In this document: positions 1 through 54,336 of the stretch, piece after piece
How the letters are laid out: every line of letters starts with the position of its first letter
How positions within the stretch are numbered: position 1 is the first letter of the stretch
NCBI GenBank assembly: GCA_944392445.1
Contig: CALXWT010000004.1
Span: 1-54,336 of the forward strand
Origin: an uncultured Clostridia bacterium
GTDB taxonomy: Bacteria > Bacillota > Clostridia > TANB77 > CAG-508
DNA: 54,336 bases
Direction: 5' to 3'
Notes under the pieces: generated by a model
The model's input: only the letters and a program-made list of their open reading frames with translations
Database searches by the model: none
What the model was told of the DNA's origin: nothing
Position numbers and translations under genes: made by a program

Positions 1-926
1 CCAAAAACTATATTTGTTCTAATGTTAGTTTCGTCATTTTCATATACAGTTATAATCAGATTGTCCTGAATTTGTAATTGCCCAACTAATTCATCAAGCT
101 TTTGTGACAAGTTTGCTGTATCTGTATATTCGGTACCTAATCCTAATTTTGATAATTTGTCACTTACTAACATTAAAATCTCTGTATCTGTTTTTAATGC
201 ATTTATGCAATCTACTAATATTGAATATACGTTATCACTTGTTAATTCTATTTTATATACATTTGTATTGTAGCTTGTTCCGTTTATTTCTATAGTTTCT
301 TCTGTTTTTTGGTATGATTCCGAAGTTATATGTTGCATTATTATAGGTAAATATATGTCTGCTAGATGCTGTTTTTGAGCATCGGTTAGTTCAAACAGGT
401 TAATATAATTATTTTTGTCTATAGTATCTGGTACGTTGTCTATACCATAACTAGCTCCAAGTGCTGTTAAATTAAAGTTTTGTATTCCTACATAGCCATC
501 AAAAATTTCATCGCATTTTATACCGTATATATCCCCATTTCTTGCATAGGCCACTTTAAAAACGTCTAACTCTCCATTTTTTAATGTAATATCTGAGTAT
601 GTCCTATTTGTATTTACATCATGCCTTGCACTAGTCGAGACATTAAATCTTTTTGAGCTGACTTCTCCTTGAGTTAACACAACTGCTACATTTCCATTAG
701 ATGTATACGAATTTGTTTCTTTAAAACTTTCTTGAACTTTTATTTTGTCGTTCAGTATAGTTTGTGTAACATCACTTGCTTGTGCAAAGTATTTCCAAAA
801 CAACTCTTCATTAGACTCGCTTGAGTTTAAAAACCAAAATATTATTGCAATTATTATAGCTATTACAACTAAAATTAAAATTGGAACGGGTATAGCTATT
901 TTTAGGCTTTTTCTAGAATTATTCAT
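1..926 (-). CDS. Membrane-anchored/exported hypothetical protein (3' end outside window)
   Basis: ATG at 926 with AAGGAG RBS; reads MNNSRKSLKIAIPVPILILVVIAIIIAIIFWFLN (N-terminal TM). Missing from the ORF track, consistent with no stop before the window edge. Confidence 0.75.
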   Translation of the reverse strand, partial: MNNSRKSLKIAIPVPILILVVIAIIIAIIFWFLNSSESNEELFWKYFAQASDVTQTILNDKIKVQESFKETNSYTSNGNVAVVLTQGEVSSKRFNVSTSARHDVNTNRTYSDITLKNGELDVFKVAYARNGDIYGIKCDEIFDGYVGIQNFNLTALGASYGIDNVPDTIDKNNYINLFELTDAQKQHLADIYLPIIMQHITSESYQKTEETIEINGTSYNTNVYKIELTSDNVYSILVDCINALKTDTEILMLVSDKLSKLGLGTEYTDTANLSQKLDELVGQLQIQDNLIITVYENDETNIRTNIVF

Positions 927-964
927 AATAATTTCTCCTTTGTAATATTTATAAAATACTAACC

Positions 965-1733
965 TTATTTTCTTTGTTTCACAACCTCATACATAATTAT
1001 TCCGGCAGATACAGATGCATTTAATGATGTTATTTTTCCTTTCATAGGTATTTTTACTAAGAAGTCGCAATTTTCTTTTACTAATCTACTCATTCCAAAA
1101 CCTTCGCTTCCAATTACTATTCCAATTCCTCCTGTATAATCTTCGTCATAATAATACTTATCAGTATTCATTTCTGTTCCACATATCCATACATCATTTT
1201 CTTTCAAATAATTTATTGTATCATTTAGATTATTTACTCTTGCTATTTTCATGTATTCTACTGCTCCTGCTGATACTTTAGCTACAGTACTGTTTACTCC
1301 GGCAAGCTCTTCTTTTTGGTATTATTATGCCATGAACACCCGCTGTTTCTGCAGTTCTTATAATAGAACCCAAATTATGTGGATCTTCTATTCCGTCTAA
1401 AATTAAAATAAAAGGCTTCTCATTCCTATCTTTTGCTATTTGTAAAATATCGTCTACATCACAATAGTCAAATGGTGGTACAATTGCTATTACTCCTTGA
1501 TTATTCTCTGTTTGTGCCATTTGATTTAGTTTGACCTTGCTTATTTCATTTATAATTATTTTTCTTTCTCTTGCAATGGCTATTATTTTATTAATTGAAC
1601 CATGTTTTTCGCCTTCTGATACATATATTTTATTTATATCTCTGCCAGATTCTAAAAGTTCAAGAACAGCATTTCTGCCCTCTACTTGGTCATTAAATTC
1701 ATTTTCTGAAAAATTTCTTTTATTTTTCTCCAT
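965..1733 (-). CDS. rlmB: 23S rRNA (Gm2251) 2'-O-methyltransferase RlmB/TrmH family, split by a +1 frameshift near 1301
   Basis: ORF 1278-1733 has VEGRNAVLE and LDGIEDPHNLGSIIRTA; ORF 965-1252 has IVIGSEGFG and SLNASVSAGI. Removing one C from GCT TGC CGG AGT restores ACGVNSTVAKVSAGAVEYMKIARV. Confidence 0.9.
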
Positions 1734-1787
1734 TTTTTTATTCCTTGATTGTAATATTTAGATTTTTAAGGTTTTATCTATAAACCT

Positions 1788-2159
1788 TTATTTTATATCT
1801 TCTAAATTGCCTTTTAATGCAATAGCTTTCCAGCCTTCTAACTCGTCTCTATATGGCTCGTAAATATCATTTAATAAATAAATCTTTTTGTTAAAATAAA
1901 ATGCCATTGCTATTTCTGCAAATGTATTTGGTCCTATATAATTTTTTATTCCATTTTTTGTTACATTAACCGCTAAAACTATATCTGTTTTTTCATTTGT
2001 AATTTCATCAAAATGTAATTTAGTAGCATCTCCTTTTGTCATTTCCAATCTAAATTCTTTCGGTGTAACTACTTCATATCCTTTATTTTTTAAATATTCT
2101 TCTACTTCAAATATTTTTTCTTTTAATTTCATACTGCCACATAATACTATTCTTTTCAT
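1788..2159 (-). CDS. Hypothetical protein, possible nucleoside 2-deoxyribosyltransferase-like fold
   Basis: 123 aa with IVLCGS, YIGPNTFAEIAMA and KKIYLL motifs; RBS AGAAGGT. Fold call is inference. Confidence 0.6.
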   Translation of the reverse strand: MKRIVLCGSMKLKEKIFEVEEYLKNKGYEVVTPKEFRLEMTKGDATKLHFDEITNEKTDIVLAVNVTKNGIKNYIGPNTFAEIAMAFYFNKKIYLLNDIYEPYRDELEGWKAIALKGNLEDIK

Positions 2160-2245
2160 GGTTTACCTTCTTTTTCTAAATTTTAACAACACAAGATATT
2201 TCTCTGTTATCTTTCTTCTCTTAGCAATTATCTTTCACTTGTGCC

Positions 2246-4057
2246 CTATTCTTCGTCAAGCTTAAGAACACTAAGAAAAGCCTCCTGTGGAATTTCCACA
2301 TTTCCTATTTGTCTCATTTTCTTTTTACCACGTTTTTGTTTTTCTAGCAATTTTTTCTTTCTTGTAATATCTCCACCATAACATTTTGCTAAAACGTCTT
2401 TTCTTAATGCAGATATAGTCTCTCTTGCAATAACTTTGCCTCCAATAACAGCTTGAATAGGAATTACGAATAACTGCCTTGGAATTACTTGTTTTAATTT
2501 TTCTACCATTTTTCTTCCACGTTCATAGCTGTTGTCCTTATGCACTATAAACGAAAGGGCATCTACTACCTCACCATTTACATGTATATCTAGTTTAACT
2601 AAATCAGAACGTTTATATTCTTTAAATTCATAGTCAAATGAAGCATATCCTTTGGTTCTAGATTTTAGTTGATCAAAAAAGTCATATATTATTTCATTTA
2701 ATGGAAGTTCATATATTAGAGTTACTCTATTTTCATCTAAATATTTCATATCTACATAGATTCCACGTCTATTTTGACAAATTTCCATTATATTTCCAAC
2801 AAACTCCTTTGGTGTCAAAATCTCTGCCTGTACCATTGGTTCTTCCATATATGATATTTCGCTTGTTGGTGGCAAATCTGATGGATTATATAGTTCAATT
2901 ATTTCACCATCTGTTTTGTGTACTTTATATATAACTGATGGTGATGTTGTAATTAGACTTAAATCAAATTCTCTATCTAATCTTTCCTCAATTATCTCTA
3001 AGTGAAGTAAACCTAAAAATCCACACCTAAATCCAAAACCTAATGCTCCTGAAGATTCTGGTTCATACTCTAAAGCTGCATCATTTAGTTGTAATTTTTC
3101 TAATGCTACTTTTAAATTTTCATAGTCACTTCCATCTACAGGATAAATTCCACAATAAACCATTGGATTTACTTTTTTATATCCAGATAAGGCTTCCTTT
3201 GCTTTATTTTCCTTTAAAGTAATAGTATCTCCGACTCTAATGTCTGATAAACTTTTTATGCTTGCTGCAATATATCCAACTTCTCCCGCTTCTAGTTTGT
3301 CGGAAGGAGAATAACTTCCTGGTTCAAAATATCCCACTTCTGTTACTGTAAAGATTTTGTTGTTTGACATTAGCAATATTTCGTCTCCAACTTTAACAGT
3401 TCCATCTTTTACTCTAACATAAGCAATAGCTCCTTTGTAATCATTATATATAGAGTCAAATATTAAGCATTTTAATGGTGCATTTTCGTCTCCTGTTGGA
3501 GCTGGAAGGTCTGTTACAATTCTTTCTAATACTTCATCCACATTTAACCCTGTTTTAGCAGATATGCAAGGTGCATCCTGTGCTGGAATTCCTATTATAT
3601 CTTCAATTTCTTTTTTTACTTCATCTGGTCTTGCATTTGGCAAATCTACTTTGTTTATAACTGGTAAAATTTCCAGGTTATTATCTATTGCTAAATAAAC
3701 ATTTGCAAGTGTTTGCGCTTCCACACCTTGTGTGCTATCTACAACTAAAACTGCTCCATCACATGCTGCCAAACTTCTAGATACTTCATAATTAAAGTCT
3801 ACGTGCCCTGGTGTGTCTATTAAATTAAGTTCGTATTCATTTCCATCTTTAGCTTTATATATCATTTTAACAGCCTGAGACTTAATTGTTATTCCTCTTT
3901 CTCTTTCGATGTCCATATTGTCTAATACTTGGCTTTCCATTTCACGGCTTGAAAGCACTCCTGTCATTTCAATAAGTCTGTCTGCTAATGTTGATTTACC
4001 GTGGTCTATATGTGCTATTATGCTAAAGTTTCTTATAAATTTCTTTTTGTCGCTCAT
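2246..4057 (-). CDS. lepA: Elongation factor 4 (LepA)
   Basis: [50 protein letters not shown]. Confidence 0.99.
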
Positions 4058-4147
4058 ACTTTTCTCCTCTTTTTCTCTTCCATAATTATATTGATTTTAC
4101 TAATTTTTGTCAACAATAGTTTGATTATTTGTGCTTGTTCTCTATAT

Positions 4148-4347
4148 TACAATTCATAGCCAGATTAATACCGAGAAGAAGAAGGTATTTTTTATTGTTA
4201 TTTCCAGCCCCCAACTGCGTACAAACTGTATAAATTTTCGCTAGTGCTCAATTTAACAGTTTGTAAACTTGTCGGTCCCCACCTTAAGCATTCCAATAAC
4301 AATAAAAAATACCTTCTTCTTCTCTAAAAAATAGGCTGTGAATTGTA
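4148..4347. repeat. Nested palindromic element, family A copy 1
   Basis: 30-bp perfect inverted arms 4173-4202/4295-4324 plus outer arms 4148-4161/4334-4347 around a 92-nt core shared with 52389-52480. Confidence 0.85.
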
Positions 4348-4387
4348 GCTTTTTTGCAATAAGAATGCGCAAATTTAACATAACTGC

Positions 4388-4416
4388 TTGCTTTTTACAT
4401 AAAATGGTTATATAAT
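4388..4416 (+). promoter_or_regulatory. sigma-A promoter of Nudix-like gene 1
   Basis: TTGCTT-17 bp-TATAAT. Confidence 0.7.
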
Positions 4417-4465
4417 ATGAACACGACCAATTTTTAGGTCAATTATTTGAAAGGAGATTATTACA

Positions 4466-4867
4466 ATGAAAGAACGGCTAGTAATGGTCATTGCCTATAA
4501 TAAGTATGGGCAGATTTTCATTTATCGGCAAAATTGGCTTTGGCAACTTCCTTCTGGAATTTGCCAGAAAGGTGAAACTGTTGAAGAATGTGCAAGACGC
4601 GTATTCTTTGAGCAAGAGGGGGCTTCTCTTGCAGTAATATCAATGATTCGCTATTGTCCCGACAGTAGTAGTGCCTCTTGGTTTAACGTTGTCATTGGCA
4701 AAGTTGATGATAATGCTGAACTTAAAGGTGCATGGCAGTACGAAAATCTCGTATATTACAATTCACTTATGCAGATGACCAATGGTTCTTTTTTTGAAGA
4801 TGGCTCTTTTATCGAGCCTAACTCTATCAATGCCTTGATGGCACATAGATGTATCAATAGAATATAA
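4466..4867 (+). CDS. Degenerate Nudix-fold protein 1
   Basis: WQLPSGICQKGETVEECARRVFFEQEG resembles the Nudix box with substitutions; RBS AAAGGAG. Confidence 0.65.
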   Translation: MKERLVMVIAYNKYGQIFIYRQNWLWQLPSGICQKGETVEECARRVFFEQEGASLAVISMIRYCPDSSSASWFNVVIGKVDDNAELKGAWQYENLVYYNSLMQMTNGSFFEDGSFIEPNSINALMAHRCINRI

Positions 4868-4873
4868 TTTCCT

Positions 4874-4905
4874 TCCCCCCTGTCACTCTGTGGCAGGGGG
4901 ATTTT
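4874..4905 (+). terminator. Intrinsic terminator
   Basis: CCCCCTGTCAC-TCT-GTGGCAGGGGG followed by ATTTT. Confidence 0.75.
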
Positions 4906-4936
4906 ATATGTTGCGAAGTAGATTTTACATAATGTA

Positions 4937-4965
4937 TTGCTTTTTTCTTTAGAAAGTTGTATAAT
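4937..4965 (+). promoter_or_regulatory. sigma-A promoter of Nudix-like gene 2
   Basis: TTGCTT-17 bp-TATAAT. Confidence 0.7.
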
Positions 4966-5014
4966 TGTTCTACGGCCCAATTGGTCAAATACTAAAAAAG
5001 GAGATATTGCGTAT

Positions 5015-5563
5015 ATGAAAGACTACAAGTTAACCTTGGCGCAGGATTTGGCACAAATGTCTGATTTTTCAATCAGGCATCTTACCTATACTGCAAATGA
5101 CAAGACTCGGATTAATGCTGAAATAATTCAAACTAATCCGATAGTGTCGGTCATCGTTCTTAACGAGCATAACGAACTCGTGATCCTTCCTACTTTCCAG
5201 CCTGCTATTGGCAAATGGTTCTACGAGGTGCCTTTTAGGGCATTTAATATTCGTGAACACGTTCTGCAAGTGGCTGAAGGATTAGTCAAAAAGCAGACTA
5301 ATCTGAATCTTGAAGATGCCGTTTTGCTTACTCAAGGACTGAATCAGATGGATCCGAGAACTGATGCCAACATGCAGGTAGTGTTTGGAAGAGTACAAAC
5401 TTTTCTCAATACTCCTAGCAATGAGGTACGGTTTGTAAACCTCAAAGAAGCCTATTACAGGCTGAAGCGCCAAATAAAGTACAACAATCCATTTATGGAT
5501 GGCTTGGACCTTGGTGGTCTGAGTAGTGATGCTCTTCGCCTTTACAGGTTTGTAGAAGAGTAA
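5015..5563 (+). CDS. Degenerate Nudix-fold protein 2 (ADP-ribose pyrophosphatase-like scaffold)
   Basis: Start moved to ATG 5015 (RBS AAAGGAG). VSVIVLNEHNELVIL..FQPAIGKWFYEVP resembles the NudF N-terminal half; catalytic box not recognisable. Confidence 0.6.
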   Translation: MKDYKLTLAQDLAQMSDFSIRHLTYTANDKTRINAEIIQTNPIVSVIVLNEHNELVILPTFQPAIGKWFYEVPFRAFNIREHVLQVAEGLVKKQTNLNLEDAVLLTQGLNQMDPRTDANMQVVFGRVQTFLNTPSNEVRFVNLKEAYYRLKRQIKYNNPFMDGLDLGGLSSDALRLYRFVEE

Positions 5564-5570
5564 TCTCCTT

Positions 5571-5610
5571 CCCCCTTAACTAGTTTCTAGTGAAGGGGGT
5601 TGTTTTTATT
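5571..5610 (+). terminator. Intrinsic terminator
   Basis: CCCCCTT-AACTAG..CTAGTG-AAGGGGG followed by a T tract. Confidence 0.75.
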
Positions 5611-5701
5611 TTATTATACAATCTATATTTAATAAAGTTAGAATATTACCGTTCATTCTTATTTTTTAGATAAATGCCTTGTTTTAATTTTTACAATTCT
5701 A

Positions 5702-5730
5702 TTGATTTTTTATGTTAATAGTAGTATAAT
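5702..5730 (+). promoter_or_regulatory. sigma-A promoter of Nudix-like gene 3
   Basis: TTGATT-17 bp-TATAAT. Confidence 0.65.
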
Positions 5731-5776
5731 AAAGGCGTTCGATACCCACAATGGTATAGTACGAAAGGAGATTATT

Positions 5777-6274
5777 ATGAAAAGGCAAAAGCGGGTGTCC
5801 GTGATAGCTATCTATGAAGTGGACCGGACGAAGTGGCTTCCTGTTGTCTTGGAAACAATCCATACCACCAGTGAGTCGGGAGAAGAAAATGAGCTCGAAG
5901 TATACAATCTTCCCAATAAGCTTCTCTGCGATTCTGAGGACTCTGTTCCCGAAGCTGCCGAAAGGCTTATTGAGGAAATCACCCATCTCAATTTTGAAGT
6001 TGAGAGGAGTTTTCCCATTGTTCCCTCTTGCACTCTTCGCAAGGAAGATACCGTAGAGCACTTTATTGTGTTCGGGTATTTAACCGGTAACAAGAGCAAA
6101 GATTCCATGGAGCTTGCGAAGAATACGTATTTGATTTCTGAGATGGAAGTATTTTACCGTCTCGGAAGACAAGCAAATTACGAGGAAAATTTTAGAGAAG
6201 GGAAGTTTATTGGCATTGACTCTGTTCATGCATTGTCTATTGCCAATACGATGAACATCCTTTCCAATAAGTAA
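5777..6274 (+). CDS. Degenerate Nudix-fold protein 3
   Basis: Start moved to ATG 5777 (RBS AAAGGAG). YNLPNKLLCDSEDSVPEAAERLIEEITHL occupies the Nudix-box position; C-terminus similar to gene 2. Confidence 0.6.
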   Translation: MKRQKRVSVIAIYEVDRTKWLPVVLETIHTTSESGEENELEVYNLPNKLLCDSEDSVPEAAERLIEEITHLNFEVERSFPIVPSCTLRKEDTVEHFIVFGYLTGNKSKDSMELAKNTYLISEMEVFYRLGRQANYEENFREGKFIGIDSVHALSIANTMNILSNK

Positions 6275-6281
6275 TCTCTTT

Positions 6282-6316
6282 CCCCCTCGCCAGCTTTGGC
6301 GAGGGGGTTCTTTTTT
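6282..6316 (+). terminator. Intrinsic terminator
   Basis: CCCCCTCGCCA-GCTT-TGGCGAGGGGG followed by a T tract. Confidence 0.8.
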
Positions 6317-6404
6317 ATTGTATAAGAAAAATCGCAGATTTTTGCTATACAACAAGGTTAAGTCTCCTTGGGCCGTGCGTATTTGTGAAGTAAAACGCAC
6401 ATGT
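6311..6404. repeat. Dispersed structured repeat, family B copy 1
   Basis: TTGTATAAGAAAAATC..GATTTTTGCTATACAACAAG..TCCTT.GGC.GTGC.TATT.GTGAA..CACATGT shared with 47629-47752. Confidence 0.75.
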
Positions 6405-6628
6405 AGAAAACTTTTCTTCTTACAGTATTTGTGTAGAAAATTACGTCATTATTCGTTACTAGATAATGGTTTTGAAGAAATTTAGATTCTAACACTATAT
6501 AATATATTATTTTATAAAAAACATTGAAAATAGCTATAATTTTGTGATAGAATAGTTATTGATTTAGTAAAATTAGTCTTTAATAAAATATGCAGAGCTA
6601 TAGTTATTAGCTCGAATGGAGGGTTATT

Positions 6629-7837
6629 ATGTCAAAAATATTTGAAGAACTAATGGAAAGGGGCTATATTGAGCAAGTAACTCATGAAGAACTAAAAGAT
6701 GTATTAGATAATAGTTCTATTCCTTTTTATATAGGTTTTGATCCAACTGCAGATAGCTTACATGTTGGCCATTTTGTTTCTATGATGGTAGCTGCACAAA
6801 TGCAAAAAGCTGGTCACAAACCAATTATTTTAATTGGTGGTGGTACTGCTACAATAGGTGACCCATCTGGAAAAACAGATATGAGAAGAATGATGTCTAG
6901 AGAAGAAATAAATCATAATGTAGAGTGTTTTAAAAATCAACTTTCTAAATTTATAAGTTTTGAAGGAGATAATGGAGCAATTATTGTAAATAATGCAGAT
7001 TGGCTTTTAAATTTAAACTTTGTTGAATTTATGAGAGATATTGGTTCACTATTTTCTGTAAATAAAATGCTTGCAGCAGAGTGCTATAAGCAAAGAATGG
7101 AAAGAGGATTAACATTTTTTGAGCTTGGATATATGCTAATGCAATCTTATGACTTTTTACATCTATACAATACATATGGATGCAAATTGCAAATGGGTGG
7201 AAATGACCAATGGTCAAATATTTTAGGTGGAGTTGATTTAATAAGAAGAATTGGACACTCTGATTCTTATGGTCTAACATTTAAACTTCTTACTACAAAA
7301 GAAGGTAAGAAAATGGGAAAAACAGAAAAAGGAGCATTATGGCTAGATGCTAATAAAACTTCTCCTTATGAGTTTTATCAATACTGGAGAAATATTGACG
7401 ACGCAGATGTAAAAACTGTTTTATCACTTTTAACTTTCTTGCCAATGGACGAAGTAAACAGATTATCTAGTTTAAAAGATGAACAAATAAATGAAGCTAA
7501 AAAGATAGCTGCATTTGAGATAACTAAACTAATTCATGGTGAAGAAGAAGCAAAAAAAGCTGAAGAAGCTGCTAAAGCTTTATTTGAAGGACAAGGCTCT
7601 TTAGAAAATATGCCAACTTCTAAAGTAGAAGCAAATATTTCTATTTTGGATGCAATTATTATAGCTGGTATGGCTCCTTCAAAAGGACAAGCAAGAACAC
7701 TTATTACACAGGGTGGTATTACTTTAAATGATGAAAAAATTACAGATGTAAACTATGTTTTATCTGATAATGATTTTAAAGGTGGATATGCTATTTTAAG
7801 AAAAGGCAAAAAAGTATATCATAAGTTGGAGAAATAA
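6629..7837 (+). CDS. tyrS: Tyrosine--tRNA ligase
   Basis: [15 protein letters not shown] (HIGH), [13 protein letters not shown] (KMSKS), C-terminal S4-like domain. Confidence 0.98.
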
Positions 7838-7865
7838 AAAATGTTTTACTTTATCTAAAGTTGAA

Positions 7866-7900
7866 AATTGGACAAAAAGGTTCGTCCCTTTTGTCCAATT
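7866..7900. terminator. Bidirectional hairpin between convergent tyrS and tagH
   Basis: AATTGGACAAAAAGG..CCTTTTGTCCAATT. Confidence 0.65.
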
Positions 7901-8637
7901 TATTTTTTTACTGTTTTTTTATACTTTTCTATAGCATCATCTATATTACCATCAAAAGTTTTTTTGCCACTTTCCATAACAATTCCTCTTGAGCAAAATT
8001 CTTTTGCCATAGCAGTAGAGTGTGTTACAAAAAGTAGTGTGACTTCATCTTTATTTACAATTTCATTTACTTTTTTAGTACATTTATTCTTAAATTCTTC
8101 ATCTCCAACGCTTAATGCTTCATCTACTATTAGTATTTCTGGTCTTATATTTACATTTATGGAAAAACCTAATCTTGCTTTCATACCACTTGAATATGTT
8201 CTTACTGGTTGGTCTATATATTCTGCTATTTCTGCAAAGTCTATTATTTCTTGCTCTAGTTCACGAATTTCTGTATCTTTTAATCCAAGAAGTTGTCCTT
8301 TTAAATATATATTTTCTCTACCTGTAAACTCTGGGTCAAATCCAGAAGTAAGTTCAAGTAATGCACTAACTCTACCATTTACGGTTATTGTTCCACTTGT
8401 AGGAAAAGCAACTCCTGTTATCATTTTTAAGATGGTAGATTTTCCAGCACCATTTTTTCCAAATAGAGCAACAGCTTCTCCTCTTTCTACTTCAAAAGAG
8501 ACATCGTTTACTGCTTTCTTTTCTTTATATTTTATATTCCTAAAAAATGTATGCAATAGTCTTCTTTTATCATTTTTGAAAAGCTTGTACATTTTTGTAA
8601 CATGGTCAAATCTAATTACAATATCTCTATCTCCCAT
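7900..8637 (-). CDS. tagH: Teichoic acid/polysaccharide ABC exporter ATP-binding protein
   Basis: GKNGAGKST, YSSGMKARLGF, ILIVDEALSVGD. Confidence 0.9.
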   Translation of the reverse strand: MGDRDIVIRFDHVTKMYKLFKNDKRRLLHTFFRNIKYKEKKAVNDVSFEVERGEAVALFGKNGAGKSTILKMITGVAFPTSGTITVNGRVSALLELTSGFDPEFTGRENIYLKGQLLGLKDTEIRELEQEIIDFAEIAEYIDQPVRTYSSGMKARLGFSINVNIRPEILIVDEALSVGDEEFKNKCTKKVNEIVNKDEVTLLFVTHSTAMAKEFCSRGIVMESGKKTFDGNIDDAIEKYKKTVKK

Positions 8638-8654
8638 AAAAAATCTTTCCTTTC

Positions 8655-9467
8655 CTAATTTAATACATCTGGAATTTCTTTTCTTAATTTTCTATATACC
8701 CATATAGAAGCAATAGTTAGCACTAATAATATTACTAAAAAGGCAATTAAAGTTTTAGGACTTTCCCAAATCCAAGTTTTATGTATAAAACAATTTCTGT
8801 AACCTTCTACTAAATATGTTACTGGATTTATTTTTAATAATGCTCTTAGCCATGGTATATCTTTTAAAGTGTTTATATTCCAAATTATTCCTGATAGCCA
8901 AAATACGGCTGTTACCAATGATTTAACCAAATTTGAGAAGTCTTTACTCATACAAGCAAGTAATGAAGAAAATAAAGAAAACACAGTAAAAAATAGAAAA
9001 CTTAGTAACATGTAAATTGGCAATTGTAATAGATATATATCTGGTGGATATCCCATCGCAATAAAAATTATAATCATTATTGCTAACAAGGCTAGATGTA
9101 CCATAAATTTAGATATGCTAAAAAATGTAGGAATTGTTGATATTGGGAATTTCATTTTTGTAACCAAATAACTATATTTTCTTATACATTCTGTTCCGCC
9201 TGTTATCATATCGCTCATATAAAACCATGGAATTACACCTGAAATAAGCCATAAGAAGAATGGGAAACCTTCTACTTCACTACTTCCTCTTAATCCTATT
9301 TGAAATGTAAACCAATATACAAATATAGTAACAGCTGGCTTTATAATAGCCCATGCCCATCCTAGTGCAGCTCCACGATAAGTCTTTACTAAGTCTGCTT
9401 TTGCAAGCTTAAATATTTGCTGTCTATATTGTATATGGTCTTTTATTATTTCTACTATAGTGTGCAT
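8655..9467 (-). CDS. tagG: Teichoic acid ABC exporter permease (ABC-2)
   Basis: YRGAALGWAWAIIKP, INPVTYLVEGYR, about six TM segments, adjacent to tagH. Confidence 0.88.
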   Translation of the reverse strand: MHTIVEIIKDHIQYRQQIFKLAKADLVKTYRGAALGWAWAIIKPAVTIFVYWFTFQIGLRGSSEVEGFPFFLWLISGVIPWFYMSDMITGGTECIRKYSYLVTKMKFPISTIPTFFSISKFMVHLALLAIMIIIFIAMGYPPDIYLLQLPIYMLLSFLFFTVFSLFSSLLACMSKDFSNLVKSLVTAVFWLSGIIWNINTLKDIPWLRALLKINPVTYLVEGYRNCFIHKTWIWESPKTLIAFLVILLVLTIASIWVYRKLRKEIPDVLN

Positions 9468-9483
9468 ACACTTATCTCCTTTT

Positions 9484-9960
9484 TTATTTTTTACTTTTTT
9501 CTCTTTCCTTTTCTTGATCTCTTTCTTGTTTCGTTTCTGGAATTTGATTTACACCATTTATTGGCTCTTGTAATCCTAAATCTCTTTTTATTTTGGTTGT
9601 TGATATTCCTTCAGTTCTATCTAAATATACTACTTCGCAATAATCCTTTAAATAATCGAATTTATCACTTCCTGCCCAGTCGCTTCCCATGACAACTATA
9701 TCTACATCATATTTTTGTACGTCTGATATTTTTTGTTCCCAGCATTCTTCTGGTATAACTAAATCTACATATCTTATTGCCTCTAACATTTTCTTTCTTG
9801 TTTCATAATTGTGATAAGCTTTTTTTCCTTTACTTTCATTAAATTCATCTGTTGATAATGCTACAATCAAATAATCTCCTAAAGCTTTTGCTCTTTGTAG
9901 TAATCTAATGTGCCCAAAATGTAATAAATCAAAAGTTCCATAAGTTAAAATTCTTTTCAT
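9484..9960 (-). CDS. tagD: Glycerol-3-phosphate cytidylyltransferase
   Basis: MKRILTYGTFDLLHFGH, RTEGISTT; start at ATG 9960 with GGGAGG RBS. Confidence 0.95.
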   Translation of the reverse strand: MKRILTYGTFDLLHFGHIRLLQRAKALGDYLIVALSTDEFNESKGKKAYHNYETRKKMLEAIRYVDLVIPEECWEQKISDVQKYDVDIVVMGSDWAGSDKFDYLKDYCEVVYLDRTEGISTTKIKRDLGLQEPINGVNQIPETKQERDQEKEREKSKK

Positions 9961-9986
9961 ACTAATTCCTCCCAATTATATATCAT

Positions 9987-12398
9987 TTACTTTAATAAAT
10001 CTTCAAATTCTTTTATTGCTTCTTTATTATATTCTTCAAAATCAACATTCATTGGTTTAACTTTGTTCTCATATAATAATTTTAGCCCTTCATATACTCC
10101 CTCTTCTGAATTTTCTACTAATGTGCCTCCATATTTTTTCATAAATGTAGTAGGGCCAACAATATTAGTTGAAACCACAGGTTTGCCTAATATATCCGCT
10201 TCTGCAATAACTAATCCAAACCCCTCATAAAAAGAAGGTAATATGAAATAATCACATTTATTTAATATTGCATATGGATTACTTACATATTTTATAACAA
10301 TTATATTATTTTTGCAATTTGTTTTTTTAACTTTTTTTAATATATTCTCATATTCTTTGCCATAGCCACCAATTATTATTAGGTAAATTGAATTATCTTT
10401 GTCATATAATTTCTTAAATGCATCTATAAGTCTTTCATGACCTTTTTCTTTAGAAAATCTACCTATTGTAATAAATTTTTTGTTTTTATTATTTAATATT
10501 TGTTTTAATTCTTCTAAATCCACAGTACTTTCTGTGTTTTCATCAAATTCAATTTCCAATTTTGATTTATCTAAAACATGTTGATAATTTATAATATTAT
10601 GAACAATATGACACTTATTATTTATATCTGCAATTTTCGATATTGGCTCCCTTAAGTCTTCTGTTACTAATGCAACTTTGTTATAATGATTATATGCATA
10701 TTTTAAAACATCTAAGCTAGCATTTTTCTTAACTGTGGCCTCTTTATACATATCATTATGAGCATAAATAATTTTGTTACAAGTAAATTCACTATACATT
10801 AAAATTCTTTTTTTATCATAACCATTGAATTGGATAACATGAGCGAAATCACAATTTGGATATATTCTTTTTATATCTCTTTTTAAATCGTCTTTTAGTT
10901 CTTCAATAAAATTGTTATCATTTTTTAATTTATTATTGTACAAAAATAAGAATAATTTCTTTTTAAAATCCAAATTCATCTTGCCTTTTATTGGAATATA
11001 TCCCACATTATCTGGTATTTCTCTTAGAACACCTTTATGATTTCTTATTCTTCGAGTATCGTAAGTTATAAAATAATTTCTTTTTTCTGTATCTATGTGA
11101 TTTAGCAAATTAATTAAAGACCTTGTTATTCCATTTGCACCTAAATTACCTGCAAAAATCAGAACATTCTCTTTATTATTTCTTACAATTTTTCTATATT
11201 CTAATTGAGTTTCTTTATTCAAAATAACCTTTTCACATAATTTTTTAGTTGCATCTTTTTCATCATATTTACAATATTTTTCTAAAAATTCTTTATCATC
11301 ATAATTTTTTTCCTTATTCATTTCTGTTAATAAATCAGCTACATTATCTACCTTTGTAAAAGGAAGTTCTGAAAAAGATATATATAATCCTCTGTCTTGC
11401 AAGTATTCCTCTTCATCATACGCAAATAATATTATTTTCTTTTTGGTATTTTCAAAATCGAAAAATACGCTAGAATAATCTGTTATTAAGCAATCAGCAA
11501 TAGATAAAAATTGATATGTTTCATAATCTTTTGGAAATTTTTTTATCTTTTTTAATTTTTTATAATTTATGCTATTACTAACAAATGGATGAAGATTTAC
11601 AAAGAATTCTTGATTATCTTTTAAATTCTTATCAATTTCTTCTAAATATTTTTGTAATTGTTCTTCTTGCTCTTTTGATTCGATTTTAGAAACACTGCCT
11701 CTCCAAGTTGGCATATACATAAATATTTCTTTACCTTCCATATTTTGTTCTTTTCTAATTTTATTTTTTAATTCTTCATCAAAAAACACACTATTTCTAG
11801 GATATCCTTCTAAAATAATTTTTGCATTACTTAAATTTTGAATCATATAATCTTCTATCATATGTTCCATCATGTATTCATTTGGATATAGTAAATAGTC
11901 AGCAATAATAAAGTTCTTTTGTATGTTTCCTAAATCATGAAAATCATTGTTTACTTTTTTTCCAAGTGTTTTTAATGGTGTTCCATGCCAAGTATTAAAT
12001 ATAACTTGTCCTTCTTTTTTTATAAAACATGGATTAAATGATGTATCTGTTATTAAATACTTCGCTGTAGCTAGTAATTTATAATACTCTTTTGACTTTT
12101 CTTTTATAAGCACAATATTATTTAATCCTTGGTTCTCTAAGAATTTTCTTGCACTATTTAATGATTTCTTATTAATAGACAAATATATTTTAAAACTTTT
12201 ATATTCATCATTGTTATTTAATTCTTGTGCAATATAAAATATATTGCCAAAAATATTTCTTGCATTTTGAGCCTCTAAGAATATTACATTATTTTCTATA
12301 GATAGCTCCTCATAATCTTTAACATAAGATAATTTTGCTATATATGATTTATTAATGTTTTTAATTATTTTTCTGATTTTCAAATTAGGATCCTCCAT
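9987..12398 (-). CDS. CDP-glycerol glycerophosphotransferase (TagF family) fused to a GT4 glycosyltransferase
   Basis: TWHGTPLK, GYPRN, YMPTWR, ITDYSSVFFDF; C-terminal IGRFSKEKG and PSFYEGFGLVIAEA. Confidence 0.9.
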   Translation of the reverse strand: MEDPNLKIRKIIKNINKSYIAKLSYVKDYEELSIENNVIFLEAQNARNIFGNIFYIAQELNNNDEYKSFKIYLSINKKSLNSARKFLENQGLNNIVLIKEKSKEYYKLLATAKYLITDTSFNPCFIKKEGQVIFNTWHGTPLKTLGKKVNNDFHDLGNIQKNFIIADYLLYPNEYMMEHMIEDYMIQNLSNAKIILEGYPRNSVFFDEELKNKIRKEQNMEGKEIFMYMPTWRGSVSKIESKEQEEQLQKYLEEIDKNLKDNQEFFVNLHPFVSNSINYKKLKKIKKFPKDYETYQFLSIADCLITDYSSVFFDFENTKKKIILFAYDEEEYLQDRGLYISFSELPFTKVDNVADLLTEMNKEKNYDDKEFLEKYCKYDEKDATKKLCEKVILNKETQLEYRKIVRNNKENVLIFAGNLGANGITRSLINLLNHIDTEKRNYFITYDTRRIRNHKGVLREIPDNVGYIPIKGKMNLDFKKKLFLFLYNNKLKNDNNFIEELKDDLKRDIKRIYPNCDFAHVIQFNGYDKKRILMYSEFTCNKIIYAHNDMYKEATVKKNASLDVLKYAYNHYNKVALVTEDLREPISKIADINNKCHIVHNIINYQHVLDKSKLEIEFDENTESTVDLEELKQILNNKNKKFITIGRFSKEKGHERLIDAFKKLYDKDNSIYLIIIGGYGKEYENILKKVKKTNCKNNIIVIKYVSNPYAILNKCDYFILPSFYEGFGLVIAEADILGKPVVSTNIVGPTTFMKKYGGTLVENSEEGVYEGLKLLYENKVKPMNVDFEEYNKEAIKEFEDLLK

Positions 12399-12422
12399 TT
12401 TTATACACCAGATTTTTATAAA

Positions 12423-15083
12423 CTATTTATATTTAATTAATTCTTCGTAAGTTCTTTTACAATTATTATGATCATTATATTCAAAAAAGTCATCTACTCG
12501 TTTTTGATATATTTCTTCCATTTTGCAATTTTTATTTATGTATTTACATATTTCACTAACTACTTCATCATTTTCTTTACATATTGGTCCAAATCCCATT
12601 GTATCATATTTTAATCCTCCTTCTTCATACTGAGCAGGTAATTCAGTTGGATGATAATATATAATTGGCTTTTTCATATATGCAAAATCAAATTGAACTC
12701 CAGAATAATCTGTTATCATGATACTTGATTCAGTCAATATTTTCTCATAACTCATGTTGCTTGTTGCCGCAATTATTTCTACATAATCATTTTTATCAAA
12801 ATCATCTATTTGAGAACTCATTGCTGGATGTAGTAAATATATAATTTTATATCCATTTCTTCTTGCACACTCTATTAAATTTTTATCATTTATTAATTGG
12901 TTATAAATATTAAAATATGCACTTCCTTTAAAAGTATCACTATGAGTATAGCTTGAACCTTTTATTGTACTTCCTACAGTTGTTCCTTTTCTCCAAGTAG
13001 GTGTAATAAGAATCTGTTTTTGCTCATTATTTATTAGTCCATCATATCTAGCATGGCCAGTTAATTTTAGTATGTCTTCATCATAATAGTCGTATTCAGG
13101 ATGTTTCACATTTTCAATTTCGTACTTAGAGGCAAAGAAATATAATGTTGTATTGTCAAAAACTCTATTCTGGTATTGTGCTATTTTCTGTATTGTCAAG
13201 CCATGTGCTATACAAGCAATTTTAGGATTAAATAAATTTTTAAAGTATTGTTGATTATTTTTATCAAATCCACAACAATTCATTACATCAACGTGAGTAG
13301 CTAAAATCATATTTGAATGTAAAGAAACTAGCTTTGCTTTAAATGAATTAAAGGTTAAAATAGTATCATATTTTTTCTTTAATCTTTTATAATCACATGA
13401 GTTTTTATTTATTATATAATATATTTTTATATCTTTTGGGTTTATTTTCTTTATATAATTATACATATATTCTCCATTATCTCCAGCTTTAAAGATTTTA
13501 TCACTTGTAATCCATATTTTTTTTCTAAAAAATGGTTTAGAAATCCAATAGACTAATCTTAAAAATATATTTTTCCATTTTATACTTTTATTACCTTTCT
13601 TTATAAATTCTTTCAGTAAAGAAATTTCCTTTTTTAGTAACCTTTTTTTTCTGCTTTTTTGAACTCTAAATGCTATTTCTTTTTCACTATAGAAAAGTAT
13701 TTTATTATCAAATCTCCAGTAACTATTTTTAAACTCAGAACTTAATTTTGATTGTGCTCTCTTAAAAACAATTTTCAAAGGATAATAGTTATTATTATAC
13801 TTTACGTAAAAACTAATTCTGTCATTATGATTTAAAGATTCAGAAGGTATTGAAAAATGAAAAGTATAACTTTTTCTTGTAGCAATATTAAACACCTTAT
13901 TTATAGAATATGTATCTGTCCTTCTAATTTTATATTCATTTTCATTTATTCGGCAAACAATTTCTAAATCATTATTAAATAAATATGCTCCCCTAAAAAT
14001 TCCATCCATCGTCAAATTATTTCCATCAAAATATATTACTTGTATTTCTAATTTTTCATTTTCTAAATTTTCTACAATTGCATCATTTATATATGCTATC
14101 ATGTTTCCACCAGAGGTTACTATTTTAGGAAATAGATTTTGATTTTCATATTTTAATCTTAATAAGTTTAAAGTTAAATATTTAGGAATTGTTTTTCTTC
14201 CACTAATCTTATTATTGCATATTATATAATCATCTATATTTTTTAGTGCTAGAGATGTATCTTTAAAAAAATCATTTTTCTCCTCTTGACTTAAAATTGC
14301 CTTGTCTCTTCCATCTATATTACAAGCAAATCTACATTGAATAATATAAGCAATTGCATATTTTACAAATAAAGGTGAGTCCTTTTGCGTAAACGAACAT
14401 ATAAATTCTTTCATCGAATTTACATACCATTCTTTAAAAAATTGTTCTTTAAAAGAATAATATTCAGATTCAATAGGCAAATTATATTTATAGGTACTTT
14501 TTAAAAGTAAATACTTCTGTTCTATAGATAATACTTCTAAAAGGAATTTTATAGTACCATCACAAGATAAGTTTTCATCAAATTTAAATTTAGATATAAA
14601 ATCTCTTTTAAAGAAATACCCATAAATATATAATATAAACGCTTGGCTATGTGATTTCAAATCTATTAAAGTTTGTTTATTCTTGTCTAAATTCTTAAAT
14701 GCAACATATCTTTTATTATTATAAGTAGGAGTTAATGTAATTATTGAATTATCACAATTTTCTCTAATTACTTCAATTACTTGATTAAATGCTTCCCCTA
14801 CATAGGATATATTAGGTATAGTAAATGTTACATAATTACTTTTGCATATTTTTAAAGCTTCATTATATGCTCTACATTTATTAGCATCTTTTAATTCTAA
14901 AAATATTATATTATTCCCACTATATCTATTTGATAATTTTTTAGTTTCCTCGTTACATATAATATCTACTACTATTATGTTATAATCTGTTTTTTCTTCT
15001 AAGGCTTCTATAAATTTTTCAGTATCACTAACATTGTCTAAGTATAGAATCACATCAATATCTTGCTTTGTTAATTCTTTCAT
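12423..15083 (-). CDS. CDP-polyol phosphotransferase (TagF family) with degenerate GT2-like N-terminus
   Basis: AGDNGEY, HG, TGHARYD, PTWR, ITDYSGVQFDF. Confidence 0.85.
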   Translation of the reverse strand: MKELTKQDIDVILYLDNVSDTEKFIEALEEKTDYNIIVVDIICNEETKKLSNRYSGNNIIFLELKDANKCRAYNEALKICKSNYVTFTIPNISYVGEAFNQVIEVIRENCDNSIITLTPTYNNKRYVAFKNLDKNKQTLIDLKSHSQAFILYIYGYFFKRDFISKFKFDENLSCDGTIKFLLEVLSIEQKYLLLKSTYKYNLPIESEYYSFKEQFFKEWYVNSMKEFICSFTQKDSPLFVKYAIAYIIQCRFACNIDGRDKAILSQEEKNDFFKDTSLALKNIDDYIICNNKISGRKTIPKYLTLNLLRLKYENQNLFPKIVTSGGNMIAYINDAIVENLENEKLEIQVIYFDGNNLTMDGIFRGAYLFNNDLEIVCRINENEYKIRRTDTYSINKVFNIATRKSYTFHFSIPSESLNHNDRISFYVKYNNNYYPLKIVFKRAQSKLSSEFKNSYWRFDNKILFYSEKEIAFRVQKSRKKRLLKKEISLLKEFIKKGNKSIKWKNIFLRLVYWISKPFFRKKIWITSDKIFKAGDNGEYMYNYIKKINPKDIKIYYIINKNSCDYKRLKKKYDTILTFNSFKAKLVSLHSNMILATHVDVMNCCGFDKNNQQYFKNLFNPKIACIAHGLTIQKIAQYQNRVFDNTTLYFFASKYEIENVKHPEYDYYDEDILKLTGHARYDGLINNEQKQILITPTWRKGTTVGSTIKGSSYTHSDTFKGSAYFNIYNQLINDKNLIECARRNGYKIIYLLHPAMSSQIDDFDKNDYVEIIAATSNMSYEKILTESSIMITDYSGVQFDFAYMKKPIIYYHPTELPAQYEEGGLKYDTMGFGPICKENDEVVSEICKYINKNCKMEEIYQKRVDDFFEYNDHNNCKRTYEELIKYK

Positions 15084-15086
15084 TTT

Positions 15087-16145
15087 CTATGCATTCTCCT
15101 CTTCTTTTTTTAATAACTTATTTATTTTTATTTTTTGTATAAATGTGAATGGATATGAAAATATTTTTTGAGATAATATAATAGTTAATATTACAGCAAT
15201 TCCCATCAATAATATTGCTCGTTTAGGAGAATCAAAATATTGTTCCCAGTTATATTCTAATTCTGCTAAATATAAGAATCTATGTAATATATACACCTGT
15301 AATGTTCTTGTCCCTAATATACTAAAAATATTTTTCTGTGTAGGAATTAATGACATCAATGTAAGCCCAAATATTATTGCAAAAATATAAAATCCTATTC
15401 TATAAAGCCAAGCTAGATAAATCGGTAATTCCATATTCTTTAAATTATAATAATTATAACTACAAACTATTATTCTTTCTGGCAATATTTTTATATTGCA
15501 AATTAATATAATAAACAAGATACTTGTTATTATTAAAGGAATTCTTATCCTATTTTTTCTAAGCAAAGCAAAAAAATTACTATTTAAATAATATCCAATT
15601 ATAAAAAATGGGAAATGGACAAATCCTCTCATTATATTTAAAAATGTTCCACTCGCTTCATCATATCCTATTAATATACCAAAAACAAAAGAAAAAATTA
15701 TTACTAACTTCTTATTGATTCTTACCACGTAAGGCAAAACAATATAATATATCATTAATCCTTGTAAAAACCATAATGAAGATCTTGCAGCGTGAAAACT
15801 TATTTTGATATCTTGCTTTAATACAAAAATTTCAAATAATGATACAGAAATTTGGCAAGCCGCATAAAGTAAAAAATATGTAAATGGCTTCTGAATATCA
15901 ATTTTTTGATTGCACTTTTCTATATATTTTTTTGAAAAATATCCAGATATAAAAATTAGAGCCGGCATATGAAACATATTTATTATGTACCATATATTAT
16001 ATAAAAAGTCATATTTTGATTTTAGTGGCGAAATTGCATGTGCTAATACGACTAGAAGAATTAATATAAATTTACAATTATCAAAATAATATATTCTTTC
16101 TTTTCTTTCGTTACTATTTTCTTTATTATTTAAAACTACATCCAT
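15087..16145 (-). CDS. Acyltransferase_3 family membrane O-acyltransferase
   Basis: RIYYFDNCKFILILLVVLAH, FHMPALIFISGYF, about ten TM segments. Confidence 0.85.
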   Translation of the reverse strand: MDVVLNNKENSNERKERIYYFDNCKFILILLVVLAHAISPLKSKYDFLYNIWYIINMFHMPALIFISGYFSKKYIEKCNQKIDIQKPFTYFLLYAACQISVSLFEIFVLKQDIKISFHAARSSLWFLQGLMIYYIVLPYVVRINKKLVIIFSFVFGILIGYDEASGTFLNIMRGFVHFPFFIIGYYLNSNFFALLRKNRIRIPLIITSILFIILICNIKILPERIIVCSYNYYNLKNMELPIYLAWLYRIGFYIFAIIFGLTLMSLIPTQKNIFSILGTRTLQVYILHRFLYLAELEYNWEQYFDSPKRAILLMGIAVILTIILSQKIFSYPFTFIQKIKINKLLKKEEENA

Positions 16146-16243
16146 TTTCTTTTCGTATGATATATTTAATAACTAAAATACAACATACACTCCTTTCTTC
16201 ATTTACTTTTACCTTTATCATTTATTATTTGATTACATATATT

Positions 16244-17290
16244 TCATTTAAATTCTATGAAACTTTTAATTGTTCTATCAATTCCATTCATTAATGAAAC
16301 CACAGGTTTCCATCCTAATTGTTCTAATTTACTATTGTCTAATCCAACTCTTTTAAAATTTGTATATGCTCCCTTGTTTTCTTCTATTTCATGTTTTACA
16401 TTTGTATTATACTTTTTTGCTAATAATTCCGCTAGATTCTTTATTGTTATTTCTTCTGTTTCATTAGAAATATTGTATGCTTCACATTCTTTTCCTTTTT
16501 CCATAATAATTACTATTGCAGATATTGCATCTGTTATATAGCAAAATGCTCTTTTAGCGCTACCGTCACTTTTTAATACTATATCCTTTTTATTCACAAC
16601 ATCATATATAAAATCTGACATAATTCTTCCGTCTTTTTCTATTTTCATACCTGGTCCAAAAGTGTGTGCTATTCTTAAATTCTTGAACTTTACTCCATAT
16701 TGAATATAATAATTAACTAAAATAGTTTCTGCCATTCTTTTACTTTCAGGATAACAGGCTCTTCCATTAAAGCAATTAAGACTTCCCATATCACTTTCTT
16801 TAATAAATTCTACATTTTCAGGCATTTTTCCATATATTTCTCGTGTTGAAGAAAATATCACTTCCGCATTCTTTTCTTTTGCTAAATCAAGTACGTTAAA
16901 CGTTCCATATATATTTGACTTTATAATATCTATTGGATTACTTATTATTGTTGATGGATTTGCAGAACTTGCCAAATGTATTATATAGTCTATATTTTCT
17001 TTAATATTAATTTTATTGCAAACATCTTGTACTATTAAATTTAAATCTCCTCTTTCATTGTCTTTAACGAATCTCTTTTCCATTTCTTCTCTATTTCTAG
17101 ACAAAGCAAAAATTTTAATATTCATATTTTTTTTATCATTTAAATACATTAATAGATAAATAAAGTACGTTGCAAGCATTCCATTTGCACCTGTAATTAA
17201 TATATTTTTATTTTTAAAAATATCAAAATTTTTAATATTTTCTATTAAGTCCTTCAAATCTTCTTGCACTATATTGTTTTTATAATTCAT
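16244..17290 (-). CDS. NAD-dependent epimerase/dehydratase-family (extended SDR) enzyme, probable CDP-polyol reductase
   Basis: ITGANGMLA, HLASSA, SSTREIYG, YPESKR; directly downstream of a cytidylyltransferase. Confidence 0.8.
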   Translation of the reverse strand: MNYKNNIVQEDLKDLIENIKNFDIFKNKNILITGANGMLATYFIYLLMYLNDKKNMNIKIFALSRNREEMEKRFVKDNERGDLNLIVQDVCNKINIKENIDYIIHLASSANPSTIISNPIDIIKSNIYGTFNVLDLAKEKNAEVIFSSTREIYGKMPENVEFIKESDMGSLNCFNGRACYPESKRMAETILVNYYIQYGVKFKNLRIAHTFGPGMKIEKDGRIMSDFIYDVVNKKDIVLKSDGSAKRAFCYITDAISAIVIIMEKGKECEAYNISNETEEITIKNLAELLAKKYNTNVKHEIEENKGAYTNFKRVGLDNSKLEQLGWKPVVSLMNGIDRTIKSFIEFK

Positions 17291-17305
17291 AAATTTACCA
17301 TCCTA

Positions 17306-18025
17306 TTATCCAAAAATCTCTGAGTTTTCTTTAGCGTCTAGCAATGCTTTAAACATATAATAATCATCAGGTGTAGTAATTTTCAAATTTTCACTTTTTC
17401 CAATAACAATCGATACTTCCTTGCCATACATTCTCATTAAAGTACAAGAATCTATAACATCCGTTTTTCCATCCTCTAATGCTTTCCTATGTGCAGCTAA
17501 AATATCTTTTAGGTAAAAACTTTGTGGAGCTCTAGCAAGTCTACTTCTACTTCTATCTGTTACATCTTTTATATTATCATTATCATCTAAAATAACAACT
17601 GTTTCTTTACACTCTACACAAGTAATTGCAGAACCATTTTCTTTTACGCATTTTATATTATTATCAATTATTTCATCATCTATAAGAGGTCTTACTCCAT
17701 CATGAATAAGTACAATGTCTTTATCGGTTTCAGAAATTTGTTCAGCTGCTTTTAATCCATTATATATAGACTCTTGTCCTGTTTTTCCTCCTTTTACAAT
17801 TGCTCTTACTTTTGTAATTTCATACTTGTCTACTAGTTTTTTGCAATAATCCATCTTTTCCTCTAAACAAGATACAACAATAGCATCTATATTTTGATTA
17901 TTTTCAAACTTTTCTAGAGTATAAATCAAAATTGGTTTTCCATACACCTCCAAAAATTGTTTTGGTATTCCATTTGTTTTCATTCTTTTTCCTACTCCAC
18001 CTGCGAATATTACTGCTATATTCAT
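17306..18025 (-). CDS. IspD/TarI-family polyol-phosphate cytidylyltransferase
   Basis: IFAGGVGKRM, PKQFL, IHDGVRPL, NLKITTPDD. Confidence 0.9.
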   Translation of the reverse strand: MNIAVIFAGGVGKRMKTNGIPKQFLEVYGKPILIYTLEKFENNQNIDAIVVSCLEEKMDYCKKLVDKYEITKVRAIVKGGKTGQESIYNGLKAAEQISETDKDIVLIHDGVRPLIDDEIIDNNIKCVKENGSAITCVECKETVVILDDNDNIKDVTDRSRSRLARAPQSFYLKDILAAHRKALEDGKTDVIDSCTLMRMYGKEVSIVIGKSENLKITTPDDYYMFKALLDAKENSEIFG

Positions 18026-19284
18026 TGTAATTGCTCCTCCTTTATTACCTCTTCTACTACTCTCTTACTTGCATTGCCATCATCTAAATAGTTATATTTT
18101 TCATTGAATTTTTTATACTTTTCGTCATATTTAAAATCTTTTGCAATTCTTTCTATTTCTTCTTCTAATTCTTCTTGTGTTTCCGTTATTTTTCCTGGTA
18201 GTTCTGCTAAATCTATGTAAAATCCATTTGATTTATCTCTATAATGTTCTAAATCATACATATAAAATATCATTGGTCTTTTTAAATTAGCATAATCGAA
18301 AAATACACTTGAATAATCTGTTATTAATAAATCTGTTATAATATATAACTCGTTTATATCATCTATCTTAGACACATCATAAACAAATCCTTTATATTTT
18401 TCAAAATCAAATACATTCGCTATAAAATAATGCGGTCTAAACAGAACTATATACTCGTTTCCAAATTTTTCTCTTAAATGTTCAAAATCTATTTCTTCCT
18501 TATATGTATAACCTACTCCTGTTTCGTGTTGATTAGATCTATAAGTTGGTGCATAAAGTATTATTTTTCTTTTTTCATTTTCTATGCCTAGTTTTTCCTT
18601 TATTTTGCTTACATCAGCATCTGTATAGTTAAATAGGAAGTCATTTCTAGGATATCCTTTTTCAACTATTATATTTTCCTTTCCTATTTCCTTTAAATTC
18701 CAAGCTGAAATAAATTTTTCACTAGCAAATTTTGATGGTGATAGGAAGTAACTAAATTTTGATGCCTCTATTTTATATCTTTTTTTCATGCCTTTCATAG
18801 TATTCAAAATATTATCAAAATGTATTAAATCGCATCCAAGCCTCTTAAGAGGTGTTCCATGCCAACATTGAATAAACACTTGTTCTTTCTTTGGGTATAA
18901 ATAATCAGGAATCTTATAATTAAATATCCAATATTTAGCTGTAGCTAAATATTTCTTATATTGTTTAGAATCCATGTTTACTAGATATGTATTTTTATTT
19001 TTACTTAGTTCTTCATGTTGATTTATGTCTTTAAAAGCCCATATATATTTAAACTCTTTAAACTTTTCATCTTTTATCATATATTCATATATTGCTTTTG
19101 GACTACAAGAATATGACTTTCCATTAAAAGAGCAAAATATAATTATTTTGTTATCTATTTTTACTCCTAATGTTGTAATCTTATAGCTAATCTTCTTTAA
19201 TAAGTTAAGAGTTTTCCTTAATATGTTTCTTACAATTACACTCTTTTCTGATAATTTTAGTGCTATTTTTTTTAAACTTTTCAT
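18022..19284 (-). CDS. CDP-glycerol glycerophosphotransferase (TagF/TarF family)
   Basis: QCWHGTPLK, GYPRND, YAPTYR, ITDYSSVFFDY. Confidence 0.92.
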   Translation of the reverse strand: MKSLKKIALKLSEKSVIVRNILRKTLNLLKKISYKITTLGVKIDNKIIIFCSFNGKSYSCSPKAIYEYMIKDEKFKEFKYIWAFKDINQHEELSKNKNTYLVNMDSKQYKKYLATAKYWIFNYKIPDYLYPKKEQVFIQCWHGTPLKRLGCDLIHFDNILNTMKGMKKRYKIEASKFSYFLSPSKFASEKFISAWNLKEIGKENIIVEKGYPRNDFLFNYTDADVSKIKEKLGIENEKRKIILYAPTYRSNQHETGVGYTYKEEIDFEHLREKFGNEYIVLFRPHYFIANVFDFEKYKGFVYDVSKIDDINELYIITDLLITDYSSVFFDYANLKRPMIFYMYDLEHYRDKSNGFYIDLAELPGKITETQEELEEEIERIAKDFKYDEKYKKFNEKYNYLDDGNASKRVVEEVIKEEQLQ

Positions 19285-20928
19285 TTATTTCACCTTTTTT
19301 ATTATCTTGTCTTTCTGTAAGCATTCTACTAATCTTTCTGTATTCTTGTTATCATGAAATTCTACTATTTTTCTATACTTTTTAATATATTCCTCTTTTT
19401 GTTTCTGCTTATATAAATCATTTACATTTTGTGTAAGTTCTTCTTTTTTATAGCATACTGGTCCAAATGCATTATTATCATTTAGCATTAAATGGCCATT
19501 ATATTGTTCCATACAAAAGTCTTTCTCTTTCCACCAGAATATTACATTGGCTCCTCTATAAAATGCATCATACGCAATAGATGAATAGTCCGTTATAAGT
19601 ATATCAGTTTTTCTTAATATCTCGTCATAAGATTTATTTTTTATTATATATTTATTTAATGGTGTATTTTTTATATTGTTAATTACCAGTGGATGTGGCA
19701 AAAGCACTATTTTATTTTTATATTTTTTAGGAATAGATTCAATGATTTCTTCTAGCATTTTATAGTATGGAGCATCTTTTGCATCTACTCTAAGCAAATT
19801 AAATTCCCATGGTCTCCAGGTAGGCATTATCACTATTTTATCTGCGTTTTTATATCTTATACTTTTATCAAATTTCGGAAGACCTGTTACATAAAAATCT
19901 TTTTCCTCATAGTCACCACCAAGTTCGATAAAATGCTTTTCTTCCTCCTTAGAAGAAACAATAATTTTAGCATTTCTTGGCATTCCACCACCTTTTCTAA
20001 AAAAGCTCCTTCCATCAGAATCTAAAGATACCATATACATTACTCCATGTTGAAGAAATACATAATTAAATTTGTTACTATATATTCTTTTTGTGGAATG
20101 TCTATTGGCTGTTCTGAGCTCAATTGCATGTCCAGGAGATTCTGTTCCTATCAAAGTTTTTGCAATAAAGAAATACAAATAATGTCTAAAACTATATTTA
20201 TATACTAAGTGTTTTTTATATTTATCATTAATATTTTTAATTTTTTCATTATCTTTATTTATAATATAATAGATATTTTTATATCCTAAATCTATTAATT
20301 TTTCATATAAAACGGATGCACTTTCTTCATATCTACTAGAATTCTTTTCATACATTATAATCTTATTTTTAGGTATTATTTTAGAAAATAAAAATGCTAA
20401 ATTTATTTTTATTTGTTCTTTTGGATAATCTGTTTTGTTTATATTTCTTACAGTTATCATTACTCTATTTTTAGCACTTTGCCTTACATATACTGATGTG
20501 TTTTTATCTTTTAATATTTTGGCTCTACTAGTATAGTAATTGTTAACATTGCTAAATAAATTGTACCTTAACGATCTTTTCAATACTATTTCTCCATCTT
20601 TTTTGTAAATAAAGAATGGCTTATTATGTATATTCCCAGTAAGTAATTTTTCTATTGGTATTTTTATAATATAAAAATTCGAAAGTATTGCTAGTCCTCT
20701 AATCACCTTGATTCGTTTAAATGGGAATTTAATATCAAATTCTTCCTCATTTATTAATAATTTTAATTTATCCCTATCTATATTTTCTTTTCTATCTCTT
20801 ATAGATAAAAAGCCTACTAAAATTATATTTTCATTCGTTATTATTGTTTTTACTCGTATATTTATTATATTAACTTTCACTCTTGTTCCCTCTTTTAATA
20901 GTTTTTTAAATTCTATAACAAATCCCAC
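19285..20928 (-). CDS. CDP-polyol phosphotransferase (TagF family)
   Basis: FLQHGV, TGLPKFD, MPTWR, ITDYSSIAYDA. Confidence 0.88.
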   Translation of the reverse strand: MGFVIEFKKLLKEGTRVKVNIINIRVKTIITNENIILVGFLSIRDRKENIDRDKLKLLINEEEFDIKFPFKRIKVIRGLAILSNFYIIKIPIEKLLTGNIHNKPFFIYKKDGEIVLKRSLRYNLFSNVNNYYTSRAKILKDKNTSVYVRQSAKNRVMITVRNINKTDYPKEQIKINLAFLFSKIIPKNKIIMYEKNSSRYEESASVLYEKLIDLGYKNIYYIINKDNEKIKNINDKYKKHLVYKYSFRHYLYFFIAKTLIGTESPGHAIELRTANRHSTKRIYSNKFNYVFLQHGVMYMVSLDSDGRSFFRKGGGMPRNAKIIVSSKEEEKHFIELGGDYEEKDFYVTGLPKFDKSIRYKNADKIVIMPTWRPWEFNLLRVDAKDAPYYKMLEEIIESIPKKYKNKIVLLPHPLVINNIKNTPLNKYIIKNKSYDEILRKTDILITDYSSIAYDAFYRGANVIFWWKEKDFCMEQYNGHLMLNDNNAFGPVCYKKEELTQNVNDLYKQKQKEEYIKKYRKIVEFHDNKNTERLVECLQKDKIIKKVK

Positions 20929-20965
20929 TCTTTTTCAACCTTTTTTCGACCAATAAGATACTTCC

Positions 20966-21916
20966 TTAATCATTTTTATGCTTCATCATATTAATTTGAT
21001 TAACTAATATTTCAAATATTTGTTTATTTTTTTTAACAATTACTTGTAATATAATACTAGTTGTAGTTAGCAATAAACATATTACTAATAATATACATGC
21101 TACTATTAATGTTGGGAATCTTGGTACAAGCCCAGTATTCATATACTCTACAAATACTGGAATTGCTAAGATGGCTGCAATTATAAAAATCAATAAAGAT
21201 ATTATATTAAAGAAAAGTCCTGGCTTGTATTCTTTAAATAAAGTTGCAATCGTTTTTATTACTTTTACTCCATCTTTATACGTATTTAATTTCGATACAC
21301 TTCCTGCTGGTCTATCTCTATATTGCACCGGTATTTCTTTTAAAGTAAAATTCTTATCAATGGCATGTATAGTCATTTCTGTTTCTATTTCAAAACCTTT
21401 TGAAAGCACAGGGTAACTTTTAGCGAATTGATAACTAAATGCTCTATATCCTGTCATTATATCATTTATTTTGCTTCTAAATATTGTGTTTATAGACCAT
21501 CTTACTATTCTATTTCCAAAATTATGAAATGCTCTTTTATTTTCTGTAAAATATGTTGAAGATAATCTATCTCCTATTACCATATCTACATTATCATTAA
21601 GCACATAATTGCACATTTCTCTAGCACTTTCTGCTGGATACGTGTCATCTCCATCTATCATAAGATAGCAGTCAGCTTCTATTTCACGAAACATACTTCT
21701 AATAACATTTCCTTTTCCCTGCTTTCTTTCATATCTTACTATAGCTCCAGCCTTTCTTGCTATCTCATCTGTTCCATCTGTTGAATTATTATCATACACA
21801 TAAATATCTGCTTCTGGTAAAGCATTTTTATAATCTTTTACTACTTTCTCTATTGTTTTACTTTCATTATAACAAGGTATTAGTACTGCAATTTTACTTT
21901 TCATCTTTATCCACAA
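20966..21916 (-). CDS. GT2 polyprenyl-phosphate glycosyltransferase (GtrB/DPM-like)
   Basis: LIPCYNE, DNNSTD, GKG, IDGDDTYP, two C-terminal TM segments. Confidence 0.88.
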   Translation of the reverse strand: MWIKMKSKIAVLIPCYNESKTIEKVVKDYKNALPEADIYVYDNNSTDGTDEIARKAGAIVRYERKQGKGNVIRSMFREIEADCYLMIDGDDTYPAESAREMCNYVLNDNVDMVIGDRLSSTYFTENKRAFHNFGNRIVRWSINTIFRSKINDIMTGYRAFSYQFAKSYPVLSKGFEIETEMTIHAIDKNFTLKEIPVQYRDRPAGSVSKLNTYKDGVKVIKTIATLFKEYKPGLFFNIISLLIFIIAAILAIPVFVEYMNTGLVPRFPTLIVACILLVICLLLTTTSIILQVIVKKNKQIFEILVNQINMMKHKND

Positions 21917-21930
21917 ATTCCTTTCAAAAA

Positions 21931-23895
21931 CTATTTTTCTATTTTTTCTTCTACATTTTTATCTTCTTGCTTTTGTTTTAATATATCAATAAATATTGCT
22001 ACTGTAAGTGGCATTCCAAAAATAAATGATATTGAATATCTATAAGCCGCATTTACTGGCGATAATATACATACTAGTATAATTGATATAAATGGTAGCA
22101 AATAAATGATATATCTATTTTTCTTTGAATATATTAAATAAACAAATATTATCATTATGAGCCATACATTAAATGCAATGTTCATTGTCCATGAAATTCC
22201 AGGGAATTTTGTTATTATTGATGCTATGCCTTTAATGAAATGTCGTTCACCTTGAAGCTCATCAATATATCCATAATCAAAGTTTTCAATTTCATTTATA
22301 TCTTCAATACTGTTAACCATGTAATAGTTATATTGTCTTAAATTTGTTTCTGGGTAGAAATATCCATATACATTATTCATTGTAGCTTGTATATAAGTAG
22401 TTGGATGCTTTAAAAACTGTGCAAACCATACTTTAAAATAATTTATTAAATCTTCTGTAGTTGCATCTTTGTTATAATCTCTTTTTACTGGGTCTGATAA
22501 AAGAGGGTCATATCTTTCTGCTAATGTATCATAGTCCAATATTTTATCTATTATTTGTTTTTCTTCTTCTGTTACTTCGTCCCCATGTTCTTTCACATAT
22601 CTTGCTGTTTGTTGAAATGGAACAGATAGCATTTCTCTAATCCCAGAATTCGGTATTTTAAATAACGGTAATATAACCGATATAATTAACTGATATATAA
22701 TAAGGACTGTGATTGAACTTATTAGTATTTGCTTTCTATTTAATTTATCTATAATTGCAACAAAAGGAAGTGATAATACAATAGCATAAATTCCGTTATT
22801 TCTAAATAAGCATACTAGCAAACTTAAAATTATTATTCCTATGCAACTCTTTATCGTTAATTTTTTATTATTACTGCTTTTTATCAATTCATAAAGTCGA
22901 ATAACATATAATATTATTAAGCTTGCAAAAATAACGTCTTTATTTACTTGTACCGAACATACTGCAATTGTTGGTGATAATGCAAATAAAAGTAGTGAAA
23001 GCACTTTTATCCAATATGGTACTTTTAGTTTTTTCATAAAATTAATAATGTTAGCCAGAGCTATACCTAAAAGTATGTATTGCATTAAGGTAAAAATAAA
23101 TATACCAAAATTAACATTTCCTATTGCCAATCCTAATTTTGCACACAAACCTATTCCAATAGTGTGTAATACAGGATGATGATTTGTAATTTTTACGTTT
23201 TCATCTATTAATTTAGTAGAATTAGAAGCACTCCATTCAGGAATATCATATCCCAAGAATTGTTTAACTTGATTAGACTGATCCGCACCTAATATTCCAG
23301 GATAATATGCTATTAGGTATGGCAACCAGCAAATCAATATAATCACAAGTGGCATAATAAAAGAATGCTTTATAAATATAAAGTTGTATACTTTATTGGT
23401 TGTTTCTTTTAACTTGCTTGTACTTATTTTAGGAAATAAAATATCAAACAAATAATTTATTATTGCCCTAAATAAAATGTAATATCCTATAAAAACAATG
23501 GTTGCCTTAAATAATTGAAATGTATTTTCAAATATCATGTCCCAACTATTTATTTTGTAATAACTATATCCAAATACCATAAAAAATGAAAATAATAATG
23601 CTAAAATTACTTTAAAGACTTTCTTGCCTTGCTTTTCAATATCATCTCTAAAAAAAGCTTTTTTGAAAAACATAATAAGTAAAGCAAATAATAAAAAGCT
23701 TTTGAATATATCTTTGTCTATTGAATAATCAAATTTAAAAAGTAATTTTACAAAATAGTTAGTTTTACTAGTTATTTCGCTAATATCACTATTATTTACA
23801 ATATCTAATTTTAAACTAAAAGCAATTGTTACAAATAGTGCAAGTAAAACTATTATTATTTTTCTACTATTTTCTGTTTTTAACTTTTCTAGCAT
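21931..23895 (-). CDS. Polytopic membrane protein (DUF6020-like), candidate GT-C glycosyltransferase
   Basis: More than ten TMs; YYPG, NHHPVLHT, FRNNG, EMLSVPFQQTAR; adjacent to the GtrB-like gene. GT-C role is inference. Confidence 0.65.
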   Translation of the reverse strand: MLEKLKTENSRKIIIVLLALFVTIAFSLKLDIVNNSDISEITSKTNYFVKLLFKFDYSIDKDIFKSFLLFALLIMFFKKAFFRDDIEKQGKKVFKVILALLFSFFMVFGYSYYKINSWDMIFENTFQLFKATIVFIGYYILFRAIINYLFDILFPKISTSKLKETTNKVYNFIFIKHSFIMPLVIILICWLPYLIAYYPGILGADQSNQVKQFLGYDIPEWSASNSTKLIDENVKITNHHPVLHTIGIGLCAKLGLAIGNVNFGIFIFTLMQYILLGIALANIINFMKKLKVPYWIKVLSLLLFALSPTIAVCSVQVNKDVIFASLIILYVIRLYELIKSSNNKKLTIKSCIGIIILSLLVCLFRNNGIYAIVLSLPFVAIIDKLNRKQILISSITVLIIYQLIISVILPLFKIPNSGIREMLSVPFQQTARYVKEHGDEVTEEEKQIIDKILDYDTLAERYDPLLSDPVKRDYNKDATTEDLINYFKVWFAQFLKHPTTYIQATMNNVYGYFYPETNLRQYNYYMVNSIEDINEIENFDYGYIDELQGERHFIKGIASIITKFPGISWTMNIAFNVWLIMIIFVYLIYSKKNRYIIYLLPFISIILVCILSPVNAAYRYSISFIFGMPLTVAIFIDILKQKQEDKNVEEKIEK

Positions 23896-23941
23896 TTTTA
23901 TGTCTCCTTTGAGTTGTTGTCTTAGCTCTGTTTTATTGTTT

Positions 23942-25075
23942 CTATAACAATTTCCTTACATACTCCACAATTCTCATTGTGTTCTTTGTATCTGCTGTTT
24001 GTACATATTTTTCTTTAAATCTTCTTAATTCTTCATAATCATATTTATCATTTTCTATTTTATCTATAATATCATTTATTTGCGTGAAAGTACTATTTTT
24101 CATTTCTTCTTGTAAATTTATGTTTAGTCCTCGTGTGTCTTTGTATTCATCTATATCATATAAATAGAAAAATAATGGTTTGTCCAATGTAGCTGCTTCA
24201 AATGCCACTGCAGAATAGTCTGTAATTACATAATCAGCAACTTTTATCAATTCTGATGTAGAATATTTCTTATCAATTATGTAATCATTTCCTACCTCAT
24301 TTTTATCTAACGGATGTAAACGTATTATTAGATTGTATTTTTCTACATCAACACTATTTATTATTTTATTTACATCTGTTACTTTATCTTTTCTAAATGT
24401 TGGTACATATACGATGTTTTTCTTTTCTTTTAGCTTTGGATATTCCTCATAAAGTTTATCTATTTTTTGATTTATTTCATTGTTTTTTTCTAAAATGTAA
24501 TCTATTCTAGGCATTCCTAACACTTTTATTTTTTCTATATCCGTATTAAAAGCTTCAGAAAATATTTTTCTTGTTGCTTCACTTGTACAAGTTACCATAT
24601 TATAATTTGCATGCATCTTCATTATTTTTGCTATTTTTTCATTGCTTCCCTCTTCTTTTCCCAACACTTGATATCCAAATTTCTTTATTGCTCCCATTGC
24701 ATGCCAAATTTGAATTATTTCCAAATTTCTTTTATGTTTTAATGCACTTATTGCTATATTATATCCATCTATGATACATATTTTTGAGGTAGCTATATGA
24801 TACAAGCATTTTATCATATAAAAGCAATATTTTATTTTACCAAAAAATGTTTTTGGAATCATTTTGCATAAAATTTTAATTTCTATGTTAGTATTGTTGT
24901 CTTTTGACATTTCTATTTCTTCCTTAAGTAGCCTAAAGTCAAGGTTTATATTGTTTGATTGTCTACTAAGCATTGTTACTTTATTTTTTTGTCTTGCAAA
25001 TAGTTTTATAAAAAAATATATAATATTTAAACCTATTTTTGCTATATAAAGTATTGGTATTAGTATAAGATTCAT
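23942..25075 (-). CDS. TagB-like CDP-glycerol glycerophosphotransferase (primase type)
   Basis: QIWHAMGAIKKFG, GMPRID, YVPTFR, ITDYS. Confidence 0.85.
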   Translation of the reverse strand: MNLILIPILYIAKIGLNIIYFFIKLFARQKNKVTMLSRQSNNINLDFRLLKEEIEMSKDNNTNIEIKILCKMIPKTFFGKIKYCFYMIKCLYHIATSKICIIDGYNIAISALKHKRNLEIIQIWHAMGAIKKFGYQVLGKEEGSNEKIAKIMKMHANYNMVTCTSEATRKIFSEAFNTDIEKIKVLGMPRIDYILEKNNEINQKIDKLYEEYPKLKEKKNIVYVPTFRKDKVTDVNKIINSVDVEKYNLIIRLHPLDKNEVGNDYIIDKKYSTSELIKVADYVITDYSAVAFEAATLDKPLFFYLYDIDEYKDTRGLNINLQEEMKNSTFTQINDIIDKIENDKYDYEELRRFKEKYVQTADTKNTMRIVEYVRKLL

Positions 25076-25145
25076 TATTACTATATTCCCTTCTTTTTAT
25101 GTTGAATTAGGCAGATTTATTCTTGTTCTACTAAATAGAATAACT

Positions 25146-26000
25146 TTATCTCCTTTTTCTTCTTTGAATATGGTATGCTACTTCTTCTAATATACAATCT
25201 GGCACAACTTTAGAAAAAAATCTAACACTTTTATTTAATATTCCTGGTACTATTATTAATTTTCCTTTTAAAGCTTTATCTATTCCATATTTTGCCACTT
25301 TTTCACTAGGCATACTTGGAGCTTTGAATACCACATTTGCTACATTATTAAAGTTTGTATCTACAGGTCCTGGACATAAAATACTTATTTTAACTTTAGA
25401 TTTTTCTTTCTTTAATTCTTTGTTTATAGCTCTTGACAATCTTATTACATAAGCCTTTGATGCATAATATGTTGCCATAAGTGGACCTGGCTCCATTCCA
25501 GCTATTGATGCAACATTTAATATATGTCCACTATTTCTTTTTATCATATCCTTCAAATATAGTTTTGTTAAGATGTGCAATGCAGTTATATTTGTATTTA
25601 TTAAATTTATTTCTTTTTCTAAATCTGTTTTGCTAAATTCACCAAACACACCAAATCCTGCATTATTTACAAGTAAATCCACTTGTATGTTTTTTGTTTC
25701 TTCGTAAATTTCCATACAGTTTTCTTTATTGCTTAAGTCTTTTGAGATTACTATTATCTCTTGCTTTTCCTTGTTCTTTTCTTCGTAGTTACTATTATTA
25801 CTATTGTTATTATTAGACTTGTTATCTTTTTTTATACTATTCTTGTTTACATTTACACTATCTTTTTCTAAGTTACTTTTTAATTCTTCTAACTTAGTTT
25901 TATCTCTGGCTACAATTATTAAGCTATAGCCTAATTTATACAAATATCTTGCGACATCTCTTCCTATTCCAGAAGATGCTCCTGTAACTAAAGCCCACAT
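25146..26000 (-). CDS. Short-chain dehydrogenase/reductase
   Basis: TGASSGIG, NNAG, YYASK; Asn-rich insertion. Confidence 0.9.
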   Translation of the reverse strand: MWALVTGASSGIGRDVARYLYKLGYSLIIVARDKTKLEELKSNLEKDSVNVNKNSIKKDNKSNNNNSNNSNYEEKNKEKQEIIVISKDLSNKENCMEIYEETKNIQVDLLVNNAGFGVFGEFSKTDLEKEINLINTNITALHILTKLYLKDMIKRNSGHILNVASIAGMEPGPLMATYYASKAYVIRLSRAINKELKKEKSKVKISILCPGPVDTNFNNVANVVFKAPSMPSEKVAKYGIDKALKGKLIIVPGILNKSVRFFSKVVPDCILEEVAYHIQRRKRR

Positions 26001-26345
26001 TTTTTAACCTCTTTATATTTTATTATTTATTGTTATAAAGCAAAAACTGTTATTCTGCCCTTTTTAGCTTTTATTAACATTTCTAAAGCACATTATTATA
26101 ATATAATGTACAAAAAAATTAAAATTTATACAAACTATATCATATTTCTATTTATTTATCAATACATATCTTAATATAGCTCATACCCTAAATAAGGTTA
26201 AGTTCTTATAAAATTCATATTTCGTCTAAAATCTTGTGTTTTTTTGTCAATTACTGTATAATATTAGTGTTAACTATTGAAGATTTTTCAGCTTAATTTT
26301 ATAGAGTTTATGAACAATATACTTAAAGGAGAAATAAATATTTTT

Positions 26346-27476
26346 ATGAAAATATTAATTGTTATAGATCAATTTGATAATTCTAATAATGGTACAACAG
26401 TTTCTGCAAGAAGGTTTGTAAAAGGTCTGCAAGATGCTGGTAACGAAGTTTATGTTATAAGTACAGGCGATAAAAAAGATGAGTACAAATTTAATTTAAA
26501 GGAGCTTCCTTTGCCTCCAGGTATATCTCATCTTATAAAGTCTCAGGGGATGAGTTTTGCTATTCCTAATACAGAACTTTTGGAAAAGGCAATTTCTAGT
26601 GTTGATGTAGTGCATTTTTATATGCCTTTTTGGTTATCTAAAGTTGGACTTAAAATTTGTGAAAAGCTAAATATTCCACATACAACAGCCTTTCACGTTC
26701 AACCAGAAAATATTACCTATTCTATTGGACTTGGTACTAAAACCAAAGTTAATGATATGATTTATTCTCATTATAGAGATTCATTTTTTAACAAGTTTAA
26801 TCATATACATTGTCCAAGTGAGTTTATAGCAAATGAATTAAGAGCACATGGATATACTGCTAAGCTCCACGTTATTTCTAATGGTGTAGATGACGATTTT
26901 AAATATTATAATAAGAAAAAATTACCAGAATTTAAAGATAAATTTGTGATTACAATGATAGGAAGGTACTCTAAAGAAAAAAGACAAGATGTTTTAATTG
27001 ATGCTATTCTAAAATCTAAATATTCAAATAAAATTCAACTAGTGCTTGCTGGGAAAGGTCCTGAGGAAGAGAAATATAGAAAATTAGGTGAAAAGCTTCC
27101 AATATCACCTATAATGCAGTTTTACGATAAAGAAAATTTAATAAAATTACTTACATCTACAGATTTATATGTTCATAGTGCAGATGCTGAAATTGAAGCT
27201 ATCTCTTGTATTGAAGCATTTGCTTGTGGTAATGTTCCAATAATTGCTAATAGTAAAAATTCTGCTACAAAGCAATTTGCATTAGTGCCGGAGAGCTTAT
27301 TTAAAGCTGGGGATAGCAGTGATTTAGCAAATAAAATAGATTTTTGGATTGATAATGAAACATATAGAAAAGAGATGGAAATAAAATATTCTCAAAGTGC
27401 TGAAAAATACAGATTAAAAGATAGTATAAAGAAAATGGAGGAGATGTTTGAAGATGCAATTAGAGAATGTAAATAA
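26346..27476 (+). CDS. GT4 glycosyltransferase (glycolipid synthase-like)
   Basis: Start at ATG 26346 (RBS AAAGGAG); ISNGV, IGRYSKEKRQ, EIEAISCIEA. Confidence 0.85.
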   Translation: MKILIVIDQFDNSNNGTTVSARRFVKGLQDAGNEVYVISTGDKKDEYKFNLKELPLPPGISHLIKSQGMSFAIPNTELLEKAISSVDVVHFYMPFWLSKVGLKICEKLNIPHTTAFHVQPENITYSIGLGTKTKVNDMIYSHYRDSFFNKFNHIHCPSEFIANELRAHGYTAKLHVISNGVDDDFKYYNKKKLPEFKDKFVITMIGRYSKEKRQDVLIDAILKSKYSNKIQLVLAGKGPEEEKYRKLGEKLPISPIMQFYDKENLIKLLTSTDLYVHSADAEIEAISCIEAFACGNVPIIANSKNSATKQFALVPESLFKAGDSSDLANKIDFWIDNETYRKEMEIKYSQSAEKYRLKDSIKKMEEMFEDAIRECK

Positions 27477-28209
27477 AAAGGAAGAAGAAAATATTCCCGA
27501 AGATTCACACGTATTGCATTTCTGGCAACCTTGTAAATTTGAAATTGATGAGGATTTTGATTTCGTAAATGATAATTTTATATTTAATACTTTTTCTGAC
27601 TTACTTTACCTTATCGCTTATCCTCTTTTAACTATTATTAATAAATTCTTTTTTGGATTTAAAATAGAAGGTAAAGAAAATTTAGAAAACATTGACTGTG
27701 GTAAAGTTACAGTTTCCAACCACGTTCACCCAATGGATTGTACAATGGTTGGTCTTGCAAATGCGCCAAAGAAAACTTTTTATACTTCATTAGAAAACAA
27801 CTTTAAAATACCAGTGGTACGTAAAATTATAAAATTGCTAAATACAGTTCCAATTCCTAATGATATTAAATATACTAAAAATTTTATGAATTCGATAGAC
27901 AATCTTTTAAAAGACATTAAAACTGTACACTTTTATCCTGAAGGCTCATTATGGCCATATTATACTAAAATAAGACATTTTAAAAATGGAGCATTTGATT
28001 TTGCAGTAAGAAATAATGTTCCTGTTGTGCCAATGGTTTTTAAATTTAATAAATCTAAAAAAATATCTAACATTATAAAAACCAGAACTACAATTACTTT
28101 AGTTATAAAAGAGCCTATTTACCCTAACAAATTGCTTTCTAAAAAAGAATCAATCTTAGATTTAAAAGAAAGAGTTTACAACACTATGCGTGAGGAAATT
28201 GCAGAATAA
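27454..28209 (+). CDS. Lysophospholipid acyltransferase (PlsC-like)
   Basis: NHVHPMD (HX4D) and FYPEG motifs; RBS GGAGGAG before ATG 27454. Confidence 0.88.
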   Translation: MQLENVNKKEEENIPEDSHVLHFWQPCKFEIDEDFDFVNDNFIFNTFSDLLYLIAYPLLTIINKFFFGFKIEGKENLENIDCGKVTVSNHVHPMDCTMVGLANAPKKTFYTSLENNFKIPVVRKIIKLLNTVPIPNDIKYTKNFMNSIDNLLKDIKTVHFYPEGSLWPYYTKIRHFKNGAFDFAVRNNVPVVPMVFKFNKSKKISNIIKTRTTITLVIKEPIYPNKLLSKKESILDLKERVYNTMREEIAE

Positions 28210-28256
28210 CGGATTTATTTTTGTAAATATTGTAAAAAATAAATCCGTTATTCTGC
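28201..28256. terminator. Long perfect hairpin overlapping the acyltransferase stop codon
   Basis: 22-bp arms GCAGAATAACGGATTTATTTTT / AAAAATAAATCCGTTATTCTGC. Confidence 0.7.
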
Positions 28257-28381
28257 GAAAATCTAAATAGCATTTGATATCTTGCAGTTTTATGTAATCT
28301 ATGATATACTATTGCAAGTTGGTAAAAATACCACTTTATATATAACAAATAAGCAAATGCTTGAAGTTAGGAGGAATTTAC

Positions 28382-28789
28382 ATGTTTCATTTTTTCACAT
28401 ACTGTATAAACAAATATGCTAGGAGGTATAAATTCACCATGTTAATGAGAGTGATTACTCAAAAATGTCCATGTGGTTATGTTTTTTCTGAAAAGAGGTT
28501 AATCCGGAAACAAGTTATCCCTAAAAAGTCTTTTTTAGTAAAGCATCCAATATATGGTTATTGTGGCATTGGTATCCCTCGAAGGGATGAAATAGTTAAA
28601 CGTAAAGTGTTAGATGGAGACAAGGAATTTTTATTGTTTCCTGTTCTCACTAAACCTTATTATAACTATGAATCCATGTTCAGCCTAAAAGAAAGTTATA
28701 ATCTTTTAGTTTGTCCTAAATGCGGAACAGTATTGTTTCCTAAAATTGCAATGACAGTGGAAGATACAGTTGTGAAAGATGATGATTGA
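28382..28789 (+). CDS. Hypothetical protein with split zinc-ribbon motif
   Basis: CPCG...CPKCG; two candidate starts with RBS (28382, 28439). Confidence 0.6.
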   Translation: MFHFFTYCINKYARRYKFTMLMRVITQKCPCGYVFSEKRLIRKQVIPKKSFLVKHPIYGYCGIGIPRRDEIVKRKVLDGDKEFLLFPVLTKPYYNYESMFSLKESYNLLVCPKCGTVLFPKIAMTVEDTVVKDDD

Positions 28790-28809
28790 TAATGAACTCT
28801 TAAATCACA

Positions 28810-28843
28810 CAAAAGGCAGAAAGTTTTCACTTTCTGCCTTTTG
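28810..28843. terminator. Bidirectional terminator
   Basis: CAAAAGGCAGAAAG..CTTTCTGCCTTTTG between convergent genes. Confidence 0.8.
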
Positions 28844-28895
28844 TATATAGAATCGTCTTTTATGTTTTTTAATTTATTAGTCATTATTCTAGTTA

Positions 28896-29312
28896 TTATT
28901 CAATATCAATATATTTCTTTTCTTCTATTTTTTCTTGTTTTTCTTTTGGCAATGTTAGTTTTAATGTACCATTTTTAAAGCTTGCTTTGATGTCTTCTTC
29001 TGTAATATTGTCTCCTACATAGAAGCTTCTTGAACATTCTCCAACATATCTTTCTTTATGAACATATTTGCTGTCTTTTTCATCATCAACTGTTTTATTC
29101 ATACTTGCGTGTACTGTTAAGTATCCATCTGAAAGTTCAATTTTTATATTTTCTTTTTCATATCCTGGTAAATCTACTTCTAATTCATAGTGGTCATTTT
29201 TTTCTTTAATATCTGTTCTCATTAATTTGTTTTCACCTCTTGTGAAAAATGGGTCATTAAACATCTCGTCAAATAAATCGAATTCGTTTTTTCTTCTTGG
29301 TATCATCATCAT
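28896..29312 (-). CDS. Hsp20/alpha-crystallin small heat-shock protein
   Basis: MRTDIKE, DLPG, ERYVGECSRSF, ASFKNGTLKLTLPK. Confidence 0.93.
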   Translation of the reverse strand: MMMIPRRKNEFDLFDEMFNDPFFTRGENKLMRTDIKEKNDHYELEVDLPGYEKENIKIELSDGYLTVHASMNKTVDDEKDSKYVHKERYVGECSRSFYVGDNITEEDIKASFKNGTLKLTLPKEKQEKIEEKKYIDIE

Positions 29313-29423
29313 AACAATCAACTTCCTTTCTTTATTTTTTTATGTGTTGACACCTTTATCATAAGGTTTATATTCTGTAAAAAGTATCTTTTTCTTTTTA
29401 CATATATTATTATATACCTGTTT

Positions 29424-29450
29424 TTAGCAAAGTCAAGGTTAGAGTGCTAA
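29424..29450 (-). promoter_or_regulatory. CIRCE-like HrcA operator upstream of hsp20
   Basis: TTAGCAAAG-N9-GAGTGCTAA versus consensus TTAGCACTC-N9-GAGTGCTAA; overlaps a minus-strand TTGACT -35. Confidence 0.8.
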
Positions 29451-29526
29451 AGTTCACACAATTTTCACATTTTTCCACGAACGTTGATTTTTCAGGTGTT
29501 TTCGGTGTTTTTATTATTGTATTTTG

Positions 29527-30285
29527 TTAAAACATTATAATTCCCCCATTTTTCTTAAGCCATTTATTTATTTCATCATAATTTGGTATATATTTTTTTA
29601 CTAAATTATAGAAGTCTTTGCTATGGTTTGGATGTACTATATGGCATAGTTCATGTACAATTATTGCATCTATTTTATCTTCTGGAAGCATTATTAGTCT
29701 AGAAGAAAAGTGCAATACTTTAGTTTTAGGAATGCAACTTCCAAATTTGCTGGTTGCATCATTTACTTTAAACTCTTTATATGGAATTTGGGTAATTTTG
29801 CTCCAGTATGTTACTTTGTTTTCAAGCAGAATTTCTGTGTTGTATTTTAAAAGTTTCTTTATTCCTTTATCTATATATTGCTTTTTTTCCTCTTCGCTAA
29901 AGCTATTTAATTCTTTTGGATATGTTATATTTAATACCTTATTGTTTGTATCAATGTTTAGCTGTATTCTCATAGATTTTTGGTTATTATCAATACTATT
30001 AACTACTACCTTGTATTCTTCCCCTTTAAAGTAAAAAGTTTCGCCTGTAGTCCAGGTTTTTGTTTTTCTTTCTTTTGTTGAAATTAGCTTCATATATCTG
30101 CTATATACATATTCTTCATTTTCTTTTACAAATTCTAAGGCTTTTTTTATACTTACATACTTAGGCTTACTTATATATAGAGTTTCTGCTTTAAAATACA
30201 TTTTTAAATATTTAGAGGTTTTAAAGCTTCGTATAACTATTGGAATATTTGTGTTTTTTATTGTTATATATTGTGTTGCTTTCAT
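29527..30285 (-). CDS. YgjP/DUF45-like zinc metalloprotein
   Basis: SKFGSC, IVHELCH..HPNHSKDFY (HExxH). Confidence 0.85.
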   Translation of the reverse strand: MKATQYITIKNTNIPIVIRSFKTSKYLKMYFKAETLYISKPKYVSIKKALEFVKENEEYVYSRYMKLISTKERKTKTWTTGETFYFKGEEYKVVVNSIDNNQKSMRIQLNIDTNNKVLNITYPKELNSFSEEEKKQYIDKGIKKLLKYNTEILLENKVTYWSKITQIPYKEFKVNDATSKFGSCIPKTKVLHFSSRLIMLPEDKIDAIIVHELCHIVHPNHSKDFYNLVKKYIPNYDEINKWLKKNGGIIMF

Positions 30286-30392
30286 TTTATATTTAGATGT
30301 GCTCCTATCTTTTATTGTATGAGAAAAATCGACTTGCTTAATGTTTTTCCCATATATACTTTATTTTGTGCTTAAACTATATACACGTTGCT

Positions 30393-31559
30393 TTAAATAT
30401 ATGAATGCTCTGGCTTTATTACTGCATGATATTTATTATTCTTGTTATGTAATTCATTTTGTATTGTTTGTATTGTTGCATCTACATCAATTTTTTCATC
30501 TGTTGGAATAACCAAATCAAATATTAAATTTATTCTTTCTCCTCCATCTGTCATTCTAAAATCGTGAATAGAGAACTTTTCATTTATACTTTTTACTATA
30601 TTTTCTGTTTCTTTTCGCATTTGGTTTATTTCTTCATTGTCAACCACTATTGGGTCCATGTGTATAGTTGTAATGCAACCAAACTTTTCAAAAATATCTT
30701 GCTCCATCTGGTCTATAATATCGTGTGCTCTGCAGATATCGGAATTAGCAGGCACTTCAGCGTGGAATGATACAATTTTTCTGCCTGGTCCATAGTCGTG
30801 TACCATAATATCGTGTATTCCCTGTATTGTTTCATATTTTGTTGCAAATTTTTCTATTTCTTTAACAAACTCTGGGTCTGGTTTCATTCCTAGTAACAAA
30901 TCTATTATTTCTTTTACAGCCTTAAAACCTGTTATTAGTATGAATGCTGAAACTAGTAAACTTACATAACCATCTATTGAAATGCCTATAAATCTTGCTA
31001 TTACTGTTGAGATTAATACTGCGAAAGTAGAAATAGAATCAGATATACTGTCATAGGCATTTCCTTTTATTGCAGCAGATGAAATAGTTTTGGCTATTTT
31101 GTTATAAAATGCAAATAGCCATAGTTTTACTAAAATAGCTACGACTAATAATATAATTGTTATGTTGTTTACGTTAGGTAATTCAGGGGTTATTATCTTT
31201 TCTATTGAGCTTTGTAGCAATTCAAAACCTACTAATATAATTAAAATATCTACAATAAATGCACTTATGTATTCCATTCTGCCGTGTCCCCAAGGGTGGT
31301 CACTATCTACTTTCTTCTGCGACATTTTAAATCCTATCATAGTTACAACTGATGAGCCTGCATCTGATATATTATTTAAACCATCTGATATAATTGCCAT
31401 TGAATTTGCAAATACACCAATAACTAGTTTAAATATTGATAATAGTATATTTACTATTATCCCAGTAATGCTTGAAAGCATTCCGTATTTTTCTCTTACT
31501 TCTACATTTTGCACGTTATCTTTGTCTTTTATAAATAATTTTATTAGCAAATTTGTCAT
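30393..31559 (-). CDS. Cation diffusion facilitator transporter
   Basis: SDGLNNISD, HPWGHGRMEY, HDYGPG. Confidence 0.92.
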   Translation of the reverse strand: MTNLLIKLFIKDKDNVQNVEVREKYGMLSSITGIIVNILLSIFKLVIGVFANSMAIISDGLNNISDAGSSVVTMIGFKMSQKKVDSDHPWGHGRMEYISAFIVDILIILVGFELLQSSIEKIITPELPNVNNITIILLVVAILVKLWLFAFYNKIAKTISSAAIKGNAYDSISDSISTFAVLISTVIARFIGISIDGYVSLLVSAFILITGFKAVKEIIDLLLGMKPDPEFVKEIEKFATKYETIQGIHDIMVHDYGPGRKIVSFHAEVPANSDICRAHDIIDQMEQDIFEKFGCITTIHMDPIVVDNEEINQMRKETENIVKSINEKFSIHDFRMTDGGERINLIFDLVIPTDEKIDVDATIQTIQNELHNKNNKYHAVIKPEHSYI

Positions 31560-31626
31560 TTTTGTTTTACTCCTGTTATTTTATATCTTCTTATATTTTA
31601 TTGAAAGAAAGAGAAAATATGTCATA

Positions 31627-32226
31627 TTACTTTCTCTTTATAATTTCATATTTTTCAATTATCTTTTCTATTTTTTTCTTAATATTTTCAAAATTTTTAT
31701 TATTTTCTATTATATCATCACAATTTTGAATATAAAATTCGTTGCTTTGTTGTGCCTCAAGCCTCTTCTCTGCCTGTTCATAATCAATGTCGTCTCTTGC
31801 AACAATTCTTTCTATTTGAAGTTCTCTTTTAGAAATTACTCCTATAACCTTATCACATATTTTGTTTAATTCGCTTTCAAATAAAAGTGGGGCATCTATA
31901 ACTGCTACTGTATCATCTTCTATTTTGTTTATTTCTTTTTCTATTTCCTTTTTTATATATTTAAATGTACAGTTATTTAATTCTTCTCTTTTTTTAGGAT
32001 TAGAATAAATAATTTCTGCAAGTTTTCTTCTTTTAAGTTCTCCCTCTTCATCTACTATATTTTTACCAAATATTTTTATTATATCTATAATATAGCTAGT
32101 CCCTTTTTTAGACAACTTTCGAGCAATTTTATCTGCGTTAATTATTTTAACTTTATATTCATTTTCTAAGAACTCGCAAATGATGCTTTTTCCAGCACCA
32201 GAACTACCAGTAATTCCTATAATCAT
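31627..32226 (-). CDS. coaE: Dephospho-CoA kinase
   Basis: IGITGSSGAGKS, DAPLLFE. Confidence 0.92.
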   Translation of the reverse strand: MIIGITGSSGAGKSIICEFLENEYKVKIINADKIARKLSKKGTSYIIDIIKIFGKNIVDEEGELKRRKLAEIIYSNPKKREELNNCTFKYIKKEIEKEINKIEDDTVAVIDAPLLFESELNKICDKVIGVISKRELQIERIVARDDIDYEQAEKRLEAQQSNEFYIQNCDDIIENNKNFENIKKKIEKIIEKYEIIKRK

Positions 32227-32237
32227 ATTTTTCCTCC

Positions 32238-32261
32238 TTTGTCGGGTTTTGGAGATAGGCT
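32238..32261. repeat. REP-like family C, degenerate copy
   Basis: TTTGTCGGGTTTTGGAGATAGGCT, abutting the coaE RBS. Confidence 0.55.
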
Positions 32262-32292
32262 TTAACAGTAAAATCGCCTAAAAGCCACTCTA

Positions 32293-33525
32293 CTATAATA
32301 TTTCTATTTTGTTTGTGTAATCCAAATTAGAATATGGGTCTTTGTAATATCCTAATGTATATATATTAGTTGCTAAAATATCTGTCTCTAGCATTTCTTT
32401 TAAATTTCTGCTTGCTACTGTATCAATATATCTTTTTACAGAGGTTACTACATTTAGTTTTGGATTTAACCTCATCATTTCTGATATTAATTCTTTTCCT
32501 TTATTATTAAACCCAAGTACCCTTACATAAGGTGTTACTTTTTTTGAGGTTTCCATTTGTTTTTTTGTTATACCAAGTAGGCTATATAAAAGAATTCTTT
32601 GTATTCTTGTTTGTGTAAATCTTTTTGTTTTCACTATGTTTATTAACTCTTCCAACGTATTGCAAGAGTTAGCTGCATTTTTTATTGAGTTTTCTAGCCC
32701 TTCTGAAACATCTGGAAGATTTGCAATTTCTTGCAAAGACATTCTTCTTAACATGTATATAATTTCTTTTTCAAATTTAGAAATATCTATTACATAATGT
32801 CCTTCTTTTAGTTCTTCACCTAGTAATAAGTATGAACTTCTAGGCATAACCTTTCTAATATCCCCCAGTTGTTTTGTCATAAGCATTTTTCTAATTGCTG
32901 TTGCACTTGCAAATTCGTCTACAATGTATTTATCATTATATAAAACTTTTTCTCTTTTTATACCTATTGGAGTTATTTTGCTTTTAGTCTTCTTCATTGC
33001 TTTTAAATATTCGATTGCCAAAATATTATTAGAGCCAGCCATTACATTTGCATATCTCTTTATATCATTTAAGTACATCATTAAAGCATTTTCTCTAGCT
33101 TTTGGAAATGAATTACCTTTTTTTAATTCGTGAGAAAGTATTGTAATGTATTCTTTTGGCTCTTTATATAAAACGTTTGCAATATTGTTTAATGTAGAAA
33201 TATCTTTTGCTTCCATTCCAAATGATACTGTATCTACAACTCCTAAAGAATTTAATATTTTTATAGCTCCCTCTGCAAAATTTTCTGCACTTGAAATACT
33301 ATAAACAGTAGGAAGTTCAATTACTAAATCGACACCATTCGACAATGCCATCCTTGCTTTAATCCATTTATTTACTATTGAGGTATTTCCTCTTTGTACA
33401 AAGTTTCCAGATATTACAGCTACTACATATTGAGCACCCGTTTCTTGTTTTGACTTAGATATATGGTATAAATGTCCGTTATGAAATGGATTGTATTCTG
33501 CAATTATTCCAAGAACTCTGCTCAT
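32293..33525 (-). CDS. tmcAL: tRNA(Met) cytidine acetate ligase (HIGH nucleotidyltransferase)
   Basis: IIAEYNPFHNGH, SGNFVQRG, NNILAIEY, SATAIR. Confidence 0.88.
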   Translation of the reverse strand: MSRVLGIIAEYNPFHNGHLYHISKSKQETGAQYVVAVISGNFVQRGNTSIVNKWIKARMALSNGVDLVIELPTVYSISSAENFAEGAIKILNSLGVVDTVSFGMEAKDISTLNNIANVLYKEPKEYITILSHELKKGNSFPKARENALMMYLNDIKRYANVMAGSNNILAIEYLKAMKKTKSKITPIGIKREKVLYNDKYIVDEFASATAIRKMLMTKQLGDIRKVMPRSSYLLLGEELKEGHYVIDISKFEKEIIYMLRRMSLQEIANLPDVSEGLENSIKNAANSCNTLEELINIVKTKRFTQTRIQRILLYSLLGITKKQMETSKKVTPYVRVLGFNNKGKELISEMMRLNPKLNVVTSVKRYIDTVASRNLKEMLETDILATNIYTLGYYKDPYSNLDYTNKIEIL

Positions 33526-33685
33526 AAAGCTTTCCCCTTTCTTTATATAGTAGATTATTGTATGATAGATATTTGTCAGTTGATTTAAAGCAAATTTATT
33601 ATCTATTGTGTTATATAAAATTTATTGATATAATATCATAAATTAATAAAATATACAATGATTTTATGGAGGTTTATTTTTTATC

Positions 33686-34120
33686 ATGGAGGAAGTTACA
33701 ATATATACAGATGGAGCTTGCTCAGGTAACCCAGGGCCTGGTGGCTGGGGTGCAATACTTATGTATAAAGGAAATAAAAAAGAAATATCAGGAGCAAAAA
33801 AAGACACCACAAATAATGTGATGGAATTAACTGCTGTAATAGAAGCTTTAAAGCTTTTAAAATATCCTTGTAAGGTTAAATTGTATAGCGATAGTGCTTA
33901 TGTGGTTAATGCCTTTTTGCAACACTGGGTAGTAAATTGGCAGAAGAATAACTGGAAAACAGCAGATAAAAGCGATGTTAAAAATAAAGAACTATGGCAA
34001 GAGTTGGTAGACCTTACAAATACCCATAATGTTACTTTTATAAAGGTAAAGGGGCATAGTGATAACGAATACAATAACAGATGCGACGAACTCGCAAGAA
34101 AAGCAATTTTTGCACTTTAA
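33686..34120 (+). CDS. rnhA: Ribonuclease HI
   Basis: [38 protein letters not shown]. Confidence 0.97.
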
Positions 34121-34260
34121 TTTGTCGGGTTTGGGGACAGGCTCTTTTCCGACATTCTTGTCGCATTTCAGCCTGTCCCTAATGCGACACTTTTGTCGGG
34201 TTTGGGGACAGGCTCTCTTCCGACATTTTGTCTCATTTAGACCTGTCCCCTAGGATGACA
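34121..34260. repeat. REP-like family C cluster, four units in alternating orientation
   Basis: TGTCGGGTTTGGGGACAGGCTCTTTTCCGACA twice, alternating with two inverted TGTC..CCTGTCCC..GACA units. Confidence 0.85.
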
Positions 34261-35527
34261 TTCTTTCCATTGCTTCGATGGTTTTAGTTCTGTCCCCAAA
34301 TGCTGTTAGCCTGAAATACCCTTCTCCATTTGTTCCAAATCCTACTCCCGGTGTACCAACAATATTATATTTTTTTAAAAGTATGTCAAAATATTCCCAA
34401 GAGCCTATTCCTTCTGGAGTTTTTAGCCATATATATGGAGAGTTTATTCCGCCATAGCAGGTAATTCCTACTTTTTTTAGCCCTTGCAATATTATTTTTG
34501 CATTTTCTTTATAATACTCTATATTTTCTTTTATATCCCTTTTTCCTTCTTCTGTATAAATTGCTTCTGCTGCTCTTTGAATTATATATGATACTCCATT
34601 AAATTTGGTTGTTGTTCTTCTATTCCATAATTTATTTACACTAATTACAGAGTTCGGATGTTTTTCTAATGCTTCAAAATTTGATAAACAAGCTACATTT
34701 CCATATACTTCTTTCTCGATTATTAGTTCTTTTGGAACCACCGTATATGCACATCTAAGTCCTGTAAATCCTGCTGTTTTTGAATAGCTTTTAAATTCTA
34801 TTGCTACTTCCTTTGCTCCTTCTATTTCGTATATGCTATGTGGAATATCTTCCTCTTCTATAAATGCTTCATAAGCAGAGTCAAATAAAATTATGCTTTT
34901 ATTTTCTTTAGCAAAGTCTACCCAGCTTTTTAAAACGTCTTTCTTCATTGCTACCCCTGTTGGATTATTTGGAGAACATATATATATTAAATCTGGTACT
35001 TCTTCTAATTCGTCTGGCACAGGTGTAAAGTTGTTTTTCTCTGTTGCATTTATGTAAATTATATTACTATATCGATTAGTGTTTTCATCATACTTTCCAG
35101 TTCTTCCATACATAACATTTGTATCTAAATAAACCGGATACACAGGGTCTGTTATTCCTACTTTAATGTCTTTAGCAAATATTTCCACAATATTGCCGGT
35201 GTCACATTTTGCTCCATCTGATATAAATATTTCGTCTGATTTTATATCTAACCCCTTATATTCATTTTCTATGATTTTCTCCTTTAAAAAATCATACCCC
35301 TGTTCTGGACCATAACCTCTAAAAGTATGTGCATTTTCCATTTCTTTTGCCGATTTTTTTATTGCTTCTATTATTGCTCTAGGAATTGGCCTTGTAACAT
35401 CGCCTATTCCTAATTTTATTATATCTGCTTGTGGATTTTGTTGAACATATTGAGACACTCTTTTATTTATGTCTGAAAATAAATAGCTGTCCTTTAATTG
35501 TAAAAAATTCTCATTAGCTTTAATCAT
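34250..35527 (-). CDS. dapL: LL-diaminopimelate aminotransferase
   Basis: [48 protein letters not shown]. Confidence 0.96.
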
Positions 35528-35682
35528 AAATCCTCCTCACTTTTTGTTAATCTGTATTTTCTTATTAATGTATATGCATTAAAAAAAAAGATATGAAAAC
35601 ATATCTTTTAATTCTATGTTGCCTTGTTTTTACAAATTTTAATCCAAAAATAAATTCGACCCTTTCATAAATAACATTTCAT

Positions 35683-36522
35683 TTATTCTATTCTTCCCTC
35701 AAACACTTTTGTAGCAGGTCCTTGCATATATATGTGGTTATCTTTGCCCCATTCTATTTGTAGTTTTCCACCCGGAAGTGCAACTGTTACATTTTCGTCT
35801 GTATATCCATTTAGTCCACTCGCAACTGTTGCTGCACACGCACCTGTTCCACATGCACAAGTTTCTCCTACTCCTCTTTCCCACACTCTTATTTTTATAT
35901 TGTTTTTATTAATTATTTGCACAAATTCCACATTTGTTCTATTTGGAAAAATTGGGTTGTTTTCTATTGCTGGTCCATATTTTTCTATATCTACTTTATT
36001 TACGTCTTCCACAAAGGTAATAGCATGTGGATTTCCCATAGATACTACTGTAAACCTCATTTTCTCTCCTAATATGTCCAAATCCAAGTCTTTACTAAAC
36101 GCTTCGTACACATTATATGGTATGTTTTTATCTTGGAAAATAGGCTCGCCCATATCCACTATAACCTCATTGCACTCTCCATTTTCTTCTAGCAATTTGA
36201 CCTTTTTTATTCCAGCTAAAGTCTCTATTGATAGTTTATCTTTATTTGACAGATTATTGTCATGTATAAATTTTGCTACACATCTTATACCATTGCCACA
36301 CATTTCGGCCTCACTACCGTCACTGTTAAAAATTCTCATTTTAAAATCACTATCTAGACTGCTTGGCTTATCTATCAATATTAAACCATCTGCTCCTATG
36401 CCAGTATGTCTATCACTAAGTTTTTTTGTGACCTCTGATATGTTTTTTATTTTTACTCCATCTGTACAATTAATGTATATATAGTCATTACCAAGTCCTG
36501 TCATCTTTGTAAAATTTAGCAT
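35683..36522 (-). CDS. dapF: Diaminopimelate epimerase
   Basis: FTKMTGLGND, EMCGNGIRC, ERGVGETCACGTG; start at ATG 36522 (RBS GAGGTG). Confidence 0.96.
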   Translation of the reverse strand: MLNFTKMTGLGNDYIYINCTDGVKIKNISEVTKKLSDRHTGIGADGLILIDKPSSLDSDFKMRIFNSDGSEAEMCGNGIRCVAKFIHDNNLSNKDKLSIETLAGIKKVKLLEENGECNEVIVDMGEPIFQDKNIPYNVYEAFSKDLDLDILGEKMRFTVVSMGNPHAITFVEDVNKVDIEKYGPAIENNPIFPNRTNVEFVQIINKNNIKIRVWERGVGETCACGTGACAATVASGLNGYTDENVTVALPGGKLQIEWGKDNHIYMQGPATKVFEGRIE

Positions 36523-36626
36523 ACAATCACCTCTTAGAAATAATATATGCTGAATTTGCAAAAATATACAAAATCTTTATTAGAGAACGAGCAATAATAA
36601 TAATCAGATAAAGCTATTGCTTTAAA

Positions 36627-37436
36627 TCAATCTTTATCTTTTTCTCTTGCCACTACTGCAAATCTCCCGTCTTCTGTATGGTATGAACAAGTAGATAATG
36701 TAATTAGCCTATCACCATATTTAGCTGTTTTTCCTGTATCATATACAGATGCATCTTTTGTATCTTTCACAAATTCATTATATTCTTCTTCGTTTTCTGC
36801 ATTTACAAAATAATAATATCTAAATACATTTTTCTCCGATTTATAATATACCCTTGAATAAAATGCTGATATAATTTCAAATTCTAAGTCCTCGGTTGCA
36901 GTTGTAAATCTAATGATTGAATGTTCTTCATAGTAACTTTCTTTGCTGTAGTTTAGCAAATCGTGGAACATTGAACCGTTTTGCAAATTGTGTCCATAAA
37001 TTAGCAAGTTAGTACTGGGCTTTTTCCAGTCATATTCTTTGTCCAAAAAAATAGAGCCATAAGTATTTTTTTCTTTATTATAGTTATGTGTCATATAATA
37101 ACTATTGTCATCTCCTTGTAGTACAGGATAATTTATATTTGTTCCTTCTATTTCTACCCAGCCTACTATGTCTGAATTTTTTTGTTGCAGTTTTTCTACC
37201 TGTAGCATTCTTTCGTTTTTTTCTTCTGTGATTTGGCTTTCTTCCACTTCTATTGTGTTTAATATTTTGCTTTCTTCTTTTATTTCTGATTTGTCCTTAA
37301 ATTTTCTTACTATATATATTATTGCTAGTACAATTATAATACTAAAAAGAATTATAATAAAACAATGTTTTAAGTTTAACATTTTAGAGCGTTCTTCCAT
37401 ATAATTTTGTATCCTTTCAAGATACATTTTGTCCAC
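36627..37436 (-). CDS. srtB: Class B sortase
   Basis: N-terminal TM, INYPVLQG, IYGHN, TLSTC..GR; start position uncertain. Confidence 0.88.
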   Translation of the reverse strand: MDKMYLERIQNYMEERSKMLNLKHCFIIILFSIIIVLAIIYIVRKFKDKSEIKEESKILNTIEVEESQITEEKNERMLQVEKLQQKNSDIVGWVEIEGTNINYPVLQGDDNSYYMTHNYNKEKNTYGSIFLDKEYDWKKPSTNLLIYGHNLQNGSMFHDLLNYSKESYYEEHSIIRFTTATEDLEFEIISAFYSRVYYKSEKNVFRYYYFVNAENEEEYNEFVKDTKDASVYDTGKTAKYGDRLITLSTCSYHTEDGRFAVVAREKDKD

Positions 37437-37489
37437 AAGTTTAATAATTATGTATTAAAATATATTTTTAATTTTTTTTCAAAAATGTA

Positions 37490-37518
37490 TTGACAAAGGT
37501 AGAAAAATTTAGTATACT
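37490..37518 (+). promoter_or_regulatory. sigma-A promoter of the tRNA operon
   Basis: TTGACA-17 bp-TATACT. Confidence 0.85.
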
Positions 37519-37536
37519 AAACTGGTCGAAGGAAAT

Positions 37537-37612
37537 GGGCGCATAGCTCAGCTGGGAGAGCATCTGCCTTACAAGCAGGAGGTCATAGGTTCGAGCCCTA
37601 TTGCGCCCACCA
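37537..37612 (+). tRNA. tRNA-Val(TAC)
   Basis: Full cloverleaf, anticodon loop CTTACAA, encoded CCA. Confidence 0.97.
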
Positions 37613-37636
37613 TTTTTTTACTTTAATTTCCTATAC

Positions 37637-37713
37637 GGCCCGGTAGTTCAGTTGGTTAGAACGCTAGCCTGTCACGCTAGAGGTCGACGGTTCGAGCCCG
37701 TTCCGGGTCGCCA
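37637..37713 (+). tRNA. tRNA-Asp(GTC)
   Basis: Full cloverleaf, anticodon loop CTGTCAC, encoded CCA. Confidence 0.97.
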
Positions 37714-37733
37714 TTTTTTTGAATATATCATTT

Positions 37734-37809
37734 GGCTTGATAGCTCAGTTGGTAGAGCAAGGGACTGAAAATCCCTGTGTCAGTGGTTCGATTCCACTTC
37801 AAGCCACCA
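37734..37809 (+). tRNA. tRNA-Phe(GAA), prophage integration target
   Basis: Full cloverleaf, anticodon loop CTGAAAA, CCA; 3' half duplicated at 45275. Confidence 0.97.
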
Positions 37810-37823
37810 AAAAAAGTACCTAA
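37764..37823 (+). repeat. attL core (60 bp)
   Basis: ACTGAAAATCCCTGTGTCAGTGGTTCGATTCCACTTCAAGCCACCAAAAAAAGTACCTAA, identical to 45275-45334. Confidence 0.95.
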
Positions 37824-37841
37824 AACAGGTACTATTTTTTT
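37810..37841. terminator. Terminator after tRNA-Phe, shared with the convergent integrase
   Basis: AAAAAAGTACCT-AAAAC-AGGTACTATTTTTTT. Confidence 0.75.
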
Positions 37842-38716
37842 GTTAAAAAATAAGGTATATTTGTTAATGGAGAATATTTAGAACTCATAGCAATTAAAAC
37901 CTGATTAGCTATATGTACATATATTTCAGTCATATATAAAGTTTCGTGACCTAAAATAGTTTGCAACGATAAAGGGTCTCCACCATTTATGAGAAACCAG
38001 GTAGCAAAGCTATGACGCAAATAATGTGGGTATAATGTGGAAAAATGTAAAGCATCTCTCAAGTTTAATAGTAATCTTCTAATAGCAGATGTAGTGAGTT
38101 GTATACCAGCTATATTGACAGCAAGAAAATCATAAACCTGTGGAAACTTTAAATAATTTTTAAAATAATACAAAGTAACATCAGAAAGAGGAACAATGCG
38201 TTCCTTATTACCCTTGCCATGTACTTTAATAGATTTTAAATCAATATTAATATCACCTTTTCTTAAGTTAATTACTTCAGATACTCGTAATCCACAATCA
38301 AGCATTAAACTTATCAAAAACAAATTTCTAGCACCATAAAATTCATTCTCATTATAGTATGAATATAATTCTTCTATTTGCTCCTGTGATAATATAACAA
38401 TAGTTTTCTTACCACATTTAAAATTTTCAAGTTCAGAAACAATATCCTTACTAATTAATTTTTTATTATATAAAAAATTTAAGAAAACTCGAACAGCAAT
38501 CAAAGAAGTTTTTACAGTAGCATCAGAAATATTTTTTGAAAGTAAATACAAAGTATATTGTTCATAATCAGAAGCTTTAATTTTTCTAACATTTTTATCT
38601 TTTACAAAAGTTATAAAATAACCAATTCTTTTTTTATAATATTCTATTGTTTCTAAAGAATTATGTTTTAATTTTTGATAATACAAGAATTTATCTAAAG
38701 CTTTATTACATCTCAT
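37832..38716 (-). CDS. Tyrosine recombinase / phage integrase
   Basis: Catalytic set present: GLRVSE, GKGNKERIVP, HYLRH, LGH..TEIY. Confidence 0.93.
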   Translation of the reverse strand: MRCNKALDKFLYYQKLKHNSLETIEYYKKRIGYFITFVKDKNVRKIKASDYEQYTLYLLSKNISDATVKTSLIAVRVFLNFLYNKKLISKDIVSELENFKCGKKTIVILSQEQIEELYSYYNENEFYGARNLFLISLMLDCGLRVSEVINLRKGDINIDLKSIKVHGKGNKERIVPLSDVTLYYFKNYLKFPQVYDFLAVNIAGIQLTTSAIRRLLLNLRDALHFSTLYPHYLRHSFATWFLINGGDPLSLQTILGHETLYMTEIYVHIANQVLIAMSSKYSPLTNIPYFLTKK

Positions 38717-39754
38717 TTATACAACCTCTTTCCAAGAGAATGGGTCAAAATCAATTAAACATTCATCTAAATCAATATCAATTTTTTGTGAAAAATCTAT
38801 ATTAGCTGATTTTAAATCAGCAATATTTCTATAATATACACTTTTTTTAGTTCTTTTTCTTACAATATCAAGACCATCTATAATTATACTTAAATAAAAA
38901 TTATATAATCTACTAGCTTTTAAATTACCATATAAATCATTTAATCTTTTTTCTACTTTTTCTTTAGAACGTACCTTTTTTAAATCATTATCAAATATTT
39001 TTAACAACTTCATAAATTCATCACACCAAATCTTTTTTAAATCTTTATAACTAACATTTCTAACTCTAACATATTTATTATCATAAATACTTACAAGCTT
39101 TTTCTTTTTAATTTCGACTTCAAATCTAATAAAACCCTCTATAGTCTTTAAATAATTTATAATATCAAAATTACTATTCTTAAAATTTTTTAAATCGTGC
39201 TTTTTGAACTCCTGATATTTATTATAAATTTTAAGAGTAGTAGAAGAGCCACTATAATAAATACCAGTACCTCCAAAATCTCCATAGTTACGAAGAGTTC
39301 TACGAGGATAATCGCAACTATGTAAATTATTCAAGTAATTTATAACATTTTTTTGAGTAGATAAATCAAAACAAATTGCAATATCTACACGTTGTAAAAA
39401 CCAGTGTTTAATAGAAGGAAGAACAATATTATATGAATTTTCTACAAAACTAATAAGTTTAGAACAAACTTCATATAAATTATAAAAACCGTTATGAGAA
39501 TTATAACCTTGTATAATTTTGTGTAAACTTCCCTCTATCTCAATAAAGTATTGATTAACAAATCCATACTTAGCACCATTATCTACTCGAACAGATAATG
39601 AAGAGTCATAAGAACCTTGTAGGTGGTCATTAACTATATTATAATAAATCTCACCAGTAGAATTATGATAACTAGTTTTCACAATACTATTACTTTTTAC
39701 TTTTTCATATAATACTTTATCAATCATTGTATATATTTTAACTGTATCTATCAT
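38717..39754 (-). CDS. Rolling-circle replication initiator (filamentous phage gene II/X, Rep_trans-like)
   Basis: Probable start MIDTVK at 39754; IEGSLHK, RVDIA, LKIYNKYQE, RFEVE motifs; stop abuts the integrase ATG. Confidence 0.8.
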   Translation of the reverse strand: MIDTVKIYTMIDKVLYEKVKSNSIVKTSYHNSTGEIYYNIVNDHLQGSYDSSLSVRVDNGAKYGFVNQYFIEIEGSLHKIIQGYNSHNGFYNLYEVCSKLISFVENSYNIVLPSIKHWFLQRVDIAICFDLSTQKNVINYLNNLHSCDYPRRTLRNYGDFGGTGIYYSGSSTTLKIYNKYQEFKKHDLKNFKNSNFDIINYLKTIEGFIRFEVEIKKKKLVSIYDNKYVRVRNVSYKDLKKIWCDEFMKLLKIFDNDLKKVRSKEKVEKRLNDLYGNLKASRLYNFYLSIIIDGLDIVRKRTKKSVYYRNIADLKSANIDFSQKIDIDLDECLIDFDPFSWKEVV

Positions 39755-39790
39755 ATATAACACTCTTTTCATTGCCTTTTTGTATAATTT

Positions 39791-39835
39791 GTCCCAAAAT
39801 CGGGACTCTCGGAGGGTGTTACTAAGAACCCTCCG
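39791..39835 (-). other. Candidate double-strand origin (nick-site hairpin)
   Basis: Minus strand CGGAGGGT-TCTTAGTAAC-ACCCTCCG plus a GTCCC/GGGAC hairpin, just upstream of rep. Confidence 0.6.
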
Positions 39836-39956
39836 TATCTCCATTGAGATAACTATCAATTAAAAAATCCTGATATAATTCCTTTCGATTATTATAATTT
39901 GAATGATAAATAATATAATCTTCAAGATATTTTACATATTTTAATAAAACTTCCAT
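39822..39956 (-). CDS. Small prophage protein (44 aa)
   Basis: MEVLLKYVKYLEDY...; RBS GAAAGGGG before ATG 39956. Confidence 0.55.
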   Translation of the reverse strand: MEVLLKYVKYLEDYIIYHSNYNNRKELYQDFLIDSYLNGDTEGS

Positions 39957-39979
39957 AAATGACCCCTTTCTTTTTGGTA

Positions 39980-40145
39980 GTGGAGTTGATAGTCCTACTC
40001 GGACTATGTCCTCGCCTTTACCTAACCCCATCAACTCCACAAAGAGAGAAGCTTTGGAGTAACACTCAAGCGCCGTTTAGGCTGTTAACTCCCTACGGGC
40101 TACCCACGCCCTCAAAATTGTGCTAACGCTACAATTTTTGAGGGC
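39980..40145 (-). other. Structured phage intergenic region, candidate single-strand origin/packaging signal
   Basis: GC-rich nested hairpins GTGGAGTTGAT/ATCAACTCCAC and GCCCTCAAAATTGT/ACAATTTTTGAGGGC. Confidence 0.55.
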
Positions 40146-40177
40146 TATGTGCTCACGCACGTTCACTAAACAAAATT

Positions 40178-40483
40178 TCATTTTATATTAATAAATGGCA
40201 ATTTCTTTAAAAACCAAAATACAAAACCATAAATATATTTAAAATTATAAAGTATAATTATTAAAGGTACTAAAAATTTTAATGTACTAGGTCTAACAAA
40301 AAATCCCAATAAGCTTAAATTTTCAAAAATTAAATCTAAAAAACTATAAATACTACTACTTAAAGTAGAAGGAAACTGAGGAAGAGAAATCCAACCAAAC
40401 AAAAAATCAATTAAATAATACAATCCGTTTAAAAGAGAATTCAATAAACTCCCCCAATCAAAATTAATAAGACCATCAAGCAT
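40178..40483 (-). CDS. pVI-like minor coat protein
   Basis: 101 aa, hydrophobic, basic C-terminus, coupled to the pIII-like gene. Confidence 0.65.
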   Translation of the reverse strand: MLDGLINFDWGSLLNSLLNGLYYLIDFLFGWISLPQFPSTLSSSIYSFLDLIFENLSLLGFFVRPSTLKFLVPLIIILYNFKYIYGFVFWFLKKLPFINIK

Positions 40484-42352
40484 TATTTAAAAACCTCCTC
40501 ATAAACTTTGTAGCAAAGATTAACAAATAAAAAAATTAATATAACATCAACAATAATAAAATAAATATTGTGAATAGTATTAACAATATCAATATTAAGA
40601 ATAGAATTAAAATTAAAATCAACACCATTAAAAAAAACAGTACCATCTAAGGGAGATTTTAATTCTGGTATAGTCAAAATAGGTTCATCATAATCTATAC
40701 TTGAAACTTCACTCATAAAATAATAAATGAGTTCAAAAGGATAAGTCAAAAAGCCAAAATGAAGTTTAGACCACGCAACCATTTTTGATGTAAAAATATC
40801 TATATTATCAATATTATCAGAAATAAACTGATTAATATCAACATCAATACTAGCAGTAGTATATTTATCAAGCTCAATATTATAAAATCTAAAATAATAA
40901 GTACCAGACATGACAACATCTTGATAAAAATAATAGATATCAATAGTAGAAGAACCTAAATCTTCAGATGTTTCACCTTCAGACCTACCACCACCAGACC
41001 AGCCACCACTAGGTCGTCCTAAATCTTCAATACGTCCACCACCAGACCAACCACCAGTATAATGTCCAGTAGTAAAAGTAAGAGTAGATTGGTAAGTATT
41101 ATATATTTGTTCAAAAGTCTCACCATCAGAAGAAAAATAACATTGAAGCATTATGTATTCATTAAAAATAAAAGGCTGTGTGCGTATTCTAACTGTAGTA
41201 GCATCAATATACTCTAGAAAAAGAACAGGAGTAGGGTCAAATTCTCCATTCTCATTATAATTATTATAAAAAACATCATCACCATACTGATTATCAATAC
41301 CTTTATTGGTTACATTAAAAGTTTGATAAGTAATTTCTTCAGTAGTAAGATTTTCAATTTTAAAAATATATGTACCATTAATTACAATTTCGAATTGTAA
41401 TTGAGTATAATTTTTTTGATTTTCCTCATCAGTTCCTTTTACAGAATACATAGTATATTCATAAGGACTATCTAAACCGATATGCAATTTCGATATTGTA
41501 ATTTTTTAAAAAATCTTGAGATGCATCATAATCACCTTCATAATAATATCTATTAGATAATACATAAAGAGGCTCTGTAGTTTGTTCTTCTGTAGATAAA
41601 TATAAATTTAAAGAACCAAAATCTTCATCAATTTCGGTACAATTAATAGTAAATGTATATTCTTCATCTTTTTCACTATCAACAATATTAATAGTATAAG
41701 TTCCATTCTCATAAATATCATAATAATAAACAAATTGTGTTTCATCAACATCATAATATTCCCAATTCAAACTATATACATTATCATTAGAATCCGTAAT
41801 TGTTGCAGTAATAAAACTAAATCTATCATAAGAAATAGAATTTGAACTTACTATCTGATAAAGATTTTGTTCCTCAATAAAATTTAAATCAAATCTAAAA
41901 GAGCCATTAAAGAAAATACTACCGTCTTCATTATAAATATTAATATCCGAATAAACCGTATTATAAATATTATTTCTTAAATTCATTCCTTGTATACCAT
42001 TTGGAATCATAGTTCTATTATATGTATAAGACCAATTAACCACTGTTGTAGTTTGAGGACTAGATAAATCATAATATGTAATATTTTCATTAGTAATATT
42101 TTTGAAATTAATAATAGAATCACCATCAAAAGTAGCCTCTACAGTATTTTTTGGAAAAGCAAAAGCACGAATCCAATTATCACCACTAACACCACGCCTA
42201 ACATAAATATCAAAAGAAGACTCATCAAAAGGAAAACTCAAATCATAAGTTTCATCACCAGATTTAAATGTAAGAGCGTCACATTCATTAAAATTAATTA
42301 AAAAAATAATAAATATAAAAAATACTAAAGTAAAGAAAAACTTTTTTAACAT
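40483..42352 (-). CDS. pIII-like adsorption protein, split into two overlapping ORFs (41468-42352, 40483-41487) by a +1 shift
   Basis: Signal peptide in the first ORF and TM anchor in the second; [NS]GTY repeats in both; Gly-rich linker; second ORF lacks an RBS. Confidence 0.7.
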
Positions 42353-42356
42353 AAAA

Positions 42357-42530
42357 CTACCCCTTTTTAAAAGTAATTTTTAAATAATTAAAAAGAAAGA
42401 TTACTACTAAAATAAGCAATAAAACTTGCATTAACAAATATATTTTATTAAAAGTATTTGTTAAATCTAATGTATTATCAACAACTATTTCATTAACTTC
42501 ATTTAAAGTTTCATCTAAAATATCATTCAT
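42357..42530 (-). CDS. Small minor-coat-like protein (57 aa), not in ORF track
   Basis: MNDILDETLNEVNEIVVDNTLDLTNTFNKIYLLMQVLLLILVVIFLFNYLKITFKKG; RBS AAAGGAGA; acidic N-terminus, one TM, basic C-terminus. Confidence 0.75.
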   Translation of the reverse strand: MNDILDETLNEVNEIVVDNTLDLTNTFNKIYLLMQVLLLILVVIFLFNYLKITFKKG

Positions 42531-42532
42531 AA

Positions 42533-42679
42533 TTAATCTCCTTTAAAATGTTTTGGAAAAGCAAGACTAAAAAAGAAAGTAATAAGAATATTAGCTAAAT
42601 ATAAAAATATAGCTATAGGCATAGCAGTTTTAATTAAGTCAATAAAAACATTAAAAACTTCAACATAATTTAATTCCAT
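42533..42679 (-). CDS. Small minor-coat-like protein (48 aa), not in ORF track
   Basis: MELNYVEVFNVFIDLIKTAMPIAIFLYLANILITFFFSLAFPKHFKGD; RBS AAAGGAGT. Confidence 0.75.
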   Translation of the reverse strand: MELNYVEVFNVFIDLIKTAMPIAIFLYLANILITFFFSLAFPKHFKGD

Positions 42680-42691
42680 ATTAATACTCCT

Positions 42692-43597
42692 TTACTTTAA
42701 AACTTCATTCTTTACAACAATATTATTTAAGTCATAAATATTATTTTGAGTAGTTCCTTTCCATTCTTTTCTATATCTCTTCATCTTTTTATAAGTATCA
42801 TAAGAATTATATAAATCAACAGAATGGAACCAGAAAACTCTTTTTACAGTGTTGAAACAAAGCTTTCCATTATCTTCATAAGCAGTCTCACCATCTACAA
42901 GTCTGTTATACTGTATAAATTTAAAGAAATTACGACAAATTACGACTTCTTTTATTTGTTCTCTAAGAGGTTTAGCCATTCTCATATAAACTTGTGATGT
43001 TCCTACAATATGTTTACGTTGCTTACGTTGTTGAGAAACTTCTACCATAACGTCAATTGGTATATTTTTACTTTCAAGAGAATTGAACTCAAGATGTATC
43101 TCATCAATTAAATAAAGAATACCTTCTTCGCCATTCTCAAGCTCTTTTAAACAGTTTATACCATTATACTCAATAACAATTCGACCAGAAAAGCCTATTA
43201 CTTCAAATTTTTCAATTTCAGCTTGTTGTTCTCCATCTAAATAAAAAGATTTTACTCTACGAACTAATTCATTACCTAAAAGTGTATAATATTCAACAAT
43301 ATGTTTTTCAATATTATTCTCTTTAACAGTAAAATCTTTATAGTAACAATTAATAGGATAATCACGTATTTCTACATTAGTACAAAAAATACAATTATAA
43401 TATTTGTCCAGGCATTTTTGAGAATACTGTACAGCAGAAAGTGTCTTCCCAGAACCTTGACTACCACAAAAAACCATAAGCCCATCAGGTACAAAATAAT
43501 TTGGGTGTTCTTTACCAAATTGAAGCCTATTTTTTATTACTTTAAAGAAATTGATAATATTTAAAGAACCTTTAAGTAATTCTGTATCAATAGCCAT
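42692..43597 (-). CDS. Zot/pI-family morphogenesis ATPase
   Basis: Walker A GSQGSGKT, Walker B LYLIDEIH, SQQRK..IVGTSQ..KPLRE. Confidence 0.88.
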   Translation of the reverse strand: MAIDTELLKGSLNIINFFKVIKNRLQFGKEHPNYFVPDGLMVFCGSQGSGKTLSAVQYSQKCLDKYYNCIFCTNVEIRDYPINCYYKDFTVKENNIEKHIVEYYTLLGNELVRRVKSFYLDGEQQAEIEKFEVIGFSGRIVIEYNGINCLKELENGEEGILYLIDEIHLEFNSLESKNIPIDVMVEVSQQRKQRKHIVGTSQVYMRMAKPLREQIKEVVICRNFFKFIQYNRLVDGETAYEDNGKLCFNTVKRVFWFHSVDLYNSYDTYKKMKRYRKEWKGTTQNNIYDLNNIVVKNEVLK

Positions 43598-43609
43598 ATT
43601 TATTCCTTC

Positions 43610-43747
43610 CTATAAAAACATTTTTAAAATTAAATATATAGCTAAACCATAAAGAATAATTTTAAAAATATTTTTAATAAAATAACTTAATTTCATAAGA
43701 AATCTAAAAATTTTCTTTAATAATTTTTTTAAAACAAAAAAACTCAT
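43610..43747 (-). CDS. Small basic membrane protein (45 aa), not in ORF track
   Basis: MSFFVLKKLLKKIFRFLMKLSYFIKNIFKIILYGLAIYLILKMFL; RBS GAGGT; stop sits beside the pI RBS. Confidence 0.6.
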   Translation of the reverse strand: MSFFVLKKLLKKIFRFLMKLSYFIKNIFKIILYGLAIYLILKMFL

Positions 43748-43774
43748 ATATTAAACCTCATAAAAGAGTGTCAG

Positions 43775-43839
43775 GGGGCACAATAGGATTCGAACCTATA
43801 TCACATTAATAAAAAGCTTTACCATTAAGCTATGTGCCC
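43775..43839 (-). ncRNA. tRNA-like element lacking an anticodon arm
   Basis: GGGCACA-TA-GCTT AATGGTA AAGC-16 nt-ATAGG TTCGAAT CCTAT-TGTGCCC-C. Confidence 0.8.
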
Positions 43840-43864
43840 ATAACTAAAAATAAAATTTTTAGAG

Positions 43865-43920
43865 GTTTCCTAATCGGAAACGCCAAAAGGTAAGGGAAAA
43901 AGACAAAAAGCCTTTTTCCC
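43865..43920 (-). terminator. Two hairpins downstream of the major coat gene
   Basis: GGGAAAAAG/CTTTTTCCC (43894-43920) and GTTTCC/GGAAAC (43865-43881); U tracts are weak. Confidence 0.5.
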
Positions 43921-43926
43921 ATATAA

Positions 43927-44118
43927 TTAGACTTTAAGTCTACCTCTCATAGCATTTTTTACAACGCTTATTAATTTTCTTATACCAAACCAAGTTAGAT
44001 ATAATGCAATACCACCAGCAAGGACTATACCTATGATAGTTGCAACATCTCCAGGAGATATAGATTCATTAAGAGTTGTACCAACAGTATTTAATGCATT
44101 AGTAATCTCTGCGTCCAT
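43927..44118 (-). CDS. Major coat protein (pVIII-like)
   Basis: 63 aa: acidic N-terminus, single TM (IIGIVLAGGIALYLTWFGI), basic C-terminus (RKLISVVKNAMRGRLKV); strong RBS GAAAGGAG. Confidence 0.8.
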   Translation of the reverse strand: MDAEITNALNTVGTTLNESISPGDVATIIGIVLAGGIALYLTWFGIRKLISVVKNAMRGRLKV

Positions 44119-44348
44119 AAAAAAACTCCTTTCTTTAAATTACATTTTATATAAATAGTACAAAAAGAATATAAAATATTGAAAAACCTCAATATTAAAA
44201 AGCTATATTACGCATTTTTTAAAGGGTGCTACACTCAAACGCCGTTAGGCTTGTCACTAAAACGTTTCGCCGTTTTATCACGATATAAATAGAAGGGCTA
44301 CGTAAGTAAAAGTGGTTTAAATAACAATTTATTTTAATTAACTACTTT

Positions 44349-44618
44349 TTAACGAATATCTATATCAATAAAATTAACATTCCATCTATCTTTGTTATAA
44401 TTTACTCCAAAAGTAATAACAACATCTTCTAATGCATTTAAATCTAATTCTAGAACTTTATTTTTATATTTACCAAAAATCATAAAAGAGCAAGGATTGT
44501 TATTACAATCTAATAAATTTAATTTTAAAAATGTTTTATCTTCTTCCTTTAATTCATCTGCATTTCTTCTCGCTATCTCTTGTATATTTAAAATTTTAAA
44601 ATTTGAACTATATTCCAT
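44349..44618 (-). CDS. ssDNA-binding protein (pV-like)
   Basis: 89 aa, beta-strand-rich pattern, first gene of the leftward phage operon. Call is by size and position. Confidence 0.6.
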   Translation of the reverse strand: MEYSSNFKILNIQEIARRNADELKEEDKTFLKLNLLDCNNNPCSFMIFGKYKNKVLELDLNALEDVVITFGVNYNKDRWNVNFIDIDIR

Positions 44619-44673
44619 ATTAAAAACATTCCTTTCTAATTAACTATAAGTAATATTCACAACATCTTTATTT

Positions 44674-44751
44674 ATACAATTATTTAGTTGTATTTTCAAA
44701 AACAGTATACAACTAATTTGTTGTATTGTCAATACAATTATTTAATTGTAT
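44674..44751. promoter_or_regulatory. Three repressor operators ATACAA-N8-TTGTAT and a leftward sigma-A promoter
   Basis: Operators at 44674-44693, 44707-44726, 44732-44751; minus-strand TTGACA (44727-44732)-17 bp-TATACT (44704-44709). Confidence 0.85.
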
Positions 44752-44778
44752 TGTAAAATTTTTATAGAGGTGATACAG

Positions 44779-45012
44779 TTGAGTAAAACTAGATTAAAAG
44801 ATTTAAGAGAAGATAAAGACTTGTATCAAAAAGATATAGCTAAAATATTAAATATAAAACAACAACAATATTCCAGATATGAAACAGATGAAACAGAAAT
44901 AAGTGTAACATTATTAAAAGAATTAGCTTTATTTTATAAAACAAGTACTGATTATATCTTAAAATTAACAGATGAAAATAAACCGTATCCACGAAAGAAA
45001 GGGGAAAAATAA
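44779..45012 (+). CDS. XRE-family HTH repressor
   Basis: RLKDLREDKDLYQKDIAKILNIKQQQYSRYE..STDYIL; probable TTG start at 44779 with GAGGTG RBS. Confidence 0.9.
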   Translation: MSKTRLKDLREDKDLYQKDIAKILNIKQQQYSRYETDETEISVTLLKELALFYKTSTDYILKLTDENKPYPRKKGEK

Positions 45013-45279
45013 ATGTACACAGATTTAAAAACATATCTAATGCATATACAAATGTTAGAAATAATAAATATAATAACTTATGGCTTAATAATAATAGTAC
45101 CATCATTAATAACCAAAATATATACAGATAATCTAAAATATACACTAATAGTATTTATTATATGTACAATAGTTGGATACTTAATATATGCAACAAATCA
45201 AATAAAAGCAGATAATCATAAATTACAAATAGATATGTATTTACAATTAAAAGAAATAAAAAAAGAAGGGAAAAACTGA
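45013..45279 (+). CDS. Two-TM prophage membrane protein
   Basis: ATG directly follows the repressor TAA; TGA lies inside attR. Confidence 0.7.
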   Translation: MYTDLKTYLMHIQMLEIINIITYGLIIIVPSLITKIYTDNLKYTLIVFIICTIVGYLIYATNQIKADNHKLQIDMYLQLKEIKKEGKN

Positions 45280-45334
45280 AAATCCCTGTGTCAGTGGTTC
45301 GATTCCACTTCAAGCCACCAAAAAAAGTACCTAA
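45275..45334 (+). repeat. attR core (3' half of tRNA-Phe)
   Basis: Identical to 37764-37823; followed by terminator arm AGGTACTATTTTTT. Confidence 0.95.
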
Positions 45335-45432
45335 CTTTTAGAGGTACTATTTTTTATGCTTATATTGAATTACATAATCTAGTATGCTATAATTTTTAAA
45401 GTTGTAGTTTATTAAAAAGGAGCACCTTTAAT

Positions 45433-46170
45433 ATGACAAGTTTTGTTTTAAAAATAATTGCACTTATAACCATGTTTATAGATCATTCCGGATATGTTTT
45501 TATGGGAGGTTTTAGTTTTTTTAACTATATTGGTAGAATTGCTTTTCCAATATTTGCTTTTCAAATTAGTGAGGGCTATAAACATACTAAAAACTTAAAA
45601 AAATATTTTCTTAGACTTGGTTTGTTTGCATTAATATCTCAAGTTCCGTTTTCTTTGTTCTCTCACAAATATCTTAGTGGAAATGTTTTAACCTTAAATG
45701 TGTTTTTTACTTTGTATTTGGGACTTTTATCAATATATTTGTATGATTATATTGTCGGATTATTTAAACACAAAACTATTGAGACTAATGATTCTATTGC
45801 CACTAAATCAAATACTGTGTTAACTAATATTGGTAGAATTATTGGAATATTTATAATGATACTGATTGCTTATATTGCCAAACTAATAAATGCTGATTAT
45901 GGTTTTTGGGGTGTGCTTGTTGTTTTTGTATTTTATATTTTTAATTCAAAGAAGTTGCTAATGACTATTGCATTTTTTATACTATGTATGGCAAAATATG
46001 CTATTCAATATATTAATAGTAATTTTTATTTTGCATATTTGATACTTGCCTTGTGTACATTCTTGCCAATAATTTTTATAACTGCTTATAATGGTAAGCA
46101 AGGTTCAAAAATAAAATATTTATTATATATTTTTTATCCACTACATTTACTTATTTTATATTTTTTATAG
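45433..46170 (+). CDS. TraX-family membrane protein (putative acyltransferase)
   Basis: LKIIALITMFIDH, IGRIAFPIFAF, ISQVPF, DYG, YNG, FYPLHL. Confidence 0.85.
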   Translation: MTSFVLKIIALITMFIDHSGYVFMGGFSFFNYIGRIAFPIFAFQISEGYKHTKNLKKYFLRLGLFALISQVPFSLFSHKYLSGNVLTLNVFFTLYLGLLSIYLYDYIVGLFKHKTIETNDSIATKSNTVLTNIGRIIGIFIMILIAYIAKLINADYGFWGVLVVFVFYIFNSKKLLMTIAFFILCMAKYAIQYINSNFYFAYLILALCTFLPIIFITAYNGKQGSKIKYLLYIFYPLHLLILYFL

Positions 46171-46324
46171 CAAATAAGTACCTATGGCCCTACATAGCAA
46201 TCAAAAATTGCAGTCTAAATACCCTAGAGCCTTGGTGTCTTCCAAAATTAAAGAGTACTCAAATTTAATATTTTGTACTCTTCAATTTTTTTATTATAAA
46301 TTATTTAAGTAGAACTTCGTTTTC

Positions 46325-47527
46325 TTACTTAGTTAATTCTTCTATAGCTCTTTGAAGTTGAGTATCATTTTCATCTGTTACTTCTTCTATATCGTCTGGT
46401 AATTCAACTGTAATGTTGGGTTCTATTCCAATTTCGTTTATCTTATTTCTATTTGGTGTGCAGTACTCTTCTGTTGTCATTTTTAATCCACTTCCGTCTG
46501 ATAATCTTAGTAACGTTTGTATAACTCCTTTTCCGAAAGTTGTAGTACCTATTATTGTTGCTTTTTCATAATCTTTAAGTGCTCCTGCAAATATTTCTGA
46601 AGCACTTGCCGAATTTTCATTAACCAATACTACTATTGGTATGTCTATAATTGGCTCTTCCTCAGATTCTATTGTTGTTTTCTCTCCATCTTTATTGGTT
46701 TCTATTAAAAGAGTACTCCCTTTGTCACAAATCATTTCTAGCATATCTATTGCTTCATCTACTACTCCTCCACCGTTTCCACGGATATCTATTATTAATG
46801 ATGTTGCACCTTGCTCTTTTAAGCTTTCGTAATTTTCCTTAAATTCGTTAGCTGTTCCTCCGTCAAAGTCTAGAACCTGTATATATGCTATATCATTTTC
46901 TAGCATTTTAGAATTTATATGACTTACTTCTATTCTTCTTCTTTCCACATCTAATTCTATGGTTTCTTCTCCACGCTCTATTCCTAGCCTTACTGTGGTT
47001 CCCTCTTCACCTTTTATTGCATTTGATAATTCAGTTATGTTATCTGCTGTTAATTTTTCTCCATTAACTGTAGTTATCATATCTCCAGCTTGCATACCAG
47101 CCTCTAATGCAGGCGACTCTTCCATAACATCTACTACTTCTATTGTTCCCTCTTCGTAGTTTACTATCATATATATTCCTATTCCGACATATTTTCCCAT
47201 TGCCGTATCATACTGTGCATCCATTTCCTCTTTTGTGTAATATACAGTATATTCATCGCCAACTCCAGCTACATACCCTTTTATAGCTGTTTCAAGCATC
47301 TGCTCATCATCTAGTTCTCCTATATATCCATGTTCCAATATTGTTCTAATATATGCTAGTGTTGTTTCAATTCCAGTAGTTCCATCTCCAACTGCAATAT
47401 TGCTTATGCTTGCAGATGAAGTTATTCTCTCGGTAACCACTATAGCAGTTACTAAAGTTGTTATTAAGGCAGTAATTATTATTAACATTACTGCCTTATA
47501 AATTCTTTGAGCTTTTTCACTATTCAT
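46325..47527 (-). CDS. S41 carboxyl-terminal processing protease (CtpA-like)
   Basis: PDZ GIGI..SPA, IDIRGNGGG, SASASEIFAGAL, TFGKG. Confidence 0.93.
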   Translation of the reverse strand: MNSEKAQRIYKAVMLIIITALITTLVTAIVVTERITSSASISNIAVGDGTTGIETTLAYIRTILEHGYIGELDDEQMLETAIKGYVAGVGDEYTVYYTKEEMDAQYDTAMGKYVGIGIYMIVNYEEGTIEVVDVMEESPALEAGMQAGDMITTVNGEKLTADNITELSNAIKGEEGTTVRLGIERGEETIELDVERRRIEVSHINSKMLENDIAYIQVLDFDGGTANEFKENYESLKEQGATSLIIDIRGNGGGVVDEAIDMLEMICDKGSTLLIETNKDGEKTTIESEEEPIIDIPIVVLVNENSASASEIFAGALKDYEKATIIGTTTFGKGVIQTLLRLSDGSGLKMTTEEYCTPNRNKINEIGIEPNITVELPDDIEEVTDENDTQLQRAIEELTK

Positions 47528-47628
47528 AAAAAAATCATATCCTTTCTATGTAGTCAATGTATATTTTATATTAATATATATGTTTTTCTAACTTTTTATA
47601 TGAGATTGCTATAAGCTAGCAATCTCAC

Positions 47629-47752
47629 TTTTTTATTGTATAGGAAAAATCGATGTTTTCTTTGCTATTTCAGTATTTTTAACGATTTTTGCTATACAAC
47701 AAGTTTAGTTTTCCTTAGGCTGTGCATATTCGTGAAACGAAATACACATGTG
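47629..47752. repeat. Dispersed structured repeat, family B copy 2
   Basis: Matches 6311-6404 with a longer hairpin loop; follows hairpin 47601-47627. Confidence 0.75.
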
Positions 47753-47810
47753 TGCGTCGAAAACTTGCTTTCGCTAACGCACACCTTTCTTATTATATTT
47801 ACTTATGAGT

Positions 47811-49007
47811 TTATGTAGTAGGTGCTTTCACGAATTGCCATGGATTAGTACACGTTCCATTTACTCTTACTTCAAAATGTAAGTGTGGTCCTGTAGAATT
47901 TCCAGTTGAACCAACCTCCATTATTACATCTCCTTGCTTAACTTGTGTATTTACTGAGGTTAAAATTTTATTTCCGTGTCCGTATAATGTAACCACTCCA
48001 TCTCCATGGTTTACCATTACACAGTTTCCATAGCCACCGAGCCATCCTGCATAAGTAACTATTCCATCTGCTGCTGCTACAACTGGTGTTCCTGTAGGTG
48101 TATTACCAATGTCTATTCCTGTATGTTCTCTTACCACTCCTTGTATAGGGTGTTCCCTCACGCCATAATCAGAAGTTACTGCCGTTCCACTAATTGCAAC
48201 TGGCCAAAGCATTTCTCCTCCTGTATATTGTATATCTGGATCAATTACACTTGTTGCTAACAATATTTGTCGTTGTATTTCTGCTTGTTCATTTTTATAT
48301 TCAGTTAATTGTTCTTGTAACTCTTTTTCTTCTTCTGATAATTGACTTACATAACTTTCCAATAGTGTCTGCATATTACTTAAAACTATTGTGGTTTGTT
48401 CACTTTTAGCTTTAAGAATTTGAATTTCTGATTGCTCATTCTCAAGCTTTTGCTTTGTAGTCTCTATATTGTCCTTTTCTTCTTCTATTTGATTTATCAA
48501 TACTCCATCATATTCTGCTATCTCTTGAATCATATATGACCTAGATATAAAGTCTGTTATACTTCTAGATTTTAGCAAAATATCTAAATATTGAGTATCT
48601 CCTGCCTCATATATTGCGACCAATCTTTTGGCAAGTAAATCACTCTTTTCTTCATAGTTTTGTGAGGCAATCTGTAATTTTTGTGTTGCTTCGTCTATTG
48701 AAGTTTGTAAAGTTTGCATTTTATTTCCAAGTTCTTGAACCTCGTTTTGATATTGCATTATTTTATCTTCTGTTTCTTGTACTCTTAACATTGTATCTGA
48801 TAATTCATCTTGAACATATTCAAGTTCAGTATTTGCTTCATCTATTTTGTTTTCAACTTCTTCTTGCTGTTTTTTTAGTTCATCTGTTATACTATTTGTT
48901 ACTTCGTTTGTAACTTCATTTGTTAAAGAATTATCGGCAAATACAAAAGTACAAAAATATTGTAATATTAAAATTATCAATATAATAGAAATTATCTTCT
49001 TTTTCAT
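47811..49007 (-). CDS. Coiled-coil M23 peptidase (EnvC-like)
   Basis: Signal peptide, long coiled coil, HTGID and HLH. Confidence 0.9.
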   Translation of the reverse strand: MKKKIISIILIILILQYFCTFVFADNSLTNEVTNEVTNSITDELKKQQEEVENKIDEANTELEYVQDELSDTMLRVQETEDKIMQYQNEVQELGNKMQTLQTSIDEATQKLQIASQNYEEKSDLLAKRLVAIYEAGDTQYLDILLKSRSITDFISRSYMIQEIAEYDGVLINQIEEEKDNIETTKQKLENEQSEIQILKAKSEQTTIVLSNMQTLLESYVSQLSEEEKELQEQLTEYKNEQAEIQRQILLATSVIDPDIQYTGGEMLWPVAISGTAVTSDYGVREHPIQGVVREHTGIDIGNTPTGTPVVAAADGIVTYAGWLGGYGNCVMVNHGDGVVTLYGHGNKILTSVNTQVKQGDVIMEVGSTGNSTGPHLHFEVRVNGTCTNPWQFVKAPTT

Positions 49008-49081
49008 ATTTGCTAATTATCCTTTTCTCTTAAATTTAGATTTTTAAGGAATATCTATAAACCTATATTCTTACTTTTGAA

Positions 49082-49140
49082 AGACCTGTCCCAAAAGATG
49101 ACAGACTTGTCCCATTTAGACCTGTCCCCATACATGACAT
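49082..49140. repeat. REP-like family C, two units
   Basis: AGACCTGTCCC..ATGACA twice. Confidence 0.75.
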
Positions 49141-49141
49141 T

Positions 49142-50344
49142 TTAGTATAATGGATACAATGTTGGATGTGTTGTATATTGTAGTGGGTCTACTCTATAAG
49201 AGTTATCTGTTCCACCTATGTATACTTCATAATGTAAATGTGGTCCTGTTGAAATTCCTGTGTTTCCAGATGTAGCAATTTGTTCTCCTCTAGAAACAGT
49301 TTGTCCTTCGCTTACGTTATATCCTGATAAATGTCCAAAGCCCGTGTAATATCCGTCTCCATGGTCTATCATTATATAATTTCCATATCCTGATAACCAT
49401 CTTGCTATTATAACTTTTCCGTCTGCTGGTGCATAGACTGGTGCATAGCTAACAGGTATATCTACTGCTCCATGGTTAGATGATGCTCCAACTGTTGGAC
49501 TTGGTCTAGGTCCAAAATAAGAAGATATATAATTGTACCATGATGTATTTGAAGATAGTGGCCAACTAAGTGTTCCTTCAAAACTACCTATATAGCTTCC
49601 AGATCCACCAGAACTTGCATTATTTTGTGCTATAATTTCATCTATATCATTTTGTGCTTCTTCAATAGCCGATTCAAACTCATCTATTTGTGCTTGCAAT
49701 TCATCTTCTTGCTGCTCTAAATTTGCTACTACCACTTGTTTTTTTGCTTGTGCAGTTTCTAAACTTTGGCTTTTAGCTTCTATTTCTTTTTTAGACTCAT
49801 CTATTTCATTTTTCTCTTTTTCTAATTGTTGCTTTTTGTCCTCTGTTTCTTTTTGTTTAGCTTTAATAGAGTCTATAACAGTTTGGTCTGCTTCAGCAAT
49901 TTCTTCTATTCTATAATAATTAGATATAAATGCAGAAATATCTTCAGAGCCAAGAAGTGCATCTAAATATGTTGTTTGTCCATTTTCATATATTGCTACA
50001 AGTCTTTGTAGTAGCAATTCTTCTTTGTCTGCAGTTTCTTGCTCCAACTCTTTTATTTCTTTTTCTGTGTTAGCTATTGTGTCTTCTAATGTATTTATTT
50101 TTTGGTTTAACTCATCTATTTGTGATGTATAGCTATCTATTTGTGCAGTAAGATTTAATATTTCTTCCATAATTGACTCTTTCTCTGCTGTTACTTCTTC
50201 TTTTTGACTTTCTACCTCATCACGTTGATTTTCTAAGTCGTCTTTTTTATCTTGTAATTCTGAAACACTTGATGCAATTACTTGTATGGAACATATTCCT
50301 AAAATAATTAAAGTTAAAATTATAGAAACTATTTTTTTCATCAT
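49142..50344 (-). CDS. Coiled-coil M23 peptidase (EnvC-like)
   Basis: Signal peptide, coiled coil, HGAVD and HLH. Confidence 0.9.
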   Translation of the reverse strand: MMKKIVSIILTLIILGICSIQVIASSVSELQDKKDDLENQRDEVESQKEEVTAEKESIMEEILNLTAQIDSYTSQIDELNQKINTLEDTIANTEKEIKELEQETADKEELLLQRLVAIYENGQTTYLDALLGSEDISAFISNYYRIEEIAEADQTVIDSIKAKQKETEDKKQQLEKEKNEIDESKKEIEAKSQSLETAQAKKQVVVANLEQQEDELQAQIDEFESAIEEAQNDIDEIIAQNNASSGGSGSYIGSFEGTLSWPLSSNTSWYNYISSYFGPRPSPTVGASSNHGAVDIPVSYAPVYAPADGKVIIARWLSGYGNYIMIDHGDGYYTGFGHLSGYNVSEGQTVSRGEQIATSGNTGISTGPHLHYEVYIGGTDNSYRVDPLQYTTHPTLYPLY

Positions 50345-50430
50345 AAGATTGTCTCTCCTTTATATTTATCTTATATTTGCTATCTATATCTTTTGTTCTA
50401 ACTTTATATAATATAAACATTAAATAAACC

Positions 50431-51339
50431 TTAAACTTCTAAGTATTTTCTCATTGAAATTGCACTACCTACTGCACCAATTCCTATACCCATTCCTATG
50501 TAAACTACAAATAACATCGATAACATATTTGAATAAGTTAATAAATTATATCCCATCACGTTCATTACTTCGCTACTTGATATTTTATCAGCAATGAAAT
50601 TATATGTAAATCCAAGTATTACAATAGTTATAATTGCAGAAATAATACCTATCAAAATACCTTCTACTATAAATGGCCATCTAATAAATCCATTTGTTGC
50701 TCCAACATATTTCATAATAGATATTTCTTTTCTTCTTGCATGAACTGTAAGCTTTATCGTATTTGCTATTATAAATACTGAAATTAGTATTAGCAATACC
50801 AATATAACTCCAGTTGCTGTTCTAATACCATTAGCAATATCTATTAGTTTATTTATTGTATCACTTCCTACTGTAATTTTTGCAACATTTTCAAATGTTG
50901 ATATTTGAGTTTTAATTTCATCAGTCTTAGTCAAATCTGTTAAAGTTATTTTGTAAGATGCTTTAAATGGATTATCTTCACCAGAATATGCATCAAGAAT
51001 AGATGAATCCTCACCAAGCCATGATTTCATTGTATTTAAAGCTTCCTCTTGAGATACATACTCTATTGTATTTATATAAGGTAATTCTTTAATTTTAGCT
51101 TCAAGTTCCTTTTCTTGTTCTGCTGTTGCTTCTGGATTTATAAATACATTCATTTCTTGAACACCTTGAACCTGTTGCATTATATAGTTTACGTTTTCTC
51201 CTATTAAAAAGAAAATACCAAATATAAACATTGTAGCACACATAATAATTAATGATGCTGCTGTTGATTTTTTATTTTTAAAAAAGTTTCTAAAACCTTC
51301 CCCTATTAAATAACCAAAAATACTATATTTCACTATCAT
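50431..51339 (-). CDS. ftsX: Cell division permease FtsX
   Basis: NTIKLTVHARRKEISIMKYVGAT..FIRWPFIVEG; start probably 51339 or 51333. Confidence 0.93.
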   Translation of the reverse strand: MIVKYSIFGYLIGEGFRNFFKNKKSTAASLIIMCATMFIFGIFFLIGENVNYIMQQVQGVQEMNVFINPEATAEQEKELEAKIKELPYINTIEYVSQEEALNTMKSWLGEDSSILDAYSGEDNPFKASYKITLTDLTKTDEIKTQISTFENVAKITVGSDTINKLIDIANGIRTATGVILVLLILISVFIIANTIKLTVHARRKEISIMKYVGATNGFIRWPFIVEGILIGIISAIITIVILGFTYNFIADKISSSEVMNVMGYNLLTYSNMLSMLFVVYIGMGIGIGAVGSAISMRKYLEV

Positions 51340-52009
51340 ACCCACCTTTTTTATCATCTCTTATTATATTGCCTTTTTCAATTTGAATAACTCTTTTCTT
51401 CATTCTATCTACTATATCCTTTGCGTGAGTTGCAACTACTACAGTTGTTCCTCTAGCATTTATATCATTTAGTAACATCATAATTTCCCAAGCTGTATCT
51501 GGATCTAGGTTTCCTGTAGGCTCGTCCGCTATAATCATGGATGGATTGTTAACTAATGCTCTTGCTAAAGCTACTCTTTGTTGCTCTCCACCAGACAACT
51601 CATTTGGATAAACTTTTGCCTTATCACTTAATCCAACTAATGATAGTACCATTGGTACTTGTCTTCTAATATGTTTTGGTGTTGCTCTTACTATGTACAT
51701 TGCATATGCAACATTATCATATACAGTTCTATCAGGTAAAAGCCTAAAATCTTGGAAAACGACTCCCATACTTCTTCTTAAAAAAGGTACTCTTTTTGGT
51801 TTTAAAAAAGTAGTATCTTTTCCGTTTATAATAATATGTCCTGATGTAGGTTCTTCTTCTTTTAATATAAGTTTAATCAAAGTAGATTTTCCTGAGCCAG
51901 AGCTACCTACTAAGAATGCAAACTCCCCTTTATCAATTTTAAAATTTGCATTATGAACAGCTTCTGTACCTGTATCATATTTCTTATTTACATTTCTAAA
52001 CTCTATCAT
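51323..52009 (-). CDS. ftsE: Cell division ATP-binding protein FtsE
   Basis: GSSGSGKST, VVFQDFRLL, LSGGEQQRV, ADEPTGNLD. Confidence 0.96.
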   Translation of the reverse strand: MIEFRNVNKKYDTGTEAVHNANFKIDKGEFAFLVGSSGSGKSTLIKLILKEEEPTSGHIIINGKDTTFLKPKRVPFLRRSMGVVFQDFRLLPDRTVYDNVAYAMYIVRATPKHIRRQVPMVLSLVGLSDKAKVYPNELSGGEQQRVALARALVNNPSMIIADEPTGNLDPDTAWEIMMLLNDINARGTTVVVATHAKDIVDRMKKRVIQIEKGNIIRDDKKGGYDSEI

Positions 52010-52020
52010 ACTTTTCTCCT

Positions 52021-52079
52021 TTTGTCGGTTTTAGGGACAGGCTCTTTTCCGACAAGTTTGTCGGGTTTGGGGACAGGCT
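52021..52079. repeat. REP-like family C, two units
   Basis: TTTGTCGG..GGGACAGGCT twice, abutting the ftsE RBS. Confidence 0.8.
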
Positions 52080-52323
52080 TGATTAATTTTGTTTTGCTTA
52101 ATTCGCCCCTTTTTTCAATCTGCCACTACTATTCAATTAATACTATTTCATACTAATTCACTTCTATATCATAACAATAAAATTAATTATTTGCAATACT
52201 TTTTCATACAAAAAACAACATAAATTTTTCTTTAAAAATTATTTATGTTGTTTTTCTTCAATTCTCTTTATAATATCTCTTTTTTACTTGTTTTTTTATA
52301 ATATTGTCATTTTTTGTCAAATT

Positions 52324-52540
52324 TGTAACTATTCTAATTTACCTCTATATCTATTACGAGAAGGAGTATATATTTTTTTATTTTTATTTCCGGCCCCCAA
52401 CTGCGTACAAACTGTATAAAATCTCGCTATCACTCGATTTAACAGTTTGTAAACTTGTCGGTCCCCACCTTAAGCACTCCAATAAAAATAAAAAAATATA
52501 TACTCTTTCTCGTAAAAATCAACTATTAATTAGAATTACA
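52324..52540. repeat. Nested palindromic element, family A copy 2
   Basis: Arms 52354-52388/52481-52515 around the core shared with 4203-4294. Confidence 0.85.
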
Positions 52541-52548
52541 GCATTTTT

Positions 52549-53487
52549 TTAATTTTTTAGCACTTTCTCTACAATTGCATTACTATCTATTTTATAATAT
52601 GCAAGCAATTCTTCCCCTTTTCCACTTTGTCCAAAGGTATCCATTATGCCCATTCTTTCCACCTTTGTAGGGTATTCTTCTGCTAGTACCTCACAAACAC
52701 TACTTCCTAAGCCACCAATTATACTATGGTCTTCTACCGTAATTATTCGTTTGGTTTCTTTTGCACATTTTATAATCATTTCTCTATCTATTGGCTTTAT
52801 TGTATGCATATCTATTACTCTAACATTTATACCTTTTTCCTTTAAAATTTCCATAGCTTTTATTGCTTCTGATACACATACTCCCGTTGCAATAATACTT
52901 GCATCTGTTCCCTCACCTATTTGCACAGCTTTTCCTATTTCAAAATTGTCTGTGTCATAAATTACTGGTGTCTTCATTCTGCATAAACGTAAATATACAG
53001 GACCTTTTATTTTAGAAATTTCTCTTACTGCCCATTTTGTTTGAATGTCGTCTGATGTGCACATTACAGTCATATTTGGCAAACCTCTCATTAGGCTTAG
53101 GTCTTCTAGCATTTGATGTGTAGCACCATCTTCTCCAACACTTACTCCAGCATGTGTAGCACAAATTTTTACATTTAAGTTTGGATATGCAATACTATTT
53201 CTAATTTGCTCATAAGCTCTACCTGCTGCAAATACTGCAAATGTACTTGCATATGGTATTTTTCCAAATGTAGATAATCCTGCCGATATTCCCATAAGGT
53301 TTTGCTCTGCTATTCCTACATTTATAAATCTATCCGGAAACTTTTCTGCGAAAAGCTCTGTTTTAGTTGCTGTTGTCAAATCTGCATCAAGTACAACTAT
53401 ATTTTCATTTTCTTCTCCTAGCTTAGCTAGTTCTTCCCCATAGCTTTGTCTTGTAGCTATTTTTATATCTTCTCTCATCATCATCAC
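52549..53487 (-). CDS. Transketolase C-terminal subunit
   Basis: GIAEQN, GEDGATHQ, TIKPID, EDH..GGLG. Confidence 0.93.
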   Translation of the reverse strand: MMMMREDIKIATRQSYGEELAKLGEENENIVVLDADLTTATKTELFAEKFPDRFINVGIAEQNLMGISAGLSTFGKIPYASTFAVFAAGRAYEQIRNSIAYPNLNVKICATHAGVSVGEDGATHQMLEDLSLMRGLPNMTVMCTSDDIQTKWAVREISKIKGPVYLRLCRMKTPVIYDTDNFEIGKAVQIGEGTDASIIATGVCVSEAIKAMEILKEKGINVRVIDMHTIKPIDREMIIKCAKETKRIITVEDHSIIGGLGSSVCEVLAEEYPTKVERMGIMDTFGQSGKGEELLAYYKIDSNAIVEKVLKN

Positions 53488-53498
53488 TCGTTCCTTTC

Positions 53499-54335
53499 CT
53501 AAATCTCTAACATTGCCCTATTAAGTTCCTCCATAGCAAGATTATACTCCTCCTCATTTGGAGCCTTACCATGCCAAGAAGCTATATTCTCCATAAAAGA
53601 TACGCCCTTTCCTTTTATGGTTTTAGCAATAATTATTGTAGGTTTTCCTTTTGTTTGTTTTGCTGTTGTAATTGCATCTATTATTTCATCTATATTGTGA
53701 CCATTTATATTAACTACATTAAATCCAAAGCTTAGGAATTTTTCAGTTATATTATTCATACCACCTACTTTATCTATTTCACCATCTATTTGTAGGTTAT
53801 TATTATCTAATATAACACATAAATTATCTAAGTTGTTTTTGCTAGCTGACATAGCAGCTTCCCAAACTTGCCCCTCTTCTATTTCTCCATCTCCTAGTAT
53901 GCAATAAATTTTGCATCCGGCTTTATTCATTTTTGAAGCAATAGCCATACCTACACTTACAGATAGACCTTGTCCTAATGAACCTGTTGTCATATCAACT
54001 CCAGGAACTTTATTCATATCTGGATGCCCCTGCAATGGGCTTCCTAAGTGTCTAAAAGATTGTAAACCTTCTTTTGCAAAGTATCCTTTTTCTGCAAGCA
54101 CACTATATAATGCTATACACGCGTGCCCCTTTGATAAAACTAATCTATCTCTATTAGGGTCATCTGGTTTCTTTTCATCAATATTCATTTGGTTAAAATA
54201 TAATACTGTTAAAATATCTGCAATTGATAGTGAACCACCTGGATGTCCAGATTTTGCACTATACACTGCTTCTATTATATCTTTTCTTACTTCTAATGCA
54301 ATTTTCTTTAAAGCTTTTACATTGGTTATTTTCAT
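53499..54335 (-). CDS. Transketolase N-terminal subunit
   Basis: SGHPGGSLS, SKGHA, TGSLGQG, GDGEIEEG..NN. Confidence 0.93.
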   Translation of the reverse strand: MKITNVKALKKIALEVRKDIIEAVYSAKSGHPGGSLSIADILTVLYFNQMNIDEKKPDDPNRDRLVLSKGHACIALYSVLAEKGYFAKEGLQSFRHLGSPLQGHPDMNKVPGVDMTTGSLGQGLSVSVGMAIASKMNKAGCKIYCILGDGEIEEGQVWEAAMSASKNNLDNLCVILDNNNLQIDGEIDKVGGMNNITEKFLSFGFNVVNINGHNIDEIIDAITTAKQTKGKPTIIIAKTIKGKGVSFMENIASWHGKAPNEEEYNLAMEELNRAMLEI

Positions 54336-54336
54336 T

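Follow-up and report, generated by a model that had tools for sequence, protein, structure and literature searches.

An integrase-encoding inovirus-type prophage with a split pIII-like gene in a Clostridia tRNA-Phe

Integration site and host context

The window analyzed here, the whole 54,336-nt stretch of DNA from an uncultured Clostridia bacterium of the gut, contains a 7,511-bp element at tRNA-Phe(GAA), the last gene of a Val-Asp-Phe tRNA cluster (Table 1). The element is delimited by a 60-nt perfect direct repeat with a start-to-start distance of 7511. The repeat begins at tRNA-Phe position 31, in the anticodon loop, and takes in the last 46 nt of the tRNA and the next 14 nt. Repeat search, ARAGORN and reading of the sequence all agreed with this arrangement, which had been described in the first-pass annotation. 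A terminator hairpin is kept at both att junctions; the repeat supplies its 5′ arm, AGTACCT, and the sequence beyond the repeat supplies the 3′ arm.

The element occurs once in its own genome. An empty attB is present in a genome of the same genus (G011, locus L009), where the Val-Asp-Phe tRNAs are followed directly by a TraX gene; such a site was found in one of the 11 relatives' loci examined. In G024, a closed genome from the same genus, TraX lies far from the tRNA cluster. Related prophages with Rep and integrase (68–73% at the nucleotide level) occupy the same tRNA-Phe in three other Clostridia MAGs (L088, L091 and L092), with repeats of 47–78 nt and element lengths of 7.2–8.0 kb.

The coding strand of the leftward element genes has a T content of 0.396 and an A content of 0.348, compared to 0.231–0.270 (T) and 0.405–0.444 (A) in the flanking host genes dapF, sortase and S41, and the skew flips at the element. 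The proposed contrast with A-rich host genes holds for these three genes. However, a high T content is not specific to the phage, as it is shared by TraX, a host gene for a membrane protein (T 0.45). The analysis as a whole supports a Clostridia-like host and an integrase-encoding prophage of the inovirus type.

Table 1. Positions of the features at the tRNA-Phe locus, numbered along the window
Feature	Position	Strand	Basis or remark
Host tRNA-Phe(GAA)	37734..37809	+	ARAGORN; Rfam RF00005 73.5 bits; attL includes its 3′ 46 nt
attL, first copy of perfect 60-bp repeat (att core)	37764..37823	+	Repeat search; sequence read
Tyrosine integrase, XerC/XerD-like, 294 aa	37832..38716	-	PF00589 113.1 bits; phrog_1 4.8e-44
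Rolling-circle replication initiator (Rep), gpII/X family, longest ORF 380 aa	38717..39859	-	PF05144, TIGR01629, phrog_702
Hairpin-rich, relatively GC-rich intergenic region	39755..40177	-	Candidate origin/packaging-signal region
101-aa hydrophobic protein (p101)	40178..40483	-	pVI-like by position and hydropathy only; TM segments at 58-92
p334, C-terminal part of pIII-like adsorption protein	40483..41487	-	GGWSGGGR linkers; TM 299-333
Shift site TAT CGG TTT AGA TAG	41468..41482	-	Alignment with L030 and L031
p294, N-terminal part of pIII-like protein	41468..42352	-	TM/signal at 1-29; ends 3 codons past CGG
57-aa single-TM protein	42357..42530	-	Candidate minor coat or assembly protein; TM 25-56; SD AGGAG
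48-aa single-TM protein	42533..42679	-	TM and SD; directly downstream of ATPase
Short pI/Zot-like morphogenesis ATPase, 301 aa	42692..43597	-	Walker A GSQGSGKT; Walker B LIDEIH; no TM helix
45-aa single-TM protein	43610..43747	-	TM 23-45; SD GAGG; homologue only in L031
65-nt tRNA-like element, truncated anticodon arm	43775..43839	-	Rfam RF00005 52.7 bits (gathering score 29)
Strong intrinsic terminator	43894..43920	-	11-bp stem then T run; directly after major-coat-like gene
63-aa pVIII-like major coat candidate	43927..44118	-	TM 20-47; SD AGGAG
89-aa OB-fold protein (p89), pV-like ssDNA-binding candidate	44349..44618	-	AF2 pLDDT 92.7; beta1-3/alpha/beta4-5 topology
Three 20-bp palindromes ATACAA-N8-TTGTAT, candidate operators	44674..44751		Overlap divergent promoters
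Cro/C1-type HTH repressor, divergent from structural genes	44746..45012	+	PF01381 48.9 bits; phrog_8 1.4e-15
88-aa two-TM protein	45013..45279	+	Co-transcribed with repressor; stop codon within att core
attR, second 60-bp copy (displaced tRNA-Phe 3′ part)	45275..45334	+	Repeat search; sequence read

Replication, coat and regulatory genes

Rep exceeded the cut-offs of PF05144 (67.8 bits, cut-off 21.7) and TIGR01629 (58.8 bits, cut-off 29) and matched phrog_702 at 1.9e-28; the integrase passed PF00589. Against the XerC and XerD models of NCBIfam, the integrase reached 1e-51, below their equivalog cut-offs. The R..K..HxxR..H..Y motifs, at what we take to be the tyrosine-recombinase positions, are visible in its translation. 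The integrase ATG immediately follows the Rep stop codon, with the Shine-Dalgarno (SD) motif GAGG at −12. The start of Rep is uncertain among TTG 39859, ATG 39772 and ATG 39754; homologues align from residue 35, and either of the two ATG codons is the likely start. Upstream of Rep is a hairpin-rich gap of 320–420 nt. As ssDNA, the intergenic region folds at −60.7 kcal/mol (z = −6.39), and none of 100 shuffles was as stable.

The ATPase is 41–52% identical (tblastn) to genes named 'Zot' or 'ATPase' in circular gut-virome inovirus records, and its relatives in public data amount to 503 representatives. Pfam Zot was matched by 16 of the 18 ATPase family members, whereas the element's own protein scored 16.7 bits, below the 20.3 cut-off (phrog_197, 3.4e-5). 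The Zot N-domain (2r2a) was the top Foldseek PDB match of its model (pLDDT 74; E 8.6e-5). In contrast to canonical pI, this ATPase has neither the TM nor the C-terminal part. The 48-aa protein is a candidate membrane partner of this soluble ATPase. It has matches in 33 of 79 related loci, always just after pI, and is 31% identical to a 49-aa ORF of bajarodino virus 41.

The 63-aa coat candidate has an acidic N-terminus, one TM helix and a basic C-terminus, and no signal peptide. It was matched in 44 of 79 related loci, always immediately upstream of pI, and is 37% identical to a 67-aa ORF of bajarodino virus 41. Atlas, used for leads only, returned a Hofneiviricota cluster (0.93) and Phage_coatGP8 (0.87). 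Among the genes of the module, that of the 101-aa protein ranks second in conservation (tblastn matches in 60 of 79 related loci), and the protein is 44% identical to a 98-aa ORF of the same virus. The 89-aa model gave VIA Z values of 7–8.9 to SSB, PriB and Rim1 chains, and PrgE was its best Foldseek match (5.8e-3); this protein has 11 homologue clusters only. The 57-aa protein has a homologue only in L031. No curated family in Pfam, PHROG or NCBIfam was matched by the coat, pVI-like, pV-like or pIII-like proteins. These candidate assignments draw on protein size and hydropathy, on gene position and on homologous, unannotated ORFs in inovirus records; the homologues of the coat-like proteins occur there in the same order. 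The tRNA-like element inside the phage has a cloverleaf with a 4-bp mini-arm as its MFE fold and was not called by ARAGORN. It is also present in L031 and absent from 10 other related loci examined.

The divergent repressor was confirmed by PF01381, and its best NCBIfam match was the RstR family (49.2 bits, below the cut-off of 80). TTG 44779, which is preceded by GAGGTG, is probably its start. All three matches of ATACAA-N8-TTGTAT in the window fall within the candidate operator region (0.98 expected; 5 of 100 shuffles reached three). A leftward promoter, TTGACA-17-TATACT, is predicted at 44732–44704. Homologues of the 88-aa protein (48%) adjoin Rep in L029 and L030. Five terminator-like sites were found, compared to 1.3 expected. 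The minus-strand ORFs form the series described in the first-pass annotation, but the terminator after the coat gene and the gap before Rep do not fit a single leftward operon.

The split pIII-like gene and rival readings

The first-pass annotation had a single pIII-like ORF after the small TM proteins and ahead of the pVI-like gene; two large ORFs lie there, of 294 and 334 aa, in different frames and with a 20-nt overlap. Residues 187–293 of p294 align to residues 185–291 of a single 593-aa ORF in the relative L030, and p334 aligns to residues 290–593 of this ORF with 50% identity. p334 contains Gly-rich linkers and a C-terminal TM anchor, lacks both a signal peptide and an SD, and has matches in 44 of 79 related loci. 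Compared to the unsplit homologue, the split consists of one extra C (41479), and the protein continues through GGT of the +1 frame. The CGG of the shift site is the only CGG codon among the element's genes; it is the rarest Arg codon of the host, and a cognate tRNA was not found. Judged from the sequence, TAT-CGG-T is a candidate programmed +1 frameshift site.

Alternatively, the extra C could be an inherited inactivating frameshift in a defective, decaying inovirus prophage, a vertically inherited remnant that perhaps still replicates or excises but could make no infectious virions. We regard this account as possible but rather unlikely. It agrees with the unsplit form in relatives (L030, and also P0017, P0018, P0020 and P0022), with the missing signal peptide and SD of p334, and with the clear decay of other copies in the group: L029 has a different pIII-like frameshift and a broken p101, and pI, Rep and Int of L092 are in pieces. 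A rare codon in the shifted frame is also expected by chance, as ~1/4 of inserted bases before GG give CGG. However, all other genes of the element are full-length compared to homologues, and the att repeats are perfect. The split recurs, with both halves open, in 13 protein clusters, five of p334 type (77–100% identity, 334–349 aa) and eight of p294 type, all of which end in AYR[F/L]R and a stop codon. Both this ending and the split are retained where the variable N-terminal domain of p294 is swapped for unrelated intact domains (L031, P0040 and P0041). In a rough neutral estimate that counts only amino-acid differences as substitutions, the two p334 forms that have diverged furthest would have stayed free of stops with a probability of ~0.03–0.07. 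Conservation of both ORFs would also suit a gene with two functional products, in which p294 is secreted and p334 is made separately by reinitiation past the p294 stop (41468–41470), which lies 20 nt from a conserved ATG at p334 codon 13. This seems improbable: the ~300-aa ectodomain of p334 would be without a signal peptide, neither p334 candidate start has an SD, whereas an SD-like motif or purine-rich AAGGGG is found at 11 of 12 other starts examined, and GLDSPYEYT upstream of the codon-13 ATG remains conserved in the +1 frame. The earlier description of the prophage as intact is not supported as worded, because the pIII-like gene carries a frameshift that its intact 593-aa homologue lacks.

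A non-viral reading, that is, an integrative rolling-circle plasmid or mobilizable element with a chance Zot-like P-loop ATPase and small membrane proteins, is very hard to sustain. In its favor, Reps of the gpII/X family are also called 'phage/plasmid' (TIGR01629), and the structural proteins match no curated coat family. Against this, the ATPase and four neighbors are homologous to and syntenic with circular fecal records deposited as complete inovirus genomes, and relaxase or conjugation genes were not found by Pfam and PHROG among the 14 ORFs. The element also carries a pI-like ATPase and 30–90-aa single-TM proteins, the operational criteria for inoviruses in PMC6813254. Its order of coat, pI, 48-aa, pIII-like and pVI-like genes is that of the circular 'complete genome' of bajarodino virus 41, and this synteny occurs in 44–60 of the 79 related loci. 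We conclude that the element is very probably a temperate member of the order Tubulavirales, an inovirus of the monoderm gut-Firmicute type that has integrated in the 3′ end of tRNA-Phe. The inovirus identity proposed at the outset is upheld by the gpII-family Rep, the PF00589 integrase, the Zot-related ATPase and the coat-like homologues in the same order.

A pI gene ahead of the minor coats and the lack of a secretin, which the first-pass annotation set apart from Ff phages, are standard in this gut Firmicute clade. A secretin is not expected in monoderm hosts, and monoderm families are without diderm features according to PMC6813254. Inovirus prophages that encode an integrase and sit in tRNA genes had already been catalogued (Roux et al. 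2019, PMC6813254), and att sites in tRNA genes or tied to an integrase mark the canonical class of inovirus prophages there. Pig viromes are reported to contain gut inoviruses of Firmicutes (PMC9723715). The element is therefore a member of an already catalogued group of gut inoviruses, as its ATPase relatives share the gene order and are numerous and the class is catalogued.

Proposed life cycle

From the identities returned by the tools (integrase, gpII-family Rep, Zot-like P-loop ATPase, HTH, p89 OB fold, small TM proteins, att repeat and empty site), we infer the following life cycle. The XerC/D-like integrase would recombine an attP with the same sequence as the 46 nt at the 3′ end of tRNA-Phe and the 14 nt that follow, and integration would restore both tRNA-Phe and its terminator hairpin. 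Lysogeny would be maintained by the HTH repressor on the three palindromes that cover the divergent promoters. Upon derepression, leftward transcription would yield the OB-fold ssDNA-binding protein and the 63-aa major coat, presumably in excess because the strong terminator lies directly after them. Read-through of this terminator would provide the 45-aa protein, the soluble pI ATPase, its small TM partners, and the pIII-like and pVI-like proteins. Rep would nick inside the hairpin-rich intergenic region to start rolling-circle replication, with Int translation coupled to Rep. Without need of a secretin, virions would leave the cell by extrusion across its single membrane.

A +1 shift at TAT-CGG-T would be needed for a full-length pIII-like protein with both signal peptide and anchor. 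The prophage may therefore, as a consequence of the pIII-like frameshift, fail to make infectious virions. Within a known kind of inovirus, the one unusual trait of this element is its split adsorption gene, in which the conserved shift by one base falls at a very rare codon.

Insertion site and ends of the prophage

The perfect direct repeat proposed in the first-pass annotation was recovered as two identical copies (attL and attR) whose starts are 7,511 bp apart. As claimed, the repeat begins in the anticodon loop of the tRNA-Phe gene, with its first base at tRNA position 31, and it spans the tRNA 3′ end plus 14 nt. A terminator hairpin was kept at both junctions, and because its 5′ arm lies within the repeat and its 3′ arm outside, integration restores the tRNA together with its terminator. 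The leftward series of genes on the minus strand was likewise present. The T-richness of the coding strand, which had been set against A-rich host genes, stood only in part. The element has T 0.40 and A 0.35, compared with A 0.41–0.44 and T 0.23–0.27 in soluble host neighbours, but TraX, the host membrane-protein gene to the right of the element, is equally T-rich (T 0.45). The bias is thus not phage-specific and partly reflects hydrophobic proteins.

Coordinates and supporting evidence for features of the element and its insertion site
Feature	Coordinates	Strand	Length	Evidence or remark
tRNA-Phe(GAA)	37734–37809			Last of a Val-Asp-Phe cluster; ARAGORN and Rfam agree
attL repeat	37764–37823		60 nt	Identical to attR
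Integrase (Int)	37832–38716	−		PF00589, 113.1 bits (cut-off 27.1); SAM-like N-domain; XerC/XerD-like
Rep	38717–39859	−		PF05144, 67.8 bits (cut-off 21.7); TIGR01629, 58.8 bits (cut-off 29); both above cut-off
pI/Zot-like ATPase	42692–43597	−	301 aa	Pfam Zot PF05707, 16.7 bits, under the gathering cut-off of 20.3
β-rich insert of the ATPase	43210–43350		~45 residues	pI residues ~84–130
tRNA-like element	43775–43839	−	65 nt	Rfam tRNA, 52.7 bits (gathering score 29)
Non-coding stretch	44234–44282		49 nt	Between the OB-fold gene and the coat gene
Three palindromes, ATACAA-N8-TTGTAT	44674–44751		20 bp each	Candidate operators
Divergent protein	44746–45012			Cro/C1 HTH, PF01381; best NCBIfam match RstR family, below cut-off
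Two-TM protein	45013–45279	+	88 aa	
attR repeat	45275–45334		60 nt	Identical to attL

An empty site was found by a tRNA scan of the corresponding loci of 11 relatives. In the closest relative (G011, 72% TraX identity; locus L009), the Val-Asp-Phe tRNAs are followed directly by TraX, and the 3′ part of the tRNA is identical to the repeat. No tRNA cluster was present near TraX in the other 10 of the 11 loci, and a long distance separates the two in G024, a closed genome of the same genus, so the synteny is local to the nearest relatives. TraX-like homologues themselves occurred in 40 of the 41 genomes searched, the window's own counted. The element is single-copy in its 1.64-Mb, 92-contig genome. 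Its sequence was present, wholly or partly, in contigs from 20 of 22 sequencing runs, most of them from chicken-gut metagenomes. The largest share was 0.84, and runs with small shares (0.11–0.15) are uninformative on habitat or empty sites.

According to the accessible text of Roux et al. 2019 (PMC6813254), the canonical att site of an inovirus prophage is a direct repeat, at least 10 bp long, that lies within a tRNA or adjoins an integrase, and 582 genome prophages had such sites. The element conforms to this description, with a 60-bp perfect repeat in tRNA-Phe and the integrase 9 bp from attL. Three other tRNA-Phe-integrated prophages from Clostridia MAGs (L088, L091, and L092) share the Rep-Int pair, at 65–66% (Int) and 50–65% (Rep) amino acid identity and 68–73% nucleotide identity. 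They target the same tRNA-Phe (Val-Asp-Phe) with repeats of 47–78 nt located 7.2–8.0 kb apart, and the att boundary of L092 falls at the anticodon loop, as in the window. That related integrases from different genomes repeatedly use a single tRNA site is good indirect evidence for a working integration system. The structural module of these three prophages is more distant: pI was 55–66% identical in the best segment, and p334, the C-terminal part of the split pIII-like gene, 25–29%. In L092 (7998–14246), pI, Rep, and Int each occupy two or three ORFs, which marks either a decayed copy or a poor assembly.

The pI-like ATPase and its clade

The first-pass annotation had called the ATPase Zot/pI-like. 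Its own Zot score remained under the gathering cut-off, whereas 16 of the 18 members of the aligned ATPase family matched Pfam Zot (E ≤ 0.01, with relatives down to 2e-7); Walker A and B were invariant in this alignment. The Zot-family link therefore runs through the clade and not through this sequence alone. Homology to inovirus ATPases was clear, as the protein was 41–52% identical over 71–97% of its length to genes named 'Zonula occludens toxin' or 'ATPase' in 19 records filed as inoviruses, which originate from rodent and pig faeces. It also matched phrog_197 (3.4e-5), and a HMMER search of 1.84 billion representatives returned 503 relatives at E ≤ 0.001, of which 285 reached E ≤ 1e-10. 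The top Foldseek match of its AlphaFold model (pLDDT 74) was 2r2a, the N-terminal domain of Neisseria Zot, by a narrow margin over RecA/RadA-type P-loop proteins. A search of PDB sequences with the pI profile gave generic P-loop matches alone (E ≥ 0.016). The pI-like ATPase that serves as the FtsK-HerA superfamily marker of inoviruses is present in the element.

In Ff pI and Vibrio Zot, the ATPase domain is followed by a transmembrane (TM) helix and a C-terminal extracytoplasmic domain. This canonical architecture is absent from the window ATPase, in which a scan of all 301 aa detected no hydrophobic segment. Its relatives are mostly 200–300 aa long among the 150 matches listed. The ATPase is a short pI, predicted to be soluble, in which the membrane and C-terminal part of its Ff and Vibrio Zot counterparts is missing, and the Zot family name implies no toxin activity here. 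The β-rich insert lies between Walker A and Walker B; of the 18 aligned members, 6 carry it (that of the window and 5 more) and the others lack it.

The 14 proteins of the element were compared by tblastn with 79 loci found via the ATPase, comprising 16 IMG/VR contigs and 63 genome loci, the latter mostly uncultured Clostridia or Clostridium by title, with some isolates (e.g., Enterocloster and Lacrimispora). pI was present in all 79 loci, the pVI-like 101-aa protein (p101) in 60, p334 and the 63-aa major coat candidate (p63) in 44 each, the 48-aa protein in 33, Int in 22 (anywhere in the flanks), HTH in 21, and Rep in 7. Wherever several of these proteins co-occurred, their order was invariant. 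The same order (coat, pI, small TM proteins, pIII-like, pVI-like, and Rep, likewise with no secretin) is found in bajarodino virus 41 (PQ006142.1). The gene order, which looked unusual beside Ff and which the first-pass annotation had described as different from that of Ff, is thus the rule in this clade.

Bajarodino virus 41, other bajarodino viruses, and porcine 'Inovirus sp.' (e.g., MT135286.1) are circular faecal inovirus genomes of 4.2–8.8 kb; no literature on 'bajarodino' was found. The pI ATPase of the element is 41–52% identical to theirs over 89–97% of its length. Bajarodino virus 41 has homologues of five of the proteins followed across the 79 loci, namely pI, the coat of 63 aa (37%), the 48-aa protein (31%), the pIII-like C-terminus (31%), and the pVI-like protein (44%). 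It differs in that its Rep is unrelated (tblastn, 1e-3), no integrase is annotated, and the pIII-like protein is a single 522-aa ORF. An att site in a tRNA is likewise missing from bajarodino-type records, as is a tRNA-like element (L001 and L002 examined). Whole-element blastn against phages found no record covering at least 80%, the best match being 6%.

The ATPase was found in 5 of 40 host relatives. The two closest copies (78–80%) are in G007 and G023; these have Rep and the structural genes in common with the element but are sited elsewhere, with neither a tRNA nor an adjacent integrase. The G007 prophage (L029, G007:C14; pI 80%, Rep 70%) lies between the two copies of an imperfect direct repeat of 75 nt (4238–4312 and 10327–10401; 79% identity, spacing 6,089 bp), an arrangement that suggests a different mode of integration. 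This prophage also has a second, different pIII-like frameshift and a broken 101-aa gene, and an Rfam match to the pemK cis-regulatory RNA (162–256; 41.9 bits, gathering score 34.8) lies upstream of it. In L031, an independent MAG contig with a near-identical phage, the region 2613–6302 contains a dapF-sortase flank, then a surface protein of 412 aa that carries a PKTG sorting signal, and then the reversed attR end of the phage. No tRNA cluster intervenes there, and the neighbourhood is rearranged compared to the window.

The element resembles the Ff phages (M13/fd/f1) in its gpII-family Rep (PF05144), a predicted ssDNA-binding protein, a candidate major coat gene followed by a terminator, a structured intergenic region, a pI ATPase, and a pIII-like protein that is anchored at its C-terminus and contains Gly-rich linkers. 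Unlike Ff, it has no pIV secretin, its pI has no TM/periplasmic part, its genes are ordered differently, and it encodes an integrase and a repressor. With CTXphi-type phages it shares a Zot-family ATPase and a divergent HTH repressor (RstR-like, below the cut-off) by the replication and integration genes. CTXphi integrates via host XerCD at dif, whereas the element encodes an integrase and uses an att site in a tRNA; its ATPase also lacks the C-terminal region of Vibrio Zot. The accessible text of PMC9723715 describes 344 inovirus contigs from pig viromes with predicted Firmicute hosts, mostly Clostridium and Lachnospiraceae. The element is like these and like Propionibacterium phage B5, as described there, in having a Gram-positive host, a short gpI, small TM structural genes, ssb, and rep. 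No match to B5 was found in the phage collection at E ≤ 0.01.

Replication, regulation, and structural genes

The family assignments made for the two enzymes of the replication and integration module were borne out by HMM searches. The integrase passed its Pfam cut-off by a wide margin, and the R, K, HxxR, H, and Y residues that we take to be catalytic are visible in the translation, their positions following familiar motifs rather than an alignment with a solved enzyme. Rep is a gpII/X-type rolling-circle initiator; its C-terminal domain (PF05155) scored 22.4 bits, below the cut-off of 25, and its sole matches in the phage collection were four Lentisphaerae phage WC36-1 records (27%). The Rep stop codon is followed directly by the Int ATG.

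The three palindromes are the only matches to this motif in the window, where 0.98 were expected; at least 3 were obtained in 5 of 100 shuffles. They overlap a near-consensus leftward promoter, TTGACA-17-TATACT (44732–44704), and a weaker rightward one. The 88-aa protein is co-transcribed with the repressor and stops inside the att core. Its homologues adjoin Rep in L029 and L030 (the latter from G023), and it is a candidate superinfection-exclusion or lysogeny-associated protein.

In Ff phages, a terminator follows gene VIII. The element has a terminator with an 11-bp stem directly after the 63-aa gene. The gap between p101 and Rep folds as ssDNA far more stably than shuffled sequences (z = −6.39) and is likely, judging from this predicted folding, an origin or packaging region. 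The 230-nt gap between p63 and p89, the OB-fold protein, was not unusually structured (z = −0.49). The 49-nt stretch in this gap has a 90% match in L092 (11568–11616), where it falls in the region separating Rep from the 101-aa-like gene, and could be a mobile cis element, e.g., an origin or nick site.

Inovirus detection as described in the accessible text of PMC6813254 relies on a pI-like ATPase together with single-TM proteins of 30–90 aa. The 63-, 45-, 48-, and 57-aa ORFs of the element are of this type, each with one hydrophobic segment, called with a Kyte-Doolittle window and not with TMHMM, and a Shine-Dalgarno motif. No secretin and no Ff gV, gVIII, or gIII Pfam family was matched by any of the 14 ORFs at E ≤ 0.1. 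Protein Atlas leads were Phage_coatGP8 cluster for p63 (0.87) and DUF2523 for p101 (0.79), both under the tool's own trust level. p89 had only 11 homologue clusters and no family match. Its model (pLDDT 92.7) is a five-strand OB barrel whose best structural neighbours are ssDNA-binding proteins of the SSB, PriB, and Rim1 type (Z 7–8.9), from which we infer that p89 probably binds ssDNA. A gene V chain was absent among the structural matches listed for p89 and is not thereby excluded.

The tRNA-like element sits between the post-coat terminator and the 45-aa gene. Its acceptor stem is perfect and its D and T arms are present, but the anticodon arm is cut to ~11 nt and ARAGORN made no call. It is common to the window and the near-identical L031 phage only, with no further copy in the host genome, and is absent from L088. 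A connection with the candidate frameshift in the pIII-like gene, or a role as an mRNA-processing signal, would be pure conjecture.

The split pIII-like gene

Several features argue for an intact prophage: its att repeats match perfectly, pI, Rep, Int, and the small genes show no truncation relative to their counterparts in relatives, and the integrase catalytic residues are present. Against intactness stands the split pIII-like gene. In L030, the small TM proteins are separated from the 101-aa gene by a single 593-aa ORF that has a signal peptide and a C-terminal anchor and that matched no Pfam family. In the window, this protein is encoded in two frames, where the N-terminal part (p294) corresponds to L030 residues 185–291 and p334 to residues 290–593. 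DNA alignment located the difference to one extra C in the window (TAT-GGT in L030, TAT-C-GGT in the window). p294 terminates three codons past this extra C. Close unsplit forms are represented by the protein clusters P0017, which reads ...IEIAYGLESSYEY..., and P0018, P0020, and P0022.

An assembly error was rejected as the cause because the L031 contig, with 97% pI identity and 89% local nucleotide identity, contains the same extra base. Transcriptional slippage was rejected as well, since there is no homopolymer run at the shift site. A shared inactivating mutation is one alternative explanation of the split. The shift junction is conserved and both frames are open across diverged relatives, as observed in DNA for the window and L031 and at the protein level for further clusters: all 8 clusters with the p294 C-terminal region end in AYR[F/L]R*, and 5 p334-type clusters (334–349 aa, 77–100% identity) begin at the same junction. 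In L031, the p294 counterpart has an unrelated yet open 305-aa N-terminal domain. A neutral estimate for p334 being stop-free in the two most diverged forms was 0.03–0.07, from a deliberately conservative calculation in which amino acid differences alone were counted as substitutions. The other alternative is that the two halves are separately made proteins; p334 has no signal peptide and no Shine-Dalgarno motif.

Because the split is conserved across clusters and both halves are open, a programmed +1 ribosomal frameshift is a serious reading. We propose tentatively, and at somewhat less than even chance, that the pIII-like gene of this inovirus lineage is expressed by such a frameshift at TAT-CGG-T. 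The zero-frame codon created by the extra base, CGG, is the rarest Arg codon of the window's genome (65 of 331,484 codons in 713 long ORFs; 0.2 per 1000), and within the genes of the element it occurs at the shift site alone. tRNA-Arg(CCG) was not among the tRNAs listed for the window's own genome (G000; Ala and Ile missing) or for G024 (35 tRNAs, Asn missing), both lists being incomplete; CGG may be near-unassigned in the host genus. The Arg tRNAs seen in G000 and G024 (L111–L133) were ACG, CCT, and TCT. Because rare codons are to be expected whenever a frame is shifted, codon rarity is a weak argument by itself, and the weight rests on conservation. With programmed frameshifting, the ribosome would stall at CGG and the next tRNA would read GGT (Gly). 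Two products would result, a secreted, N-terminal receptor-binding p294 and, at some lower rate, a full-length anchored virion protein.

A pattern scan of genome contigs for further DNA copies of the shift site returned the L031 contig alone. Viral contigs gave no matches, and neither did metagenome contigs with the strict pattern. A looser pattern gave 15 matches in metagenome contigs, which were dismissed as chance because homologues of p294 and p334 are missing from all of them. A literature search that covered journals outside subscription found no published account of inovirus recoding. A parallel exists in glass-sponge mitochondria, for which the accessible text of PMC5009743 describes +1 frameshifting at very rare CGG/UGG codons that arise from a C or T inserted before GGA. 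Both cases have a single base (C or T) inserted directly 5′ of a GGN Gly codon, producing an extremely rare zero-frame CGG, here from C and GGT. In contrast to the mitochondrial sites, the candidate site is in a bacterial phage gene, and the case for it is its conservation.

The element belongs to an already catalogued kind of inovirus prophage. As a whole it will not surprise a specialist, because thousands of such prophages, tRNA-integrated ones included, were catalogued in 2019, and its species or cluster may already be in the supplementary tables of PMC6813254 or PMC9723715. In the accessible text of PMC6813254, inoviruses of monoderm hosts are placed in separate candidate families. Homology to records that were deposited as complete circular genomes predicts a filamentous virion with a circular ssDNA genome. 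Nearly all knowledge of inoviruses from Gram-positive gut anaerobes comes from sequence; according to the accessible text of PMC9723715, no Clostridia inovirus with a sequenced genome has been grown. With its clean ends, tRNA-Phe att site, empty-site comparator, candidate operators, and full gene set, the element is a usable reference for the integrase-bearing branch of its clade. It also offers a compact integrase/attP pair that targets a conserved tRNA-Phe in low-GC Clostridia.

The conserved one-base split at a rare CGG is the part of the element that could matter more. If the frameshift is real, filamentous phages would have their first described case of recoding, and the CGG/UGG +1 sites known from glass-sponge mitochondria would have a bacterial counterpart. 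A programmed frameshift would provide a simple, testable recoding site in a bacterial group with few known, and would link the tRNA repertoire of the host to virion infectivity.

What the first reader, a model, noticed from the sequence alone, without database searches (positions are those of the whole stretch)
43775..43839. Anticodon-less tRNA mimic inside a filamentous prophage operon
Seen: the minus strand reads GGGCACA TA GCTT AATGGTA AAGC TTTTTATTAATGTGAT ATAGG TTCGAAT CCTAT TGTGCCC C. It has a perfect 7-bp acceptor stem, a 4-bp D stem with GG in the loop, and a 5-bp T stem with a TTCGAAT loop. Only 16 unpaired AT-rich nt lie where anticodon arm plus variable loop need about 23, and no CCA is encoded. 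Against host tRNA-Val (37537) the T stem is identical, and the acceptor (G-C to A-T) and D stem (C-G to T-A) differ by compensatory pairs, which suggests selection on the elbow/acceptor shape. It is sense-oriented between the major coat gene (plus two hairpins) and the pI/minor-coat genes. Established: RNase P and RNase Z recognise the acceptor stem and elbow, not the anticodon. Inference: a processing signal that cuts the polycistronic mRNA to set coat versus morphogenesis stoichiometry (mascRNA-like), a tRNA decoy, or an ssDNA structural signal.
Basis: partly seen in the sequence, partly recalled or inferred. Interest (0 to 1): 0.88.

Follow-up and report, generated by a model that had tools for sequence, protein, structure and literature searches.

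The report
Anticodon-less tRNA look-alike in filamentous prophage
A 65-base tRNA-shaped element with no anticodon arm sits between the coat gene and the assembly genes of a small filamentous prophage, and similar elements turn up in many other phages just upstream of packaging genes, so it is probably an RNA processing signal and not a broken tRNA.

Summary
Window 43775-43839 (-) scores 52.7 bits on Rfam tRNA. It has a perfect acceptor stem, D arm and T arm, a 16-nt unpaired linker in place of the anticodon arm, and no CCA. ARAGORN does not call it. It lies in a 7.5-kb inovirus prophage integrated in tRNA-Phe, after the coat-gene terminator and 27 nt before the first assembly-module ORF.

It is rare. 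One close relative carries it unchanged amid diverged flanks. One other lineage carries an unrelated aberrant tRNA-like at the same spot. About 100 other inovirus loci have none.

All three hosts showed no RNase Z above the family cut-off and no CCA-adding enzyme match. The window's own host has RNase P RNA and RNase J. This argues against Z-cleavage and CCA addition but leaves RNase P cleavage possible.

Pattern scans found at least 52 distinct tRNA-likes with a shortened or missing anticodon arm in tailed phages. Compared with canonical phage tRNAs, they are more often solitary, preceded by a terminator hairpin and followed within 15-45 nt by an RBS-ORF, often terS, portal or adaptor.

Best reading (0.45): a cis-acting RNase P substrate, like a plant-mitochondrial t-element, that separates coat and assembly mRNAs. 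No RNA data were available.

The parts
43775..43839 (-). 65-nt tRNA-like element: 7-bp acceptor stem, 4-bp D stem with an AATGGTA loop, 16-nt unpaired linker, 5-bp T stem with a TTCGAAT loop, discriminator C
   Evidence: 100% identical in L048
43768..43774 (-). 3' trailer CTGACAC with no CCA; it lies inside the 76-nt run that is identical in L048
43894..43920 (-). intrinsic-terminator-like hairpin after the coat gene (11 pairs, then a T-rich tail)
   Evidence: equivalent hairpins in relatives
43840..43888 (-). two extra small hairpins between the terminator and the element; most of this stretch is gapped in the alignment with L048, so it appears dispensable
43927..44118 (-). 63-aa major-coat-like ORF (hydrophobic core, basic C-terminus); it has no family hit and is named from position and from similarity to coat ORFs of relatives
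43610..43747 (-). 45-aa basic/hydrophobic small ORF, first gene after the element (GAGG RBS; the ATG lies 27 nt after the element); similar small ORFs are seen in L019, L022, L025, L028 and L048
42692..43597 (-). pI/Zot-like assembly ATPase (Walker A motif GSQGSGKT)
   Evidence: (weak Zot hits)
38717..39859 (-). rolling-circle replication protein (G2P family)
37832..38716 (-). tyrosine integrase
37764..37823 (+). attL: 60-bp repeat running from the tRNA-Phe anticodon loop to the 3' end and beyond
   Evidence: D2, 100%
45275..45334 (+). attR: second copy of the 60-bp repeat; the prophage spans about 7.5 kb
44704..44732 (-). best sigma-70-like promoter for the structural operon (TTGACA-17-TATACT); the scan found no promoter-like site between the terminator and the element

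Best explanation
The element is a cis-acting tRNA-shaped processing module, comparable to a plant-mitochondrial t-element. It would be transcribed only when RNA polymerase reads through the coat-gene terminator. Host RNase P (type A RNA) then cuts at its 5' end (U-1/G+1). The upstream product is a coat mRNA that ends in the terminator hairpin. The downstream product is the assembly-module mRNA (small ORF, pI and later genes), which now begins with a flush, fully paired tRNA-like 5' end that should resist the host's 5'-exonuclease RNase J. No RNase Z cut and no CCA addition are expected, so the element cannot be charged or used in decoding. Shown: the structure, the position, sequence conservation in one relative, the host enzyme repertoire, and the recurrence of the same terminator / tRNA-like / RBS-ORF layout in other phages. 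Inferred: transcription, the RNase P cut, and the effect on stability.
For: 1. The fold and the RNase P determinants are intact. RNase P accepts pre-tRNA mimics that lack the anticodon stem-loop (PMC4693268, passages read).
2. The host has RNase P RNA at 279.9 bits against a gathering score of 100 and RNase J at 685.5 bits against a cut-off of 400.
3. Position: terminator, then the element, then 27 nt, then an RBS-ATG. The scan found no promoter-like site in between.
4. In L048 the phage is 91.2% identical overall (2690 of 2950). The element is 65 of 65 identical, while the aligned flanks are 26 of 38 (plus 49 gap columns) and 19 of 27.
5. In L025 an unrelated 79-nt aberrant tRNA-like (36.1 bits, not called by ARAGORN, no CCA) sits at the same place, after the coat terminator and about 20 nt before an RBS-ORF.
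6. No tRNA in 300 other family genomes lies within 3 mismatches of the element's 5' 24 nt. So it is not a fresh copy of a tRNA from those genomes, yet every stem is perfect.
7. Class evidence. 52 of 75 distinct pattern hits in viral contigs have a linker of 7-19 nt but intact acceptor, D and T stems.
8. Compared with canonical-length hits of the same motif, these 52 have another tRNA within 300 nt less often (16 of 52 against 63 of 92). They more often have an RBS-ORF at +15..45 (14 of 50 against 8 of 88). They more often have a terminator-like hairpin within 25 nt upstream (14 of 50 against 3 of 92).
9. Of 10 downstream ORFs scanned, 5 are packaging or connector genes: three terS families, a portal and a head-tail adaptor. 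The figure is 0 of 10 for canonical controls.
Against: 2. The element is rare. It gave 0 hits in 16 IMG/VR relatives. It gave 0 full hits in 60 further inovirus loci. Among the 25 family prophage loci only L025 has any tRNA-like. The closest pI relatives, L019, L020 and L021 (63-71% aa), lack it. The phage group therefore manages without it.
3. The only second copy is identical, so there is no covariation within the lineage.
4. The 76-nt identical run is only the fourth longest in the alignment with L048 (runs of 105, 101 and 83 nt exist). Local recombination could explain it.
5. The class statistics count related phages as independent rows and rest on my own crude ORF, RBS and hairpin rules.
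6. The 3'-RCCA contact of bacterial RNase P is missing (my recall of that contact).
Confidence: 0.45

Rival explanations
1. A trans-acting stable tRNA mimic. After RNase P cleavage and 3' trimming, a 65-nt L-shaped RNA accumulates. It would bind or titrate a host factor that recognises the tRNA elbow or acceptor, such as a tRNA-targeting defence nuclease or a modification enzyme. It could never be decoded or charged.
For: The full elbow is kept (G18 G19, T54 to C56, A58, U8, A14), which is more than a minimal RNase P site needs. The anticodon and CCA are both missing, and no CCA-adding enzyme match was found. Sixteen of 52 class members sit in or near phage tRNA arrays, for example L051 and L067, where co-processing into small RNAs is expected. 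tRNA-cutting defences exist; the only basis here is the listing and abstract start of PMC12445682.
Against: No partner is known. No expression data exist. Most class members are solitary and sit directly before an ORF, which fits a cis role better. This reading does not exclude the cis reading.
Confidence: 0.2
2. A non-functional relic. A tRNA gene picked up by illegitimate recombination lost its anticodon arm and CCA, and is carried neutrally in one of the few intergenic gaps of the phage.
For: It is lineage-specific and absent from about 100 related loci. Only two copies were found, both identical. Longer identical runs exist elsewhere in the alignment. The phage has only a few intergenic gaps (my estimate of about four comes from reading the ORF list, not from a count), so a shared position with L025 is weak evidence. 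The phage's integrase works on tRNA genes.
Against: There are no stem-breaking changes. Yet no tRNA in the 300 other family genomes searched lies within 3 mismatches of its 5' 24 nt, and the own genome's only match is the element itself. The flanks are heavily diverged while the element shows 0 changes in 65 nt. At least 52 independent phage elements show the same precise loss with intact stems and a non-random context. This is not what scattered decay predicts.
Confidence: 0.17
3. A DNA-level signal. The packaged strand has the sense of the genes, so the cloverleaf could fold in ssDNA and act as a complementary-strand origin, a packaging signal or a recombination site.
For: The DNA fold gives the same junction, -8.3 kcal/mol, z -2.19. 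The element lies in a hairpin-rich intergenic stretch next to the assembly ATPase gene.
Against: Relatives have only a terminator hairpin at this place, so essential origin or packaging signals must lie elsewhere. Conserved D-loop and T-loop tertiary nucleotides have no evident role in a DNA hairpin. Look-alike elements occur in dsDNA tailed phages. The real att site is the 60-bp tRNA-Phe repeat.
Confidence: 0.08

Closest known systems
Plant mitochondrial t-elements (PMC1920247, passages read)
   Same: They are non-canonical tRNA-like folds with a conserved GGTTCRANYCC T arm, embedded in transcripts next to mRNAs. They are proposed or shown to direct tRNA-processing endonucleases that create mRNA ends. 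The element here carries GGTTCGAATCC and lies between two mRNA segments.
   Different: t-elements are organellar and are cut by RNase P and RNase Z, with non-encoded C/A added. Here no RNase Z above cut-off and no CCA-adding enzyme match was found in the host. The setting is a bacteriophage, and no RNA ends have been mapped.
mascRNA / MALAT1-type and gammaherpesvirus tRNA-like RNAs (recalled, no call)
   Same: They are tRNA mimics with an aberrant anticodon arm. They are never decoded and are released from a longer transcript by tRNA-processing enzymes.
   Different: As I recall, those depend on RNase Z and CCA addition. Neither enzyme was detected here above cut-off. They are eukaryotic or animal-virus systems.
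Canonical phage-encoded tRNAs
   Same: Same Rfam family match, with the same D-loop and T-loop motifs. Some class members lie in phage tRNA arrays.
   Different: This element has no anticodon stem-loop and no CCA, and ARAGORN does not call it. Class members are called in 2 of 52 cases against 91 of 92 for canonical hits, and they are mostly solitary.
tmRNA tRNA-like domain and bacterial Y-RNA (YrlA) tRNA-like module (tmRNA recalled; YrlA PMC4201824 seen in listing and abstract start only)
   Same: Both are bacterial or phage RNAs that mimic the acceptor/T/D part of a tRNA without a decoding anticodon.
   Different: ARAGORN finds no tmRNA here. There is no tag reading frame. No Ro-binding stem is evident, and no such Rfam family was listed for the element in the E-value scan, where one lower-scoring overlapping match from the same clan was left out. 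The topology is a plain linear cloverleaf minus one arm.
RNase P cleavage of non-tRNA substrates: operon mRNAs and the C4 RNA precursor of phages P1/P7 (recalled); minimal guide-sequence substrates lacking the anticodon arm (PMC4693268, passages)
   Same: They show that RNase P can process tRNA-like sites inside mRNAs and phage transcripts, and that the anticodon arm is dispensable for cleavage.
   Different: As I recall, those natural substrates are only loosely tRNA-like. This one is a near-perfect tRNA minus one arm.

Membership tests
tRNA (Rfam RF00005) | Score at or above the gathering threshold over the full model | tested here: met
   52.7 bits against 29, model positions 1-71
tRNA (functional adaptor) | Anticodon stem of about 5 bp with a 7-nt loop | tested here: not met
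   A 16-nt linker; Infernal forces a 1-nt loop; the centroid fold leaves the linker unpaired and the RNA MFE adds only a weak 4-bp hairpin; ARAGORN makes no call
tRNA (functional adaptor) | A 3' CCA, either encoded or addable by the host | tested here: not met
   The trailer reads C-CTG; 31 of 31 host tRNAs encode CCA; no PF01743 match in a 97% complete genome
t-element-like processing signal | Non-canonical cloverleaf with a conserved T arm (GGTTCRANYCC) and an acceptor stem | tested here: met
   GGTTCGAATCC and a 7-bp acceptor stem; the motif definition comes from PMC1920247
t-element-like processing signal | Lies within a transcript beside mRNA coding regions, in the sense orientation | tested here: inconclusive
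   Same strand as the flanking genes, and the scan found no promoter-like site of its own; transcription itself was not observed
t-element-like processing signal | RNA ends coincide with the borders of the element | not testable with these tools
t-element-like processing signal | The processing enzymes are present in the host | tested here: inconclusive
   RNase P RNA is present at 279.9 bits; no RNase Z is found above the cut-off
mascRNA-like tRNA mimic | 3' cut by RNase Z followed by CCA addition | tested here: not met
   No RNase Z equivalog above the cut-off and no PF01743 match in G000, G301 or G134
tmRNA | tRNA-like domain plus a tag reading frame, detectable by ARAGORN | tested here: not met
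   ARAGORN reports no tmRNA in the window
Inovirus (filamentous) prophage | G2P-type rolling-circle Rep, Zot/pI-like assembly ATPase and a small coat gene in a genome of 5-10 kb | tested here: met
   PF05144 at 1.5e-18; phrog_197 Zot-like at 3.4e-05 (weak); 7.5 kb between 60-bp att repeats; DNA matches to deposited 'Inovirus sp.' records in the pI gene
Phage tRNA-likes with a shortened or missing anticodon arm (class proposed here) | Acceptor at least 6 of 7 pairs, D at least 3 of 4, T at least 4 of 5, and 7-19 nt between the D and T stems | tested here: met
   The window element has 7/7, 4/4 and 5/5 pairs with a 16-nt linker; it aligns without gaps to 36 other members
Phage tRNA-likes with a shortened or missing anticodon arm (class proposed here) | Terminator-like hairpin shortly upstream and an RBS-ORF 15-45 nt downstream | tested here: met
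   ORF at +27. The terminator ends 54 nt upstream in the window, 9 nt upstream in L048 and 13 nt upstream in L025

The most novel reading that the evidence does not exclude
Phages of unrelated kinds (tailed dsDNA phages and this ssDNA inovirus) may share an undescribed RNA device. It is a tRNA stripped of its anticodon arm, placed right after a terminator and 15-45 nt before the first gene of the packaging or assembly module. It would recruit host RNase P to cut the transcript and leave a tRNA-shaped cap on the late mRNA. Alternatively, it would yield a small non-decodable tRNA mimic that acts in trans during morphogenesis or against tRNA-directed defences.
Probability: 0.3. Interest if true: 0.85.

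Novelty: new variant of a known kind. Interest (0 to 1): 0.68.

Why it matters
tRNA-shaped processing signals inside mRNAs are established for organelles and for a few eukaryotic and viral transcripts. My searches found no report of them in phage operons. If RNase P cuts here, it would show how a 7.5-kb phage separates the fate of its abundant coat mRNA from that of its scarce assembly mRNA. It would also explain a set of tRNA-like genes that ARAGORN does not call in 50 of 52 cases in gut and environmental phages. Many of these lie in front of terminase, portal or adaptor genes. The element is also a natural, compact RNase P-dependent insulator of the kind used in synthetic biology. The host finding adds a natural test case. 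All its tRNA genes encode CCA, and no RNase Z or CCA-adding enzyme was detected. A CCA-less tRNA mimic could therefore hardly be charged there.

Tried and rejected
**Other Rfam families at the site.** Plastid-ycf2 scored 28.4 against 65.7, SpF41 25.8 against 52, SprD 20.1 against 100 and SNORD22 16.9 against 50. All are far below their gathering scores and were rejected.

**att-site remnant.** Rejected. The true att is the 60-bp tRNA-Phe repeat at the prophage ends. The element carries both tRNA halves and lies 1.4 kb inside the prophage.

**Recent copy of a host-family tRNA.** Not supported. The 5' 24 nt matched 0 of 300 other family genomes at up to 3 mismatches.

**Covariation within the lineage.** Not obtainable. 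A strict pattern found only L048 in genome contigs, and that copy is identical. It found nothing in viral contigs. The metagenome scan returned 10 loci, none from this phage.

**More copies of the L025-type element.** Among 50 other genomes of its genus there were only short partial matches of 21-38 nt.

**Inovirus genes among the class loci.** None found by tblastn.

**Deposited phages.** 16 of 50,697 records matched. The 10 listed covered only 2-6% of the query, in the pI or repressor genes; none of those 10 overlaps the element, and the 6 unlisted records were not seen.

**Expression.** The look-up of sequencing runs listed 20 holders in 10 studies, and no RNA holder was listed.

**Literature.** Searches found no paper describing tRNA-like elements without an anticodon arm in inoviruses or upstream of phage packaging genes. 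PMC10690425 (passages) lists thousands of candidate phage RNAs. Its supplements are closed and may already contain some of these elements. PMC11662646 and PMC13434031 (passages) proved irrelevant.

**Rows dropped.** 23 of 75 distinct pattern hits failed the stem criteria and were left out of the later counts. These include the L049/L066 type, L050, L057 and L065. Alignment A1 used 9 of 13 distinct types. Alignment A3 used the 35 members with linkers of 16 nt or less, plus the window element and L064. Both alignments were preselected for pairing, so their paired percentages are descriptive only.

Full report
**What is there**

On the minus strand, window 43775-43839 reads as a tRNA with one arm missing. 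Rfam's tRNA model matches end to end at 52.7 bits, against a gathering score of 29. The alignment shows a perfect acceptor stem, D arm and T arm. The anticodon region is collapsed to a 1-nt loop with low posterior probability. ARAGORN calls the three host tRNAs at 37537-37809 but not this element.

Thermodynamic folding gives the same three-way junction as the centroid for RNA and as MFE and centroid for DNA; the RNA MFE adds a weak 4-bp hairpin in the linker. RNA is -17.5 kcal/mol with z -1.87, and DNA is -8.3 kcal/mol with z -2.19. The junction also appears within a 196-nt context, z -4.13. Sixteen unpaired AU-rich nucleotides join the D and T stems. After discriminator C the sequence reads CTG, so no CCA is encoded. 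This includes the resemblance to tRNA-Val(tac), the nearest of the 31 host tRNAs, which differs by one double change in the acceptor stem and one in the D stem.

**Context**

A perfect 60-bp direct repeat, 37764-37823 and 45275-45334, covers tRNA-Phe from its anticodon loop to beyond its 3' end. It brackets a 7.5-kb element. All structural genes are on the minus strand. The element encodes:
- a tyrosine integrase
- a G2P-type rolling-circle Rep protein
- a weakly Zot-like pI ATPase
- several small hydrophobic ORFs
- a 63-aa coat-like ORF
- an HTH repressor, transcribed divergently

Deposited 'Inovirus sp.' and related records match the pI gene at the DNA level. This is a filamentous prophage.

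The order on the coding strand is as follows. First comes a promoter-like site at 44732-44704, then an 89-aa ORF and the coat gene at 43927-44118. These are followed by a terminator-like hairpin at 43920-43894 and two small hairpins. Next comes the tRNA-like element and then 27 nt containing a GAGG RBS. The small ORF at 43610-43747 and pI at 42692-43597 complete the order. The scan found no promoter-like site between the terminator and the element. It is the only copy in the 1.64-Mb genome. With model R1 it is also the only match shorter than 70 nt.

**Relatives**

Using pI as a marker I collected:
- 16 IMG/VR loci (42-55% aa identity)
- loci from 25 of 300 other family genomes
- 60 further IMG/VR loci from a pI alignment

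Rfam at gathering score and ARAGORN found nothing in the first 16. Rfam found one hit among the 25 family loci L019-L043. Model R1 found only the window, L048, L025 and the host tRNAs in 43 sources. It found no full match in the 60 further loci.

The closest pI relatives are L019, L020 and L021 (63-71% identity). After the coat gene, L019 has a terminator hairpin followed directly by the RBS of a similar small ORF, L020 has only about 50 nt before pI, and L021 has a terminator hairpin and a different ORF. The element is thus an accessory of one lineage and not a core part of these phages. No relative carries a complete tRNA at this place.

Two loci do carry something.

L048 is a MAG contig found by an exact pattern in genome contigs. 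It holds a phage that is 91.2% identical overall and is also integrated in tRNA-Phe. There the element plus 4 nt upstream and 7 nt downstream is identical: 76 nt in all, with the element itself 65 of 65. The adjoining non-coding flanks are 26 of 38 identical, with 49 gap columns, and 19 of 27. That fits purifying selection. However, three longer identical runs exist elsewhere in the alignment, so a local recombination patch cannot be excluded.

L025 comes from another genus of the same family. It has a different 79-nt tRNA-like element (36.1 bits, not called by ARAGORN, 6-nt loop on a bulged stem, no CCA). It sits at the equivalent place, 13 nt after the coat terminator and about 20 nt before an RBS-ORF. 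It too is a singleton in its genus.

**Host enzymes**

The host genome is 97% complete.
- It has a type A RNase P RNA at 279.9 bits.
- It has RNase J at 685.5 bits.
- Its best RNase Z-like hit is a generic MBL hydrolase at 34.7-40.5 bits, against a cut-off of 292.95.
- No PF01743 (CCA-adding enzyme) match was found.
- All 31 of 31 tRNA genes encode CCA.

The hosts of L048 and L025 likewise show no PF01743 match and no RNase Z above the cut-off. RNase P remains available. Published work on guide-sequence substrates states that pre-tRNA mimics lacking the anticodon stem-loop are cleaved (PMC4693268, passages).

**A wider class**

A degenerate pattern fixed only the D-loop and T-loop motifs and allowed a gap too short for an anticodon arm.

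Of 75 distinct sequences, 52 have an in-register acceptor stem of at least 6 of 7 pairs, together with T and D stems. By my own estimate, chance would give about 2% for the acceptor stem alone. The linker lengths are bimodal. One group has 7-11 nt, meaning the arm is gone, often leaving a variable-loop-like ..GTC. The other has 18-19 nt, mostly forming a mini-hairpin.

I compared these 52 with 92 canonical-length hits of the same motif. The p values are Fisher tests in which related phages are counted as independent, and the detection rules are my own.

| Feature | Short-linker | Canonical | Fisher p |
|---|---|---|---|
| Called by ARAGORN | 2 of 52 | 91 of 92 | not tested |
| Another tRNA within 300 nt | 16 of 52 | 63 of 92 | 2e-5 |
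| RBS-ORF starting at +15..45 | 14 of 50 | 8 of 88 | 0.007 |
| Terminator-like hairpin ending within 25 nt upstream | 14 of 50 | 3 of 92 | 3e-5 |

Ten downstream ORFs of short-linker elements were scanned. They comprise three different terminase small-subunit families (standing for seven phages), a portal protein and a head-tail adaptor, plus five others. Ten control ORFs after canonical tRNAs include no packaging gene.

In the terS group the linker varies from 9 to 14 nt, and the T and acceptor stems change while staying paired. None of these contigs is an inovirus.

**Interpretation**

The window element shares the same layout: terminator, then a tRNA-like without an anticodon arm, then a short spacer, then the RBS of the first morphogenesis gene. 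The most economical reading is a cis-acting RNase P site of the kind known as t-elements in plant mitochondria (PMC1920247, passages).

Read-through transcripts would be cut at 43839. The coat mRNA would keep its terminator hairpin. The assembly mRNA would start with a fully paired tRNA-like 5' end, which should be a poor substrate for RNase J. That last point is inference from general knowledge of Firmicute mRNA decay. I put this reading at 0.45.

The rivals are:
- A stable trans-acting mimic (0.20). It is not exclusive of the cis role and cannot be told apart from it without RNA data.
- A neutral relic (0.17). Rarity favours it. Against it are the perfect stems, the lack of any close parent tRNA in 300 other family genomes, the diverged flanks and the recurrence of the class.
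- An ssDNA-level role (0.08). Nothing in the data specifically supports it.

**Limits**

No transcript data could be obtained. Within its own lineage the element shows no variation, so covariation could be tested only across the class, which is not one homologous family. Supplements of PMC10690425, which may already list such RNAs, were closed.

Noticed in passing
window 37764-37823 and 45275-45334: A perfect 60-bp direct repeat, from the tRNA-Phe anticodon loop to past its 3' end, brackets an apparently intact 7.5-kb inovirus prophage. L048's phage shows the same repeat sequence at its aligned end (64 of 64 identical).
   Followed up: yes
window 44674-44758: Three 27-nt direct repeats (81-100% alike) lie between the divergent HTH repressor gene and the structural operon promoter. 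They look like operators.
   Followed up: no
G000 whole genome; also G301 and G134: This bacterial lineage encodes CCA in all 31 detected tRNA genes. No RNase Z above the family cut-off and no PF01743 CCA-adding enzyme match was found. The last two points also hold in two related hosts.
   Followed up: partly
window 40483-41487 (-), repeats at 40955-41056: The 334-aa ORF has tandem Gly-rich GGWSGGGR-type linkers, as in pIII-like receptor-binding minor coat proteins. It has no family hit.
   Followed up: no
L049, L052-L054, L056, L058, L062, L063 (one sequence type); L066, L069, L072 (a related type): A recurrent sequence in large phage contigs has tRNA-like D and T arms and a mini-hairpin, but no in-register acceptor stem. 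In L049 and L066 it is followed by a terminator. It may be an unclassified sRNA.
   Followed up: no
L313:8502-8563, L315:406-463, L320:2299-2360, L334:5826-5887, L353:1730-1791, L301:663-720, L287:436-498: A group of gut-phage tRNA-likes without an anticodon arm lies 22-43 nt upstream of terminase small-subunit genes from three PHROG families. In L313, L315, L320 and L334 the script found a GC-rich terminator-like hairpin just upstream. The linker length varies from 9 to 14 nt.
   Followed up: partly
L203 (upstream of 6922-7701, -) and L059:27-94: Two homologous phrog_2152/DUF6353 genes are each preceded by a different aberrant tRNA-like: a 4-bp stem with a 6-nt loop in L203, and a 5-bp stem with a 3-nt loop in L059.
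   Followed up: partly
L065:808-1030 (-): Two truncated tRNA-like units in tandem lie directly upstream of a canonical tRNA-Asn in a 10-kb metagenome contig. Neither has a paired acceptor stem in the standard register.
   Followed up: no
L025:897-1066: The L025 phage has an extra 56-aa ORF between its tRNA-like element and the conserved small ORF. The tRNA-like and this ORF may have arrived together.
   Followed up: no
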